Shown: positions 1 to 64,000 of the stretch, piece by piece
How the letters are laid out: each line of letters starts with the position of its first letter
Numbering within the stretch: the first letter of the stretch is position 1
Origin: Reclinomonas americana ATCC 50394
Lineage: Eukaryota
Direction: 5' to 3'
Length of the DNA: 64,000 nt
Assembly: GCA_048213135.1 (NCBI GenBank)
Contig: PS015010.1
Location: forward strand, 868,001-932,000
The notes under the pieces: model-generated
The model's database searches: none
Told to the model about the DNA's origin: nothing
The model's input: the letters and a program-made list of their open reading frames with translations, nothing else
Position numbers and translations under genes: made by a program

Positions 1-1
1 G

Positions 2-1321
2 CCCAATCGCTGGGGCGTATCTTACTTTACCCGCAGCGACCGCCTGCCGCAGGGATCTAAACTGCAGAAAGCCGACAGGAGCGATAACTACAACCTGTTT
101 ACCGAGCTCACCAAAAGCGAGAAACACCAGTTGCGTTTGAACATCACTTACCGCAAACTGCATGTGCTCAACAGCGGCGTAAGCCTGCAAAAACCTGATG
201 AAAGCCTTATCGGCAGGGTAGAATACGCGGTGAATGAATGGAGAGGATTTTTACAGGGCAACATCCTGTATGAGTTGGGCGCGGGACAGGAGCAGAAAAG
301 GGAATACACTTTTGTTGAAGTACCTGCCGGGCAAGGGGAGTATACCTGGATCGATTACAACGGAAACGGTATTCCTGAACTGAATGAGTTTGAGATCGCC
401 GTTTTCCAGGACCAGAAAAAGTACATCCGTGTATTTACACCCAGCAACCAGTATGTGAAAGCCAACTATGTACAGTTCAACTACAGTGTCGCCCTTTTCC
501 CAAAGAGCCTGATGAAACCCGGACCACTGAAGGGTTTCCGCAAACTGCTGGCGAAGTCAAGTACCAGTTCGGCATTGCAGATCAATAAAAAAGATATTTC
601 AACAGGTAAGTTTCAGTTCAACCCGTTTACCAAAAAATTGGTAGATACCACGCTTATTACGCTGAGTTCTTTTTTATCGAATACATTCTATTTCAACCGC
701 AGTGATATCAAATGGGGCTTCGATATTACACACAGTCTTAACAATGGCAAGTCGCTGTTGTCGTATGGCTTTGAAAGCCGCAAACTGCGTACGTTGCAGG
801 GAAAACTGCGCTGGAATATCAACCGCAACATCGCCACCAACCTCACAGTTCGGCAGGTGAGGAACGAACTCAATACCAGCGGCCCTAAATTTGATAACCG
901 CAATTACCTGGTGATGCAGAATGTGATTGAGCCTTCGGTAAGTTATATCTACCGCTCTACCTTCATTGCCAGCCTGTCGTACAGTTTTGCTGATAAACGC
1001 AACCGGATTGATTCTATGGAAAAATCGGTGAGCCATGCGTTGTCGCTTGACGTTCGTTACAACATCTTATCCAGCAGCAGTGTGAATGCCCGGTTTACAT
1101 TGAACCGCATCAACTTCACTGCTTACCCCGGTGCCGCCAATACAACAGTGGGCTATATCCTGCTCGACGGGTTGCTGCCGGGCCAGAACTATTTATGGGG
1201 ACTGGAATATACCAAGCGGCTGGCTGGTAATATCGAAATGAGTATCCTCTATGAAGGAAGAAAACCCGGAGACACCAGGATCATACATGTGGGGAGAGCG
1301 AGTATAAGAGCTATCTTCTAA
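2..1321 (+). CDS. Large outer-membrane beta-barrel-like hypothetical protein, C-terminal part (5'-truncated by window)
   Basis: Frame open from base 2; alternating beta-strand pattern, ends in aromatic F (SIRAIF). Confidence 0.75.
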
Positions 1322-1385
1322 AATTACGAATTACGGATGAGCATTACCATTCGTTCATTTTTCATTCTTTCCTTCCTTCATTCAA

Positions 1386-2378
1386 TTAACTGAACCATCC
1401 TCCCTTTTTCAAACTCCTTACACCTTCACCGATCTTGAACCCGTTGTTGTAGATCTCTATTTTGTATTCGCCAATGGTGAAGTCGGAAGCCTGCTTCCAG
1501 TCGAAGCTGAGCGTTTGCCGTTGTCCCTGTGTGTATTTGAAATCGATCTTTTGCGTAAAGATTTTTTCAACGCCCTCGCGGGTGCTGAACTTGCCTGAGC
1601 CCAGTTCCGGTGCGGAAACGGGATTACCATTGGGGCCGGTAATGCATACGTAAATATCTTTAGGGCCCGATTCCGCGATCCTGTTCTCATCTATATCAAA
1701 AGAGATGCGGAGTCTATCCACTCGTTTGGCCGTACTTGTTTCCTTACCCTTTTCATTGATACCCCGTATAGAGAAGTTGGAAGCGTGAAGGGTAGAGCCT
1801 ACATCCAGCAGGGCGTCCTTTACTTTGATCACGTTATTGGCAGAGTCGAAATCGCGGATCACTTTATCGCGTTGTTGTGTTACCAGTTCTTTCTCCTGTT
1901 TCAATACCAGTTTTTCTCCCTGCAGTGTTTCTATCTGTGTTTTGAATCCTTCTATATCGCCTTTGAGTGAACCAATAAGGCTGGCGGCTTCTTTCAGTTC
2001 ACTTTCGGTGGCGCCAACTTTAGAGAGTAATTGCTGTATTCTTAATTTTTTTTGCGTGATATCGCGGTCGCGTTTAAAAATAACGCTGTCTTTGCTGTGT
2101 TCCATCCTGGCGCTGCTGGTCTTGATCATGTCGTAACGCATGGTGGCGTCTTCCAGTTCACGTTGCAGGAGGTCGCGTTGGGTAGAGGTGGCAACGATAA
2201 CGGTTTCTTTCTGTTGTATGATGTCCCTGGAGCGGCTTTTATCCCAGATAATATATCCCCAGGTGCCGAGAAGGGCGATAACAAGTCCCCCCGTAATAAA
2301 ACTGCGCCAATCCTTTTGTGAAGATGGATCCTGGCCGGGAGTAGGGTTGTCAGAAGCCGGGAAATTTTCAAATGCCAT
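1386..2378 (-). CDS. Membrane-anchored coiled-coil hypothetical protein
   Basis: 330 aa; N-terminal TM (FITGGLVIALLGTWGYIIW), heptad-rich middle, beta-rich C-terminus. Confidence 0.8.
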   Translation of the reverse strand: MAFENFPASDNPTPGQDPSSQKDWRSFITGGLVIALLGTWGYIIWDKSRSRDIIQQKETVIVATSTQRDLLQRELEDATMRYDMIKTSSARMEHSKDSVIFKRDRDITQKKLRIQQLLSKVGATESELKEAASLIGSLKGDIEGFKTQIETLQGEKLVLKQEKELVTQQRDKVIRDFDSANNVIKVKDALLDVGSTLHASNFSIRGINEKGKETSTAKRVDRLRISFDIDENRIAESGPKDIYVCITGPNGNPVSAPELGSGKFSTREGVEKIFTQKIDFKYTQGQRQTLSFDWKQASDFTIGEYKIEIYNNGFKIGEGVRSLKKGGWFS

Positions 2379-2598
2379 GACGGTTCGGTTTTTCTATTGT
2401 TGATAACAGTATGTGATTGCTGGTACTGCTGGTTTTGCCTTTCTTCGCGGCAGGAAGTCGGGCCAAAATTATGCCAAATTTAAGTACATAGAACGTTAAA
2501 ACATAGTGCCGGATGGCATTTTCTGATAATCTCCTGACTATTCCCAAAACACACGTTCCCGGCCTTATGTCATTGACCTGTAGTCCGGTGTCCTTTCT

Positions 2599-2606
2599 TA
2601 TCTTTG
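2599..2606 (+). promoter_or_regulatory. Bacteroidota sigma-A -7 box for holA
   Basis: TATCTTTG matches TAnnTTTG; implies near-leaderless start at ATG 2613. Confidence 0.55.
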
Positions 2607-2612
2607 ATCCTT

Positions 2613-3614
2613 ATGAGCGCCGAAAAAATAATCAGTGAATGGAAAAAGCAGCAATTCAAGCCCTTGTACTGGCTGGAGGGTGAGGAGGATTATTATATCG
2701 ACCTGGTGACCGACCACGCCGAACACAGGATACTGAAGGAGGAAGAGGCCGGGTTTAACCTGACCGTTTTTTATGGCCGCGATGCCGACTGGACGGCCGT
2801 AGTGAACGCCTGCAAACGCTATCCCATGTTCGCCGAAAAGCAGGTGGTACTGCTGAAAGAGGCGCAGCAGATGAAAGACATTGAGAAACTGGAATCTTAT
2901 ATCGAGAACCCGCTCAGTTCTACCATTTTCGTAGTGGCTTACAAAGGGAAGACGCTCGACAAAAGAACAAAACTGCATAAACTGCTCAAGCAATCCGCCG
3001 AGTTGTTCAATTCGGAAAAGATCAGGGATTATAAATTGCAGGAGTGGATCGCGGAGTTTGTAAAATCGAAAGGGTACAGCATCAACAGTAAAGCCGTAAG
3101 CCTGCTCGATGAACATATCGGCAATGACCTCAGCCGTATTTCCAACGAGATCGAAAAACTGGCGCTTAACCTCGGCGGGCGGAAGACGATCACGGAAGAT
3201 GATATCGAGAATTTTATCGGTATCAGCAAAGAATACAATGTATTTGAACTGCAGGCGGCCATCGCCAAAAAAGACCTGCCCCGTGCCATCACCATCATAC
3301 AATATTTTGAAGGCAACCCCAAGGCGGCGCCCATACAAATGGTGCTGCCCGCCCTGTATGCGAGTTTCAGCAAAATATACGCCGTGTTTGGTATGAGCGA
3401 TAAAAGTGAAGCCGCGTTAAAACCCCATTTTTACTACAATGCCACGGCGGTAAAAAATGCCCTGGAAACCATGCGCAATTATGGGTATGAAGGCATTGAA
3501 CGTATCATCCTGTTGCTGCACCAGTACAACCTGAAAGGGGTGGGTATTGGCGACAGCGGTACCTCCGATGCCATGCTGATGCGGGAAATGGTGGTAAAAA
3601 TGATGCTGAAATAA
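2613..3614 (+). CDS. holA: DNA polymerase III delta subunit
   Basis: KPLYWLEGEEDYYID, FNLTVFYG, YPMFAEKQVV, GISKEYNVFEL motifs. Confidence 0.95.
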   Translation: MSAEKIISEWKKQQFKPLYWLEGEEDYYIDLVTDHAEHRILKEEEAGFNLTVFYGRDADWTAVVNACKRYPMFAEKQVVLLKEAQQMKDIEKLESYIENPLSSTIFVVAYKGKTLDKRTKLHKLLKQSAELFNSEKIRDYKLQEWIAEFVKSKGYSINSKAVSLLDEHIGNDLSRISNEIEKLALNLGGRKTITEDDIENFIGISKEYNVFELQAAIAKKDLPRAITIIQYFEGNPKAAPIQMVLPALYASFSKIYAVFGMSDKSEAALKPHFYYNATAVKNALETMRNYGYEGIERIILLLHQYNLKGVGIGDSGTSDAMLMREMVVKMMLK

Positions 3615-3627
3615 GTTGGGGATGTGA

Positions 3628-4563
3628 TTATGGCGCCAGTGCCTGTAATGCCGCTTCCTTATCCGCCGCCAGTTGTGCCTTCAGGGCATCCAGCCCGCTG
3701 AATTTTACTTCACTGCGTAATCTTTGGTGTATATGCACGGTGAGCGTTTCACCGTAAATGGTTTCATCGAAATCAAAGATGTTCACTTCAATTACCCTTT
3801 TGGTGCCGTCAACCGTAGGGCGTACGCCAATATTCATCATGCCCTGCAAACGTGTTCCGTGTTCGGGCCTGCTTATCTCCACTGCATATACACCATTGCC
3901 CGGGATCAGTTTATTGTCGTCGCCCGGGGCGATATTGGCAGTAGGATAGCCGATCGTCCGCCCCAGTTTATTCCCTTCTATGACGGTACCACTAAAGAAA
4001 TACGGATAACCCAGCAATGCGTTGGCGGTATCGGTATCCGCATTGGTCAGCGCCTGGCGTATACGTGTGGAACTGATCGCCGCGTCCTGCAATACCTGTT
4101 CGGGGATCTCTTTTACAATATAGTTGTTGGCTGGCGCCATAGCTTCCAGCAGGCGGTAATCGCCCTGCCGGTTCTTTCCGAAATGATGGTCGTAACCGAT
4201 GATGATGGTATGCGGGTGAAAACGGGCTACCAGGAAATCCTTCACATAATTTTTAGCGTCCTGCCCGGCAAAATCGCTGCTGAAGGGCACCACCACCAGG
4301 TGATCGATGCCATAGGCTTCGAGGAGTTCTGTTTTTTCCTGCAGCGTGTTCAGCACACGGATAGCTTCTCCGCTGCCGGGTATGACCATCCGCGGGTGGG
4401 GGTGGAAAGTGATGAGTACGGTTTCTCCGCCAATAGCGACCGCTTCAGATTGCAGTAAACGGATGATCTGCCGGTGGCCATGATGTACCCCGTCAAATGT
4501 TCCGATGGTGATGACGGCTTTGCGGAATGCCGGCAGCTGGTCAATATTATGATGAACCTTCAT
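3628..4563 (-). CDS. ribF: Bifunctional riboflavin kinase/FAD synthetase
   Basis: TIGTFDGVHHGH, ISSTRIR, GRTIGYPTAN, NIGVRPT. Confidence 0.97.
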   Translation of the reverse strand: MKVHHNIDQLPAFRKAVITIGTFDGVHHGHRQIIRLLQSEAVAIGGETVLITFHPHPRMVIPGSGEAIRVLNTLQEKTELLEAYGIDHLVVVPFSSDFAGQDAKNYVKDFLVARFHPHTIIIGYDHHFGKNRQGDYRLLEAMAPANNYIVKEIPEQVLQDAAISSTRIRQALTNADTDTANALLGYPYFFSGTVIEGNKLGRTIGYPTANIAPGDDNKLIPGNGVYAVEISRPEHGTRLQGMMNIGVRPTVDGTKRVIEVNIFDFDETIYGETLTVHIHQRLRSEVKFSGLDALKAQLAADKEAALQALAP

Positions 4564-4675
4564 AAACGATGTGCAAAGCTAACTGATAATTTTATAATGG
4601 ATAATGGCCGATTGAATGTAATTTGCACCCGCATTGATACCCCTCAATTCGTAATTCATAATTCATAATTATTTC

Positions 4676-5848
4676 ATGTCTTTATATTCCCAGCGCGGCG
4701 TTTCTGCACAAAAAGAAGAAGTACACCAGGCGGTGAAAGACCTGGACCAGGGTTTGTTTCCTTTCGCGTTTTGTAAAGTGTATCCCGATGTGCTGGGCGG
4801 CGATCCTGCTTTTGTGAACATCATGCACGCCGACGGGGCCGGTACCAAAAGTATCCTGGCCTATCTCTACTGGAAGGAGACAGGCGACATTTCCGTATGG
4901 CGGGGCATTGCGCAGGATGCTATTGTAATGAACCTCGACGACCTGCTTTGCGTGGGCGTTTATGACAATATCGTTTTCAACAGCACCATCGACCGCAATA
5001 AGCACCTGGTGCCCGGCGCTGTGCTGGAGCAGGTGATCGGCGGGTCGCAGCAGCTTTTCAACGAACTGGCGGCCAAAGGTGTTCACATCCATTACCTGGG
5101 CGGCGAAACGGCCGATGTGGGCGATGTGGTGCGTACGGTGGCGGTAAACGGCACCATGACCTGCCGCTGGCCCAAAGACAGGATCATCAGCAATGAAGGC
5201 ATAAAGGAAGGTGATGTGATCGTAGGACTGGCCAGCTTCGGGCAGGCTACCTATGAAACCCGGTACAACAGCGGCATTGGCAGCAACGGGCTGACCAGCG
5301 CCCGGCACGATGTATTGCATAAATTCTACGCGGAACAATGCCGGGAAAGCTATGACAATAACCTGCCCGGTGAAGTGGTATACATAGGTAAACACCGGCT
5401 TACCGATGTGGCGGAAGCTCCGGAGGCGGGCGGACAAACGATCGGGCAGCTGCTGTTAAGTCCGACACGCACTTACGCACCGGTGCTGCAAGAACTGCTC
5501 AGCAATCATTTTGAAAAAATACACGGGCTGATCCACTGCAGTGGCGGCGGGCAGACCAAATGCATGAAATACCTGCCCGGTAATTTCAGAATCATCAAAG
5601 ACAACCTGTTTGCACCCCCGGTGATATTCGACATCATCAAAACCAACAGTGGCAGCAGCAACCGGGAAATGTATGAAGTGTTCAACATGGGCTGCCGTCT
5701 TGAGATTTACTGCGATCCGAAAGATGCGGATACCATGATCGCAGCCGCGACAGAATATGGCATCGCCGCACAGGTCATTGGCAGGGTGGAAGCATCGGAT
5801 AAAAAAGAACTCCTCATCCGTTTGAAAGATGAGGAGCTGAAATATTAA
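4676..5848 (+). CDS. purM: Phosphoribosylformylglycinamidine cyclo-ligase (AIR synthase), Bacteroidota type
   Basis: HADGAGTK, MNLDDLLCVG, GGETADVGD, GIGSNGLTSARH, VFNMG. Confidence 0.9.
   Translation: MSLYSQRGVSAQKEEVHQAVKDLDQGLFPFAFCKVYPDVLGGDPAFVNIMHADGAGTKSILAYLYWKETGDISVWRGIAQDAIVMNLDDLLCVGVYDNIVFNSTIDRNKHLVPGAVLEQVIGGSQQLFNELAAKGVHIHYLGGETADVGDVVRTVAVNGTMTCRWPKDRIISNEGIKEGDVIVGLASFGQATYETRYNSGIGSNGLTSARHDVLHKFYAEQCRESYDNNLPGEVVYIGKHRLTDVAEAPEAGGQTIGQLLLSPTRTYAPVLQELLSNHFEKIHGLIHCSGGGQTKCMKYLPGNFRIIKDNLFAPPVIFDIIKTNSGSSNREMYEVFNMGCRLEIYCDPKDADTMIAAATEYGIAAQVIGRVEASDKKELLIRLKDEELKY
5797..5837 (-). terminator. Intrinsic terminator for minus-strand genes, embedded in the purM 3' end
   Basis: CTCCTCATC...GATGAGGAG stem followed on the minus strand by TTCTTTTTT; near-identical copy at 6634-6673. 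Confidence 0.6.
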
Positions 5849-5861
5849 AAAATGTTTGTGA

Positions 5862-6314
5862 TCAGTACAAAACAATAGACATGCCCCTGATGGTACTGAT
5901 ACGATCTTTGCCATCTTTCACTTTTACATTGTCGAATGTGACGATGGAACCCGGGACACAGCGATCCAGGACTTCTTTTATACCTAACAAACTATTGCCC
6001 GATATCGCAACGGTTACCGTTTCCCTGAAACCGGCTCCGCTGAAATATATGTTCGTAGTTGCTAACGTATAACCTGTTCCGGCTGTAATCCTTTGCGCTT
6101 TCTTTATATCCTCCGCTTTCATTTTTGTACTGGTTACGCTGTCAATACCCAGCCTGGGAAATTCCTGGCAGCCAATAGAGGTGGCCGAATAGCTATCCGG
6201 CGGATGCAATTGGCTGCTTTTAAATGTAAAGCCGGAGAGGAGGGTACAGGCCAGTAAAGAAGCGGATACCCATACCAGGGAGTTCAGCCGGAGACCAGTG
6301 ACTTTCGTTAACAT
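5862..6314 (-). CDS. Truncated paralog of the adjacent M56 protein retaining a TM segment and the C-terminal GldM-D4-like domain
   Basis: C-terminal ~100 aa align by eye with the end of 6708-8603 (PRLGID/PRVGID, TAGTGY, YFSGAGF, LDRCVxGSxVTFD); start uncertain (frame open to 6494). Confidence 0.65.
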   Translation of the reverse strand: MLTKVTGLRLNSLVWVSASLLACTLLSGFTFKSSQLHPPDSYSATSIGCQEFPRLGIDSVTSTKMKAEDIKKAQRITAGTGYTLATTNIYFSGAGFRETVTVAISGNSLLGIKEVLDRCVPGSIVTFDNVKVKDGKDRISTIRGMSIVLY

Positions 6315-6471
6315 AGTCAGTAATTGTTTTACGGAGAATGAAAAAAGGGTATGAAGCAATGCAGAGGAAATGCTCCCGACCGGGGATAATCCTGAGTAAA
6401 GTAGTAAAATTGTTGTGAAGGATATGTGAAATGAGCGGGGCAGTGCGTCAATTTGAATTCCACCCTTACAG

Positions 6472-6555
6472 GTCATGCTGAGGAAACGAAGCATCTCTAT
6501 AAGTTTGTAAAGGAGATCCCTTCCCGATATCGTTCCTCATCGGGAATGGATCTCC
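6472..6555. repeat. REP-like palindromic element
   Basis: GGAGATCCCTTCCCGAT...ATCGGGAATGGATCTCC hairpin (6512-6555); core TCCCGATATCGTTCCTCATCGGGA recurs inverted at ~31654-31678. Confidence 0.65.
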
Positions 6556-6633
6556 GTCGGGATGATTAAGACCATCCAACTGATGCACTGCCTGGTCGCT
6601 GCAGTGGGGTACGCGATTACCGCAAAGGTCATA

Positions 6634-6673
6634 GGATAAAAAAGAACTCCTCATCCAGTAAACGGATGAGGAG
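6634..6673 (-). terminator. Intrinsic terminator of the blaI-M56-M56 operon
   Basis: CTCCTCATCC-loop-GGATGAGGAG plus T-tract on the minus strand, shortly after the 6708 stop. Confidence 0.7.
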
Positions 6674-6707
6674 CAGGGGTATTTGAAATCATCACACAAT
6701 CGAAGTA

Positions 6708-8603
6708 TCAGTATACAGCTATGGAGAAGCCGTCAATCGTTGCTTTCCTGCCATTGTCTCCCTTTACTTCGACCATGTCGAAAGTAACTACGCTGCCGGC
6801 AACACAGCGGTCAAGGTATTCACGAAACCTGTTTAAATCATTACCTTTCAGGTAGGCGGTTTGAATAATAGGGAACCCGGCGCCGGAAAAATATACGATA
6901 GCGCTCTCTACATCATAACCCGTTCCGGCAGTGAGTTTGCCCGCTTTCAGGATATCTTCCACCTTCATCCTCGTTGTATGAACGCCATCGATACCTACTC
7001 GGGGTACCACCTGGTAATCCATTTGCAGGTTGGTATTACTGAAAGCTACCTGGTCGGAAGGGTCGGGTAGCCTCTTTACCCGGTATACAGTGCTGCCCAG
7101 TAATTTTCCTTTTGAAGAAACATGTATAGCGGCTTCGCCCACAGCAGTTACCCGGGCGATGTATTTGCCATTGCTGCCCGTTATGGTCCCATTATCCATT
7201 CTTACTTCCAGTTCATTAGACGGTATACCGCTTACGGCAATCGTGAGTGGATTTTCTATACCGATATACATTACGTTCATCTTATCAAGCGCTACAGCTA
7301 CCTGCAGGTTTCCCGTTTTATTCCTGATGATCTCTGCATTATTACATTCTATGACCCCAAAGCGGGCATCAGCGCCATATTTGCGAATGGCTTCGGCATC
7401 GTTGGCAGGATATATTTTTATCATCCGGGCAACGATACGAGCATCAGACACTTCCTGTTTATTGGTTGTAACACCGTTGATAATCAGGATCGATTTATCC
7501 GGGCCTTTTACAGCATCCGTGGCGCCGGGTACAAACACGATAGAGTCAGCGTTCAGCTGTATGTTTTCGTTGCCCGCTTTCACTCGCATGGAGCGCAGGG
7601 CAGGAGCAGGTAGGGTATCAGGATGCGCAACTGTAACCTGCTGTCCGGGAGGGGTTACAGCAAGGTCAAAAGGGCTGGCATTCAGGATGGTATTCAGCCG
7701 GCTTTCGGCGTGCAGTTGTTCTGTTCTGAGGGTAAAGCAAACCGTGATGGTACATACCAGCAAAAAAGCGAGCAGGCGTACCAGGTAATTTATAGCGATA
7801 TTATTTGTTTTTGTAAGCATGACTAATCTTCTTTTAACGGGTGAATGAAAAAAGTGGTTGCCCAGTTCGAACCGGTGTGTGGGGTAAGCAGCCTGCAGGA
7901 TCATGGTGGCCAGGGTAGTGGTATCATGATCTTTCACGGCTTCCTGGTCGGCAGTAAATTCATGTATCATCGACAATTCCCTGCGGGTCAGCCAATAGAA
8001 AGGATTGCACCAGAAAAGCAGGAGCACGGCATTGATGAAGAGCTTGTCGTAACTGTGCTTTTCCCTTACATGGGCCAGTTCGTGGCGGAATACCTGCTGG
8101 CCGGTATTCGTTTCCAGGCTGATGTTTTTGTTCCAGAAAATATAACGGAAGAAAGAAAAAGGTGTGCCATGTGCTTCAGTCTCTATAAGCCTGACGGAGC
8201 CGATCTTTTTCTTAGTATTACTCATGATTAGCCACAGGATACGCCCCAGGCCATACAGAAAGAACAGGCCAAGCAGCAGCGATACGGATATATAAACTAT
8301 AGTTGCCAGCCGGGCTGTAATGTTCCGCCCTGGTACAGGGGGGCTGGTAATCGCCTGTTGCGCATATTCGTCACCGGTAGTCATCAATCGTATAACCACC
8401 AGCACCTGGTTCTGCGCTGCTTCGGTCTTTTGCGATATGGGTATCTTAACCAGCGGCAGGCTTATTGACAATACAACAGCTGCGAGCAGGTAAAACCTGT
8501 TGTACCGGTGAAAGACTTTGTTCCGGAGAAACAGCCAGTAATAACCCAGCAGCACGCCGGAACAAAGTATCACTTTAAGCAGGTAATAGCATACAGGCAT
8601 CAT
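6708..8603 (-). CDS. BlaR1/M56 metallopeptidase sensor with C-terminal GldM-like domains
   Basis: M56 TM region with HELAH...IHEFTAD; DKMNVMYIGIENPLTIAVSG resembles GldM D3; terminal D4-like domain. Confidence 0.85.
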   Translation of the reverse strand: MMPVCYYLLKVILCSGVLLGYYWLFLRNKVFHRYNRFYLLAAVVLSISLPLVKIPISQKTEAAQNQVLVVIRLMTTGDEYAQQAITSPPVPGRNITARLATIVYISVSLLLGLFFLYGLGRILWLIMSNTKKKIGSVRLIETEAHGTPFSFFRYIFWNKNISLETNTGQQVFRHELAHVREKHSYDKLFINAVLLLFWCNPFYWLTRRELSMIHEFTADQEAVKDHDTTTLATMILQAAYPTHRFELGNHFFHSPVKRRLVMLTKTNNIAINYLVRLLAFLLVCTITVCFTLRTEQLHAESRLNTILNASPFDLAVTPPGQQVTVAHPDTLPAPALRSMRVKAGNENIQLNADSIVFVPGATDAVKGPDKSILIINGVTTNKQEVSDARIVARMIKIYPANDAEAIRKYGADARFGVIECNNAEIIRNKTGNLQVAVALDKMNVMYIGIENPLTIAVSGIPSNELEVRMDNGTITGSNGKYIARVTAVGEAAIHVSSKGKLLGSTVYRVKRLPDPSDQVAFSNTNLQMDYQVVPRVGIDGVHTTRMKVEDILKAGKLTAGTGYDVESAIVYFSGAGFPIIQTAYLKGNDLNRFREYLDRCVAGSVVTFDMVEVKGDNGRKATIDGFSIAVY

Positions 8604-8664
8604 ACGCTTTCTGTTAAATGGTTATAAAGAAAGCCCGGTATATGCAGAGGAGGCTCTTTTGCTT

Positions 8665-10668
8665 TTACTTCTGGTCTTCTATCATAAACGTGATGGGTTG
8701 CTTGCGGTATGCGCTTACCACTTTTCCGTTTTGCCTGGCGGGTATCCATTTGGGACCGTTCTTCACCACATCAATGCAGTGCTGGGCTGTTTTAGTGCCC
8801 TTGTAATTGATGGTGGTTACATCGCCAATAGAGCCATCGCTGTATACAACAAACTGAACAACTACGCTGTATACGCCGGCTTTCCAGCCTTCATCAACAG
8901 GTATGGTTGACTTGATATTTTTCATCAGGAATTCTTTCCAGCCATCCTTTCCGCCGGGGAAACTGGCTTCTACTTCCACTTTGCTGAAAATAAGGTTACC
9001 GTCTCCGGGTTGCCGCCTGGTGGAATAACCTGTTACTACCACTTCATCCAGCTGGGCGCTGGCCAGTTTACCCCTTACTTCGGCGGCTTCTTTAAGTTGC
9101 AGGTTGGTCGTAGTCCTTGGCTTCGTGGGATACCCGGTCACCGTCACTTCTTCGATTTTCCCGGCCAGGGTCATCGCCTCCGTAACTTGTTTCACCTGCA
9201 GGTTGGTTACATTCTTTGGATAGCCTGTCACGATCACTTCATCCAGTTTGGTAGCCTGCAGCGCTTTTTCCTCAACTCTTTTCTGTTCTTCAACAGGCGT
9301 AGTGAGGGCCAGCCCGGTTACGGTTTTTACCTGTACAGGGCGGTCTTCTACAGTTTCAAATTTCAGGGTCTGTTCTTTTTCTGACGGTGTAAGGGTTATG
9401 GCTTTGGTGTTGATCTCGATCACACCATCCTTACCATCATTGCCATACTTTTTCAGCGCGGCGTCGCCTTTGAGTACACGTATTTCCGTGATCTTGTCGG
9501 GGCTGACGAGTTCGTTGATCTTGGGTTCAACGATCCTCCCGCTGCCAATGCGTTTGCCGTCAATCACGTACAGGACCTTGGCGTTTTCGGCACGTTTTTC
9601 TTCCAGTACCAGGGTGGTCTTTCCGTCGGCAGCTGTGATCGCTGGTTTCTTTTGTGCGGCACGGTCCCATTCGGCTTCAGTCGGCAGGCGGGTGGGTACC
9701 GTGTCGGAAAGGGCAATAGTCCTGATGGGGTCTTCTCTTTCGATGTAGTTGTCGGTTTGTACAGGGGCGAGCACCTGTGCCATCGCCTGCTTGTTGCGCA
9801 GTGTGAATGCGGCAAACAGCATCGCGGCCATCGGTAACACCATCAGTCGCCCGATGTAACCGGCTTTTGAATTGTTCCTCGTGAGCATAAGTAATCGTCT
9901 TTTTATAGGTGAATAGAAAAAACTACTGGAAAGCTGGAACCGGTGCTGCGGGTAAGTGGCCTGCAGTATCATGGCAGCGAACGCGGCGGTATCGTTGTTA
10001 TCGATGGCCTTGCGGTCGGCAATGAACTCATGTATCATGTTGAGTTCCCTGCGGATGAGCCAGAATACCGGGTTGATCCAGAAAAGAATGAGTATGATAT
10101 TGATGAACAGTTTATCGAAGGAATGCTTTTCACGGATATGCGCCATTTCATGCTGGAAGATCTGCCTGCCCGACACACTGTCCATATCGATCTTTTCATT
10201 CCAGAAAATATATTTAAAGAAGGAGAAGGGTGTTCCTTTGGCATTGCTGTTGATGAACGCGATGTCGCCGATCTCGCGGACAGGATATTTTTTCAGCAGG
10301 AAAGCGATGCGCATCAATCCGTACACAAGAACGAAAAGCATGATAAGCGATACGGCCAGGTAAACGAAAGGGTAGAGGCGCTCGGGCGTCCAGGAAGGAA
10401 TACTGCTCCTGATCACCACTGCTTCCATGTATTCGTCACCGGTAGATACGGCTTTGAGCATACGGATCACAGAGCCCTGTTCGGGATCGTGGGTGCTCCA
10501 CAGGTCTATCCGCACCAGTGGCAGCAGCAGCGATAATCCAGCGGCCGCCAGCAGGAAGAACCTGTTATAAGCATGAAAGTTCTTGTTGCGGAGTACCAGC
10601 CAGTAATAGCCGTACAGCAAAGCGGAACAAAGGATCACTTTAGCGATATAGTAAGCAACAGGCAGCAT
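8665..10668 (-). CDS. BlaR1/M56 metallopeptidase sensor with plug-like domain, TonB-box-like repeats and TonB C-terminal domain
   Basis: HEMAH...IHEFIAD; VLYVIDG...VLKG...YG...GVIEINTK; 3x (L/I)(D/E)EVxVTGY; ASFPGG...VVVQFVV...KWIPARQNGKVV. Confidence 0.9.
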   Translation of the reverse strand: MLPVAYYIAKVILCSALLYGYYWLVLRNKNFHAYNRFFLLAAAGLSLLLPLVRIDLWSTHDPEQGSVIRMLKAVSTGDEYMEAVVIRSSIPSWTPERLYPFVYLAVSLIMLFVLVYGLMRIAFLLKKYPVREIGDIAFINSNAKGTPFSFFKYIFWNEKIDMDSVSGRQIFQHEMAHIREKHSFDKLFINIILILFWINPVFWLIRRELNMIHEFIADRKAIDNNDTAAFAAMILQATYPQHRFQLSSSFFYSPIKRRLLMLTRNNSKAGYIGRLMVLPMAAMLFAAFTLRNKQAMAQVLAPVQTDNYIEREDPIRTIALSDTVPTRLPTEAEWDRAAQKKPAITAADGKTTLVLEEKRAENAKVLYVIDGKRIGSGRIVEPKINELVSPDKITEIRVLKGDAALKKYGNDGKDGVIEINTKAITLTPSEKEQTLKFETVEDRPVQVKTVTGLALTTPVEEQKRVEEKALQATKLDEVIVTGYPKNVTNLQVKQVTEAMTLAGKIEEVTVTGYPTKPRTTTNLQLKEAAEVRGKLASAQLDEVVVTGYSTRRQPGDGNLIFSKVEVEASFPGGKDGWKEFLMKNIKSTIPVDEGWKAGVYSVVVQFVVYSDGSIGDVTTINYKGTKTAQHCIDVVKNGPKWIPARQNGKVVSAYRKQPITFMIEDQK

Positions 10669-10698
10669 AAGCTTGGGTTTTTATATGATGGTCTTGCT

Positions 10699-11061
10699 TT
10701 ATTTTTTGCGGAGTTGTTTCAGCAATAACTCAAGTTCTTCAACGCTCAGGTTATTCTCTTTTACCATAAAGGATACAGCGTTGCTGAACGAACCTTCAAA
10801 ATATCCTTTGATAAAACTTTTCATCGTTGATTTGCTGTACGCTTCTTTGCTGATGAGCGGGTAGTACTGGTGCATGCGTCCGTATACATTGATGCCCAGG
10901 AATTCTTTTTCTACCAGTATTTTGATGATGGTGGCTACGGTATTGTTGTGCGGTTTAGGCGCGGGCAGTTCCTCTATGATCTCGCGGAGAAATGCCTTGT
11001 CCAGTTTCCAGATCACCTGCATGATCTGCTCTTCGGCCCTCGTTAATGTCTTTGTTCCCAT
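10699..11061 (-). CDS. BlaI/MecI/CopY family transcriptional repressor
   Basis: LTRAEEQIMQVIW, TVATIIKILVEK, YYPLISKEAY, YFEGS; directly upstream of the M56 genes. Confidence 0.95.
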   Translation of the reverse strand: MGTKTLTRAEEQIMQVIWKLDKAFLREIIEELPAPKPHNNTVATIIKILVEKEFLGINVYGRMHQYYPLISKEAYSKSTMKSFIKGYFEGSFSNAVSFMVKENNLSVEELELLLKQLRKK

Positions 11062-11091
11062 AATGGTTGTTTAATGCTGAAGTAAATGTAA

Positions 11092-11126
11092 AACTAGTTT
11101 TTTAGTTAAACAACTATTTTTTAGTT
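11092..11126. promoter_or_regulatory. Putative tandem BlaI operators
   Basis: AACTA-N6-TAGTT (11092-11107) and AACTA-N5-TAGTT (11112-11126) just upstream of the repressor start. Confidence 0.65.
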
Positions 11127-11230
11127 TTTCCACATTTTTTAACAACCCTCCTTCAAATTTTATTTCCCGGGAGCGGGCTGATGGTTTACATTTGCTGAAC
11201 AGAGAACCAACCTTAAAATAGCGAACTATA

Positions 11231-11920
11231 ATGTCACAATCGATCGTTGAACTCAACAATGTCAATATATACCAGGGCAACAGCCTGGTGCTGAGCGATG
11301 TCAATATATCTGTGGATAAAGGCGAATTCGTTTACCTGGTGGGTAAGACGGGCACCGGCAAAAGCAGCCTGTTGAAAACCATGTACGGTGATCTTCAGCT
11401 GACCAATGGCGAAGGCTGGGTGGCAGGGCATAACCTGCGGGAACTGACCTGGAAAACGGTACCCTTTCTGCGACGTAACCTGGGCGTGGTGTTCCAGGAT
11501 TTTCAATTACTCACCGACAGGAACGTGAACGAGAACCTGAAGTTTGTACTGAAGGCCACCGGCTGGAAAGACGAGAAACTGATGGATGAAAAGATCGCCG
11601 ATGTACTGGATAAAGTTGGCCTGCGTACCAAAGGATTTAAAATGCCCTTCGAGCTCAGCGGCGGTGAACAGCAACGTATCGACATTGCCCGCGCCCTGCT
11701 CAATTCCCCCAAACTGATACTGGCCGATGAACCTACCGGCAATCTCGATCCTGAGACCAGCGACGAGATCATGCAACTGCTGTTTCACATCTGCCGCGAT
11801 TACAATACCACCATCATCATGGCCACACACGATTATATCGTGATCAAAAAATTCCCGGCCCGGCTCATCAAAACAGAAAAAGGTAAAGTGTGGGATAACG
11901 CTAGCGTAGAAATGATATAA
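11231..11920 (+). CDS. ftsE: FtsE-like ABC ATP-binding protein
   Basis: [44 protein letters not shown] -7 box at 11187. Confidence 0.8.
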
Positions 11921-13022
11921 GTTTTTCGGCGTTGGCTGTGTTGTTGTACTGCTGAAGCAGGCCCTGCCTGTTCTGTTGTTCCTGTTCTGTAAAGGGCTCT
12001 TCAAATAATTCTTTTATTTTACCGGCAAAGGTTTCCGCCCCGGAAGCGATATGGCAATAGGGCTCCAGTCCGCTGCCTTCTACGGCTGCCTGGTTCACTA
12101 GGCAATGCCTGCCATTGAAAACCGCGTTCAGCAATTTTAGTTTTATGCCCGTTTTATTCAGCGATGGCAACACATGAATTTGTGCCTTGCCAATAAGGTC
12201 ATTCAGTTCTTTGTCGGACGGGTTACTCACCAGGCAGGTATTGCCCTGGCGGTTCACTTTTTCCTGTAAAGCGGGAGAGGGGTCTTTGCCAGCGATTACG
12301 AAAGGGATGCCGGTTGAGGTAAATACTTCATCCATCAGCCAGCAGGCGGCTTCTTCATTTTCGTTCACAGACATGTTTCCGTGATAAAGACAGAAATAAC
12401 CGCGTCCTTCATGCCCTGCCACCATGGTCCAGGGAATAAAAACCGGGAGATGGCTTATGTGTACTGCTTTGAACGTTTGCCTGTAGAGGATTTCGTCCTG
12501 TTCACTCACCGCCAGGAACTGCGCTTTGGTGGCGAGCCGGCGTTCATATTTTTTCAGTAAGCGGCTCTCGTGCAGGAAATACAACCGTTTCAGCGTATTT
12601 TTTTCGTGACGGGCCAGTTGCCGGTAATATTCAAACTCCGCGTTGTGCAGCCTTATAATCACTTTGCGACCGGGCAGCAGGTCCTTATACAGGTACCAGC
12701 TGCAGTGTATGCCTTCGAGCAGAACAGGGTGGTTGTCTTTTTGCAGGTTGGTCACCAGTTCGCTGCTGATCCTTGAACTAACGATAAAGGGTATACGAAA
12801 TGAAAAGCGGCGTACGCTTTTGTCGCGTTGATAATAATTTACACTGGCGCAATATTTTTCCAGCTCGGGCTGGGGCGGGCGTCCCTGTGTAAAGCAATGC
12901 AGGTGTACAGCTACATCCAGGCTGTGCAGCGTTCTTATTTTCCAGAACAGGTCTACCACACCGCCATAGTCCGCCGGCCAGGGAACATCATGTGTAACAA
13001 TATGGAGGTGCAGTTGCGGCAT
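11901..13022 (-). CDS. Glycosyltransferase (GT4/GT-B type)
   Basis: VPWPADYGG N-terminus, HNAEFEYY, TGIKLKLLNA. Confidence 0.85.
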   Translation of the reverse strand: MPQLHLHIVTHDVPWPADYGGVVDLFWKIRTLHSLDVAVHLHCFTQGRPPQPELEKYCASVNYYQRDKSVRRFSFRIPFIVSSRISSELVTNLQKDNHPVLLEGIHCSWYLYKDLLPGRKVIIRLHNAEFEYYRQLARHEKNTLKRLYFLHESRLLKKYERRLATKAQFLAVSEQDEILYRQTFKAVHISHLPVFIPWTMVAGHEGRGYFCLYHGNMSVNENEEAACWLMDEVFTSTGIPFVIAGKDPSPALQEKVNRQGNTCLVSNPSDKELNDLIGKAQIHVLPSLNKTGIKLKLLNAVFNGRHCLVNQAAVEGSGLEPYCHIASGAETFAGKIKELFEEPFTEQEQQNRQGLLQQYNNTANAEKLISFLR

Positions 13023-13027
13023 GGGTG

Positions 13028-14120
13028 TTATCCTTCTTTATGGAGATTGGCGTAAAAGGCCAGCAGTTTCTTTTCTTCTTCTTCCCAGTTCAGTTTCGCG
13101 GCGGCTTCCGGGCAATTGGCGCGGAGCCGGGCATGCAAGGCCTCATCCTGCAATAAGGTATTGATAGCTTCGGCAATGGTCGCAACGGCAACATCTTCCA
13201 CCAGCAGGGCCACTTCGTACGCTTTATTGACGCGGGCATATTCCGGGAAGTTCATGGTTACCTGTGGTATGCCCAGTTGTATATAATCAAAAAACTTGTT
13301 GGCCAGCGAATAATACTGGTTCAGTCCAATGGGTTCTACGAGGTTGATGCCGATATAGGCTTCCCTTGTCACCGCGTCCAGTTCACCGGGCAGTACCTTA
13401 CCCTTCAGCAACACTTTATTCTGCAGATTGTTGAGCTGTACCAGCTCTTTTATCTTTTCCATCAGGTTGCCGTCGCCATAAATATGCAGTTCCGCCGGCA
13501 CCTGCAGCATAGCGGGTACCAGGTATTCCAGTCCGCGGGCTTCGTTTACTGCTCCCTGGTAGAGCACGATTTTTTTTTCCTGCGGATGGGGCAGGAGCGG
13601 GTTGTTTCCGCAGGGGCAGGTTGCGGATCACACCATAATTTACACCGTAACGGCGGTCAAATTCGGCAGCAATGCCCTCACTGACGGTATAACCCTGGGG
13701 GAAACGGGGTATAAAGCGTTTTTCTATCCAGTGCCAGACCCGGTGTACCCGGGGGCGGGTCACCACTTCCTTTTGCTCGGAAAAGAACTCATGCGCATCA
13801 TAAACACGGCCCTTGCCGCGGATGACGGAGGCCAGCCATACGGGCAGCATCGTATCCAGGTCGATACAGCAAAACCGGTCGGTTTTCACAAAAAGCAGGA
13901 AAAAGAAAAGCCGGATGTTGTACGCCGCGTAAAAGGCAAACCCCTTTTTAAAGGGAACAGCCAGTCTTTTTTGCCGGAAAGGCTGTTCATGAAGCGGTTC
14001 GGCATTATTTACCCCTGCCAGGGTTACCCGGTAACCGGCGGCAGTAAGGGAACGGCAGATCCGGATCATGCGCTGGTCATGGTTCAGGCCATTGGTCACT
14101 GTGAATACGATCCGCTTCAA
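13028..14120 (-). pseudogene. GT4 glycosyltransferase split by a frameshift in an A9 run (13570-13578); may be a sequencing error
   Basis: N-half (DQRMIRIC, VYDAHE) and C-half (LYQGAVNEARG, SLANKFFDY) join as GKKIVLYQG if one A is removed. Confidence 0.8.
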
Positions 14121-14264
14121 AACCAGGGAGATACTGTTTAAAAATGAGTGCCGGGGCTGTTTTAAATGGTTCAACAGGAAGCCTTTCCCTTTCCCGGCCG
14201 GGGGCTTCCGGGGCAATATTCAAAAAAAAACCGCAATTCACCGCCTAAAAATCAATTTTTTAAG

Positions 14265-14272
14265 TACTTTTG
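14265..14272 (+). promoter_or_regulatory. -7 promoter box for rpsO-pnp
   Basis: TACTTTTG = TAnnTTTG, 60 nt before the rpsO ATG. Confidence 0.6.
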
Positions 14273-14332
14273 CAGCCGAAATAAAGAAAATAAAAACGGC
14301 GCCAATCCGGGTGCCAGTAAAATTAAAATTAG

Positions 14333-14605
14333 ATGTCTCATTTAACAACAGAAAAAAAAGCGGCCATTTTCGCCAATTTTGGTGGTTCCGCAAAAAACAC
14401 CGGCTCTATTGAGGGCCAGATCGCTATGCTCACAGAGCGTATCAATCATATTTCAGATCACCTGAAAAGCAACAAGAAAGATTTCTCCTCTCAAAGGGGC
14501 CTGATGATGATGGTAGGTCAGCGCAAACGCTTACTGACGTATCTCAGCAAGCACGACCTTACCGGTTACAGGGCACTGATCGAAAAACTCGGCCTGCGCA
14601 AATAA
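14333..14605 (+). CDS. rpsO: 30S ribosomal protein S15
   Basis: NTGSIEGQIA, KKDFSSQRGL, LIEKLGLRK; precedes pnp. Confidence 0.98.
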   Translation: MSHLTTEKKAAIFANFGGSAKNTGSIEGQIAMLTERINHISDHLKSNKKDFSSQRGLMMMVGQRKRLLTYLSKHDLTGYRALIEKLGLRK

Positions 14606-14634
14606 TTCAATTATAATCTATGTAGATAAAATTT

Positions 14635-14674
14635 TCCCAACTGCTTCAAACTGGTAGTTGGGATTATTTGTTTT
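14635..14674 (+). terminator. Hairpin between rpsO and pnp (terminator or processing site)
   Basis: TCCCAACTGC...GTAGTTGGGA followed by a T-rich tract. Confidence 0.55.
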
Positions 14675-14746
14675 ACTATAGTATTTATTCATTCCGGGCC
14701 ATAACTGCTTCGTGCAGTTAAGATTGCCCGTAAATCATCATCAAAT

Positions 14747-16885
14747 ATGTCATTCTTACAACCTCAATCAGTAACATTCGATATAGGTGGCGGCCGCATG
14801 GTCACCATCGAAACCGGTAAACTGGCCCGCCAGGCTGATGGCGCCGTTACCATTCGCCAGGGTGATAGCATCCTGCTCGCTACCGTTGTAGCCAACAAAG
14901 AACCAAGGGAAGGCCAGAGCTTTTTTCCGCTGTCAGTAGACTACCAGGAAAAATTCGCTTCTGCCGGCCGCGTACCCGGTTCCTTCTTTAAAAGGGAAGC
15001 CAGGCTCAACGATTACGAGATCCTGACCAGCCGCCTGGTAGACAGGGCCCTGCGTCCGCTCTTCCCTGAAGATTATTTCTGCGATGTGCAGGTACTCATC
15101 TCCCTGGTATCCAGTGATGCTGAAGTACTCCCCGATGCACTGGCCTGCCTGGCTGCATCCGCCGCACTTGCGGTTTCCGACATTCCCATCCAGGAGATCA
15201 TTTCAGAAGTACGTATTGCCCGTAAAGACGGACAATTCATCATCAACCCCAGCCGCACCGAACTGGAAGGCGCCGACCTGGAATTCATCATCGCTGCCAC
15301 AGAGAAAAACATCATGATGGTGGAAGGTGAAGCCAAAGAATGCCAGGAAGAAGACCTGGTAAAAGCGCTGGAACTGGCACACGATGCCATTCGCATCCAG
15401 ATCAAAGCACAGGCTGAACTGCGTGCCAAACTGGGCATCACCACCAAAAGGGAATACACCAAGCCTTACCGCAACGAAGCGCTGAACGAAAAGATCACCG
15501 CTTTCGCTAAAGATAAAATGTACGCCATCGCTTCTGCCGCATCTGCAAAACATGAGCGCAGCGACGCTTTCAAAGCACTGGCGGAAGAACTGAAAACCTT
15601 CCTGGGTGAAGAACTGCCCGACGAGGACAAACCACTTGTAGGTTTCTACTTCGGCGAACTGCAGTACCATGTAGTAAGGGACATGATCCTGAACGACGGC
15701 AAACGCCTCGACGGTCGCGGAACGGAAGACATCCGCCAGCTGGAAATGGAAACCAATATCCTGCCTACACCGCACGGATCGGCTTTGTTCACCAGGGGTG
15801 AAACCCAATCGCTTACTACCGTAACTTTCGGTACACCACTCGACGAACTGCTGGTGGAAAGCGCTTTCAAATCTGAATATTCCAAATTCATTCTCCATTA
15901 TAACTTCCCGCCATTCTCAACAGGTGAAGTGAAAATGATGCGTGGTGTTGGACGCCGCGAAGTAGGTCACGGTAACCTGGCCATGCGTTCCCTGAAGCAA
16001 ATGATGCCGGGGAAAGAATATGCTTATACCGTAAGGGTGGTAAGTGATATCCTGGAAAGTAACGGTTCTTCTTCCATGGCTACCGTATGTGCCGGTTCGC
16101 TGGCGCTGATGGATGCGGGTGTACCCATTCCCAAACACGTGAGTGGCGTGGCGATGGGCCTGATCACCAAGGATGGTAAGTATGCCGTACTGACCGACAT
16201 CCTGGGCGATGAAGATCACCTGGGTGATATGGACTTTAAAGTGACCGGTACACGCGACGGTATCTGCGGTGTGCAAATGGATATTAAAGTAGACGGCCTC
16301 AGCATGGACATCATGCGCCAGGCGCTGGAGCAGGCCCGCAAAGGAAGGATGCACATCCTTGATGCCATGTACGCCTGCGTACCGGCACACAGGGAAGATG
16401 TGAAACCACATGCACCGCGTATGGTGAAGATCACGATCGATAAAGAATACATCGGCGCCGTAATCGGACCAGGTGGTAAAGTGATACAGGAAATTCAACG
16501 TGAGACCGGTACTACCGTGAATATTGAAGAAGTAGACAATGTGGGTGAAGTAAGTATCTTCTCTGCACAGAAAGAAGGTCTCGACAAAGCCCTCGCCTGG
16601 ATCAAAGGCCTGGTGGCTGTTCCGGTGGTAGGTGATACTTATGAAGGTACCGTGAAGAGCATTAAAGAGTTCGGTGCTTTCGTGGAATTCCTGCCGAAGA
16701 AAGAAGGTCTGCTGCACATCAGCGAGATCAGCTGGAAACGCCTCGAGAATATGGACGGTATTTTTAAAGAAGGAGACAAGGTGAAAGTTAAACTGCTTGA
16801 CATCGACCAGAAGACAGGTAAGTTCAAACTGAGCCGCAAAGCGCTTCTTCCCAAACCTGAACAACAACCCAGGCCACAGCAATAG
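14747..16885 (+). CDS. pnp: Polyribonucleotide nucleotidyltransferase (PNPase)
   Basis: ETGKLARQADG, HGSALFTRGETQ, ESNGSSSMA, GDMDFKV, KH and S1 domains. Confidence 0.98.
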   Translation: MSFLQPQSVTFDIGGGRMVTIETGKLARQADGAVTIRQGDSILLATVVANKEPREGQSFFPLSVDYQEKFASAGRVPGSFFKREARLNDYEILTSRLVDRALRPLFPEDYFCDVQVLISLVSSDAEVLPDALACLAASAALAVSDIPIQEIISEVRIARKDGQFIINPSRTELEGADLEFIIAATEKNIMMVEGEAKECQEEDLVKALELAHDAIRIQIKAQAELRAKLGITTKREYTKPYRNEALNEKITAFAKDKMYAIASAASAKHERSDAFKALAEELKTFLGEELPDEDKPLVGFYFGELQYHVVRDMILNDGKRLDGRGTEDIRQLEMETNILPTPHGSALFTRGETQSLTTVTFGTPLDELLVESAFKSEYSKFILHYNFPPFSTGEVKMMRGVGRREVGHGNLAMRSLKQMMPGKEYAYTVRVVSDILESNGSSSMATVCAGSLALMDAGVPIPKHVSGVAMGLITKDGKYAVLTDILGDEDHLGDMDFKVTGTRDGICGVQMDIKVDGLSMDIMRQALEQARKGRMHILDAMYACVPAHREDVKPHAPRMVKITIDKEYIGAVIGPGGKVIQEIQRETGTTVNIEEVDNVGEVSIFSAQKEGLDKALAWIKGLVAVPVVGDTYEGTVKSIKEFGAFVEFLPKKEGLLHISEISWKRLENMDGIFKEGDKVKVKLLDIDQKTGKFKLSRKALLPKPEQQPRPQQ

Positions 16886-16946
16886 TCTTTCCCGGCAACA
16901 AAGCCAGGAAAAGCGAAATGCCTGATGGTCCTGTTTGAATAATGCT

Positions 16947-16990
16947 AAACCGCAGATGAGATCCAGTTTTTCGTCTGCGGTTTTTTATTT
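16947..16990 (+). terminator. Intrinsic terminator after pnp
   Basis: AAACCGCAGATGA...TCGTCTGCGGTTT plus T-tract. Confidence 0.8.
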
Positions 16991-17046
16991 AAAATGATAA
17001 AATATTATCCCGGTCCTTTGCCTGAGATCCTTCGCAGAAAAGATTT

Positions 17047-17115
17047 TTCTCTTCGCTGTGAATGTGATCCTTCGCTTCGCTCAGGATAAAATTCGTAATT
17101 CACAATTCGTAATTA
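17047..17115. repeat. Dispersed intergenic repeat (GATCCTTCGCTTCGCTCAGGATAAAATTCGTAATT family)
   Basis: 17047-17100 is nearly the reverse complement of 33388-33441; partial copy at 20874-20905. Confidence 0.8.
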
Positions 17116-17121
17116 ACTACC

Positions 17122-17940
17122 ATGTCCCATTTCTCTTTCGAATTCGACAATATCAATGAAGAAACTTCCGCGCTGCTGGTGGCATTGCTGAGTGAACAGG
17201 GCTTTGAAGGTTTTGAAGAAACCGGCGACAGCCTGATCGCCTTTGTCCCGGAAACTCTTTTCAGTGAAGGTGCATTTTTCGAAGTGATGAACAGGTTGCC
17301 AGCGGTAAGCTATACCCGCAGTTCGGTGGCGCCCGCCAACTGGAATGCTTTGTGGGAAAGCAGTTTTGAACCTGTGATTGTGGATGATTTTGCCGCCGTA
17401 AGGGCGCACTTTCATGCACCTGTACCGGGCGTGCGGCAGGAGATCATTATTACCCCCAGGATGAGCTTCGGCACAGGTCATCATGCCACTACCTGGATGA
17501 TGATCAGGAGCATGGAAGAGCTGGACTTTTCCGGCAAACAAGTACTCGATTTTGGTACGGGTACCGGCGTGCTGGCCATACTGGCGGAGAAACTGGGCGC
17601 TGCCGCTGTAACCGCCATCGACATCGATGAATGGAGTATCCGCAATTCGGAAGAAAACGTAGCGGCTAACAACTGCAGCAGGATTGAACTGGCGCAGGCC
17701 GATCATATGCCCGGTGATCAACAATACGACATTATTCTCGCCAATATCAACCTCAACGTGATCCTGCAAAGCCTCCCGGCAATGGTAACTGCTGCCCGCA
17801 CCGGAACGGAAATGCTGCTCAGCGGCTTCCTCGAAACGGATATGCCGGTTATGCAAAAAGCCCTGGAGGAAGCGGGGTTCAGCCTTATAAGCAAGGAGCA
17901 GAAAGGGGAGTGGGTGTGTCTTTTAGTAAGTAAAAAGTAA
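17122..17940 (+). CDS. prmA: Ribosomal protein L11 methyltransferase
   Basis: PRMSFGTGHHATT, VLDFGTGTGVLAI, ILANIN, LLSGF. Confidence 0.95.
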   Translation: MSHFSFEFDNINEETSALLVALLSEQGFEGFEETGDSLIAFVPETLFSEGAFFEVMNRLPAVSYTRSSVAPANWNALWESSFEPVIVDDFAAVRAHFHAPVPGVRQEIIITPRMSFGTGHHATTWMMIRSMEELDFSGKQVLDFGTGTGVLAILAEKLGAAAVTAIDIDEWSIRNSEENVAANNCSRIELAQADHMPGDQQYDIILANINLNVILQSLPAMVTAARTGTEMLLSGFLETDMPVMQKALEEAGFSLISKEQKGEWVCLLVSKK

Positions 17941-18140
17941 AAATTCAAAAGTAAAAAAAAAACGCAAGAGGTGAAAGTGTTCCTTTTTGGCTTTTGATTT
18001 TTGACTTTTGAATTTTATCTATCTGATATCCAGCAACTTATCAACATATCCACAGTAACCCACCCTTAACATTAATTAATCATTAATTGTAGGGTTTTTG
18101 GCGTATTTTTGTGGCCTTCAACTCAAGCTAAAGAAAACGA

Positions 18141-18803
18141 ATGAAAGAACTCCTGCTCATAATTGCAGCCTATGTCATAGGCTCAATCCCTACAGCGTTG
18201 ATCGTCAGCAAACGTTTTTTTGGTATCGACATCCGCGACTACGGAAGCGGTAATATGGGCGCTACCAACACTTTCAGGGTTTTGGGAAAACGTTACGGAA
18301 CCATGGTAATGGCTATCGACATCCTTAAAGGTATGGCCGCCGTTGCTTTATATAAATTTCTTCCTTACTACCAGGATAATGAACTGGAACGCACCAATTT
18401 TATGATTGGCCTGGGCCTGGCGGCTGTGATCGGTCATATTTTTCCTTTATTCGCCGGTTTCCGCGGTGGCAAAGGCGTGGCCACGCTTTTTGGTATGCTG
18501 CTGGCCATGCAACCTGTAGTGGCTGCTGCCTGTGTGGGCGTTTTCCTGCTGGTACTGTACCTTACCCGTTATGTTTCGCTTAGCTCTATACTGGGTGCAA
18601 TTATGCTGCCGGTAAGTGTACTGTGGATATGGAACGAACATGAAGTGATATACCGTGTATTCGCCCTGCTGGTGGCCGGCCTGGTGGTATTTACCCACCA
18701 AAAGAATATTGGCCGTATCCTCCGCGGCGTGGAAAGCCGTATTCCTATACTGAAGCACCGCGACAAACGTAAATCACGCAGACGCGGCGATAACGACGAA
18801 TAA
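18141..18803 (+). CDS. plsY: Glycerol-3-phosphate acyltransferase
   Basis: YVIGSIP, GSGNMGATNTFR, GGKGVAT, HQKNI; -7 box at 18104. Confidence 0.96.
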   Translation: MKELLLIIAAYVIGSIPTALIVSKRFFGIDIRDYGSGNMGATNTFRVLGKRYGTMVMAIDILKGMAAVALYKFLPYYQDNELERTNFMIGLGLAAVIGHIFPLFAGFRGGKGVATLFGMLLAMQPVVAAACVGVFLLVLYLTRYVSLSSILGAIMLPVSVLWIWNEHEVIYRVFALLVAGLVVFTHQKNIGRILRGVESRIPILKHRDKRKSRRRGDNDE

Positions 18804-18907
18804 ACCTAAGATCACCACCTTCCTTTTCCTGTTTCCACAAAATTTATGGCCTGCCGATCAAGATTGGTACGCCAATTGTTTATTTTGTATGCAAAACCCA
18901 ACAAACA

Positions 18908-19729
18908 ATGAAACAGATGAAAAAGTTCCTGTTCCTCCTGGCGGCGCTGCCCGTATTCTATTCCTGCAGCACCAACTCTGTTACCGGCAGAAAACAATTG
19001 AAATTATTTCCTGAAGAATCCCTGCAGCAGCAGGCTTTAACAGAATACAAAAGCTTTTTATCGCAGAATAAAGTGCTGACTTCCGGCAGTAACCGCGACG
19101 CCGAAATGGTGAACCGTGTAGGTACCCGCATCGCCCGTGCTATTACGGATTACTATACGCAGAAAGGCCTTGCCGATGAACTCAACGGTTATAAATGGGA
19201 GTTTAACCTGGTTGATTCTAAAGAGATCAATGCCTGGTGTATGCCCGGCGGCAAAGTGGTGGTATATACCGGTCTGCTGAATGTAACCCAAAATGAAGCG
19301 GCGCTGGCCGTTGTTATGGGACACGAGATCACCCACGCCGTAGCCCATCATGGCAATGAACGCATGAGCCAGGGCGCACTGGCACAGGGACTGGAAGTAG
19401 CAGGCAACATCTTCACATCCAATAATCCGAAGGCCAATGCTTTATTCTCCAATATTTTTGCACCTACCGCCCAGATTGGTGTATTACTGCCCAATTCCCG
19501 CAAACAGGAACTGGAAGCCGATCACTTCGGGTTGAATTTCGCGGCTATGGCCGGCTATAACCCCAGGGAAGCGGTTCCTTTCTGGCAAAGGATGGCGAAG
19601 GCCGGCGGAGGCGATAAGCCCCCGGTTTTCCTGGCTACGCACCCTGCAGACGAGACCCGTATCGCTGAACTTCAGAAACATATGGACGAAGCATTAAGTT
19701 ATTATAAACCAGTAGGTTCGCCTAAGTAA
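18908..19729 (+). CDS. M48 family metallopeptidase lipoprotein
   Basis: Lipobox-like YSC; INAWCMPGGK, HEITHA, ELEAD, FLATHP. Confidence 0.92.
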   Translation: MKQMKKFLFLLAALPVFYSCSTNSVTGRKQLKLFPEESLQQQALTEYKSFLSQNKVLTSGSNRDAEMVNRVGTRIARAITDYYTQKGLADELNGYKWEFNLVDSKEINAWCMPGGKVVVYTGLLNVTQNEAALAVVMGHEITHAVAHHGNERMSQGALAQGLEVAGNIFTSNNPKANALFSNIFAPTAQIGVLLPNSRKQELEADHFGLNFAAMAGYNPREAVPFWQRMAKAGGGDKPPVFLATHPADETRIAELQKHMDEALSYYKPVGSPK

Positions 19730-20152
19730 AGACGTCCGCTGCATAAAAAAACTCCACCTACTAGTGGAGTTTTAGTTGTCTCGTCACTTTTACTTTACGT
19801 CCACGACATTATCTATATTTTACTTAACGTAAACCGACCTATAGTGGTCTGCTTGTNNNNNNNNNNNNNNNNNNNNAACGTAACGTTAAGTTAAGTTAAC
19901 GTAACGTAACGTACGGTACGTACGTAACGTAACGTAACGTACGTACGTACGTACTAACTAAACTAACTACTACGTAGTGTGTGTTTTTTATGCCTGCACT
20001 TTTTACTGCCAGACATTATCATTATTTTTACAACGAAAACCGCTATAGTGGCTGCTTTGAGACAAGCCACCAACGACAGGACCTTACCATTGCTTGCTGT
20101 ATGTATCTACAGCGGTACACTTCCTGTCGCGGTTAATAAAAAACTAACTGCT

Positions 20153-20824
20153 ATGCTGCTTACGAGTACGAGTTCCCAATCGCTATTGGAGAAATTGCAA
20201 TTGAAGGACGAGAAGAACCTGCTGATCCAGGGCCTGCCTTCATCTGTAGAAAAACAATTCGTTAAACTTTCCTTCGCCAAGAATGTAACCCCGTTGCTGA
20301 AAAGCCGTAAAGTGGATTTCGCACTGGTGTTTGCCGTGAGCCAGAAACAACTGCAATCCATTTTGAACGATGTAATTCCTGTATTGCAGGAAGATGCCAA
20401 GTTCTGGATCGCTTATCCCAAACTCACATCCAAGATCGCCAGCGACCTCAGTCGTGAAGCCAGTTGGGATTGCGTTACCTGCCATGGTTTTGAAACGGTG
20501 CGTTCTATTGCACTGGATTCCGTGTGGAGCGCCATCCGCCTGAAAAAAGATGTGCCGGAAAAGAAAAGTACCGGCTTCTCCAGCGAAAGGCCCGCCCCGG
20601 GCATCGATTATGTCAAACGTACGGTGAAAGTACCTGGCCCGCTGCAGGTGCTGCTCGATAAAAATAAAGCTGCCGCTGCTTTCTTCGACTCACTTGCTTT
20701 TACCAATAAAAGGGAATACGTGGAATGGATCGTAAGTGCCAAACGCGAAGACACGCAGAACAGGCGCCTGGCCACTGCAATGGAGCAGTTGAAAGCAGGG
20801 AAGAAGACGTATAATGAGAAATAG
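20153..20824 (+). CDS. YdeI/OmpD-associated family protein
   Basis: WIAYPKLTS N-domain; FFDSLAFTNKREYVEWIVSAKREDTQNRR C-domain; start approximate. Confidence 0.8.
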   Translation: MLLTSTSSQSLLEKLQLKDEKNLLIQGLPSSVEKQFVKLSFAKNVTPLLKSRKVDFALVFAVSQKQLQSILNDVIPVLQEDAKFWIAYPKLTSKIASDLSREASWDCVTCHGFETVRSIALDSVWSAIRLKKDVPEKKSTGFSSERPAPGIDYVKRTVKVPGPLQVLLDKNKAAAAFFDSLAFTNKREYVEWIVSAKREDTQNRRLATAMEQLKAGKKTYNEK

Positions 20825-20903
20825 GAGAATATGCGGATGTGAAAATATGCAAATGTGAAGATTAAGAACAGACCCTTCGCTGCGCTCAGGATAAAATTCG
20901 TAA

Positions 20904-22841
20904 TTACTTAAAAATAACCGTTCCCAACTTCTTCGTCAGTTCCACTTCCATCTGTTTCAGGTGCTGGTGGGTTTGCAGGAGTATCATCTGTTCTTCCGAT
21001 ACGGCTTTTTCCATATCCCGCTGGTTTTCGTCCATAAGTCTTTTGATCTTGCGCAGCTTCAGGTAATTCAGTGTAGAGAACACTTCTTCGCGGTACAGGT
21101 CTTCCCGGGTAGCGATATGTCCTTCAAAATGTTCTTTCCATTTAGGGCTGATCTCGTGGCCGAAATCCATGATCCTTACCACCAGGGCGCTCATCTGCAG
21201 GTCTTCATGGTAAAGAAAGTTCTTATCGGTAGGTTCAATGCCTGCATTATACCAGGTCCTGAAAGTCTCGATAACACGGATGAGTTCCCGGTTATCGAAA
21301 AGTTCATCCAGGTGATTATCTTCTATCTCTTTAAAAAAATATTCCGCTACCGTTTGGTCGGGCGTCCATTCTTTATTTCCAAATTCAAGCAGGCTTCTTA
21401 CCATGGCCTGTTCGTGCATCTCATCCTTGTTAAAAAGAGAGATGGTTTCCGCATCAATCCCGCTTTCCTGTTCAGCAGGTAAGGGGGCCGATTGCAGGTC
21501 GCGTTCGGCGCGGTTTTCCTGCTTCACTATTTTCTCGCGGATGAATTTATTCACCAGCGCGTGCAGGCCTCCTTCTTCAATCTTCAGCAGTTCGGCGGAT
21601 TGTTTGATGTAATCCTGCTGCCGCGTAAAATCCTCGGCTTTGTTGATCTTGGAGATTGTTTCGGCGACCTGGTTAACGATGGCTGATTTTTTTACACTAT
21701 CGTTACCGGCATCTTTTAATGCAATACCCAGCTGAAAAAGGATGACATCCTTTTTATTACCGGCGATGAAGTCGTTGAAGGCCGCGGAACCTACTTTATT
21801 CACGTAACTGTCGGGGTCGTCGCCGTCGGGAATGAGTACCAGGTTTACGTTCAGCCCTTCTTCGAGCGCAAGGTCAAGCCCGCGTAAAGCCGCTTTGATA
21901 CCGGCATTATCACCGTCATAAATGATGGTGAGGTTATTTGTATATTTTTTGATGAGCCGGAGCTGGTCGGGGGTAAGCGACGTACCGCCACTGGCCACCA
22001 CATTCTCTATTCCTGCCTGGTGCAGGCTCACCACGTCGGTATATCCTTCCACCAGCAGGCATTCATCGGCTTTATCGATCGCCTGCCGGGCAAAATAGGA
22101 GCCGTAGAGTATCTTGCTTTTTACATAGATATCATTCTCCGGCGTATTGATGTATTTGGGGGCCTTGTCGTTCTTTTTGATGATACGGGCGCCAAACCCC
22201 AGCACTTTTCCGCTCTGGTTATGTACCGGGAAAATGATACGGCCGCGGTAATTGTCGTAGGCGTTACCGTCACGAACGTTCACCAGTCCTGTCTTTTGCA
22301 GGTATTCCAGGTTGTACTGCGCAGCCAGTGCCGCTTTGGTAAAACTGTCTCTTTCCTCCGGGTTGAAGCCCAGCTGGAATTTGCGGATGATGTCATCGCG
22401 GAAGCCCCTTTCATGGAGGTAGCTCAGTGCTATATCCTGGCCGTCATCGCTGTTGAAAAGAACGTTGGTGAAATATTGCTGTGCAAACTGGTTAATGATG
22501 TAAAGGCTGTCGGCTACCTGCTGCTGCTGTTTATATTCGGGGCTGGTCTCCGTTTCTTCGATCTCTACATTGTACTTGGCCGCCAGCCAGCGCAGGGCTT
22601 CCACGTAGCTGTATTTCTCCGCTTCCATAAGAAAGCTGATGCTGTTGCCGCTGCGGCCGCAACCGAAGCATTTATAAATCTCCTTACTCGGCGATACGGT
22701 GAAAGAAGGCGTTTTTTCATTGTGAAAAGGGCAGAGGCCGAGGTAATTGGCGCCCCTCTTTTTCAGCTTGATGAATGAGCCTACGATTTCTACAATATCT
22801 ATCCGGCTGAGAATCTGTTGTATGGTATTTTGCGAGATCAA
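20904..22841 (-). CDS. dnaG: DNA primase
   Basis: CPFHNEKTPSF...CFGC zinc finger, KYINTPE, VEGYTD, YDGDNAG, DPDS. Confidence 0.98.
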   Translation of the reverse strand: MISQNTIQQILSRIDIVEIVGSFIKLKKRGANYLGLCPFHNEKTPSFTVSPSKEIYKCFGCGRSGNSISFLMEAEKYSYVEALRWLAAKYNVEIEETETSPEYKQQQQVADSLYIINQFAQQYFTNVLFNSDDGQDIALSYLHERGFRDDIIRKFQLGFNPEERDSFTKAALAAQYNLEYLQKTGLVNVRDGNAYDNYRGRIIFPVHNQSGKVLGFGARIIKKNDKAPKYINTPENDIYVKSKILYGSYFARQAIDKADECLLVEGYTDVVSLHQAGIENVVASGGTSLTPDQLRLIKKYTNNLTIIYDGDNAGIKAALRGLDLALEEGLNVNLVLIPDGDDPDSYVNKVGSAAFNDFIAGNKKDVILFQLGIALKDAGNDSVKKSAIVNQVAETISKINKAEDFTRQQDYIKQSAELLKIEEGGLHALVNKFIREKIVKQENRAERDLQSAPLPAEQESGIDAETISLFNKDEMHEQAMVRSLLEFGNKEWTPDQTVAEYFFKEIEDNHLDELFDNRELIRVIETFRTWYNAGIEPTDKNFLYHEDLQMSALVVRIMDFGHEISPKWKEHFEGHIATREDLYREEVFSTLNYLKLRKIKRLMDENQRDMEKAVSEEQMILLQTHQHLKQMEVELTKKLGTVIFK

Positions 22842-23010
22842 TGGCTGCGAAAATGAAGCCGTAATTTACAAACTATGCGGCAAATAGCGGCACAGGACAC
22901 AGGCTGACGGAAGACAGAAAGGGCAAATATGGCACGGTTTATGAAAAACAGGGCGGGATGTCATCTTCTTTCGATAAGTAGACTATCTTTAACGTTCTAA
23001 AAGCTCTCTA

Positions 23011-24285
23011 ATGAAAAAAATTTGTTTTCTTCTTTTACTGGCTACCGGAGCCATGCTGGCACAGGGCCAGGACCTTGATGAAGTTAAAAAATTCGTGCTG
23101 TTAAAGCAGTACGTGAAGGGTAAGGATGCCGTGGACAAGTTCCTGGCCAATCCTGCCAATGCCGCCAAACCCGAAGGCTGGTATTACAAAGCATTCCTGT
23201 ACAATGTACAGTCACGCGACACCAGTAAAACAGTGGCACAGAACAGCGCCAATAATGGAACTGCCTACGAAGCCATAAAAAAATACAGGCAGATCGATCC
23301 CAAGGCCCCGCTCACCAACGACGAAGAAAATACCACTGTATATAATGTATACTACAGCTATTACGACCTTGCCATAAAAGCGTTCAGCTCTAAAAGTTAT
23401 GAAGAGTCGTACAATAATTTCAGCAAAGCGCTGGATGTACACGACTACATCTACACCAATAAACTCAATGGCCCCAATGGTCTTCATTTTGCGCAGCACG
23501 ATACCGATGTGGTATGGAACCTGGTGCTGCTGGGCAATGAACTGAAAAAGGAGAATGAAGTGGCCGGTTATTTCAAACGTATCGCCGACCAGGATCTTGC
23601 TGACGAAAAATACCTGGAAGCGTATCAAACGCTGGCGCTGAATGCTAAAAATGCCAATAACGGCGCTGAATTTGCGAAGTACATCGAGAAAGGAAAAAAG
23701 CTCTATCCTAAAAACGATTTCTGGGAAGCTGCCGATATCGAAATGCAGATCAATGGCCTGGAAAAAGAACCGCTCTTTAAAAAATACGATGAACTGCTGG
23801 TAACCTATCCCAACAGCTACCAGGTGGCGTTTAACTATGGACTTGACCTGAGCAAATACATTGGTTCTGACGAAGGCGCTAAAAGCCCCAACCTGGCGGC
23901 CTACAAAGAAAAACTGCCACAGCTTTTCGCTAAAGCCATAGCTATTAAATCAACACCGGAAGCCAACATGGTACTGGCTAATATATATTACAACGGTTAC
24001 TTTGACCTGGGTGATGAAGCCCGCGCTATTAAAGGCACCAAACCGGAAGACACCAAAAAGAAGCAGGCACTTAATGCCGCTGCCACCAACAGCATGAAAA
24101 GTGTGATAACGCCTGCAACTGAAGCGGCCCGCCTGTACACCACAAGCGGCCAGGAATTGAAAGGATCGGCCAAAACCAACCTGAAACTGGCGTACGAAAT
24201 GCTGGCAGCCGCTTACAAGCTCAATGGCGATGCTAAAAAAGCGGAAGAATATGAAGCATTGAAAACCGCGCTGGAAAAGAAATAA
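23011..24285 (+). CDS. Secreted TPR-like alpha-helical protein
   Basis: Signal peptide; Ala/Tyr/Lys-rich helical repeats. Confidence 0.75.
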   Translation: MKKICFLLLLATGAMLAQGQDLDEVKKFVLLKQYVKGKDAVDKFLANPANAAKPEGWYYKAFLYNVQSRDTSKTVAQNSANNGTAYEAIKKYRQIDPKAPLTNDEENTTVYNVYYSYYDLAIKAFSSKSYEESYNNFSKALDVHDYIYTNKLNGPNGLHFAQHDTDVVWNLVLLGNELKKENEVAGYFKRIADQDLADEKYLEAYQTLALNAKNANNGAEFAKYIEKGKKLYPKNDFWEAADIEMQINGLEKEPLFKKYDELLVTYPNSYQVAFNYGLDLSKYIGSDEGAKSPNLAAYKEKLPQLFAKAIAIKSTPEANMVLANIYYNGYFDLGDEARAIKGTKPEDTKKKQALNAAATNSMKSVITPATEAARLYTTSGQELKGSAKTNLKLAYEMLAAAYKLNGDAKKAEEYEALKTALEKK

Positions 24286-24309
24286 CAGCAACTGAACAAC
24301 ATACTGAAT

Positions 24310-24341
24310 AAAAAAGGCCGGGTACATCACCCGGCCTTTTT
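24310..24341. terminator. Bidirectional intrinsic terminator
   Basis: AAAAAAGGCCGGGT-ACATC-ACCCGGCCTTTTT between convergent genes. Confidence 0.9.
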
Positions 24342-24356
24342 GCTGAATCCTATTTT

Positions 24357-25217
24357 TTAACCGCCTACCCTGAACTCAACCCTGCCATTACCGGGCATGC
24401 CGTTCTGCATGTCTTTCATAGCCTTGATCTCGATATCTTTCGGCAGTTCAAATTCTTTGTCGGACACTTCTTTGTCGGTAACGATCTTAGTTACCTGCAC
24501 CGTCATTTTGCGACCGCGTCCCATATTGCGCTCATACTGGAGCGGGAAGCCGTTGATCTTATCCATACTGGCGGAAGATTGTGACATAAATCCTCCAAAC
24601 CCGCCGCCAATACCACCGGTATTACTTACGCCCTGTATTTTGAATTCAGGCGTGTACCAAACGATGGTAGTATCGGCCCGGCCGTTGCTTCTTTTGCCAA
24701 TGAGCAATGCTTTTTTACATTCATAACCCGCCACTTTTTTAGTTCCTTCTATTTCCACTACTTCTGTAGCAACCGGGCCATTGCTGATCATCATCCTGTT
24801 CGGACCATTACCGCCACGGCTCTGCATCATACTGTCCATTTGCTTGCGCATATTTTCCTGGTCCTCATCGGTAGCATAAAAACCGCTTTTGCGGCCCATC
24901 ATTTCCATAATGGTGGTGGTGATCTTTTTGCTGTTGTCTCGGATAACGGTACTGCGGCCCATATCGCTTTCAGAAAACGTTTTTACCAGGTCATTCTTAA
25001 CGGTAGTAGTGGTTTTGGTTTCGCCATCGCCGCCAAAACGAACGGTGCGCATTTCTTCCCCGTTACTGCTGGTAACGCTTTGCTGCGGTGCCCCTTCATC
25101 ATCGTCGGGAGACACAATGGTGGTTTTGGTAGTGATGGTTGCCTGGCTGATGGTCTTTGGCTGCGCCTGTATTACAGCGGGTACAGACAAAGCAAGTACA
25201 TAAATGATTTTTTTCAT
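24357..25217 (-). CDS. GLPGLI/DUF4412-like exported protein
   Basis: Signal peptide; TKKVAGYECKKA, VWYTPE, INGFPLQY. Confidence 0.75.
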   Translation of the reverse strand: MKKIIYVLALSVPAVIQAQPKTISQATITTKTTIVSPDDDEGAPQQSVTSSNGEEMRTVRFGGDGETKTTTTVKNDLVKTFSESDMGRSTVIRDNSKKITTTIMEMMGRKSGFYATDEDQENMRKQMDSMMQSRGGNGPNRMMISNGPVATEVVEIEGTKKVAGYECKKALLIGKRSNGRADTTIVWYTPEFKIQGVSNTGGIGGGFGGFMSQSSASMDKINGFPLQYERNMGRGRKMTVQVTKIVTDKEVSDKEFELPKDIEIKAMKDMQNGMPGNGRVEFRVGG

Positions 25218-25290
25218 GATAACATTGTTGAACGCCAAAAATACGAATTGGTTCGTAATAATTGACTTCATATCGATGACCGGGTTGTTT

Positions 25291-25545
25291 TTAACGACCG
25301 GCGGGCTTTACAGCCGCAGTTTTACGTATTGTTCTTTTGTGTTTGGCCTTTTTGGTTACCACCGGCGGTGTTTTTTTAACCGCGGTATCTTTGGGCTTGG
25401 AAGGCAGACCGAAATTGTCGCTGGTGGTCATAACCAGGGTATGGCTGCTGCCGCTGTGGCTGCGGTGAGCGATCTTCTTGGTTTGAGCGGCTAACTGCAG
25501 GGAGCAGGCTGCCAGGAAGAGCAGGATGACGATACTTCTTTTCAT
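25291..25545 (-). CDS. Small exported basic hypothetical protein
   Basis: MKRSIVILLFLAAC signal; AQTKKIAHRSHSGS. Confidence 0.6.
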   Translation of the reverse strand: MKRSIVILLFLAACSLQLAAQTKKIAHRSHSGSSHTLVMTTSDNFGLPSKPKDTAVKKTPPVVTKKAKHKRTIRKTAAVKPAGR

Positions 25546-25627
25546 AAGCGTATTTTTAACTAAGTTATCAGAATCCCGGGCAAACACCTGCTATATTTTG
25601 TTAATTTAACCAATCAAAAACATTTGC

Positions 25628-26866
25628 ATGCAGGAGAACGCCCAACAGCGGGACTGGACAGCAACAGAGCGGTGGTTATTCCGCTTCATCTTTTCGTGGG
25701 TGTTGATTTTTCTCTGTTCGTTCTCCTTTCCGCACCAGCTGGTACCTGATCCCGGAAAATGGCTTGCGCCGCTGTTTGAAAAAGTTGTGCGCTGGTTTGC
25801 TGATAATATACTTCACCTGCAACCGGGTTATACCACTGAACTGATTTCTGATTCCACCGGGTTGTACATTCACGCACTGCTGGTGCTGTTCTACGCATTG
25901 GTGATCACCATCGCTTGGTCGCTGGCCGATAGAAAAAGACGCAGCTATTACCAGTTGTATTATTGTTTTCATGTGTTTATCAGGTATTACCTGGCATTAC
26001 AGTTGTTGACGTATGGCTTTAGTAAACTGTTCCGCTGGCAGTTCTACCTGCCCGAGCCCAATACCCTGTTCACCAAAGTGGGGGATACTTATAAAGACCT
26101 GTTGTACTGGACCAGCATGGGCAGTTCGGGAGGTTACAGTATTTTCCTGGGCATTACCGAAGTGTTGGCAGCGCTGCTGTTACTGTGGCGGCGTACCAGC
26201 ATTGCCGGGGCTTTATTGTCGGTGGGCATTTGCATCAATATCGTGGCCGTGAATTTCGCTTTCGATGTTTCTGTGAAACTGTTTTCATTGGTGTTATTGT
26301 TACTGAGTGTGTTGCTGTTGTTGCCCGTTATTAGAACACTGTTCCGTTTTTTCTTCCTGCAGCAACAGGTACGTTTGCAGTTGCCGGCGTGGCCCATCAC
26401 CAGTGCAAAGCAACGATGGATGACATATGGCTTAAAAGTATTGCTCACTCTAACGCTGCTTGCCGATGCCCTGTACCCTTATATGAGCAGTGGTAATTAT
26501 AACGATGAAACCGCAGCCCGGCCATTGTTTCATGGCGCTTACCGGGTACAGGATACAGCTGCTGTTAATCCTTTTGCCTGGAAACGGGTATTCATTCACC
26601 GCCAGGGCTACCTGATCACAGAGAATGGGGAAGAGCAGATGAAAGATTATGAATTGAAATACGATACCTTTCAGCACCGGTTCCTGCTTAACGACTATGA
26701 ACAGCACAAAAATTATGTACTGTTGTATCGCGTTGCGGGCGACAGCACTTTATCCCTGGATGGCAGATGGGGAAGCGATTCGGTATCGGTCTTCTTAAGA
26801 CAGATTGATTTGTCAGCTTTGCCGTTGATGCAGCGGGAGTTTCACTGGACGATTGACAATTACTAA
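25628..26866 (+). CDS. Multi-pass membrane protein (DoxX-like)
   Basis: RYYLALQLLTYGFSKL..QF, LLYWTSMG, NFAFDVSVKLFS. Confidence 0.75.
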   Translation: MQENAQQRDWTATERWLFRFIFSWVLIFLCSFSFPHQLVPDPGKWLAPLFEKVVRWFADNILHLQPGYTTELISDSTGLYIHALLVLFYALVITIAWSLADRKRRSYYQLYYCFHVFIRYYLALQLLTYGFSKLFRWQFYLPEPNTLFTKVGDTYKDLLYWTSMGSSGGYSIFLGITEVLAALLLLWRRTSIAGALLSVGICINIVAVNFAFDVSVKLFSLVLLLLSVLLLLPVIRTLFRFFFLQQQVRLQLPAWPITSAKQRWMTYGLKVLLTLTLLADALYPYMSSGNYNDETAARPLFHGAYRVQDTAAVNPFAWKRVFIHRQGYLITENGEEQMKDYELKYDTFQHRFLLNDYEQHKNYVLLYRVAGDSTLSLDGRWGSDSVSVFLRQIDLSALPLMQREFHWTIDNY

Positions 26867-27701
26867 TTAGTAATTTGAATAACTGCCATGACCGCGAAGT
26901 GATCTGAAGGGTATTTTCCTTTGTAGCTGTCGGTGAGCACGCCCCATTTAACGGCGCGGAAGGGAGGGCTCACAAAAATATGGTCGATAATATCGGTACG
27001 GTTAAGGCTGCGACCATAATCATTGAAGGACCCGCCATTGGCATACGGATATTCCACCTGCGTGTACGTATCTTTTACGATTCCGGAATTGGCTACGAGT
27101 TGATAACACTCGGTTTCGTGGCCGCCATTCAGGTCCCCGGTAAAAATAACGGGGGCGGAGCCGGCAATGGTCTTTATTTTTTCAATAATGAGTTTGCTGC
27201 TTTCCACGCGGGCCACTTTACCCTGGTGATCGTAATGGGCATTGAATACATAGAATTTCTTTTTGTTTTTTTATCGCGGAGGTATACCCAGCTGCAGAGT
27301 CTTTTACAACAGGTGGCGTCCCAGCCCAATGTAGGCTGGTCGGGCGTTTGCGAGAGCCAGAAGTCACCGCTGTTCAGCAATTCAAAACGGTCTTTCTTAT
27401 ACAGGATGGCAGAGTGTTCGCCGCCGGTCTTTCCATCATCGCGGCCAACCCCATAGCGGGCATAGGCGGGAAGAGCAGTGGTAATATCATTCAGTTGGTT
27501 CTCCAGGGCTTCCTGTGTGCCAATGATGTCGAAGTCGTGAAAACGGATGAGGGCTACCAGGGGTACTTTTCGCTGTACCCACATATTACCAGAATCTGTT
27601 TTACTGTCGTACCGCAGGTTATAACTGCTCACTACCAGGTTTTGCGCCATTGCGGTGCCCGTACAAAGCAGCAGGGCCATCATCCATTTGATCTTGATCA
27701 T
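26863..27701 (-). pseudogene. Endonuclease/exonuclease/phosphatase family protein, frameshifted at an A-run near 27260 (probable sequencing error)
   Basis: SYNLRYD, IGTQE, GDFWLS in one frame; GDLN, IDHIF, YPSDH in another; adding one A gives KKKFYVFNAHYDHQG. Confidence 0.85.
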
Positions 27702-27788
27702 ATTTCCTGTTGGTTTAAAAAAGAAAGGATCGCTTTTCAACTTTATCAAAGTTACGAAGCGATCCTTTATTATGCTGAAGGTAACCGG

Positions 27789-28472
27789 TTAATAGCTGGG
27801 TATGCTGCCCGACCTGCTGCCGCCGGAATTATAGATGGTGATGTTGCCATCTTTATTGTCCTGTGCGCCGAGGAAGGAAATACGGTTCTCACTTCCGTTG
27901 TAAATACCTATACGTCCGCCTGCATTGGGTGTAGACAACCTGATCTGTTCCTTGTTGTTTTTTCCGCAGAGGGAGAAGTAGCCGCCACCGCCTTCAGTGA
28001 AGGTGATCCAGGCCAGTTTTTCACCATACTGATCGTTGATCTTCAGGTAACCGGAGTTGGCTGTAGTGCTGCCGGTTTCAAATATCTCTTTACGGTCGCC
28101 GTTAAAAAGCGCCATATAACCGCCACCATCGGTAGTGCGGGTCACTTTAAAGTTTACCTGTCCGTTGTTGTCGAACGTATTGATACCGCCGCCGCCGCCA
28201 TCGGAAGTGAAGAAGGATACCAGTTTTTTGCCGGAGGGGGTATAGCTGGTAAAGGCGCCGTTTCCATCCTCGGTAGACAAGTCAGCCAGCACATCGCCCC
28301 GGTTGTTCACTACCTGGAAACTCTTTGCCTGTATTTTGTCGGGAACTGCTGCTTTTTTCTCATTCGACATCAGTACAAAAGCCAGGCCCAGGCACAGCGT
28401 ACTTCCGAAGAGTATCCTGTAGGTACGTAAACTTTTTTCGAGTTTGCTGATGCGTTCATCTAAGGTTTGCAT
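27789..28472 (-). CDS. Hypothetical protein with N-terminal coil and TM, then Gly-rich beta repeats
   Basis: Repeated ~23-aa units such as DGGGG-I-xFxxxGK. Confidence 0.7.
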   Translation of the reverse strand: MQTLDERISKLEKSLRTYRILFGSTLCLGLAFVLMSNEKKAAVPDKIQAKSFQVVNNRGDVLADLSTEDGNGAFTSYTPSGKKLVSFFTSDGGGGGINTFDNNGQVNFKVTRTTDGGGYMALFNGDRKEIFETGSTTANSGYLKINDQYGEKLAWITFTEGGGGYFSLCGKNNKEQIRLSTPNAGGRIGIYNGSENRISFLGAQDNKDGNITIYNSGGSRSGSIPSY

Positions 28473-28748
28473 AAAAAATGGTTTAATGTTTAAGAGAGGT
28501 GGTTTGTACAACAAAAGAAATCAAAAAAAACCGTAAAAACCATAAGGGGAAGAAGGTATTTATCAGGAATGGGTTAAATCACCTCATTTTTAATTATCAG
28601 CTGCAAATGAATGGTTTATCCCGGATGGATAAGCGATCATGTAAAAATCAGCAAGCCGGCGCTTACCGCATGGGGTTTTATCATCGGGCTTAGCCGCTGA
28701 ACAAAAACGCCGGGAGCGTTGCTGTACTTTATTCTACTTTCGGCCTTT

Positions 28749-31181
28749 ATGAAAAGAATAGCCATTTTATTGATTGTCCTGTCCGGGTTACAGGCAGCGC
28801 TGAAAGCCCAGGGAACCGTTTCTTCACTTAACCTGTCTGTTGCGGATGATAAGGGAAAACCTGTTGAAGGTGCTACCATCAGCCTGTTCCGTTCGGGTGG
28901 TACGGTACTGGCGAAGACGGCCATCAGTGGGAATGCCGGTCTTGCTGTATTGGGCGGACTGGGTGCGGGTAAATATTATGTGCAGGTGAGCCATGCCGGT
29001 TTTGCCACTTATCGCAGTGGCGATTATACGTTGCCGTTACCATCCGCTGAAGCCATCAGGATCACCCTGGTGCCTGGCGCCGGAACCTTGCAGGGGATCA
29101 CGGTAACGGGTAAGAAACCGTTTGTTCAGCATGTAAAAGGAAAAGTGGTGGTCAACCCCGAAGCCTCGGTAACCAATACGGGTACCACGGTGCTGGAAGT
29201 GCTGGAAAAGTCGCCGGGTGTGCTGGTGGATAAGAATGGCGGCATCAGCCTGCAGGGTAAGTCGGGGGTGCTGGTGCTCATCGATGATAAACCTACCTAC
29301 CTGTCGGGAACAGAATTATCGAACCTGCTCAGCAGCATGAGTTCAACACAGGTAGAACAAATTGAACTGATGGCCAATCCGCCTGCCCGTTACGATGCCA
29401 GCGGCAATGCAGGTGTTATCAACATCAAAACCAAAAAGAATAAGCAAAAAGGCTTCAACGGTATACTTACACTCAGCGGCGGACAGGGTGTTTATTCGAA
29501 AAGCAATAACAGTCTTGTGCTCAATTACCGCCGGGGTAAATGGAACAGTTTCCTGAGCTACAGTATGAACTATAATAAATACTTCACTGATATTTATGCG
29601 TTGCGGAAATACTACGACGCCAATGGAAATGTCACTTCTATGCTCGATCAGCCTACTTATTATGCGGGCCGTGGTATCAACAATACGGTGCGGGCCGGGG
29701 TAGATTTTTATGCAGCAAAGAACACCACCATCGGTTTAACAGGCACCGGGGTGATCGTTAACCGCAAGGGTTGGGGAGAGGCGGATGCCACCTGGCTGAA
29801 TGCCGCCGGGGCCGTGGATTCCGCCATTGGCACCTACAGCACCAGCATGAACCGTTTTAAGAACGGGTCGCTGAACCTGAACCTGAAACAGGTGATTGGC
29901 AGCAAACAGGAATTGTCGGTGGATGTGGACTGGCTCAACTACGACATCAACAACAGCCAGGCGTTCAATAATAAACTGCTGGCGCCTGGTGGTTACCATG
30001 AGGCTTCTTCCGGCGATGTGCCTTCGGCCATACATATCATTTCCGGTAAAGCGGACCATGTGCTGAGATTGGGGAAGGAAGGCAAACTGGAATCGGGCTG
30101 GAAATCGTCGCACATCAGTACCGACAACCTGGCGGATTACCAGTTATACGATGGTATAACCTGGAGCCCCGATTACAACAAGAGCAATCACTTTTTATAT
30201 AAGGAGAACATTCACGCATTGTACAGCAGCATAGAACAGAAAATGGGGCGGTTCAGCATGCAGGCGGGATTGCGTTATGAGTACACCCAGTATGATGCCA
30301 ACCAACTGGGCAACACGGCCCGGAAGGATTCTTCTTTTTCCAGGGATTACAGCGGACTGTTTCCTTCGGGCTATGTAGCCTATATGCTGGATTCGTCCAA
30401 CACATTTACGCTCACTGCCGGGCGCCGCATCGACAGGCCTGCTTTTCAGAAGCTGAATCCTTTTGTGGTCATCATCAATAAATATACTTACCAAAGGGGC
30501 AACCCTTATTTTCTGCCGCAGTACAGCTGGAACCTGGAGCTGAGTCACCAGTATAAGCAATGGCTCACCAGCACGGTATCGTACAGCCTTATTAAAAATT
30601 ACTTTTCGCAGTTGTTCATTAATGAAGGAGGTGACATTCTTACGTATACCGAAGGTAATGTGGGCAAGATGTACAACCTGAGTGCATCCGTAGCCGTACA
30701 GGCGTCCCCGCTGAAATGGTGGTCGCTTACCGGCCAGGCCATTTTCAATTATAAAGAGTTGAAAGGGTACGATGGCAATACCAGTTACACTTCCACCATC
30801 AGCCAGTTCAATGTGAACATCAACAACCAGTTCAAATTCGCGAAAGTGTACACCGCGGAATTATCAGGTTTCTATACCGGCAGGGCCAGGAACGATCTGC
30901 AGGAAGTGCTGTACCCCACGGGGCAGGTGTCTGTGGGACTTTCCCGCCCGGTACTGAAAAAGAAAGGAACGCTCCGCGTGAGCATGCGTGATATTTTCTA
31001 TACCCAGGCCATGGAGGGACTTACCGACTTTGAAGGGGCTGAAGAATATTTTATACTGAAACGTGATACCCGTGTCTTCACCATCGGTTTTACCTATCGT
31101 TTTGGCAAGACCTTCAAAACATCGAGGCGGAATAACGGCGGGGCGGGAGATGAGATGCAGCGGGTGGGTAACGGCAATTAA
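28749..31181 (+). CDS. TonB-dependent receptor / outer-membrane beta-barrel protein
   Basis: CarboxypepD-like N-domain, LQGITVTG box, plug (PPARYDASGNAGVINIKTKK), RRIDRP, GNPYFLP, FTYRFG. Confidence 0.9.
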   Translation: MKRIAILLIVLSGLQAALKAQGTVSSLNLSVADDKGKPVEGATISLFRSGGTVLAKTAISGNAGLAVLGGLGAGKYYVQVSHAGFATYRSGDYTLPLPSAEAIRITLVPGAGTLQGITVTGKKPFVQHVKGKVVVNPEASVTNTGTTVLEVLEKSPGVLVDKNGGISLQGKSGVLVLIDDKPTYLSGTELSNLLSSMSSTQVEQIELMANPPARYDASGNAGVINIKTKKNKQKGFNGILTLSGGQGVYSKSNNSLVLNYRRGKWNSFLSYSMNYNKYFTDIYALRKYYDANGNVTSMLDQPTYYAGRGINNTVRAGVDFYAAKNTTIGLTGTGVIVNRKGWGEADATWLNAAGAVDSAIGTYSTSMNRFKNGSLNLNLKQVIGSKQELSVDVDWLNYDINNSQAFNNKLLAPGGYHEASSGDVPSAIHIISGKADHVLRLGKEGKLESGWKSSHISTDNLADYQLYDGITWSPDYNKSNHFLYKENIHALYSSIEQKMGRFSMQAGLRYEYTQYDANQLGNTARKDSSFSRDYSGLFPSGYVAYMLDSSNTFTLTAGRRIDRPAFQKLNPFVVIINKYTYQRGNPYFLPQYSWNLELSHQYKQWLTSTVSYSLIKNYFSQLFINEGGDILTYTEGNVGKMYNLSASVAVQASPLKWWSLTGQAIFNYKELKGYDGNTSYTSTISQFNVNINNQFKFAKVYTAELSGFYTGRARNDLQEVLYPTGQVSVGLSRPVLKKKGTLRVSMRDIFYTQAMEGLTDFEGAEEYFILKRDTRVFTIGFTYRFGKTFKTSRRNNGGAGDEMQRVGNGN

Positions 31182-31537
31182 GCGTTGTTCCTTTTCATAA
31201 CAATCCAGGTCCACAATGCCCCGCCCACGTCTATACAACCAAACAGGATCAATTTTACATTGGCCCAGCCTGCGAGTATGAACACCAAGAACCAGAACAT
31301 CACCAGCAGCCGCGAAACGATGGTGGCCATAAGGAATTTGGGGGAGTTGGTCTGCGACGCGTAGATATAATACAATGCTTTGTTAAACACGAGTACGCCT
31401 GCTACACGAAGCCACACTTCTTTGGTTTCTTCCAGTCCGAAAAGCAGCAGCAGCAGGTTCGGCATAAGAATGAGCACCAACCCCAGTATAATGAGGTAAT
31501 AACCAAAATAGAAAACAGTCTTGGATGCAGCAGTCAT
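31178..31537 (-). CDS. Small 4-TM membrane protein
   Basis: Four hydrophobic segments; start approximate. Confidence 0.65.
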   Translation of the reverse strand: MTAASKTVFYFGYYLIILGLVLILMPNLLLLLFGLEETKEVWLRVAGVLVFNKALYYIYASQTNSPKFLMATIVSRLLVMFWFLVFILAGWANVKLILFGCIDVGGALWTWIVMKRNNA

Positions 31538-31795
31538 GGTAACGGGGGGAATGTTTAATAGAATAGCCTTTAAATATAAATAAACTTTAAACAAGCTGCA
31601 AGTTTTAATTCTGCGTTGTATCAGCTTTTTTGTCATTCCAACGAGAGAGCCTGTCCCGATGAGGAACGATATCGGGAAGGAATCTATTTCTTTTGGTGAG
31701 AGATACCTTGTTACCTCGGTATGACGCAGTGAATGGATTCAAACTGGTGCATTACCAGAAATTGCCGGTTTTGTATTACATGTTACATTTGTATT

Positions 31796-32557
31796 ATGAA
31801 CTGGGGTATGTATTTCTTTTTTATCAGGGCCATTGGCAGCCGTTACTTTGTACTGGCGCTGCTGGCTACCCTTATCTTTTATATTTTATTCAGGAAAAAA
31901 TGGCAGTTCAGGAAAATACAGAAAAGCTTTCCCCAAACAAAAGATTACCTGCGTGAGGCCGGGTTTTCTGCCGTTACCATCTTCATCTTCGGAGTGGTGG
32001 TATACATCATGCACATTTACCCGCCCGTGGCAAGCCGCACCTTGCAGTATAAAAATATTGCTGAGTACGGATGGGTATGGTACTTCGCGGCCTATCCTGT
32101 GATGCTGGTTGTACACGATGCCTACTTTTACTGGACACACCGCCTGATGCATCATCCCCGCATCTTCAAATACTTTCACCTGGTACACCATCGCAGCACC
32201 AACCCTTCTCCCTGGGCCGCTTATGCCTTCCACCCGCTGGAAGCTATAGTGGAAGCGGGTATATTGCCGGTGTTCTTATTCACGATGCCATTGCATATAA
32301 CGCATGTGGGCTTCTTCTTCCTGTTCATGATCGTTTACAATGTATATGGTCACCTGGGTTACGAGTTGTACCCACGCGGATTCAACCGCAGTTTTATTGG
32401 CAAATGGATCAATACTTCCATCAATCATAACCTGCATCACCAGTATTTCAAAGGCAATTACGGTTTGTATTTCCTGTGGTGGGACCGCTGGATGGGCACC
32501 ATCCGCGGCGATTACGACCAGCGTTTTGAAGAGGTAAAGACAAGGGTAAAAGAATAA
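31796..32557 (+). CDS. Sterol desaturase / fatty-acid hydroxylase family protein
   Basis: His boxes HRLMH, HLVHH, HNLHH; TACATTTG -7 box at 31784 suggests a leaderless start at 31796. Confidence 0.9.
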   Translation: MNWGMYFFFIRAIGSRYFVLALLATLIFYILFRKKWQFRKIQKSFPQTKDYLREAGFSAVTIFIFGVVVYIMHIYPPVASRTLQYKNIAEYGWVWYFAAYPVMLVVHDAYFYWTHRLMHHPRIFKYFHLVHHRSTNPSPWAAYAFHPLEAIVEAGILPVFLFTMPLHITHVGFFFLFMIVYNVYGHLGYELYPRGFNRSFIGKWINTSINHNLHHQYFKGNYGLYFLWWDRWMGTIRGDYDQRFEEVKTRVKE

Positions 32558-32579
32558 CGCTGTAATAAATAATTTCAGA

Positions 32580-33389
32580 ATGGCTTTGTATTTCGCTTCG
32601 CTGAATTCGGGCAGTAACGGCAACTGTTATTATGTGGGTAATGATACCGATGCGGTATTGGTGGATGCCGGTATATCCTGCCGCGAAACCGAACGGAGGA
32701 TGCGGGGGCTGGGGCTGTCTATGGAAAAGGTGAAAGCGATCGTGATCTCGCACGAACATGGCGATCATATACGGGGCGTAGCCGTACTGTCGAAACGCTA
32801 CCAGTTGCCGGTATACATGACACAAAAAACCTGGAGCAGCGGCGTTACCGGTATGCTGCAGGACGGACTGCAATCGTTTACGGCGCACGAACCCATCAGC
32901 ATCGGTTCACTTTCCGTGATCCCTTTTCCCAAATGGCACGACGCCAACGACCCGCACAGTTTTGTGGTGGAACATGATGGTATCCGTATTGGTGTATTTA
33001 CCGATATAGGCGCACCCTGCGAACATGTGATCCGTTATTTCTCTGAATGCCACGCTGCCTTCCTGGAAGCCAATTATGATGAGGATATGCTTGAGAAAGG
33101 CAGGTATCCCGTGCACCTTAAGAACCGGATCCGCGGAAAGCAGGGCCACTTGTCCAATGCGCAGGCGCTGGAACTCTTCAACAAACACCGGCCTTCCTTT
33201 ATGACGCATGTGCTGTTATCGCATTTGTCCCGCGACAACAATAATCCGCAGTTGGTGAGGGAACTGTTCAGTCTTTACGCAGGAAAAACGCTGGTAACCG
33301 TAGCCTCCCGGGATGAACATTCTGAACTGTATTGTATCGGCGACGATGCCGTGAGGAGGGTGAAAGTGGAGCAGGGCAGTCTTTTTTAA
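32580..33389 (+). CDS. MBL-fold metallo-hydrolase (YycJ/WalJ-like)
   Basis: SGSNGN, VDAG, SHEHGDH, LEANYD, GHLSN, HLSRDNN. Confidence 0.9.
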   Translation: MALYFASLNSGSNGNCYYVGNDTDAVLVDAGISCRETERRMRGLGLSMEKVKAIVISHEHGDHIRGVAVLSKRYQLPVYMTQKTWSSGVTGMLQDGLQSFTAHEPISIGSLSVIPFPKWHDANDPHSFVVEHDGIRIGVFTDIGAPCEHVIRYFSECHAAFLEANYDEDMLEKGRYPVHLKNRIRGKQGHLSNAQALELFNKHRPSFMTHVLLSHLSRDNNNPQLVRELFSLYAGKTLVTVASRDEHSELYCIGDDAVRRVKVEQGSLF

Positions 33390-33504
33390 TTACGAATTTT
33401 ATCCTGAGCGAAGCGAAGGATCTCATTCACAGCGAAGCGAAGGATGAGATCTCAATTTTCACATCTGCACATCTTCAGATTTTCAAATTCCCGCATCCGC
33501 ACAT
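33388..33504. repeat. CTGAGCGAAGCGAAGGATCT repeat plus 8-mer short repeats
   Basis: Inverted copy of 17047-17100, followed by TTTCACAT/CTGCACAT/TTTCAAAT-like octamers. Confidence 0.75.
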
Positions 33505-33507
33505 CAA

Positions 33508-33891
33508 TCAAAGTACCAACTGCTGAAAAAGCCTTTCCAGCATTTCTTCCGGGTTGTCGCAAAAGCCGGGGTGTACCTTCGACGTTTGCAGGATGGTGCT
33601 GCGGGTAGCGCTCAGCCAGCGAAAGCGGGAAGCCTTATCCATTTCGGCAATGGGACCGGCATAGGCTTCGCCCCGGGCGATCTTTTCAAAACCAGCCAGG
33701 TAAGTTTTGAATTCATCTACAGGCAGGTCATCTTTAAAAAAGCATAGTCTTTTTTCATCCAGGTGATAGCGGGTATCCAGGAAATCGAGGCTCTTGCAAA
33801 AGAGAATGATGCCCACATTGAAGAATTCCTCCCTTTCCACCCGGGGTACAAAGCGGATGACCGCATACTCAAATAAGGGACTGTTGGGCAT
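33508..33891 (-). CDS. DUF3037 domain protein
   Basis: FEYAVIRFVPRVEREEFFNVG, RFRWLSATRSTILQTSKVHPG. Confidence 0.9.
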   Translation of the reverse strand: MPNSPLFEYAVIRFVPRVEREEFFNVGIILFCKSLDFLDTRYHLDEKRLCFFKDDLPVDEFKTYLAGFEKIARGEAYAGPIAEMDKASRFRWLSATRSTILQTSKVHPGFCDNPEEMLERLFQQLVL

Positions 33892-34660
33892 GTTGGGCTG
33901 CATTTACAAAGATGTGAGAATTGTATAAACGTTCGGTCAGGAAGCGCAGGTAAGCATTGCGGTGTTCTTCCACAGTAGAGAAATAGTTATCTATGGATAA
34001 CCATTCATCGGGTATCTGCCCGGTGATATGACGGAGAATACCTTCTGTGAGCATGGGTTTGCAAACGTCGTCGGCAATATCAAGCGCTACAGCCTGCGGC
34101 AGCAGCACATGATCCTTTACGAGTGTGAAGGGGCGGAGGATCTGGTCCTGCCAGCCTTCCCAGTTGTGATGAAAGTACAGGCAGGCGCCATGGTCGATGA
34201 GCCAGAGTTCTTTGTTCCACCAGAGCATATTGGTATTGCGGGCCGTCCGGTCCATGTTCATGAGGAAGCAGTCCATCCAAACAATGGCCGATGCCAGTGC
34301 CGGGTTGACGGTGGTTACCGCCGGGTCGAATGTAATGGAACCGGAAAGGTAGTGGAGTCCCAGGTTGAGTCCGGCGCTGGCTTTGAGCAGGTCCTGTATC
34401 TCTTCATCGGGTTCTGTGCGGCCGAAGGCGGGATCCAGCTCGGCAAAAACGATCTCCGGAACCTTCAGTCCGAGGGCACGGGCCACCTCGCCACCAATAA
34501 GCTCCGCGATAAGGGCCCTGATGCCCTGGCCAGCTCCGCGGAATTTGAGTACATATAAGAAGTCGTCGCTGGCCTCCACGATCGCAGGCAGGGAGCCGCC
34601 TTCGCGAAGGGGCGTTACATACCGGCTGACGGTGACGGTGCGCAGGGGATGATAGATCAT
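33869..34660 (-). CDS. HipA-like kinase
   Basis: PLREGGSLP, YVLKFRGAGQG, NMDRTARNTN, WLIDHG; overlaps the DUF3037 gene. Confidence 0.88.
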   Translation of the reverse strand: MIYHPLRTVTVSRYVTPLREGGSLPAIVEASDDFLYVLKFRGAGQGIRALIAELIGGEVARALGLKVPEIVFAELDPAFGRTEPDEEIQDLLKASAGLNLGLHYLSGSITFDPAVTTVNPALASAIVWMDCFLMNMDRTARNTNMLWWNKELWLIDHGACLYFHHNWEGWQDQILRPFTLVKDHVLLPQAVALDIADDVCKPMLTEGILRHITGQIPDEWLSIDNYFSTVEEHRNAYLRFLTERLYNSHIFVNAAQHAQQSLI

Positions 34661-34734
34661 GGCGTGAAATTACGAATTACTAATTATGAATCAGGAATGC
34701 CTCCACGCGGCCGATCGGTCCTTCATTCTCTTCC

Positions 34735-34859
34735 TGTTCTATTGGGACATTTATGGGTATCTCAAAATGTTGATCATGTCCCATCGGGGCATCTGGTCGG
34801 TAGACGATGGAGGAGCATATTGACGATGCGTGATGTCCCATAGGGACATTTGGTGGGTT
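34735..34859. repeat. Three REP-like hairpins (TGTCCC-N3-GGGACA plus TGGT(G/C)GGT tail)
   Basis: Copies at 34735, 34777, 34834; covarying relative CGTTCC-GTG-GGAACG-CCTGGTGGGTT near 52100. Confidence 0.65.
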
Positions 34860-35071
34860 GGAGGGCGCCCCAATTTTTAATGAAGGAACGAAGAAGTGAA
34901 GGAATGAAGGAGGGGTGAAATCCATTTATTATGGGCTATTGTCATATGATCGGGATTTGTCCACATTTTTAATGGCGTCATGTGAATAACTCAACCCAAT
35001 GGGTGCATATATTCAAATTCACTTGTTAGGCCATTACTTTATATTTGCCGTCTTACTAAAATCAGACAACA

Positions 35072-38000
35072 GTGCGTTTAAAGAGTTTAGAAATCAAAGG
35101 ATTTAAAAGTTTTGCCGACAAAACCGTTTTGAATTTTGACGAGGGTATTACAGGTGTTATCGGCCCCAACGGATGCGGTAAAAGTAATATCATCGACAGT
35201 ATTCGCTGGGTGATCGGTGAACACAAGATCAGCAACCTGAGGAGTGAGAACCTGGAGAGCCTGGTGTTCAATGGTTCCAAATCACGTTCCGCATCCGGCC
35301 TCGCCGAAGTAAGTCTCACGTTTGAAAATACCAAAAATTTGCTGCCGACTGAATTCAGTACGGTAACGGTTACCCGCAAATACTATAAAAGCGGCGAATC
35401 GGAATACCGCCTGAATGATGTGGCCTGCAGGCTGAAAGACATTCATAACCTGTTCATGGATACCGGTGTAAGCACCGACAGTTATGCCATTATTGAACTG
35501 GGTATGGTAGACGATATTATTAAAGACAAAGAGAACAGCCGTCGTAAAATGCTGGAACAGGCTGCCGGCATTACCATTTACAAAACGAGGAAGAAAGAAG
35601 CCAAACTCAAACTCGACGCCGCTGAGCAGGACCTTGCCCGTATTGAGGACCTGTTATTCGAGATCAATAACCAGCTGAAAACACTGGAAAGCCAGGCCAA
35701 AAAAGCGGAGAAGTATTACGAGATCAAAACCGAATATAAAGAAAGCAGTATTGAACTGGCCAAAGCGGCGCTGGAAGGGTTCAACATTACTTACCGCGAC
35801 CTGAACCAGCAGCAGCAGGCAGAGGTGGACAAGCGTATTGAACTGGAAACTGTGATTGCGAAAGAAGAAGCGGCACTGGAACAGGAGAAGCTCGGTTTTA
35901 TTGAAAAAGAAAAAGAACTGCAGCAGTTGCAACATGCCTTCAACAGCATGCTCGACGGTGTCCGCAGCAAGGAAAGTGAAAAAAGCCTGAGTACACAGCG
36001 CCTGCAATACCTGAAAGAAAGAGAGAACACCCTCAACGAATTTTTACTGAAGGCCGGTGGTCAGCTGCAGGGTCTTGATGAAAGTATACAGTTCACCAGC
36101 CTGCAGATCAAAGAAGACGAAGCCCGCCTGGAAGAAATGGAAGGCCGCCTCGACGAACTGAAACAGGCCGTTGAAGACAAGCGCCGCGTATTTGATGAAA
36201 GACGCAGCAGCATTGACCAGTTGCGCCAGGAAAACCAGGCCATACAGCGTAACCAGTTTGAAGCGGAGAAAAAAGTGGCGGTTGCCGATACATCTATCCA
36301 GAACCTGCAACGCACCATTTTACAAATACAGGAAGAAAAGACACAGCGCCAGTCGCAATTACAGCAACTGGAAGCCGACAAAGGGGTTAAAGAAGAAGAA
36401 CTCTCACAGAAAAAGACTGACCTGCAGCAATTGCAGGATCACCACGAATATACCAAAGAACAGATACTGGCCACCCAGTCTATGCTGGAAGGACTGAGGC
36501 TGGAACTGGCAGAGGAGAACCGCAAACTCGACAGCAAGAAGAACGAACACGACCTGCTGAAGAGCCTCATCGACTCCATGGAAGGTTATCCTGAAAGTGT
36601 GAAGTTCCTGCACAACAATCCCAACTGGAATCACAGCGCCCCTTTATTATCCGACATTATTTATGTGAAGGAGGAATACCGCGCCGCTGTTGAGAATGTG
36701 CTCGAACCTTACCTGAACTATTACGTGGTGAATAACCTCGAAGAAGGTCTGCAGGCCATTCACCTGCTGGATGACAATAAAAAAGGCAAGGCCAACTTCT
36801 TCTTACAGGATAAGTTCACCGCTTTTGAATCGCACCACCAGCCGGAAGGAACGATCCCCGCCCTGGATGTGGTGGAGATTGACAACCAGTATGCCAACCT
36901 CGCCAAATACCTGCTGGCCAATGTTTTCATCGCTGAAAATGAGGACGCCCTGCGCAACAGCAATGGCGCTGTGGTACTGGAAAAAACAGGTAAATACGTA
37001 AAAGGGAAATACTCGCTTACCGGCGGCAGTGTGGGTCTGTTTGAAGGAAAGAAAATAGGCCGAGCCAAGAACCTGGAAAAACTGGCTGAAGAGATCAGTG
37101 CACAGGAGACGGTAGTAGCGCAACTGAAAGCCACCATACAGGAAAGGCATAATGAAGTGATCGCCTACAACGAACAGCTCAAAGAGAACGCGATCAAACA
37201 AACGCAGCAGGACATCAGCAACCTTACCAACCAGGTATTTGCCCTGCAGAACAAGATCGAGAACCTGCATCACCTGGAAACTACCAGCAGCGCAAGGCTT
37301 GAAGACCTGGAAGGACAACTGCAGAACAACCACGACGCCATTGCCAGTACCAGGGATGAACTGGAAAAATTCAACACCCAGCTGGAAGAACTGAGTGATA
37401 AAATGCAGCTTATTGAACAGGACTATGCCGCTGCCGAACAGGAATATAATTTTGCCACCGCCTCTTTCAACGACAGCAACCTGCAGTTTACCAAACAGCA
37501 GAGTAAAGTGGTGTCGCTGAAACAGGAATTCGAATTCAAGAGCAACCAGCTTAATGACCTGAAAGTACAGATCGAAAGCAGCAATACCCAGTTGACAGAT
37601 GCCGCTGCCAGCATCGCTGAAACCGCCGTCGCGCTGAAAACAGTGGAAGAGGACCTGGTGAGTATGTTGCAGAATAAGGAAGCGGAAGAACGTCGCCTGA
37701 ATGAGGCCGACCAGGCTTATTACAACCTGCGTAACGCCCTTGCTGAAAAAGAAAGCGAGCTGCGTCACAAACAGAAATCAAAAGAAGGCATTGATACTTT
37801 GCTGAACGAGATCAAGGACAAACTCACTGATCTCAAACTGCAACTGGCAGGTATGAAAGAAAGGCTCAGCGTGGAATTCAAGGTAGACCTGGACAGCATC
37901 ATCGACGAACCCCGCACTACAGAAACACCGCTGGAAGAACTGAAAGAGAAGAATGAAAGGATGCGCAAGCGCCTGGACAATATAGGAGAGGTGAACCCCA

Positions 38001-38587
38001 CCGCCATTGAAGCGTATACTGAAATGAAGAAGCGGTATGAATTCATTCTCGAACAAAAGAATGACCTCGTGAATGCCAAGGACAGCCTGATGCAGACGAT
38101 CCAGGAAGTGGAAGCCACCGCCAACCAGCAGTTCCTGGATACCTTTAACGCTGTAAGGGAGAATTTCCAGAAAGTGTTCAAGGCTTTGTTTACCGAGGAC
38201 GATACCGCCGACATGATCCTGGTGAACCCGGAAAACCTGGCAGAGACAGGTATTGATATTGTGGCCCGCCCGAAAGGCAAGAGGCCGTCGAGCATTGGTC
38301 AGTTGAGTGGTGGAGAGAAAACACTGACCGCTACCGCGCTGCTGTTCGCCATCTACCTCATCAAGCCCGCGCCGTTCTGTATCCTCGATGAGGTGGACGC
38401 CCCGCTCGATGACGCCAACGTGGGCAAATTCACCAACATGATCAAACGTTTCAGCGAGAACTCGCAGTTCATTATTGTTACGCACAACAAACAAACCATG
38501 AGCGCAGTAGATGTCATCTACGGTGTTACCATGCAGGAAGCCGGTGTAAGCAAGCTGGTGCCGGTGGATTTCAGAAGTTTGAATTGA
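35072..38587 (+). CDS. smc: Chromosome segregation protein SMC
   Basis: GFKSF, GPNGCGKSN, long coiled coils with hinge, LSGGE, LDEVDAPLD; -7 box at 35040. Confidence 0.98.
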   Translation: MRLKSLEIKGFKSFADKTVLNFDEGITGVIGPNGCGKSNIIDSIRWVIGEHKISNLRSENLESLVFNGSKSRSASGLAEVSLTFENTKNLLPTEFSTVTVTRKYYKSGESEYRLNDVACRLKDIHNLFMDTGVSTDSYAIIELGMVDDIIKDKENSRRKMLEQAAGITIYKTRKKEAKLKLDAAEQDLARIEDLLFEINNQLKTLESQAKKAEKYYEIKTEYKESSIELAKAALEGFNITYRDLNQQQQAEVDKRIELETVIAKEEAALEQEKLGFIEKEKELQQLQHAFNSMLDGVRSKESEKSLSTQRLQYLKERENTLNEFLLKAGGQLQGLDESIQFTSLQIKEDEARLEEMEGRLDELKQAVEDKRRVFDERRSSIDQLRQENQAIQRNQFEAEKKVAVADTSIQNLQRTILQIQEEKTQRQSQLQQLEADKGVKEEELSQKKTDLQQLQDHHEYTKEQILATQSMLEGLRLELAEENRKLDSKKNEHDLLKSLIDSMEGYPESVKFLHNNPNWNHSAPLLSDIIYVKEEYRAAVENVLEPYLNYYVVNNLEEGLQAIHLLDDNKKGKANFFLQDKFTAFESHHQPEGTIPALDVVEIDNQYANLAKYLLANVFIAENEDALRNSNGAVVLEKTGKYVKGKYSLTGGSVGLFEGKKIGRAKNLEKLAEEISAQETVVAQLKATIQERHNEVIAYNEQLKENAIKQTQQDISNLTNQVFALQNKIENLHHLETTSSARLEDLEGQLQNNHDAIASTRDELEKFNTQLEELSDKMQLIEQDYAAAEQEYNFATASFNDSNLQFTKQQSKVVSLKQEFEFKSNQLNDLKVQIESSNTQLTDAAASIAETAVALKTVEEDLVSMLQNKEAEERRLNEADQAYYNLRNALAEKESELRHKQKSKEGIDTLLNEIKDKLTDLKLQLAGMKERLSVEFKVDLDSIIDEPRTTETPLEELKEKNERMRKRLDNIGEVNPTAIEAYTEMKKRYEFILEQKNDLVNAKDSLMQTIQEVEATANQQFLDTFNAVRENFQKVFKALFTEDDTADMILVNPENLAETGIDIVARPKGKRPSSIGQLSGGEKTLTATALLFAIYLIKPAPFCILDEVDAPLDDANVGKFTNMIKRFSENSQFIIVTHNKQTMSAVDVIYGVTMQEAGVSKLVPVDFRSLN

Positions 38588-38610
38588 TGATATTATATAG
38601 AATAAAAAGA

Positions 38611-38638
38611 GCCCCGGTCATTGGCCGGGGTTTTTGTT
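38611..38638 (+). terminator. Intrinsic terminator after smc
   Basis: CCCCGGTCA-T-TGGCCGGGG plus TTTTT. Confidence 0.8.
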
Positions 38639-38661
38639 AGGGATAATTTGGGATGAGAATG

Positions 38662-39088
38662 TCGCCGGGGTCGCTTCACTCGCTTTGCATCGTTCCAGAG
38701 ACCGCGGCGGAACTACATCTGGTGTTCCGCCGCAGTCTTTGCGTAGCAAGACCCCGGTGTTATAGCTTATTCAAATGTCTTTATAATGAGTTTGCAGTTC
38801 CGCCGCAGTCTTTGCGTAGCAAGACCCCGGCGTTATAGCTTATTCAAATGTCTTTATAATGAGTTTGCAGTTCCGCCGTGGTCTTTGTGCAGCACGCCCC
38901 CGGTGTTATAGCTTATTCAAATGTCTTTATAATGAGTTTGCAGTTCCGCCGTGGTCTTTGTGCAGCAAGACCCGGGTGTCATAACCTATTCAAATGTCTT
39001 TATAAGGAGTTTGCGGTTCCGCCGGGGTCTTTGCGTAGCAAGACCCGGGTGTCATAGCCTATTCAAATGTTTTTATAATGAGTTGGGA
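38662..39088. repeat. Inverted REP doublet plus 5 x 73-bp tandem array
   Basis: Units begin GTTCCGCC at 38724, 38797, 38870, 38943, 39016; hairpin GGTC-TTTGC-GTA-GCAA-GACC. Confidence 0.95.
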
Positions 39089-39626
39089 TAAAATGCATAG
39101 CCATGCCTGTTTCATAAAACGCTGCGCTGCTGTGCTCATAGGTGGTATAAATATCAACCAGGTTCCATCTCCCTTTAACAGGATTATGATGTATATATTC
39201 CAGTTTCTGCAAAAGAAAGGACTCTGACCATATCGCTCTCGCGTCAAAAGAATCCCTGAAGACCTTATGCAATTGACCTTTAGCCCGTTCCCGCTGACTT
39301 ACAGCATTTCCAAGACAGGTCAGCAACGGCAAGGAGTTCATGTTGTCCAATCGTTTTATGATCTCATAAGAAATGAATCTCTTGCCATTGGATATCGTGT
39401 TGCCTAAAGAAGATAAAGCAGCCTTGTTGTATAAGATTACATGAACGTGATTAGGCATAATAACATAAGCAATAATGCGGTAACGGTATTTTCCCTCAAT
39501 AATATTGAACCAATTGTAAATTAAATCATAACTGTGTGTGATCTTTATCAAGGGAAGCCAATTCCAGCATGTAAACGTGCAATAGTATAGTAATGCTTCA
39601 TCCGATCTTTTAAAACGGGTACTCAT
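39063..39626 (-). mobile_element. REP-associated tyrosine (Y1 HUH) transposase, RAYT/TnpA-REP
   Basis: YCTFTC, AYVIMPNHVH (HUH), QKLEYIHHNPV (catalytic Tyr), YEHSS; flanked by REPs. Confidence 0.92.
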
Positions 39627-39696
39627 ATGTGATTTTAGGTTGAAATTATTTATGCAGACTATAGCTTACTATGCGGGTTTTACGTAGCATAAAATG

Positions 39697-39868
39697 ACCG
39701 GGGTCGCTTCACTTGCTTCGCTTCGTTGCAGAGACCCCGGCGGAACGTAAGAGATAATGTTGCTTTTATCACCGGGGTCGCTTCACTCACTTTGCTTCGT
39801 TGCAGGGACCCCGGCGGAACTACATCTGGTGTTCCGACGGGGTCTTTGCGGAGCAAGACCCCGGTGTG
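39697..39868. repeat. REP cluster upstream of RAYT
   Basis: CCGGGGTCGCTTCAC...GACCCCGGCGGAAC at 39698 and 39772; the same GGAAC-TACATCTGGT-GTTCC doublet as 38709-38728. Confidence 0.9.
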
Positions 39869-40051
39869 CCGACTTTTCATAGTTATAAATATGTCCAACT
39901 GGTGCAAATTTTCCCCATTTCCTTATTTAATTTCTCTATCTTGATCGTAACAAGCGGGTTGAAACCAGAAATAACCGCTTGCAAAAAATTGGCAAACCAA
40001 TTGTAATTAGTATACACATCACCATCATACCATCACCTTAAAACGATCATT

Positions 40052-40315
40052 ATGGAAACACAAGCAATCATTGTTACGTTGATACTTGGCGCAGTAGCCG
40101 GGTGGCTGGGCGGACAATTATTCCAGGGCAGCGGGCTGGGGCTGATCGGCAACATCGTCGTGGGTATCCTCGGCGGGTTCATCGGCTACTGGCTCTTTGG
40201 CAAACTGGGAATCAGCCTGGGCACGGGTATATTAGGTTATATCCTCACCGCAGCTATCGGCGCCGTGGTTTTACTGGCCTTGCTGAACCTGATCCTGCCG
40301 CGAAGAGGAGGATAG
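40052..40315 (+). CDS. GlsB/YeaQ/YmgE family membrane protein
   Basis: LGAVAGWLG, GLGLIGNIVVGILGGFIG, AAIGAVVLL. Confidence 0.92.
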   Translation: METQAIIVTLILGAVAGWLGGQLFQGSGLGLIGNIVVGILGGFIGYWLFGKLGISLGTGILGYILTAAIGAVVLLALLNLILPRRGG

Positions 40316-40351
40316 ATCCTGTTTCCTGTAACCACTATTGTTCAATGCAAG

Positions 40352-40380
40352 AGAGATACGCTGAAGGTGTATCTTTTTTT
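40352..40380 (+). terminator. Intrinsic terminator
   Basis: AGATACGC...GTGTATCT plus T-tract. Confidence 0.7.
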
Positions 40381-40546
40381 ATGCCCGAATTTTAAAACAA
40401 GTGAACTCCTGCAAAGCAGTAATAGCCTGGTTAAATGTGTTGCTTCTTTGCGCTTTCGCAGGAAAATTCCAGATATTATTCTCTCGGCAGACATCCGTAA
40501 TTTGCAGCCTTAATCATTCATAACTTATCATATTAATTCCTGTTTC

Positions 40547-40879
40547 ATGCTGCGTACCATTTTTCTTTTAACTGCTTCCAATATATTTATGACGTTTGCC
40601 TGGTATGGCCACCTGAAAAATACGTCCACGCCTTTGTGGAAAGCCATCCTTATCAGCTGGGGCATTGCGCTGTTTGAATACTGCCTGATGGTTCCCGCCA
40701 ACCGCATCGGCTTCAATAACGGGTTCAACGGTTTCCAGTTGAAGATCACACAGGAAGTGATTACACTGGTGGTATTCGCCATCTTCGCCATATGGTACCT
40801 GAAAGAACCTTTTCACTGGAAATACCTGGTGAGCTTCGCGTTTATATTAGGCGCCGTGTATTTTGCTTTTAAGAAATGA
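40547..40879 (+). CDS. DMT family (DUF486-like) membrane protein
   Basis: SNIFMTFAWYGHLK, SWGIALFEY, QLKITQEVITL. Confidence 0.9.
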   Translation: MLRTIFLLTASNIFMTFAWYGHLKNTSTPLWKAILISWGIALFEYCLMVPANRIGFNNGFNGFQLKITQEVITLVVFAIFAIWYLKEPFHWKYLVSFAFILGAVYFAFKK

Positions 40880-40942
40880 TGGGGAACACATGTGGGATAC
40901 CGGGTAGACGTTATGACACCTGTAACCCGCAATTCGTAATTC

Positions 40943-41950
40943 CTAATTCGTAATTAACCTGCCAATTTTCCCATTCCCCCCGGAAAAGAAAACGGTTTTT
41001 CCTTTCTTCGCTTTCCTGCAGGCATGAAAACTTTCTTTGCTGATGTTGCTCCAGCGCTGGCCATCATCAGTGGTGATGTCAACACCGTTGAGGCCGCAGG
41101 TAATCCATTGCTGTTGGCGCAGGTATTCCACGCAGCTGCGGTAGCCGGTAGGCGGGGTGGTGGGGAAGGCCCAGGTATTGCCGCCGTCGGTGCTGATGGC
41201 GCAGTTCTTTGTGGTGTTGTCTTTGGTAAGAAAATCTCCACCCACAACAATGAGTGTTTTTTTGTTTTTTACCGCAACCGAGTTGGCACCGGTACTTTCC
41301 TTTCCCTGTATTAAAGGCAGTGTTATGGTTCTGTCGCGTATGAATACCCGGCTCTGTGTGCCGCCGCTCACCATTACCGCTTCTTTTTTATTGAGTTTAC
41401 GTACATTGGTACCGCTCGAAGCAAAGAAGGCTTCTCCTTTGGCTACTACCGGCAGCTTGTTTTCCGGGAGGGTTTGCCAGGTATTGCCGCCATCAAAAGT
41501 GCGGGCCACAAATACTTTATTTCCGATGGGATCGCCGATTACGATGCCACTTTGTTCGTTCCAGAATTCCATGGCATCGAGGAACATGGAACTGTCACGG
41601 TTCTCGTACACCACTTTCCAGTTGTCGCCGCCGTCGATGGTTTTGAGGATATAAGCCGGGGAAGCAATGCCCATGATGATGGCTGTTTTGTCGTCAAACG
41701 CCTCTATATCACGGAAGTCGGTTTTTTCAAACCCGGGTACGGTCATCCATTTCCAGGTATTACCGCTGTCGGAGGAGCGGCCCACCGTACCCCCGCTGCC
41801 GCTTACCCACACTACTTTGTCGCTGACCACACTGAGTCCGCGAAGGGAGGCTTTACTTCCGGATGTGAGTACTTTTACCGTTTGTGAGCTGGCCGCAAAG
41901 GGCAGCAGGAAGAACAGCAATATAATGGCGGAAGTAAAGTAAGTACGCAT
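40943..41950 (-). CDS. BNR/Asp-box beta-propeller protein (Ycf48-like)
   Basis: Repeated (S/T)xD(S/G)GxTW Asp-boxes; signal peptide. Confidence 0.88.
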   Translation of the reverse strand: MRTYFTSAIILLFFLLPFAASSQTVKVLTSGSKASLRGLSVVSDKVVWVSGSGGTVGRSSDSGNTWKWMTVPGFEKTDFRDIEAFDDKTAIIMGIASPAYILKTIDGGDNWKVVYENRDSSMFLDAMEFWNEQSGIVIGDPIGNKVFVARTFDGGNTWQTLPENKLPVVAKGEAFFASSGTNVRKLNKKEAVMVSGGTQSRVFIRDRTITLPLIQGKESTGANSVAVKNKKTLIVVGGDFLTKDNTTKNCAISTDGGNTWAFPTTPPTGYRSCVEYLRQQQWITCGLNGVDITTDDGQRWSNISKESFHACRKAKKGKTVFFSGGNGKIGRLITN

Positions 41951-42141
41951 GAGACAAGTTTATCGTTGATGCCCAAAGATAGGCCGTACAAGTGAGTGAC
42001 ACAACGCTGATCCCATGAAAAGCCGCAGCCAGGGCAAAATTCAAAAGTAAAAATTAAAAAACGGGGTTATCCCTGCGGGGAATGTCCATCATAAAAGGTA
42101 AACTGTTACTTTTGGCTTCTCAAAAAAGAAAAACGATTGCC

Positions 42142-43635
42142 ATGAGTTATAATTACCTGCCCCTCGATAAACAACCCACCAATTTTCAGCAGATCAAAAA
42201 CCTCCTGGCCTTCGACCAGCTGGTGTCCATCACTTTTGATGCGCATTTCCGCATTACCGAGTGCAGGGCTTACCTGGACAGGAAGATGGAAGAAGAAAAT
42301 TCACTTTATTACGGTATCAATACGGGCTTTGGCTTTTTGCAGAATGTACGGGTAGATAAGGACCAGTTGGCGGCGCTGCAAAGCAACCTCATACAATCGC
42401 ATGCCTGCGGGATGGGGGAGGAAGTACCAAAAGATATTGTGAAGCTGATGGTGATGCTGAAGATCAAATCGCTCAGTTATGGCCACAGCGGTGTGCAGAT
42501 AGATACGGTAAAAAGGTTGATGGATATGTACAATGCCGATATGTTCCCTGTCATTTATACCCAGGGGTCACTCGGCGCATCAGGCGACCTTGCCCCGCTC
42601 AGTCACCTCAGCCTGCCGCTGATAGGACTGGGTGAAGTGAATTATAAAGGACAGCGGATGTCAGCCGCGGAAGCGCTGAAACAGGAGGGATGGGAACCTA
42701 TTGTATTGCAAAGTAAAGAAGGACTGGCGCTCATCAATGGTACACAGTTCATGAGTGCTTATGGTTTGCACAACCTGGTGCAGGCCGACCGTTTGCTGAA
42801 ATGGGCCGATATTATTGCCGCCATCAGTTTCGATGCCTTCGATTGCACCACCGAACCGCTCAATGAAAAAATACACGCCATCCGCAGTCACAAAGGGCAG
42901 GTGCATACCGCCGCCCGCTTGCGGGAACTGCTCAGTGGCAGCGCCATCGCCGCACAGAAAAAATCGCAGGTGCAGGACGCTTATTCTTTCCGTTGCACAC
43001 CGCAGGTGCATGGCGCTACCAAAGACACTGTGGAATATGTACAGTCTGTTTTCATTAAAGAAATCAATTCTGTAACCGATAACCCCAATATCTTCCCCGA
43101 CGATGACCTCATCGTTAGTGGTGGTAACTTCCACGGTCAGCCGCTGGCGCTTACGCTCGACTTTTTGAGTATCGCCATGAGCGAGATCGGCAGCATCTCC
43201 GAACGCCGTACTTACCAGCTCATTAGCGGGCAGCGTGGTCTGCCGCCTTTCCTGGTAAAAGATGCCGGTCTGCATTCCGGTTTGATGATACCGCAGTACA
43301 CCGCAGCCGGCATCGTAAGTGAGAACAAGCAATTGTGTACCCCCGCGTCTGTAGATTCCATACCATCCAGCAACAACCAGGAAGACCATGTAAGCATGGG
43401 CGCCAATGCTGCCACCAAATGCAAACGGGTGATCGATAACGTAGAGAAGGTACTCGCTATAGAGCTGCTCACCGCCGTACAGGCATTGGAGTTCCGCAGG
43501 CCGCTGCAAAGTTCGCCGGCCATTGAAGCCATAGTAAGCGAATTCCGCAAAGAGGTTTCCTTCAATGATGCAGACAGGATACTGCATGAGGATATGAAGA
43601 AGGCGGTGGCGTTTATTCAAATGGATACAATGTGA
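42142..43635 (+). CDS. hutH: Histidine ammonia-lyase
   Basis: YGINTGFG, GASGDLAPL (MIO Ala-Ser-Gly), KEGLALINGT, QDAYSFRC, GNFHG; -7 box at 42107. Confidence 0.97.
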   Translation: MSYNYLPLDKQPTNFQQIKNLLAFDQLVSITFDAHFRITECRAYLDRKMEEENSLYYGINTGFGFLQNVRVDKDQLAALQSNLIQSHACGMGEEVPKDIVKLMVMLKIKSLSYGHSGVQIDTVKRLMDMYNADMFPVIYTQGSLGASGDLAPLSHLSLPLIGLGEVNYKGQRMSAAEALKQEGWEPIVLQSKEGLALINGTQFMSAYGLHNLVQADRLLKWADIIAAISFDAFDCTTEPLNEKIHAIRSHKGQVHTAARLRELLSGSAIAAQKKSQVQDAYSFRCTPQVHGATKDTVEYVQSVFIKEINSVTDNPNIFPDDDLIVSGGNFHGQPLALTLDFLSIAMSEIGSISERRTYQLISGQRGLPPFLVKDAGLHSGLMIPQYTAAGIVSENKQLCTPASVDSIPSSNNQEDHVSMGANAATKCKRVIDNVEKVLAIELLTAVQALEFRRPLQSSPAIEAIVSEFRKEVSFNDADRILHEDMKKAVAFIQMDTM

Positions 43636-43681
43636 AGATTTGAAAATTTGACAATTTAATGCCAGGTATGGGTTCTTATAT

Positions 43682-44557
43682 ATGAGTAGGTTTTTTTATT
43701 TCATAGGTTTAAGCTTCTCTTTATCCTTTTTCATTTCCTGCCACAGGAATGAGGCCCGATATTATTTAAAGGAGCAATGGCTGACCACTTCTTCAAAACA
43801 CTTCCCGGTAAGATCAAATCCCGCAGAAGTTATCGAATACTTTTATAATGGGGTTTCAGCTATTGATACAAACATAATTGTCAACAGCAAAGCTTATGAT
43901 TTGTATGCTTATGACGGAGTAGGTAATTTGTTAAAGCGGGAACTGTATTACGCTGATAGTATGGGTGTTAAAAGTATTCATCAGTATAAAACTGATGGGT
44001 ACAGCATCAGCTATTTTTATCAAAGTAGAGCGGACATTAAACTACAGAAAAAATACCTGTTTGAATCCGTTTCGGGCGGGAAATTCCGGGCGACGAATAC
44101 TTCTGATTCATCTGATAAAAAGGCGACCTATTATTCTTACAAAAAGAATGGGGATCAGGTTATTATTGAACAACAATTTGAAGACAGGCAACAGGCCCAA
44201 ATTGATGTATATGACGGACAGCGACCCTTAACCAGAACAATACAAGTGACCAATAATTCGATTTCAAGTACTGCGGTCACACAGTATTATTATGGGAAAG
44301 ATAAAGGTCTTGACAGTATTATAGAAAAAAGTGAGAATGCAAGCAGGATAATATTTACTCGAAATAAACAAGGTGACCCTATTACAGAATTGGTGATCGA
44401 TTCGAAGAATGATACAATCAGGTATCTCGCTTATACTTATCGCTACGATGATAAGGGAAACTGGGTTCGCCGGGTTGAAGAGGACCATTCGCCTGTAAGT
44501 CCTTATTCTCTTCATCAAAAGTATAGTCTGATTATTCGCCGGATCGCATATCGTTAG
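43682..44557 (+). CDS. AT-rich hypothetical lipoprotein with YD/RHS-like motifs
   Basis: Lipobox FISC; YAYDGVGNL, YTYRYDDKGNW. Confidence 0.7.
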   Translation: MSRFFYFIGLSFSLSFFISCHRNEARYYLKEQWLTTSSKHFPVRSNPAEVIEYFYNGVSAIDTNIIVNSKAYDLYAYDGVGNLLKRELYYADSMGVKSIHQYKTDGYSISYFYQSRADIKLQKKYLFESVSGGKFRATNTSDSSDKKATYYSYKKNGDQVIIEQQFEDRQQAQIDVYDGQRPLTRTIQVTNNSISSTAVTQYYYGKDKGLDSIIEKSENASRIIFTRNKQGDPITELVIDSKNDTIRYLAYTYRYDDKGNWVRRVEEDHSPVSPYSLHQKYSLIIRRIAYR

Positions 44558-44688
44558 CACCTCATTTTCTTTTTTACAGCCAATTTAGAATCTTTCCTGC
44601 TATTAGGGCCACAATGGTAAACGATTCTCTGCTGTTCATTCTCAATTCTTTAGTACTTTTGTTACATTCCTAAAACGATTATAACGCT

Positions 44689-46368
44689 ATGTCAGCCACT
44701 ACCGTTTCCAAGTACGACCCCATTAAGTATAAAACCCCTACAGGCAATACCTTAAACTGCAAAGGCTGGGTACAGGAAGCCGCCCTTCGCATGCTGCTCA
44801 ACAACCTCGATCCCGAAGTGGCCGAACGCCCCGATGACCTCATCGTATACGGCGGCAGGGGAAAAGCGGCACGTAACTTTGAAGCGCTCGACAACATCAT
44901 CAAAGGACTGAAAATACTGGAAGAAGATGAATCGCTGCTGATACAAAGCGGCAAACCCGTGGGCATTCTCAAAACACATAAAGATGCACCCCGCGTACTG
45001 CTCAGCAACAGCCAGCTCGTACCCAACTGGGCCAACTGGCACCACTTCGATGAACTGGAAAAGAAAGGCCTCATCATGTACGGGCAAATGACCGCCGGTT
45101 CCTGGATATACATCGGTTCGCAGGGCATTGTGCAGGGAACGTATGAAACGTATGCAGCCGCGGCCGATAAACATTTCGGCGGCACACTCAAAGGCACGCT
45201 CAACGTAACCGCCGGCCTGGGTGGTATGGGTGGCGCTCAGCCGCTGGCCATTACCATGAACGAAGGTGTGGCGCTCATCGCTGAAGTAGAGGAGTGGCGT
45301 ATCGACAAACGTATCGAAACCCGTTACTGCGACGAAAAATTTACGGATATAGACGCGGCCATCGATGCCGCATTACAATATAAAGCTGCCGGTGAGGCTA
45401 AAAGCATCGGCGTGCTTTGCAATGCCGTGCATCTTTTGCAACGGCTGATCGACCGCAACATCATTCCCGATACACTCACCGATCAAACCAGCGCCCACGA
45501 TCCGCTCATCGGTTATGTACCGCACACCCTCAGCAACGAACAGGCCAATGCGTTGCGTAAAGACAATCCAGATCAATACATCAGCCTCAGCTACGACAGT
45601 ATGAAACTGCACGTGGAACTGATGCTGCAGTTACAGCAACTGGGCGCCATTACATTCGATTACGGCAATAATATCCGTGCCCGCGCCAAAGAACGCGGAC
45701 TGGAAAATGCGTTTGATTTCCCCGGGTTTGTACCCGCGTATATACGTCCGCTCTTCTGCGAAGGCAAAGGGCCTTTCCGCTGGGCGGCACTCAGTGGCGA
45801 TCCTGCCGATATAGCCGTTACCGACGAGCTCATCATGAACATGTTCCCCGAAAACAAAGGGCTCCTGCGCTGGATGAAAATGGCGAAAGAAAAGATCGCC
45901 TTCCAGGGGCTTCCTGCCCGCATCTGCTGGCTGGGACAGGGTGAACGCGAAAAAGCGGGACTTGCCTTCAACGAACTCGTACGCAATGGTAAGGTGAAAG
46001 CGCCCATAGTTATAGGACGCGACCATCTTGATACCGGCTCCGTAGCCAGTCCCAACCGCGAAACAGAATCCATGATGGATGGCAGTGATGCCATTGCCGA
46101 CTGGCCCATCCTCAACGCCCTGGTGAACACCGCCGGTGGCGCCAGTTGGGTAAGTCTGCACCACGGCGGTGGAGTAGGTATGGGATACAGCATTCACGCC
46201 GGTATGGTTATAGTAGCCGATGGTACCGCCGATGCTGAAGCCCGCCTGGCCCGTGTTCTCCGCAATGATCCGGGTATGGGTGTGATCAGGCATGCGGATG
46301 CGGGGTATGAGATAGCGAAAGAGACAGCAAAAGAACATCATCTTGATATAGAAGGAAAACTGAAGTAA
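44689..46368 (+). CDS. hutU: Urocanate hydratase
   Basis: [48 protein letters not shown]; -7 box at 44654. Confidence 0.98.
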
Positions 46369-46378
46369 CGCTTCCTTT

Positions 46379-46727
46379 CGCCGCTGCCTGGTCTCCTGAC
46401 CAGCAGCATATGTGATGTACCCAACTGCTGTACTACTATTGAGCTGTAGTGGCGTCGCACTCTTGTGCAGTATCACTTTATTCACCGCCGCTGCTTCGTC
46501 TCCTGACTAGCAGCATTTGTGGGATTTTTCATGTACCCGTCTGCTGTACTGCTATTGAGCTGCAGTGGCGCCGTAGTCTTGTGTCGTATCGCTTTACTCT
46601 CGCCGCTGCCTGATCTCCTGACTAGCAGCATCTGTGGGTATTTCATGTACCCAGCTGCTGTACTGCTATTGAGCGTAACAGGAAGCAATTTGTAATGCTT
46701 GGGAGAGTTCTCTTCGAGTAAAAGAGC
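46379..46727. repeat. Three tandem ~110-bp composite units headed by REP GCTGC-CTGGTC-TCCY-GACCAG-CAGC
   Basis: Units at 46379, 46486, 46601; the block recurs at 54662-54828. Confidence 0.9.
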
Positions 46728-46764
46728 AATTGCATCAATGACATGCATAGGAGCTGTGTTTATG

Positions 46765-46797
46765 TAATAAATTTCATATATTTATTAGTTGTACGCA
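46765..46797 (+). other. Putative attI-like primary site / left boundary of the cassette array
   Basis: TAATAAAT-N7-ATTTATTA inverted repeat abutting G|TTGTACGCA (46788-46797). Confidence 0.45.
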
Positions 46798-47760
46798 ACC
46801 TAATACAAACCTTATGGACAATTTAAACGACTTACATATTCTGACAGACGATGGTGTAATTGGCTTGACAAGCCACAATACACTTGAGACAAACGTAACT
46901 TTTGACAAAGCCGAGGCTTATTTTAAAGATGTTGAGAAATCTCTCATTAAAAAAATTGAAGATAATTCTAAAGGGTTCATTTTTGGAAGTGTTGCCTGGT
47001 TGACATCAGAAAAAATAATTAGCGCTTTAGCCAAATGTGACAATGTTCAAATATTAATACAGAAAGAAGATTTTCTAAGACCAGACTATGGTGACAATTT
47101 TAAAGAAAAAGAAAGAAGACAAAAATATAGGACTCTATATTCAACACTAAAGTTTTTGCATGACAAATTTGATTGCCGTCCACCAATATGTAACCTATCC
47201 ACAGGTGGTGACCCAACTGTTGAACCAGTTAGATGTTTAGGAAATGTCAACTCTGGCCTAAAGAAAGCAATGCCAAGAGCTCATAATAAATTCCTTGTTT
47301 TTTGCAACCAGATAAAAGAATCGTCAGACCAAACAAGACAAAAGAGTGAAAGTATTTATAAGCCAATTGCAATATGGACAGGTTCTTTCAATTTTACATA
47401 CAATGCGGACAAGTCATTTGAAAATGCAATCTATTTAGAAGACAAATCGGGTGACAATCCATTGATAGAATCATATTTAAAAGAACATCACCAAATATTT
47501 GCATTATCTGAACCATTAGATTGGGAACATCATTGGACGGAACCTGAATATAGGATTGGGACATAGGTATGCGTACAACATTGGATTTTATACAAGTTGT
47601 GTATGGCCAGTAAACATCAACAAATTGCAAAGCCAGGTAGGTGTTCGGGCTGGACAAATAACTTTCAGCTTTAGTTCTTAAACTCAGCTTTATATTTTCA
47701 ATCAGCAGAGGTTATCGGCTGACGGATTTCTAATTCCCAACCTGCACAAAGCCTCGGCCG
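46789..47760 (+). mobile_element. Integron-like gene cassette 1 (972 bp, PLD gene)
   Basis: Start GTTGTACGCA is the exact reverse complement of TGCGTACAAC just after the stop codon. Confidence 0.7.
46814..47566 (+). CDS. Single-domain phospholipase D-superfamily protein (Nuc-like putative nuclease)
   Basis: VAWLT, AHNKFLVFC (HxK, with C at the usual Asp position), WTGSFNFT, ENAI. Confidence 0.82.
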   Translation: MDNLNDLHILTDDGVIGLTSHNTLETNVTFDKAEAYFKDVEKSLIKKIEDNSKGFIFGSVAWLTSEKIISALAKCDNVQILIQKEDFLRPDYGDNFKEKERRQKYRTLYSTLKFLHDKFDCRPPICNLSTGGDPTVEPVRCLGNVNSGLKKAMPRAHNKFLVFCNQIKESSDQTRQKSESIYKPIAIWTGSFNFTYNADKSFENAIYLEDKSGDNPLIESYLKEHHQIFALSEPLDWEHHWTEPEYRIGT

Positions 47761-47768
47761 TTATCTGT
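47570..47768 (+). other. attC-like element A
   Basis: AAC 47577-79 and GTT 47760-62; inner arms TTTTATACAAGTTG (47586-99) and CAACCTGCACAAAG (47738-51). Confidence 0.7.
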
Positions 47769-50629
47769 CAGGCAAAACGAAACCCCGATGAAACAAACGA
47801 AGTCTTAAAAAAACGAGTAACAAATATGATATTGACAATAAGTATCATTGTGATTGCATTGTTAGCGGCTTTTATTGTTTACCGACAATCGTTAGAAAAG
47901 AAAAAATATCAAGACGGAACTTACCTATCTAACTTACAACAAATTGCTTCGTTTTTTGACACAATCCAATCCCTAAACGACTACGTTACTTGGGTACAGC
48001 GTGACGAAATAAAAGCGACATATTCGGAAGTCGGAAAATATTTTAAAAGCAAATTCAACTTTTATAAAAAAGAAGAAGCCATAAAAAAATTCAATGAGAT
48101 TTTCAGCGACCTTGATAACTACGTTGTCCGATACAATCAAAACTATGTCCGTGAGCAAAAGGAAAAACTTAACCAATATTTTGATGATATTGAGGGCAAA
48201 AAGTTAGATGAGCAACAACGAACAGCACTAATAACAGACGAGTATTCAAACTTGATTATTGCTGGTGCAGGTTCGGGAAAAACTTTAACTATTATTGGTA
48301 AAGTGAAATATTTGATAGAGCAGAAAAATGTAAAACCCGAAAACATTTTACTTCTATCATTCACTAAAAAAACGGTCGATGAATTAAATGAACGATTAAA
48401 GAACATTGGATTGAGTGCAAGAGCAACGACTTTTCATAAACTTGGATACGATACTATAAAAAAGCACTTAGCAACTGTTCCAGTATTAACCAATGAAAAC
48501 ACATTAGGTAAAATTGTCAGAGATTATTTGACAAAAGAAATCCTCGACAACTCCGAAGCCTTAGAAGCCTACATTGTTTACGTGGCTTGCTATATGAGTA
48601 TTCCAGAAAAACACGAAAGCTATAACTCACTTGGTGAAAAATTAGATACTGAAAAAGGCATTGATTTTCAAACTTTGAAATCTAAATGCGAACCAGAATT
48701 AAACAAAGTTGCCAAAGCGTTACTTGGCACGATTCAAGGTGAAAAAGTAAAAAGCGTTGAAGAGCTTACGATAGCAAACTTCTTGTACCTAAACGGCATT
48801 GAGTACGAATACGAAAAAGCATATCCCTTTAGCAGTACTGTTTATCGTCCCGATTTTTATCTCAAAGACTACGACATTTATTTGGAACATTTTGGTGTTG
48901 ACGAAAACAACAGAGCCAAATGGCTGACACCATTCAACGAACGGAAATATGTCGAAGAAATGGAGCTAAAAAGAGAAGCTCATAAAACACATGGCACCAA
49001 ACTTTTAGAAACCTATTCCTATTACAACAGAGACCACATTTTGCTCGATAAGCTGCGGGAAATGTTGGAAAATGAAAATGTAATTTTTAAGCCAAGAGAT
49101 GCAAAAAGCATTTACGCCAAAGTAACCGACAGCGACAAAAATTTCGGAAAGGAAATCACAAACCTTATTGTAACATTTATCAACCTTAGTAAATCACGAC
49201 AATTAAGCTGTGAGGCAATAATATCGCTATTTTCAGACAGCAAAAAAGCCGAAAATAGTTATATGCTCGAACGACAGGAAATCTTTTTGAAATTCGCTCT
49301 GCCAGCCCTCAAAAAGTATGATAGTACGCTACGAGAGAAAAATGAAATTGATTTTAATGATATGATAAATAAGGCGACTGGTATCATCAAGGAAAGTAAG
49401 CCTGCATACAACTATCAACACATCATCATTGACGAGTATCAAGATATTTCCTATTCTCGTTTCAATCTCATTAAGCAAATTCGAGAATTGTCGGGGGCGA
49501 GACTAATTTGTGTTGGCGATGATTGGCAATCTATTTATCGATTTGCAGGTAGCGACATTTCTTTGTTCAGCAATTTTGAAAAGTACGTCGGCAAACACGA
49601 GCAGCTATTTATTGAACAAACATATCGTAATTCGCAATCGCTCATTGACATAACTTCAAAGTATATTCAAAAAAACACCAAGCAAATTTCTAAAAATCCG
49701 AGGTCAAAAAAAGAGTCTTTGGAAAACCCCATTAAATTTGTCTATTATTCACAAGACAATGCCGATGATGTTTTCATCAATGCAATCCAAACACTCATCG
49801 ACAAAAACGGCAAGAAGCCTATTTTGGTATTGGGTCGTCATAGCTTTGACATCAACGAATTTATCAAACTCACACCCAACAGCAAGATTAAATATTACGA
49901 ACGAAGTGATGAATTGGAAGTGCAAGGCTTTGGAGACATTGACATCAAATACATAACCGTACATAAATCCAAAGGATTGGAAGCAGACAATGTAATCGTA
50001 CTAAACCTAAAAAATCACCTGCTCGGTTTCCCCAACAAAATGACAGACGACCCAATGTTGTCCTTATTACTTAGCGATGATGAAGAATATCGTTTTGCAG
50101 AAGAGCGAAGACTGTTTTATGTGGCACTCACACGGACGAAAAATGAAGTTGTGTTGCTTATTCCGACCGATGTTTCTCTGTTTGCAGAAGAACTCATTAA
50201 AGATAACGGCTTTTTGCTGACAACAGTTAACGAACAAGCAAGCAAAACAAATTGTCCATATTGCCAAACAGGACATCTTGTTGTTCGACAAAATTCTGTA
50301 AAAAACAATCAATTTTTAGGATGTTCGCATTACCCAGCTTGCAATCAGACATTTAATGACATCGAAATTTTGGAAAACACAATACTTTGCCCAAGTTGCA
50401 AAAGTGGGTTTATGATAAAAAGGAGTGGACAATACGGAAACTTTTTAGGATGTACAAATTATCCGAAATGCAGAAACACAATAAATCTGCACACTGCTCG
50501 AACAGATAACGTCGATTTTGAATAATGACGGGTGAAGTGCTACTATGAAGTATTTCAATAAATTTGAACTTCGGCTCTTCGTTTCAAAGGTAATGCTACA
50601 ATGCCCCTGCTTCGCAATGCCCGAAACCG
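47761..50629 (+). mobile_element. Integron-like gene cassette 2 (2869 bp, helicase gene)
   Basis: Start GTTATCTGT is the exact reverse complement of ACAGATAAC (50502-50510) at the gene end. Confidence 0.7.
47826..50525 (+). CDS. UvrD/helicase IV-like SF1 helicase with N-terminal TM, nuclease-like insert and two C4 zinc ribbons
   Basis: AGAGSGKT, IIDEYQD, VGDDWQSIY, TVHKSKGLE, EERRLFYVALTR; YRPDFYL..IYLEHFG insert; CPYC/FLGC..YP.C twice. Confidence 0.92.
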   Translation: MILTISIIVIALLAAFIVYRQSLEKKKYQDGTYLSNLQQIASFFDTIQSLNDYVTWVQRDEIKATYSEVGKYFKSKFNFYKKEEAIKKFNEIFSDLDNYVVRYNQNYVREQKEKLNQYFDDIEGKKLDEQQRTALITDEYSNLIIAGAGSGKTLTIIGKVKYLIEQKNVKPENILLLSFTKKTVDELNERLKNIGLSARATTFHKLGYDTIKKHLATVPVLTNENTLGKIVRDYLTKEILDNSEALEAYIVYVACYMSIPEKHESYNSLGEKLDTEKGIDFQTLKSKCEPELNKVAKALLGTIQGEKVKSVEELTIANFLYLNGIEYEYEKAYPFSSTVYRPDFYLKDYDIYLEHFGVDENNRAKWLTPFNERKYVEEMELKREAHKTHGTKLLETYSYYNRDHILLDKLREMLENENVIFKPRDAKSIYAKVTDSDKNFGKEITNLIVTFINLSKSRQLSCEAIISLFSDSKKAENSYMLERQEIFLKFALPALKKYDSTLREKNEIDFNDMINKATGIIKESKPAYNYQHIIIDEYQDISYSRFNLIKQIRELSGARLICVGDDWQSIYRFAGSDISLFSNFEKYVGKHEQLFIEQTYRNSQSLIDITSKYIQKNTKQISKNPRSKKESLENPIKFVYYSQDNADDVFINAIQTLIDKNGKKPILVLGRHSFDINEFIKLTPNSKIKYYERSDELEVQGFGDIDIKYITVHKSKGLEADNVIVLNLKNHLLGFPNKMTDDPMLSLLLSDDEEYRFAEERRLFYVALTRTKNEVVLLIPTDVSLFAEELIKDNGFLLTTVNEQASKTNCPYCQTGHLVVRQNSVKNNQFLGCSHYPACNQTFNDIEILENTILCPSCKSGFMIKRSGQYGNFLGCTNYPKCRNTINLHTARTDNVDFE

Positions 50630-50637
50630 TTAATGGC
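50502..50637 (+). other. attC-like element B (degenerate)
   Basis: ACAGATAAC at the left end and CCGTTAAT (GTT 50629-31) at the right; weak inner arms. Confidence 0.55.
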
Positions 50638-50944
50638 TGTTTTGTACGACACTCTCTGCCCACAAAAACAGAATGGCAAAATTTCCAATTCTAATACCAT
50701 TCATGTTGTCTTTTACTGTCATTGGAAAACAAAATTTGGCACTGCACTGGTACCAAACCACTCTCCCTGAGTATACCAGTCTTTNNNNNNNNNNNNNNNN
50801 NNNNNNNNNNNNNNNNNNNNNNNNNNNNNNNNNNNNNNNNNNNNNNNNNNNNNNNNNNNNNNNNNNNNNNNNNNNNNNNNNNNNNNNNNNNNNNNNNNNN
50901 NNNNNNNNNNNNNNNNNNNNNNNNNNNNNNNNNNNNNNNNNNNN

Positions 50945-51450
50945 CCCCGGCCCTCTCCCTCTACCCTTTCTTTTTCTATTCGTTGCCGAATTTTATACTG
51001 GGGTACATATTTTAAACTTTCGGCCAGTTCTTCCAAGAGCCCGGTTTCTGCGAAGCTGTAATACCCGGTGGGGCTGATGATAAAATGGTCGACGATTTTA
51101 ATATTGATGAGTTCCCCGCACTGGATAAGCTGATTGGTGAGGTCTTTGTCTTGCGGCGAGGGCATTAAATTGCCGGAGGGATGGTTGTGCACGAGTATGA
51201 TGGTGATGGCCTTTTTCTGCAATGGTATGCTGAATACTTCCATGGGTTCGGCAATGGTTTGGGTGGCACTGCCCATACTGATGAGTTCGATATTGAGGAT
51301 TTTACGGGCATTGCTAAGGCTGATGACCCAGAAGTGCTCGCGGTTGCGGTCTATCTTATTTTCCCGCATGAGTATGCGCTTCATAATCTCGAACACCTCC
51401 ATGGGGTTCATTGGTTTGCTCTTTTCGTCGGGTGTCAATTTAATGTTCAT
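50945..51450 (-). CDS. RadC/JAB domain protein (3' end lies in the gap)
   Basis: REHFWVISL, EPMEVF, HNHPSGNLMPSPQD, DHFII; runs into EGEGR at the gap. Confidence 0.88.
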
Positions 51451-51837
51451 TTGGTACGTGTTAAAGATAAATGAATGCACTTCTTCCCTGCCCTGCTTTG
51501 GCGGGAAATAAGTTCATGTAAAATATATAATAAGACGACCGGGACGATTGCGGGGATTACGTATGTGGTGGGGGAATTTTCTTTTGGGGATGGGGAATAA
51601 AACGGGAGGAGGTGGGNNNNNNNNNNNNNNNNNNNNNNNNNNNNNNNNNNNNNNNNNNNNNNNNNNNNNNNNNNNNNNNNNNNNNNNNNNNNNNNNNNNN
51701 NNNNNNNNNNNNNNNNNNNNNNNNNNNNNNNNNNNNNNNNNNNNNNNNNNNNNNNNNNNNNNNNNNNNNNNNNNNNNNNNNNNNNNNNNNNNNNNNNNNN
51801 NNNNNNNNNNNNNNNNNNNNNNNNNNNNNNNNNNNNA

Positions 51838-51951
51838 GAGGACCGTAAAGCCCGCGCCATGGCCAAGGCTATGAAGCAAAATGGCGAACCTGTAAGCAAA
51901 ATTGTACAATACACTGGCTTAAGCAAACACGTCATCAGCCGGTTGAAATAA
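51838..51951 (+). CDS. C-terminal fragment with Rpn-like HTH tail (5' part lies in the gap)
   Basis: EDRKARAMAKAMKQNGEPVSKIVQYTGLSKHVISRLK*. Confidence 0.65.
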   Translation, partial: EDRKARAMAKAMKQNGEPVSKIVQYTGLSKHVISRLK

Positions 51952-51963
51952 TTGAAAGTATTT

Positions 51964-52078
51964 GCCGCTGCCTGGTCTCCCGACCAGCAGCATACGTGGG
52001 TATTTGCCGCTGCTTGGTCTCCCGACCAGCAGCATATGCGGGTATTTCGCCGCTGCCTGGTCTCCCGACCAGCAGCAT
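51964..52078. repeat. Three tandem REP copies (42-43 bp period)
   Basis: GCCGCTGCYTGGTCTCCCGACCAGCAGCAT at 51964, 52006, 52049. Confidence 0.92.
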
Positions 52079-52265
52079 ATGTTAGGAAATCCGGCACCGC
52101 GTTCCGTGGGAACGCCTGGTGGGTTATATCCGCCAGGAATGCAAAACCCCAATTGCAGCTGTACAATAGGTGTCACTGAAATATCAGCGATGGTTGAGGC
52201 CGGTATGGCGCTACTGAGCTTTTGTTCTTAACTTCATCGTTATTAATTGTAGTAGTTTAAACTAT

Positions 52266-52514
52266 ATGATGTTTCTTTTCAAAGTAGACGAACGGTTTAT
52301 GATCACAGGGCTGGGACTGATTTTAGTACCTGGTCTTGGAGACAAAAAGGCGAAGACAGGAGACCCAATAAAAATAATCAGGCCCGATCAAACAATTGTT
52401 GAAACAACTATCAGGGGAATTGGCTTGAATGAATTTCGTGATATTCTTGTTGGCAAAAACCTGACAAAAGATGATGTCCCAATAGGCTCAGAAATTTGGT
52501 TAAATAAGCAATAA
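52266..52514 (+). CDS. Small hypothetical protein, EF-Tu domain II-like beta-barrel
   Basis: FKVDERFMITGLGLILVPG...GDPIKI..PD...TTIRGI...KDDVPIGSEIW. Confidence 0.6.
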   Translation: MMFLFKVDERFMITGLGLILVPGLGDKKAKTGDPIKIIRPDQTIVETTIRGIGLNEFRDILVGKNLTKDDVPIGSEIWLNKQ

Positions 52515-52870
52515 TGAAAGTTGATATTGAAAAATATAAAATTGGCTCAAAAATACTCTCAGGAACAGACCTCAAATTTGTATTCCAAAATCTTTATGAA
52601 ACGACAGATATAAAAATCCTGGAGTTAAAAGGGGTTGTTGGTTTCATAGACAACATTCATGCAGGAAAGGAAATTAAAACCTTACTACTTAACGCTGAAG
52701 GTGGTTCATATAATCTCGACCTTTCTCTCAGGCTACAGCAACCAGAGATTAACAAATTTCCTGAAGTTTTCATTTTTTTAGATACTGAATGTGTGGATTT
52801 TTGCTTTAGGGCAGTCGCAAAATATATTGATTTTAGAGATTGGACTGAAAATGACAAATGGCTTCCATAG
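52514..52870 (+). CDS. Hypothetical protein
   Basis: 118 aa, TAATG-coupled to the upstream ORF, AT-rich. Confidence 0.6.
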   Translation: MKVDIEKYKIGSKILSGTDLKFVFQNLYETTDIKILELKGVVGFIDNIHAGKEIKTLLLNAEGGSYNLDLSLRLQQPEINKFPEVFIFLDTECVDFCFRAVAKYIDFRDWTENDKWLP

Positions 52871-53029
52871 CAAAACCGCCGCAATCGCCTTTTTGAACAA
52901 AAGCACATAGGAAGGAAGCTTCATGAGGATAAAGTCATCACGAACGATAGCTTTCCTTCGGAGCACCTCAGACTTTTTAATTATTGGTAAACCAATTCCA
53001 TGGAAGATTAGCTTTCCTCACAGATTAAC

Positions 53030-53467
53030 TCACTTCCCTAAATACCCAACCAAATTATATACGAACAACCAAATAAAGATCCCCGAAAAGGATATAAACA
53101 TCGTATTCATCAGTACTTCACCAATCTTGAATATTGCTTTTTTCGGTATTTGGTACATCGGGTAATAAGAGAACTGTGTAATCACTTTGCCAGTCCAGTA
53201 AGCCGCAATAAGACCGGTAAGGGCAACCGCCAGCCCGGTTTGATTCTTTAATTCATTCGTGAACAGGATTGAGATAAGACCAAAAGAAAAATTAAGCCCC
53301 TGTATATACCGCCCGTAGGTTTTGGCGATCTCCTGGTTAAGGGGTTTTAGTTTTTTGATGTCGTTATACCAGTCAAAAACCACGTGCCGTATATAAGGAT
53401 AAATAATTGCCGTAAACATCTGGCCAATGGCGCCCAGGATGATGAGCCAGTTGGGAACTGATTTCAT
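53030..53467 (-). CDS. 4-TM hypothetical membrane protein
   Basis: 145 aa with four hydrophobic helices. Confidence 0.7.
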   Translation of the reverse strand: MKSVPNWLIILGAIGQMFTAIIYPYIRHVVFDWYNDIKKLKPLNQEIAKTYGRYIQGLNFSFGLISILFTNELKNQTGLAVALTGLIAAYWTGKVITQFSYYPMYQIPKKAIFKIGEVLMNTMFISFSGIFIWLFVYNLVGYLGK

Positions 53468-53521
53468 AAATGGAATGCTGCTTTATTATTAATTTCTTTA
53501 TCTGTTCTAATGACGTTACTG

Positions 53522-53854
53522 CTAAGGACTGTGTTGCGCACAATAACCATTGGCAATACGTGTCATATGTTTACAGCGTGTGCCGGCTTTGGTAATACCT
53601 TTGCACTGTACGGTTGCCGGTGCTTGCCCCTGCGGTTTACCCGTGGCAGGTACCACATAAATATCTGCCGGCTTACATATTTTGCACGGCTCAAGTCCCA
53701 GGTCACGGGCCTGGTCGGGGGTGATGGCCTGGGAAACATTTTCCACCATCCTGCAACCCGCCAGGTGGTACTTCTTACCCGACGGAGTTTTATATACCGT
53801 TTGGGCTTTCGTTCCCAGCGACAGCAACAGCAAAAAAAGGATTTTATATAACAT
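53522..53854 (-). CDS. Exported Cys-rich protein (Ada-like Zn motif plus DUF5763-like C-terminus)
   Basis: VYKTPSGKKYH..GC, PCKICKP, QCKGITKAGTRCK...YCAQH. Confidence 0.7.
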   Translation of the reverse strand: MLYKILFLLLLSLGTKAQTVYKTPSGKKYHLAGCRMVENVSQAITPDQARDLGLEPCKICKPADIYVVPATGKPQGQAPATVQCKGITKAGTRCKHMTRIANGYCAQHSP

Positions 53855-53913
53855 GATAGTATAAGGGTTGGGCTCCTGTAACAAAATACGTCTTTTCCGG
53901 TAAACCAGGTCTC

Positions 53914-54411
53914 ATGATAAAATACAGGCGAAAAGACGTATTTCTTATTTTTGGACATTCTATAATACTAAACCACTTCAAATTGCAGGAAATTAAGATA
54001 TATCACAAAAAAACGGCCTTGTACATGGCAGCCTTTTTCTTTGCGGCTGTAACAGGTGGCGCTGTTTATTATTTTATTCATTTCAATCAATCAACGTGGT
54101 ATGCCATTAGTGCGTGCCTGGGAACGGCAATGGCAGCCTGGCTGGCATACAGGGTATACCTGCAATACAGGATGCATAAGGAAAGAATACCTGCAATAAC
54201 TATTTCTCCTTTGTCAATTGAAATAACTGATGGTAAAAAAATAACCACCGTATTGTGGGCTGAAGTTTCCGGTTGGAAAATCGAAAAAGATGAAGGAAGC
54301 GATTACCTGTTTATCGATTCGCCCGCAGGCAGGAAGAGAACCAGTATCAATTACCTCGATAAAACACCCTGGGAGATTGAACAATTGATACTTGCTGTTA
54401 AACCCCACTAG
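53914..54411 (+). CDS. Two-TM hypothetical protein
   Basis: Two TM helices then a beta-rich domain; start may be TTG 53983. Confidence 0.6.
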   Translation: MIKYRRKDVFLIFGHSIILNHFKLQEIKIYHKKTALYMAAFFFAAVTGGAVYYFIHFNQSTWYAISACLGTAMAAWLAYRVYLQYRMHKERIPAITISPLSIEITDGKKITTVLWAEVSGWKIEKDEGSDYLFIDSPAGRKRTSINYLDKTPWEIEQLILAVKPH

Positions 54412-54486
54412 GTAGAGCCTGCTGGCTTCTGTGGAGCAGGTATTATACCCCGGTCTATAACATATNNNNNNNNNNNNNNNNNNNNT

Positions 54487-54600
54487 GAGGACCGTAAAGC
54501 CCGCGCCATGGCAAAGGCTATGAAGGAAAAAGGCTACAAAATCACCGAAATCGTCGAACTCACAGGGCTCAGCAAACACGTCATCAGCCGGTTGAAGTAA
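54487..54600 (+). CDS. Second Rpn-like HTH tail fragment (5' part lies in the gap)
   Basis: EDRKARAMAKAMKEKGYKITEIVELTGLSKHVISRLK*. Confidence 0.65.
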   Translation, partial: EDRKARAMAKAMKEKGYKITEIVELTGLSKHVISRLK

Positions 54601-54661
54601 TAGGGTAGTTAGTAGTGATTAGCAAGTGTTTAGTATAAATGCCCACCGGCGGGGAGGAGTT

Positions 54662-54909
54662 GCCGCTGCCTGGTCTCCCGACCAGCAGCATATGTGGTTT
54701 TTTTCATGTACCCAACTGTTGCACTGCTATTGAGCTGCAGTGGCGTCGCACTCTTGTACAGTATCACTTTATTGAGCGTAACAGGAAGCAATTTGTAATG
54801 CCTGGAAGAGTTCTCTTCGAGTAAAAGAAAGTATTTGCCGCTGCTTGGTCTCCCGACCAGCAGCATACGTGGGTATCTCGCCGCTGCTTGGTCTCCCGAC
54901 CAGCAGCAT
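54662..54909. repeat. REP composite unit plus two tandem REPs
   Basis: REPs at 54662, 54837, 54880; intervening sequence matches 46379-46727. Confidence 0.9.
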
Positions 54910-54968
54910 ATATTCCACCCCGGCCAATCACTTGTAACAAACAATTCCACCGGGTTGTATCCGGGTTG

Positions 54969-55220
54969 CGCAAGTTCCCACCCAACTTTTAATTTTTCAC
55001 CCCTCTGTTCCAAGAGTTCGATACATAATTTTAGCTTTTGACTACTGCATTACAAGAACTCGATATACATTTTTAGTTTCTAACGCCTGTATTGCTATAG
55101 TTTGCTACTTGCTTTTAACTTCTTCTTCCTGTGTTACGAGAGCTCGCTATGTAGTTTTAATTTTTCATCCATGCATTTTATAAGTTCACTATGTATTTTT
55201 AACTTCTCACAACTTTGTTT
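54969..55220. repeat. Degenerate 42-bp tandem array (~6 units)
   Basis: Units at 54969, 55011, 55053, 55095, 55137, 55179 share AGYTC..TTTTARYTT. Confidence 0.7.
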
Positions 55221-55344
55221 TAGTTTTTAGGTATTTACTTCCCAAACTCAGATATTTTATTTGAACTTTTTCCTTTTTTGTTTACGATACAGAGGCAGTA
55301 ATTTTAGTTTTTAAGACAATCAATTATTGTAAACCGTACCCTTT

Positions 55345-55692
55345 ATGTTAGTATTGAATATTGGCCCTGTGCTCAGCGCCCGTGGAATAGAGCGGCCCTT
55401 TAGTTTCCTGGTAAAGTCGGGTTTCTCTGCTCATACAGCGCACCTCTTACTGAATAACCAGCGCCACACCTTCCGCCTCAATCATATCGAACGGCTTTGT
55501 AAAATACTCATCTGCGAACCGCACGACCTCCTGCAATGGACTCCCGACACCGGCGAAAACCTGCCCGCCACGCATCCGTTGTATAAACTCAACCGCCGCC
55601 AGCCCGTCCATAACTGGAAGCAGGCCATGGCCGGCATGCCCTTGCAAGAGTTACAGCAGGTAGTGGAAAGTATAGCAGGTAAAGCGGAATGA
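55345..55692 (+). CDS. Cro/C1-type HTH transcriptional regulator
   Basis: RGIERP..FL...GFS...RLNHIERLCKILICEPHDLL. Confidence 0.8.
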   Translation: MLVLNIGPVLSARGIERPFSFLVKSGFSAHTAHLLLNNQRHTFRLNHIERLCKILICEPHDLLQWTPDTGENLPATHPLYKLNRRQPVHNWKQAMAGMPLQELQQVVESIAGKAE

Positions 55693-56116
55693 TTACATAT
55701 TTTAAATATTCTTTTTTTTCATAAGTATTTAATTCTGTTCCTAACTCTTCTTATCACAACATGAATAAGTCTTATCAGCAGGCGTACAATAGCGTTACCA
55801 AAGCTGAAACTACAGTAGTACAAAAGCTAAATCAGGGAACAAACCGAAAAACGGGCTGTAATTGTTTTTCGGGGTCTTTTTTTGGTTCTTTTTTGGACAA
55901 GCAAAAAAGAATATAGAAAACAAATACCATGGAAAACCAGGTCATCACAAATGACAACTCTTTTCCGGAGCGCCGCGGACCTCACCTTGCAGGAGTTATA
56001 ACTTGTGGTGGAAAGTAAAGCCGAATGAGTCCTCCCTTACGCCATACAGGTAAAATCCCCCTTGTAAACCTCCCCCGGGGCAGTTATCTTTATCTGCACA
56101 ACGTACTACCATCCAT

Positions 56117-56692
56117 ATGTCACCCCGGTTAAAAGCCCTGGCCCGCCAGCATGCCCAAACACTTTCTGTTTCCGCCACAAGGAGTGTTTCTCCTCCTGCT
56201 GGTCAGCCCGTATACCTCAATTTTATTATGGAACCACAGCGTAAATCGAAGTGGTGCTGGGCAGCTACGTCGGTCAGCGTATCCCGCTTTTATCATCCTG
56301 CCAGTTCCTGGACGCAATGCGCCGTAGCACACAAAGCCTTTGGTGGCTATGGCATTTGCTGTGTGCCGCTGGCCGGCTTTGTTTGCAACCGCTATTATTT
56401 TCTTGATAAGGCCTTATCTATCACCGGTAATTTTGTTATTCAATCGGGTATCCTGCCCTTTCCTGCCGTGGAAGCGGCCTTACGCGGGGGCAGGGTCATT
56501 GGTGCCAGGGTACAGTGGCAGGGGGGCGGTGGCCATTTTATGGCCATACATGGCTGCTACGACCAGGGAACAATGCAGGTGCTCGATATAGACGATCCCA
56601 TTTATGGCAAATCAAGTGTTGCGGAAACCGTATTTTTGAACAGCTACCAGGGGCGGGGAAGCTGGTCGCACAGTTATCACACAAAACCCTGA
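56117..56692 (+). CDS. Papain-like (C39/C70-like) cysteine protease
   Basis: Q...WCWAA, GGHFMAIHG, IDDP catalytic pattern. Confidence 0.82.
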   Translation: MSPRLKALARQHAQTLSVSATRSVSPPAGQPVYLNFIMEPQRKSKWCWAATSVSVSRFYHPASSWTQCAVAHKAFGGYGICCVPLAGFVCNRYYFLDKALSITGNFVIQSGILPFPAVEAALRGGRVIGARVQWQGGGGHFMAIHGCYDQGTMQVLDIDDPIYGKSSVAETVFLNSYQGRGSWSHSYHTKP

Positions 56693-56694
56693 TC

Positions 56695-57300
56695 ATGCTT
56701 TTATTCTCAGGTATAACCGGGTTCGACCTTGAACAGATCAACGAAATCAGGAAGGCTCATCCTGATATAAGGGAAAGGTCCATCGGTGGCCAGGAGGATA
56801 ATATTGAACTCACTTTTCCACACGACCTTTATTATATAGGCCTGTCATCGCTCCAGGGCAATGAAGAACCCGACATGCAATACAGCGGTACCCGCATCAT
56901 TGAAGTGGGTAACAACAGCTTTAATTTTATCTACGACATCCATAAGGGATTTGTACTGGGAGGACCGCAAATGTTTAAGGACAAAAAAGTTATCGAAGCA
57001 TACGAAAAAGCTTTTGAGACCATCAGCGCCGATCATACCGATAAAAACGATGTAGCCGTACGCATCGTCAATGTACCTGCTGTTTATGTAGAAGCCCTCT
57101 GGTTGCACGACGAAGCCAACACAGCCGCAGACAGGTTCCTGCTGGTGAGGTCGGTATCCCTGGTTAACAGGTTCAAATTCTATGACCGGAAAGAATTTTT
57201 CGAATTCCTGCGGCGCAGGGCAAGGCAAATGAGCGACAACTCCGGCGAACAACGAAACGAAAATGACGAAGAGAACGGCCTGGAACTGGCACCTGCATAA
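56695..57300 (+). CDS. Hypothetical partner of the protease
   Basis: ATG 2 nt after the protease stop; VRIVNVPAVYVEALWLH motif. Confidence 0.65.
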   Translation: MLLFSGITGFDLEQINEIRKAHPDIRERSIGGQEDNIELTFPHDLYYIGLSSLQGNEEPDMQYSGTRIIEVGNNSFNFIYDIHKGFVLGGPQMFKDKKVIEAYEKAFETISADHTDKNDVAVRIVNVPAVYVEALWLHDEANTAADRFLLVRSVSLVNRFKFYDRKEFFEFLRRRARQMSDNSGEQRNENDEENGLELAPA

Positions 57301-57367
57301 GCACCTGCCGCCTGCTCATACGCATCGTCTTCACCGGAAAAACTTATTTTGCGGTAAATAAGATTCG

Positions 57368-58954
57368 ATGCAAGTAAAGCGGGGCGGTATTCTCACGATA
57401 GTTTTCCTCTTTTTAATATTGACGGCGGCGAAGTCGCAGCATTATTTCCAGCAGGAGGTACATTACCGTATCCGGGCAACACTCAACACCTCCGAAAAAA
57501 CCATTTCCGCTTTCGAATCCATCATTTATAAAAATAATTCCGCCACCCCTCTCCGTTTTATCTGGTTCCATACCTGGCCCAATGCCTACAGCAGCAAAAA
57601 AACGGCGTTGATGAAACAAATCAGGAAGGATGAGGCCCGCACCAACTGGGAACTGGGATATGGTAAAGGGTTTATCGACAGCCTCAACTTTAAAGTGAAC
57701 GGGCAGCCTGTCCGAATGGTCAATCATCCTGAACATGCAGATATCGTCAGGATAGAACTGGCGCAGCCATTAGCGCCGGGAGATTCCATCACCATTGAAA
57801 CGCCTTTCAAAGTAAAGCTGCCGCCTTATTTTTCCCGGATGGGTTATTACGGCAGCGAGTTCCTTGTAACACAATGGTATCCCAAACCCGCCGTATTTGA
57901 TAAGAATGGCTGGAACGAAATGCCCAATCTCGACAGGGGAGAATACTACAGCGAGTACGGTACTTACGACGTCAGCATTACATTGCCTTCAGATTATGTA
58001 GTGGCCGCCTCAGGCGTATTGCAAACCGCCCCCGAACTGGAAGCCTACAGGAAAGCGGGAACAAAAAACAGGACAGATAAAGAAGCGGAACTTACGCCTT
58101 ATCATACACCGTTCACCAGTGCGTACAAAACATTGGTATATCATGCTGAGCAGGTGCCTGATTTTGCCTGGTTTGCCGATACCAGGTTCTTTTTGCAGTA
58201 CGACACCATGGCGCTGACTTCAGGGCGTGTAATTGATGTGTTCTCTTATTCGTATGCATTCTATAATGGAGGCTGGAAGCACAGCATCGATTATATAAAG
58301 AACGCGGTGAACAGTTACGGAGACTGGGTGGGTGAATACAGCTACCCGGTGGTACAGGCGGTGGAAGGCCCCGCGAATATCAGCAGTGGCGGAATGGAAT
58401 ATCCCATGCTGTCGCTTATAACCATGCTGGGGGCCGATGATGTGGAACTGGAATGTATCATCCTGCACGAAGTAGGGCATAACTGGTTCATGAGTATGCT
58501 GGGGAGTAACGAAAGAAGATATGCCTGGATGGATGAAGGGCTGAACTCTTATTACGAATACCGTTATGAAGCGGAAAAATACAGGGGTAATTATTACCTG
58601 GGCGATGATGTTCCGCAGGGATACGGTAATCGTCCTGTTGCACAATTCCTCACAGAAATGTACCGGAAGATCAGCAGATCCGAACCTATGAATTACGCCA
58701 TGGACACACCTTCCGATGCATTCCCCGACGGCCGTGAATATACCGTAGCTTCTTACCTCAAACCCGCCATCTGGATGTTCATGCTGGAAACTTCCGTAGG
58801 ACGGCAAAGGCTCGACAAGGCCATGCAGCATTATTTCCAAAAATGGAAATTCAAACACCCGCAGCCGGAAGATCTGAAAGCGGCGCTGGAAGAAAGCCTG
58901 GGCGGAAAACTTGATCAATTCTTCGCACTCACCAAAAAGAAAGGAAAACTGTAA
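57368..58954 (+). CDS. M1 family zinc metallopeptidase
   Basis: Signal peptide, QWYPK, GGMEYP, HEVGHNW...WMDEG. Confidence 0.92.
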   Translation: MQVKRGGILTIVFLFLILTAAKSQHYFQQEVHYRIRATLNTSEKTISAFESIIYKNNSATPLRFIWFHTWPNAYSSKKTALMKQIRKDEARTNWELGYGKGFIDSLNFKVNGQPVRMVNHPEHADIVRIELAQPLAPGDSITIETPFKVKLPPYFSRMGYYGSEFLVTQWYPKPAVFDKNGWNEMPNLDRGEYYSEYGTYDVSITLPSDYVVAASGVLQTAPELEAYRKAGTKNRTDKEAELTPYHTPFTSAYKTLVYHAEQVPDFAWFADTRFFLQYDTMALTSGRVIDVFSYSYAFYNGGWKHSIDYIKNAVNSYGDWVGEYSYPVVQAVEGPANISSGGMEYPMLSLITMLGADDVELECIILHEVGHNWFMSMLGSNERRYAWMDEGLNSYYEYRYEAEKYRGNYYLGDDVPQGYGNRPVAQFLTEMYRKISRSEPMNYAMDTPSDAFPDGREYTVASYLKPAIWMFMLETSVGRQRLDKAMQHYFQKWKFKHPQPEDLKAALEESLGGKLDQFFALTKKKGKL

Positions 58955-58968
58955 CCACTGTTTCTTCT

Positions 58969-59889
58969 CTACAACTCCGGCACATCTATCCAACCAATCC
59001 TGTTCCTGGTAGTTGCAGACGGCTTACCGCAAAAGATGATCTTCTTCCCGCAGGGAAAAAACTTTCCGTGCTGCGCCTGTACAGCGGGGCTGGTCAGTTG
59101 GGTAACTTTTCCTGTTTCGGTATTAAAAAGAAAAAGAGCAAAACTGTCGGCCAGCCGGGTTGATTCAAAAACAATCAATTTCCCGTCCGGCGACCAGGCC
59201 GGGGCCCGTCCCTGGAAGGCGCTGTCATAAGTATTGACCGGGGCTCCGCTTTCCATTGGCACAGATGTATAACTGCCGTTCCCGCCCGGCCGGTTAAGAA
59301 AAATGTAGTTGTACTCCTGCTGGTAACCACTTTTACCGGGATACCATTTGTCCGTGTCAGGCTGACCGGCAAAGGCAATGCTATCCGCTTTTACAGGACT
59401 GGCAGCGGGCATACCACCGTAAAGCTGCTGCTGCATATTGTCTGTACCATTGATATTGGCATTCAGCATATTCCCGTTAAGATCTATTACCGATGAACAG
59501 GGATTGGGGCTGGCCGACTGCAGGTTGTTGTTCATCACCGTCAGCGACTTCCCATCCTTATTCCACTGCGCATAACTGAAGCCACCTGTGTGGGGTATTG
59601 GTTGGGGGTTGCTGCCATCGCCGTTTACCTGCCACAACCGGTTATTGTTGAACACAACGGTATTACCTGCCCAGTACCAGTCGGCACGGGTTTGCTGTTC
59701 CTCCATACCGGGTACAAAAGGCCGCACATCGGTACTGCCGATGCTGGTAACATAAAGCTGTGTGAAATGGGGTTTTGCAGCGAAGGTTCTCTCAAAGATG
59801 ACGGTTGTTCCATCCGGACCCATGGCCGGGCGATAATCAAAAAAATTTACTCCATCGGTGATCCAGTTAACGGGCTGGCAATGACTCAT
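58969..59889 (-). CDS. TolB/PD40-like beta-propeller protein
   Basis: RPAMGPDG, APAWSPDGKLIVFES, FFPCGKKIIF. Confidence 0.8.
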   Translation of the reverse strand: MSHCQPVNWITDGVNFFDYRPAMGPDGTTVIFERTFAAKPHFTQLYVTSIGSTDVRPFVPGMEEQQTRADWYWAGNTVVFNNNRLWQVNGDGSNPQPIPHTGGFSYAQWNKDGKSLTVMNNNLQSASPNPCSSVIDLNGNMLNANINGTDNMQQQLYGGMPAASPVKADSIAFAGQPDTDKWYPGKSGYQQEYNYIFLNRPGGNGSYTSVPMESGAPVNTYDSAFQGRAPAWSPDGKLIVFESTRLADSFALFLFNTETGKVTQLTSPAVQAQHGKFFPCGKKIIFCGKPSATTRNRIGWIDVPEL

Positions 59890-60143
59890 GCTGATAGATA
59901 AGGTTTGGGTCAGTAAGAAATTTCAGCAATGTAAACCGCCAGCCTTCAACGGATAAGGGTGTAATCCACGTTTCGGCAGCAGGTAATAGTACGTAGAGCA
60001 GGCCAATACCTGTCAACCGAAGCTATACCCGCTTTGTTGTATTGTTTCCGCCCGTGCACCATTTTATCTTTATTCTTACCAGTCCGTTTGATGACCGGTT
60101 CCGCACCCTGCCTTTATTTCCTAACCAAAACCCAATTGCTGTT

Positions 60144-61706
60144 ATGATCGAATACCAGAAAAATGGCAAGCCTGCCGTTTTGAACTACAATGTACCCGAG
60201 CCAACTGCCTACCGGGGAAGGAACCTGATCAGGATGGATTATCCCGAATCTTATTTTAAGACCATCAAAGGGCAGCCGGTAAATGTGCCTAAAACACAGG
60301 ACGTGGATAAGTACAAATCGGTTGATGAACTGATTGATAACGGACTGGTGGCGATACCGCCGAAAGCCGTAAAAAAAAGTTCAGTATTTGCACCGGTTGC
60401 AAAAACAGCCAAGACCCCTGCGGCCACTGCGCCGGTTACATTGTCTGCCAAAGCCGTACCCATGACGGTAGTAAAAGACCAGTTGAAACTAGGCGCTATA
60501 CCTACACTGACCAATACCGTGAATGGCAGTCCCAAACTGGTTTTTGCCAGCAACCCCGTTAATGTGAAACCTGGTATCTTTCTGGTGGAGACCTACAAAT
60601 TATCCAACTTCCTGGGCGATTACGGGGCAGGAAAGGTGATCAATACGTTCAGCCTGCTGCCCGGCGAAAAAACGAAGATCTCTATTAAATCCTACCGGAG
60701 CAGTACGGTTAAAACGACAGAGGCCAGCAGCATCTTCGATTCTTATACTTCGGAAACGGAAGATGTTTTTGAAGATGCGGTACAAAGTGAGAACACCGAT
60801 AAGCAAATGGAAGAAGACACATTCAATTATCACGTAGAGGCTGAAGCTGAGGCCAGCTGGGGCTGGGGCAGTGCCAGCGTAAGCGGGGGCGTATCAGGCT
60901 CTACGAACTCCAGCAGGGAAACTTTTGCCAAAAACATGAGTTCATCTACGAATAAGCATGCCAACAAAGCTTCGGCCCAAAGAGATATACAGGTTAATTC
61001 TACATCAGAATCAACAACTACGGAAGGTGAGGAAAGCGTTATCGAACGGCAGATCGAGAACATTAACATAAGCCGCACACTCAATTTTATCTTCCGGCAA
61101 ATGAACCAGGAGTTCATATCCATACTTCACCTGGTGGATGTGAAGGTGGGTTTCTATAACGGGTACGAAGACACGAAAATGGAAGTACCGCTGTACGACC
61201 TGGACACGCTGCTGAACTACTGCATCGCCAAACCGGAATATATTGTAAAGATCAAAAAAGATATCCTGTTCGCCTTAAGCAATATCATCGATTACAAGGG
61301 ACAGGTGCATGCCGACTTCATTACCAAACGGAGCTTTAATGAAGACGGGGGGACTAAATCAGAGTTTTATGCGGTTAACCGTAAAAAACAAAGCGTTTAC
61401 GATGCCAATAACCTGCCTGTAGAAGGTATCATTCTCAATGCCGATAAAAATGTGCTTCGCACCGATGGCGTTATCGTGGAAGCCCTGCTGGGTATGTCTG
61501 AGGCCCTGGGCGATATTTCACGTACCGAAAAAGAAGAGTACATCAAACTGAAAGTGAAGGCCAACGAAGCGGCTACGCTGGAAAATACACTTTTCGGTCT
61601 TTATATCGATGCATTGAAGAACAACAATACCGCATTATGCGCTGAAATCATTAAGTATTACCAGGTAATCCACCAGGACAATGCAGCAACAACACCAGGC
61701 AACTAG
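60144..61706 (+). CDS. Hypothetical protein with Ser/Thr-rich core, possible beta-pore-forming fold
   Basis: YGAGKVINTFSLLPGEKTKI; VEAEAEASWGWGSASVSGGVSG alternating hairpin; start approximate. Confidence 0.6.
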   Translation: MIEYQKNGKPAVLNYNVPEPTAYRGRNLIRMDYPESYFKTIKGQPVNVPKTQDVDKYKSVDELIDNGLVAIPPKAVKKSSVFAPVAKTAKTPAATAPVTLSAKAVPMTVVKDQLKLGAIPTLTNTVNGSPKLVFASNPVNVKPGIFLVETYKLSNFLGDYGAGKVINTFSLLPGEKTKISIKSYRSSTVKTTEASSIFDSYTSETEDVFEDAVQSENTDKQMEEDTFNYHVEAEAEASWGWGSASVSGGVSGSTNSSRETFAKNMSSSTNKHANKASAQRDIQVNSTSESTTTEGEESVIERQIENINISRTLNFIFRQMNQEFISILHLVDVKVGFYNGYEDTKMEVPLYDLDTLLNYCIAKPEYIVKIKKDILFALSNIIDYKGQVHADFITKRSFNEDGGTKSEFYAVNRKKQSVYDANNLPVEGIILNADKNVLRTDGVIVEALLGMSEALGDISRTEKEEYIKLKVKANEAATLENTLFGLYIDALKNNNTALCAEIIKYYQVIHQDNAATTPGN

Positions 61707-62970
61707 CGACAAAGATATCTATATATCCTGCAGGGACGGGCTGGTGGCGGAATTGCAGCGGCAGTACCGTGCCGGAAGTTTCAGTACGCTCAGTTTCAGC
61801 AGCGATGTACTGCTCACCAGCCTTTACGATATGGTGAAAGCTTTCCTGTTTTCCCTGCCCGATTTTTCTACTGTAAAAGCCAACTCGCAGTTTATAAAGC
61901 AGCTGCGTGACCTGGATGCAGTACAGCTTTTGCATGCCCGGGAAAATTTCGATAAGGGGTTACTCCGCTCGCTTACTTCATCTGATACGATAAAGGCCGC
62001 ACTGAAGCAGTTTACCGATTCCCTGGAAGCACACCGGGAGGAAATGATGTACTGGGCCATTATAGCGCCGATTGCCGGTTCCTCCGCATTCGTGATCGGT
62101 ACGGTATGCCAGATCGTTTGCGATTTTCTCAATACCATCGTATCGCTTCTCTCTTTCGCCTGGAAAGCGATGTCGTTTACAGGCAGGTATGTTTATAATG
62201 CAGTGGCCGGTAAGGAGGAAGGGGTGAGCATAGACATATCTGTTATACGGGAACTGGTTCCTGATATTGACCTCGAGAAATTTTTCATGGAAGATATCCC
62301 CGTATTCATCGACGAAGTGATGGCTTTTGGAGTAAGACTGGTGAACGACTATGCCGCGAATGCGGAAAAATGGGGAAAAGATACGGGAGACTACATACTT
62401 GCCGTTGCAGGCAATTCCTTCAACACTGCGTTCTCACTGTTTTTCGAACCCATGAACCCCAACGATGACATCATTACAAAAGCCTGGTGGGCAGTGAAGC
62501 AATGGTATTACATGGGTACGATGATTGGCCCTATGATCGTGGACATTGTACTGTTTTTTTGTTCGGGCTCGGTATCGGGTTATTTTTCAGCTGCCAATAA
62601 GCTGGGCAAAGTCACCAAGATCGGGGAACTCTTCAAGGCTTTCGAATATTTTTCAGAACTGAAAAAGCTGTCCATTATCCGCGTGATCGCTTCCAAATGG
62701 GAAGAGAGCAAGATACTCAGGGAACTGGTGGAAAAGATCTACAACGCGCTGATCAACCTGGCGCTGGGAGCGGGAGAGAAGCTCCGCACCCTGGTACAGG
62801 ACGTTTATAAGATGGTGAGCAAGGCTGATGATATGCCCGAAGTGGAAGTGGTGATGGAAAAAATAGATGAACTCTACGATAAAGCCCAAAATCTCGATTT
62901 CTTCCTGGGAACGGTCCTGCTGCTGGCAGGAGCAGAGTTTGACCAGGAGGGTGAACTGACATTAACATGA
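61681..62970 (+). CDS. Alpha-helical hypothetical protein with hydrophobic segments
   Basis: 429 aa, overlaps the upstream stop; hydrophobic stretches near aa 125-165 and 275-300. Confidence 0.7.
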   Translation: MQQQHQATSDKDIYISCRDGLVAELQRQYRAGSFSTLSFSSDVLLTSLYDMVKAFLFSLPDFSTVKANSQFIKQLRDLDAVQLLHARENFDKGLLRSLTSSDTIKAALKQFTDSLEAHREEMMYWAIIAPIAGSSAFVIGTVCQIVCDFLNTIVSLLSFAWKAMSFTGRYVYNAVAGKEEGVSIDISVIRELVPDIDLEKFFMEDIPVFIDEVMAFGVRLVNDYAANAEKWGKDTGDYILAVAGNSFNTAFSLFFEPMNPNDDIITKAWWAVKQWYYMGTMIGPMIVDIVLFFCSGSVSGYFSAANKLGKVTKIGELFKAFEYFSELKKLSIIRVIASKWEESKILRELVEKIYNALINLALGAGEKLRTLVQDVYKMVSKADDMPEVEVVMEKIDELYDKAQNLDFFLGTVLLLAGAEFDQEGELTLT

Positions 62971-64000
62971 GCATAAAAGTAAAACTGGAAAAAATACTGG
63001 CAAGAACGCCCACGCTGAAGATCGTGCTGTCGCCGCATTGTATTGAAGTACTGGAAGGATATTCCCGTTTTGAGCATGTCATCGGCGAAGGATATATAAA
63101 ACTCGGACTCGACCCCGCGAGAAAATCGTGGCTGGAAAAAATATACCTCCAGGCGATAACGGGTTACGATAACCTGCAACCGCTGCAGGTTGTACAGCGG
63201 GATGTACTGGAATTATTGCCGCTACTGGATCTTGACAAGAAAGTGAATATCATCAGGAGCGGGGCGGGGCATGACCTGGTGTTTGATGAACGATCGGTGC
63301 TGATGCTGTATAAAAACCTGCATATCGGTTCGGGAAATACCCGGCACGAATTTGAAGTATTTCTGCGTTACGGGGCCAATGTACATCTTACCGCTTCGCT
63401 GGTGAATGATGCGGATACCATGATCGATAATATACTCCCTGCCGGATTTACCCTGGAAAAAAAGCTGAAGATCGAGTTCGCGCTGGAAGACATTGGGGCC
63501 AAGGGAGAAGTATCATCGATACCCGACCTGGCCATGTATGCCGATATAGACTGGATGAAACAATTGCCGGACCCCGATACTGGTGAGATGAAAAAAGTAT
63601 ACCTTTTTGCCGATGCGTCGAAAAGCCGTACACCAATAACGTTCGACAGTAAATTCGTAGAAAATGTATCAACGCTGCGTGACAGTAAGGTGATCAAGCA
63701 ACAGTTGTCGCAGTTTATTCACAACAGGGGTCTGCTTTTTCTCGACGCCTTCGATAACCTCAGTCACCTGCCAGAAATGGACAGGATGAAAATGGTGACG
63801 GATCATATACCGCAACTGATGCAACATTACGTAATGCTGCCTGCCAATTTCAACATGCAGGATGTAGACATTTCTCTCTTTGTAACCAACGCCAAAGAAC
63901 TTTCAAGATTGTCTTTTACACCCCAACTGGAAGCGATAGGCCTGAAGACAGATGACGAAGCCTTTCAGCTTTTCATGACCGCTATGGATTCGCATATAGA
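62967..64000 (+). CDS. Hypothetical protein, 3'-truncated by window (absent from the ORF track)
   Basis: ATGA overlap with the previous stop; MSIKVKLEKILART... stays open to the window end. Confidence 0.75.
   Translation, partial: MSIKVKLEKILARTPTLKIVLSPHCIEVLEGYSRFEHVIGEGYIKLGLDPARKSWLEKIYLQAITGYDNLQPLQVVQRDVLELLPLLDLDKKVNIIRSGAGHDLVFDERSVLMLYKNLHIGSGNTRHEFEVFLRYGANVHLTASLVNDADTMIDNILPAGFTLEKKLKIEFALEDIGAKGEVSSIPDLAMYADIDWMKQLPDPDTGEMKKVYLFADASKSRTPITFDSKFVENVSTLRDSKVIKQQLSQFIHNRGLLFLDAFDNLSHLPEMDRMKMVTDHIPQLMQHYVMLPANFNMQDVDISLFVTNAKELSRLSFTPQLEAIGLKTDDEAFQLFMTAMDSHI

Follow-up and report, generated by a model that had tools for sequence, protein, structure and literature searches.

Two neighbouring AT-rich genes are probably leftover cassettes of an integron-like gene-capture system of Bacteroidota

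Two AT-rich genes, encoding an HKD/PLD-type nuclease-like protein and a UvrD/helicase IV-like protein, follow one another on the forward strand of the 64,000-nt stretch of DNA analysed here (the window). We conclude that they are probably leftover mobile cassettes of an integron-like gene-capture system of Bacteroidota, here of the Chitinophagaceae. The earlier note on this DNA had described long attC-like spacers behind the two genes, and both spacers indeed fall into attC families of recombinase-headed arrays from the same bacterial family.

Results

The features of the region are collected in Table 1. The core repeats of the PLD unit (GTTGTACGCA at 46788-46797 and TGCGTACAAC at 47570-47579) and of the helicase unit (GTTATCTGT at 47760-47768 and ACAGATAAC at 50502-50510), the third-unit core GTTAATGG at 50629-50636 and the 186-nt Element A, from the AAC at 47577 to the GTT at 47762, are all present as first reported. 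Read directly from the letters, each unit has ends that are complementary over ~15 nt, apart from a single bulged T. The helicase ORF contains the last AAC core, and its stop comes later here than in most relatives. GC content is 0.32-0.38 in the cassettes (0.32-0.36 in cassette 1) versus 0.54-0.56 in hutU. Histidine-utilisation genes adjoin the two cassette genes, and three runs of N, ~400 nt in total, are unreadable within the 64 kb.

Table 1. Features of the cassette region, in window coordinates
Feature	Position	Strand	Basis or remark
Putative attI-type junction motif TATATTTA-N3-GTT, closing with the GTT of the first cassette	46777..46790	+	Exact motif also in relatives
Cassette 1, PLD/HKD-like gene and its attC	46789..47760 (972 nt, G|TT to G|TT)	+	Ends shared with L080 in a different context; low GC
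Left arm, cassette 1, GTTGTACGCAACCTAA	46788..46803	+	Pairs with 47564-47579 except one bulged T
ORF P0001, 250 aa, HKD/PLD-family nuclease-like	46814..47566	+	Pfam, motifs, homologues
Right (R''-side) arm, cassette 1, TAGGTATGCGTACAAC	47564..47579	+	Read from sequence; L080
attC-like site A, ~190-nt class, left third decayed	47573..47762	+	nhmmer profile
Cassette 2, helicase gene and its attC	47761..50629 (2869 nt)	+	Homology breaks in other genomes
Left arm, cassette 2, GTTATCTGTCAGGCA	47760..47774	+	Kept at boundary in L001, L005, L013, L039; covaries with right arm in L006
ORF P0002, 899 aa: N-terminal hydrophobic stretch, UvrD/helicase IV-like core, two C-terminal Top1-type zinc ribbons	47826..50525	+	
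Right arm, cassette 2, TGCTCGAACAGATAAC	50495..50510	+	Within 3' end of helicase ORF
attC-like site B, ~125-nt class, partly decayed	50501..50632	+	Profile match, full length
Third-unit start, TTAATGG...	50630..50785	+	N run cuts unit off

Taken alone, the 9-10-nt repeats are at chance level. In the segment 46300-50785 (4.5 kb) there are 97 inverted pairs 9 nt or longer, among them exact 12-mers and 11-mers that exceed the pairs of the earlier note in length, and a scan for GTT/AAC end pairs with control triplets gave no discrimination. Such an abundance of inverted pairs is what would be expected if the repeats had arisen by chance around two ordinary genes gained by horizontal transfer, with no cassette system at all. 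It is comparison between genomes that makes the repeats real. By blastn, homology of the helicase unit begins at 47760 (L001, L005, L013) or 47761 (L039) and ends at 50510 (L002, L005, L027, L039), 50509 (L003, L031) or 50541/50542 (L013/L001); among the 79 fetched helicase loci, the start falls at 47760/47761 in four, and the end at 50509/50510 in six and ~30 nt later in two. The proposed breaks at the G|TT of the 3' core, a boundary that classical integrons share, were thus found. As coding identity is ~82% and non-coding flanks are hard to align anyway, the breaks are strongest at the 5' ends and in the metagenome contig L080, which carries the PLD gene with both of the same ends in an unrelated context and keeps the cassette 1 arm pair with 1 mismatch in 15. 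A neighbouring cassette on L080 ends, by our own reading, in a restriction-enzyme-like protein. The ends also covary: in L006, GTTAGCGG.../...CCGCTAAC stands in place of the window's GTTATCTG.../...CAGATAAC. Boundaries that match homology breaks in several genomes to the exact base, together with ends that covary, argue against chance.

Nothing in the 79 helicase loci matches the PLD protein (best E = 3.6), and helicase homology is absent from the five PLD loci. As judged from these sequence comparisons, the two genes are independent cassettes, as the first reading had it, and never co-occur in either set. The same loci bear on whether PLD and helicase form a two-gene defence operon on a small genomic island, with the spacers acting as terminators or REP elements. 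Both proteins resemble defence parts, and other interspersed hairpin repeats are plentiful in the region, as such an island would allow, but genes that are never neighbours and spacers that belong to attC families, not to the local REP-like family, make this operon very unlikely. Only 5 of the 79 helicase loci (L001, L006, L013, L032, L039) have a recognisable site directly 3' of the gene, in two size classes, so that a gene may be parted from its site, unlike in textbook cassettes. An empty site could not be defined, because the genomes nearest by hutU (protein identity 90% and 89%) have only hutH-hutU in common with the window and nothing downstream. Public reads included two runs with parts of the stretch, in short low-depth contigs (shares 0.08 and 0.39) with no joints and no bridging pieces, and are silent on excision either way.

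We then considered the cargo. P0001 scores 23.8 bits against Pfam PLDc_2 (cut-off 27), and its translation contains AHNKF and GSFNF where the PLD/HKD superfamily expects HxK...GSxN; some of its 979 homologues bear the source name 'HKD family nuclease'. It has no match in PADLOC or NCBIfam; searches with it as query found no homologue in viral contigs, nor any at E <= 1e-30 among 301 Chitinophagaceae genomes. P0002 matches Pfam UvrD-helicase (2.1e-42), UvrD_C and two copies of Zn_ribbon_Top1, and is 66-87% identical to proteins across many Bacteroidota. Its score against NCBIfam helicase IV (NF008276), 320.9 bits against a cut-off of 543, falls short of DNA helicase IV (HelD). PADLOC GajB models match P0002 (E = 6.7e-47); Gabija (GajA + GajB) was rejected, there being no GajA-like neighbour and the upstream gene being the unrelated PLD cassette.

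Both spacers were compared with profiles of attC-like sites built with the window excluded. The site A profile (nhmmer; 26 sites from 10 recombinase-headed arrays of other Chitinophagaceae) matches 47642-47771 with E = 6.4e-24 over profile positions 83-213 of 216, and the site B profile (10 sites, 8 arrays) matches 50501-50632 over its full length with E = 5.4e-7, ending at CCGTTA, 50632, which bears out a third boundary at 50629. Within the window, the third unit lacks a matching right arm, and the attC profiles give no other match. In the whole 64 kb, attC profile matches fall only on the two spacers (E = 6.4e-24, 5.4e-7, 6.8e-7). That both spacers match independent profiles and nothing else does, on top of the boundaries above, renders chance repeats scarcely credible, even with window spacers that fold no better than shuffles (z-score 0.05 for site A, -0.5 for site B).

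In the relatives, the sites form the imperfect hairpin of attC: 16 of 22 consensus pairs show compensatory changes, and 91.3% of cells are paired versus 68.1% in shuffles (0/500 reach it) and 29-41% when the alignment is slid. The strand carrying A.C mismatches scores higher in 12/12 verified sites, which corresponds to G:T pairing on the bottom strand. The window sites, which match the profiles, are eroded, with 14/22 consensus pairs forming in site B against 19-22 in 12 reference sites. Because the window sites fold no better than shuffles and gave no match in the hairpin scan, present-day mobility of these cassettes is doubtful. Rfam gave no match in the window and nothing but rRNA and two Flavo-1 matches across 15 related loci, neither Flavo-1 match being on an attC site. 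Besides the cassette sites, the region is rich in interspersed hairpin repeats. A set of 115-nt repeats was considered as attC remnants and set aside: profile matches are weak (E = 0.015 and worse) and the repeats resemble interspersed copies in G216 and G096, indicating a separate family.

The readable 64 kb contains no recombinase of the relevant family (best E = 0.15), in agreement with the absence of an integrase remarked on before. A search for recombinases heading such arrays, which the earlier note had proposed, succeeded in the relatives. At 12 of 16 Chitinophagaceae recombinase loci, an Xer-like tyrosine recombinase is followed directly downstream, on the same strand, by attC-like sites of these families (51 matches versus 1 in shuffles); three loci have no site and one has an upstream match only. 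Two of the closest genomes by hutU, G096 and G270, are among those with downstream sites, and Flavobacterium sp. A45 combines a recombinase, an attI region and at least seven cassettes. The link between recombinase and array is drawn from this adjacency. Compared with VchIntIA (2a3v), the array-heading enzymes have 20 and 17 residues where IntI has 62 and 57, and lack ~40 residues of IntI including the extra domain; they score 204-219 bits against TIGR02249 (cut-off 265). No recombinase with the IntI extra domain was found beside an array, the window having none and the relatives' enzymes being short of that domain. The best solved-structure matches are XerA-like (4a8e, 5hxy), and NCBIfam XerA_Arch gives 217-226 bits, around its cut-off of 220. 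Unlike archaeal XerA, or XerC/D acting on dif, these enzymes have an extra ~75-residue N-terminal part and head cassette arrays with hairpin sites, and apparently do not sit at a chromosome dimer-resolution site.

These loci allow two further explanations to be weighed. The window could be a classical integron remnant (CALIN), with ordinary attC sites served by a canonical IntI elsewhere in the genome, since integrons too have AAC/GTT cores, a hairpin, G|TT boundaries and ORFs in one direction; an IntI above the TIGR02249 cut-off does occur in 2/301 sampled Chitinophagaceae genomes. Such a remnant is nevertheless unlikely: only those two genomes have one, one of them with a stop codon, and none of the five helicase-bearing genomes does; the arrays are headed by the Xer-like enzyme at 12/16 loci; the sites are 124-196 nt long with end arms of ~15 bp; and the two canonical-IntI loci (G091, G256), on contigs too short for array comparison, give no significant profile match (best E = 0.0057). 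Alternatively, each gene could ride on a small non-autonomous transposon with ~15-bp terminal inverted repeats and a transposase acting in trans, as each gene lies directly between imperfect inverted ends of 15 nt and many helicase loci retain the ends without the hairpin. Against this, adjacent units join head to tail at a G|TT that both share and have a conserved, covarying hairpin between them, no target duplication is seen at the five 5' junctions examined, arrays begin at a tyrosine recombinase gene, and the ends of unrelated cassettes share a common GTT... consensus; transposons are extremely unlikely.

The left end of the array offers a hint to its history. Five of the 16 loci (L125, L126, L131, L132, L140) carry the exact junction motif as well, at the boundary of the first cassette and ~90-130 nt past the stop codon of the recombinase gene, and the window has 2 matches versus 0.18 expected. 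An attI-type assignment of this 8-nt motif is suggestive; the longer 63-nt attI profile gave no significant match to the window (E = 78). Because the left end carries this short motif, there is a weak suggestion that the recombinase gene once stood beside the array and was then lost, rather than always acting from elsewhere.

Discussion

We propose that 46789-50629 comprises two complete, ageing cassettes of an integron-like system common in Bacteroidota. Each cassette would consist of a single ORF that looks promoterless and, behind it, a long folding site, of the ~190-nt class in cassette 1 and the ~125-nt class in cassette 2, which would run from ...AAC through a spacer, an imperfect ~18 bp stem and a second spacer to G|TT. 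With cassettes ending at G|TT, the 15 nt after the GTT would be the complement of the 15 nt that precede the AAC of the same cassette, and the full stem would be present only in the excised circle. The enzyme, an Xer-like tyrosine recombinase of 345-390 aa encoded on the same strand upstream of the arrays in relatives, would presumably have served the window as well. Here its gene appears to be gone and the stems eroded, leaving a stranded remnant, probably no longer mobile, whose first cassette would still abut the putative attI-type motif.

The window is probably an immobile two-cassette relic, since it has no such recombinase in its readable part and its hairpin arms are partly decayed (14/22 pairs). 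The idea of a Bacteroidota system acted on in trans holds up in its first half, recombinase-headed arrays in relatives pointing to a dedicated system of that phylum; action in trans fares less well, the decayed arms making a fossil more likely and the putative attI-type motif hinting weakly at a recombinase gene once alongside. On balance, we lean towards Bacteroidota, here Chitinophagaceae, running their own integron analogue, in which an Xer-like recombinase without the IntI extra domain would capture and shuffle genes via long folded sites with 15-bp end arms, the window being a fossil array whose recombinase gene was deleted beside attI. Our literature search found no published description of a Bacteroidota Xer-headed cassette system.

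The portion of the IntegronFinder 2.0 survey available to us lists, for Bacteroidota, no more than In0 elements and a single complete integron (Salinibacter ruber), and defines CALINs as clusters of attC sites without integrase (PMC9024848). As far as that account goes, the arrays described here resemble sedentary chromosomal integrons and CALINs in their same-direction single-gene cassettes, folding sites with AAC...GTT cores, G|TT boundary, end complementarity restored only in the circle and bottom-strand bias. They differ in a recombinase that lacks the IntI extra domain, scores below IntI cut-offs and points in the same direction as the cassettes, in sites of 124-196 nt with ~15-bp end arms, and in belonging to a phylum nearly integron-free in that survey (PMC9024848). 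As an integrase-less remnant with at least two sites, the window is a CALIN in form only, CALINs being defined by the IntegronFinder attC model. Integron cassettes are described, in the part of the report available, as stores of anti-phage defence genes (bioRxiv 10.1101/2024.07.02.601686), and the nuclease-like and helicase-like cargo here, with the restriction-enzyme-like neighbour in L080, is of a similar kind. Judging by their protein families, the HKD/PLD-type nuclease and the helicase IV/UvrD-type helicase may plausibly be phage-defence or DNA-repair accessories.

Integrons, the textbook example of gene capture, are defined by IntI with its extra domain. Arrays with the hallmarks of cassettes that are headed by a simpler Xer-like enzyme would extend cassette-based exchange to a major environmental and host-associated phylum, and would explain solitary AT-rich defence-type genes with GTT.../...AAC ends between core genes, as in the window. 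For annotation, profiles of both site classes pick up cassettes that integron-specific tools may miss. Xer-headed arrays would also be a natural test of the protein features needed to recombine folded DNA. If Bacteroidota do run their own analogue, folded-site cassette recombination would not need the domain thought to define integron integrases, and the system would either have arisen independently or be an early form of the integron that has survived.

Gene Content and Side Features of the Window

The stretch downstream of hutU and its repeats is AT-rich (GC 0.32-0.38 versus 0.54-0.56 in hutU) and is occupied by two + strand ORFs, each within one putative cassette. The 250-aa product of the first contains the motifs AHNKF and GSFNF and scores 23.8 bits against Pfam PLDc_2, under the cut-off of 27. 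The low-GC ORF between hutH and hutU (291 aa, GC 0.36-0.38, no Pfam match) has no visible GTT/AAC cassette ends on its flanks. The three N runs, possibly scaffold gaps at repeats, could conceal a further attC site; directly after two of them come nearly identical copies of the 3' end of a small gene (51838-51951 and 54487-54600). Beyond the RadC-like gene lie small AT-rich ORFs with no assigned function (52266-52870), just 5' of which the profile of the ~190-nt class of attC-like sites gives a weak match (52183-52247, E = 2e-4).

Features of the window around the two cassettes
Feature	Position	Strand	Remarks
hutH	42082-43635		
Low-GC ORF	43682-44557		no assigned function; between hutH and hutU
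hutU	44689-46368		
~115-nt repeat	46372-46725		three copies, 3' of hutU
Cassette 1	46789-47760		PLD/HKD-like gene and site A
HKD/PLD-like protein	46814-47566	+	250 aa; Pfam PLDc_2 and motifs
Site A	47573-47762		attC-like, ~190-nt class
Cassette 2	47761-50629		helicase gene and site B
UvrD/helicase IV-like helicase	47826-50525	+	899 aa; two Top1-type zinc ribbons at C-terminus
Site B	50501-50632		attC-like, ~125-nt class
N runs	50786-50945, 51618-51837, 54467-54486		160, 220 and 20 nt; just 3' of the cassettes
RadC-like JAB-domain gene	50946-51480	-	Pfam E = 9.6e-36; cut by first N run

The repeats after hutU belong to a lineage-specific interspersed family (46372-46725, 51958-52081, 54660-54830 and 54837-54909) made up of ~115-nt units, three in tandem after hutU and one at 54.7 kb, and 42-nt tandem units. 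The hairpin GCCGCTGCCTGGTCTCC(T/C)GACCAGCAGCAT is common to all units, with nine copies in the window versus 0 expected. A 58-nt tail (46667-46725) recurs at 54771-54828. In G216 and G096, the two closest genomes, several intergenic sites carry part of the 115-nt unit. Further upstream, in the segment 38640-39880, a minus-strand ORF (~39090-39630) is flanked on one side by a 73-nt tandem repeat (38724-39084, 4.9 copies) and on the other by inverted copies of the GC-rich palindrome of this repeat, located near 39746 and 39820. By eye the ORF resembles a REP-associated (IS200-type) tyrosine transposase, which would make the segment a REP/RAYT-like locus. At 19877-19976, ACGT-rich short units with periods of 5-31 are arranged in tandem over ~100 nt.

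Cassette Boundaries

The earlier note had proposed two cassettes with GTT/AAC ends and a third unit that looked truncated, and had placed five motifs at their limits, all of which we recovered at their positions. By themselves these motifs have little meaning; the same 4.5 kb contains 97 inverted pairs 9 nt or longer, exact 12- and 11-mers among them. The end pairs are longer than previously noted, with one bulged T in each: GTTGTACGCA-ACCTA is complementary to TAGGTATGCGTACAAC, and GTTATCTGT-CAGGCA to TGCTCGAACAGATAAC. For comparison, a scan of species-representative genomes yielded 79 loci with relatives of the helicase (66-87% identity) in Sediminibacterium, Flavobacterium, Chitinophagaceae and others. 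Homology of the helicase unit in blastn begins at 47760 (L001, L005, L013) or 47761 (L039) and stops at 50510 (L002, L005, L027, L039) or 50509 (L003, L031), with later stops at 50541 in L013 and 50542 in L001. Outside these limits the sequence is unrelated from locus to locus, and at ~82% coding identity neutral flanks are hardly alignable anyway. The ends of the unit covary, reading GTTAGCGGTCAGGCA on the 5' side and TGCCCGAACCGCTAAC on the 3' side in L006. The PLD protein found no match in the 79 helicase loci (best E = 3.6), and the PLD and helicase genes are therefore independent units. Its relatives were found in five metagenome loci at 73-76% identity; at one of these, L080, the unit has the same start (GTTGTACGCAACC) and end (TGCGTACAAC) as in the window in a different neighbourhood, and the window ends are absent from L081 and L082/L083. 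A neighbouring cassette at positions 1-430 of L080 encodes a protein end that is restriction-enzyme-like by eye. The boundaries are supported most strongly by the precision of the 5' starts, by L080 and by the way the ends covary.

Arrays and attC-like Sites

Flavobacterium sp. A45 (G004, L094) encodes a 347-aa tyrosine recombinase, P0123; downstream of its gene, at least seven cassettes run on the same strand to the contig end. Each cassette has complementary ends of 13-15 nt, and repeats of 124-125 nt, built as ...AAC, stem, loop, stem, GTT, separate one cassette from the next. Two matches to the Rfam Flavo-1 RNA (9132-9209 and 3373-3469; 55.2 and 54.9 bits, gathering score 42) also occur at this locus, one of them ~170 nt 5' of the recombinase gene and neither on an attC-like site. 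A hairpin detector (AAC...GTT separated by 50-260 nt, arms of 30 nt, A.C permitted as the equivalent of G:T on the opposite strand) recovered all seven L094 sites, two in L001, one in L013 and two in L080. The A.C-mismatch strand scored higher in 12 of the 12 detected sites, and the bottom strand therefore folds better. Applied to the window, the detector stayed at background level, with five matches scoring at least 24 versus 4-10 in five shuffles, none of them at the spacers.

P0123 has matches at E <= 1e-50 in 118 of 301 Chitinophagaceae genomes (the family of G002), six of them full length at 64-71% identity. We took 16 loci with a recombinase form at 37-46% identity to P0123; at least one same-strand site lies downstream of the recombinase in 12 (maximum eight sites in 9 kb), three have no site and one has only an upstream match. 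Altogether these loci gave 51 site matches versus one in shuffles (one shuffle per locus), and the 12 loci with downstream sites include G096 and G270, two of the genomes nearest to the window by hutU (89% and 85%). Profiles were built from 26 sites at 10 loci (~190-nt class) and 10 sites at eight loci (~125-nt class), with the window excluded. The ~190-nt profile has a single strong match in the 64 kb, at 47642-47771 (E = 6.4e-24, positions 83-213 of 216), and the ~125-nt profile exactly two, a full-length one at site B (E = 5.4e-7) and one at 47648-47773 (E = 6.8e-7). The match at site B terminates at CCGTTA, in agreement with the third boundary that had been proposed at 50629.

RNAalifold predicted a 5-bp AAC/GTT helix and a 17-bp stem for 12 sites of the ~125-nt class, with compensatory changes in 16 of the 22 predicted pairs. 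Paired cells amount to 91.3% versus 68.1% in shuffles (0/500 as high) and 29-41% when slid. Of these 22 pairs, 14 can form in site B, compared with 19-22 in the references and 20 in the helicase-linked L013 site. Sites A and B fold no better than shuffles (z = 0.05 and -0.5), whereas the L013 and L001 sites do (z = -3.0 and -2.0). From the profile and structure results together, we conclude that both window spacers are genuine but eroded members of the attC-like families.

The Recombinase and the Left End

P0123 comprises Phage_integrase and Phage_int_SAM_4 domains, and its top NCBIfam model is XerA_Arch ('site-specific tyrosine recombinase/integron integrase'; 217 bits, cut-off 220), on which two relatives reach 222.8 and 225.6 bits. 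Array-heading recombinases score 204-219 bits against TIGR02249 (integron integrase), under its cut-off of 265, and the best matches among solved structures are XerA-like (4a8e, 5hxy). VchIntIA (2a3v) matches P0123 in two parts, with 20 residues in P0123 where IntI has 62; for the G096 enzyme the numbers are 17 and 57. The stretch missing from the Xer-like recombinase corresponds to the position of the IntI-specific domain. The existence and role of this domain are described in three papers (PMC2426708, 10.1101/2022.02.06.479319, PMC4792948). Canonical IntI, scoring above the TIGR02249 cut-off, occurs in none of five helicase-bearing genomes and in two of the 301 Chitinophagaceae genomes, one with an internal stop codon. 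The earlier note had reported no integrase in view, and the Xer-like family was absent from the window both by tblastn (best E = 0.44 and 0.92) and when a profile of 23 recombinases was run on its 399 open frames 60 aa or longer (best E = 0.15).

At 12 loci, the first cassette boundary was placed by eye ~90-130 nt 3' of the recombinase stop codon, after ...TATA(T/A)..., and five Chitinophagaceae loci (L125, L126, L131, L132, L140) have an exact TATATTTA-N1-4-GTT there. The window reads TATATTTATTA|GTT at 46777-46790, terminating on the GTT of cassette 1. This is one of two matches to the attI-type motif in the window, versus 0.18 expected; a longer profile of attI gave no significant match (E = 78). 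We take the motif as weak evidence that cassette 1 lies at what was once an attI and that the recombinase gene belonging to it has been lost.

Proposed Mechanism and Standing of the Window Array

Sequence comparison shows that the cassettes are bounded at G|TT with complementary ends and a covarying hairpin between them, and that the arrays begin next to an Xer-like recombinase. By analogy with integrons, this enzyme would recombine two folded sites so that a cassette is excised as a circle, would insert such circles at attI and would prefer one DNA strand. The helicase loci hold features that the proposed mechanism leaves unexplained. In the window, L001, L013 and L032 the helicase gene is followed by a ~125-nt site, and despite the same end arms L006 and L039 have a ~190-nt site; directly 3' of the gene, 74 of the 79 loci have no recognisable site. 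In L001 the cassette after the helicase cassette (12873-14330) carries a ~430-aa ORF and its own 124-nt site, and this small array ends ~1.8 kb from a 5S/23S rRNA operon.

According to the IntegronFinder 2.0 paper (PMC9024848), Bacteroidetes had earlier contained only In0 elements and now contain one complete integron, in Salinibacter ruber; reviews name Bacteroidota among integron-bearing phyla in no detail. We found no account of cassette arrays with an Xer-like recombinase in Bacteroidota in full-text searches of the literature; supplementary tables could list some. The window carries a decayed two-cassette member of an integron-type system with an Xer-like recombinase, an array that is probably stranded and inactive.
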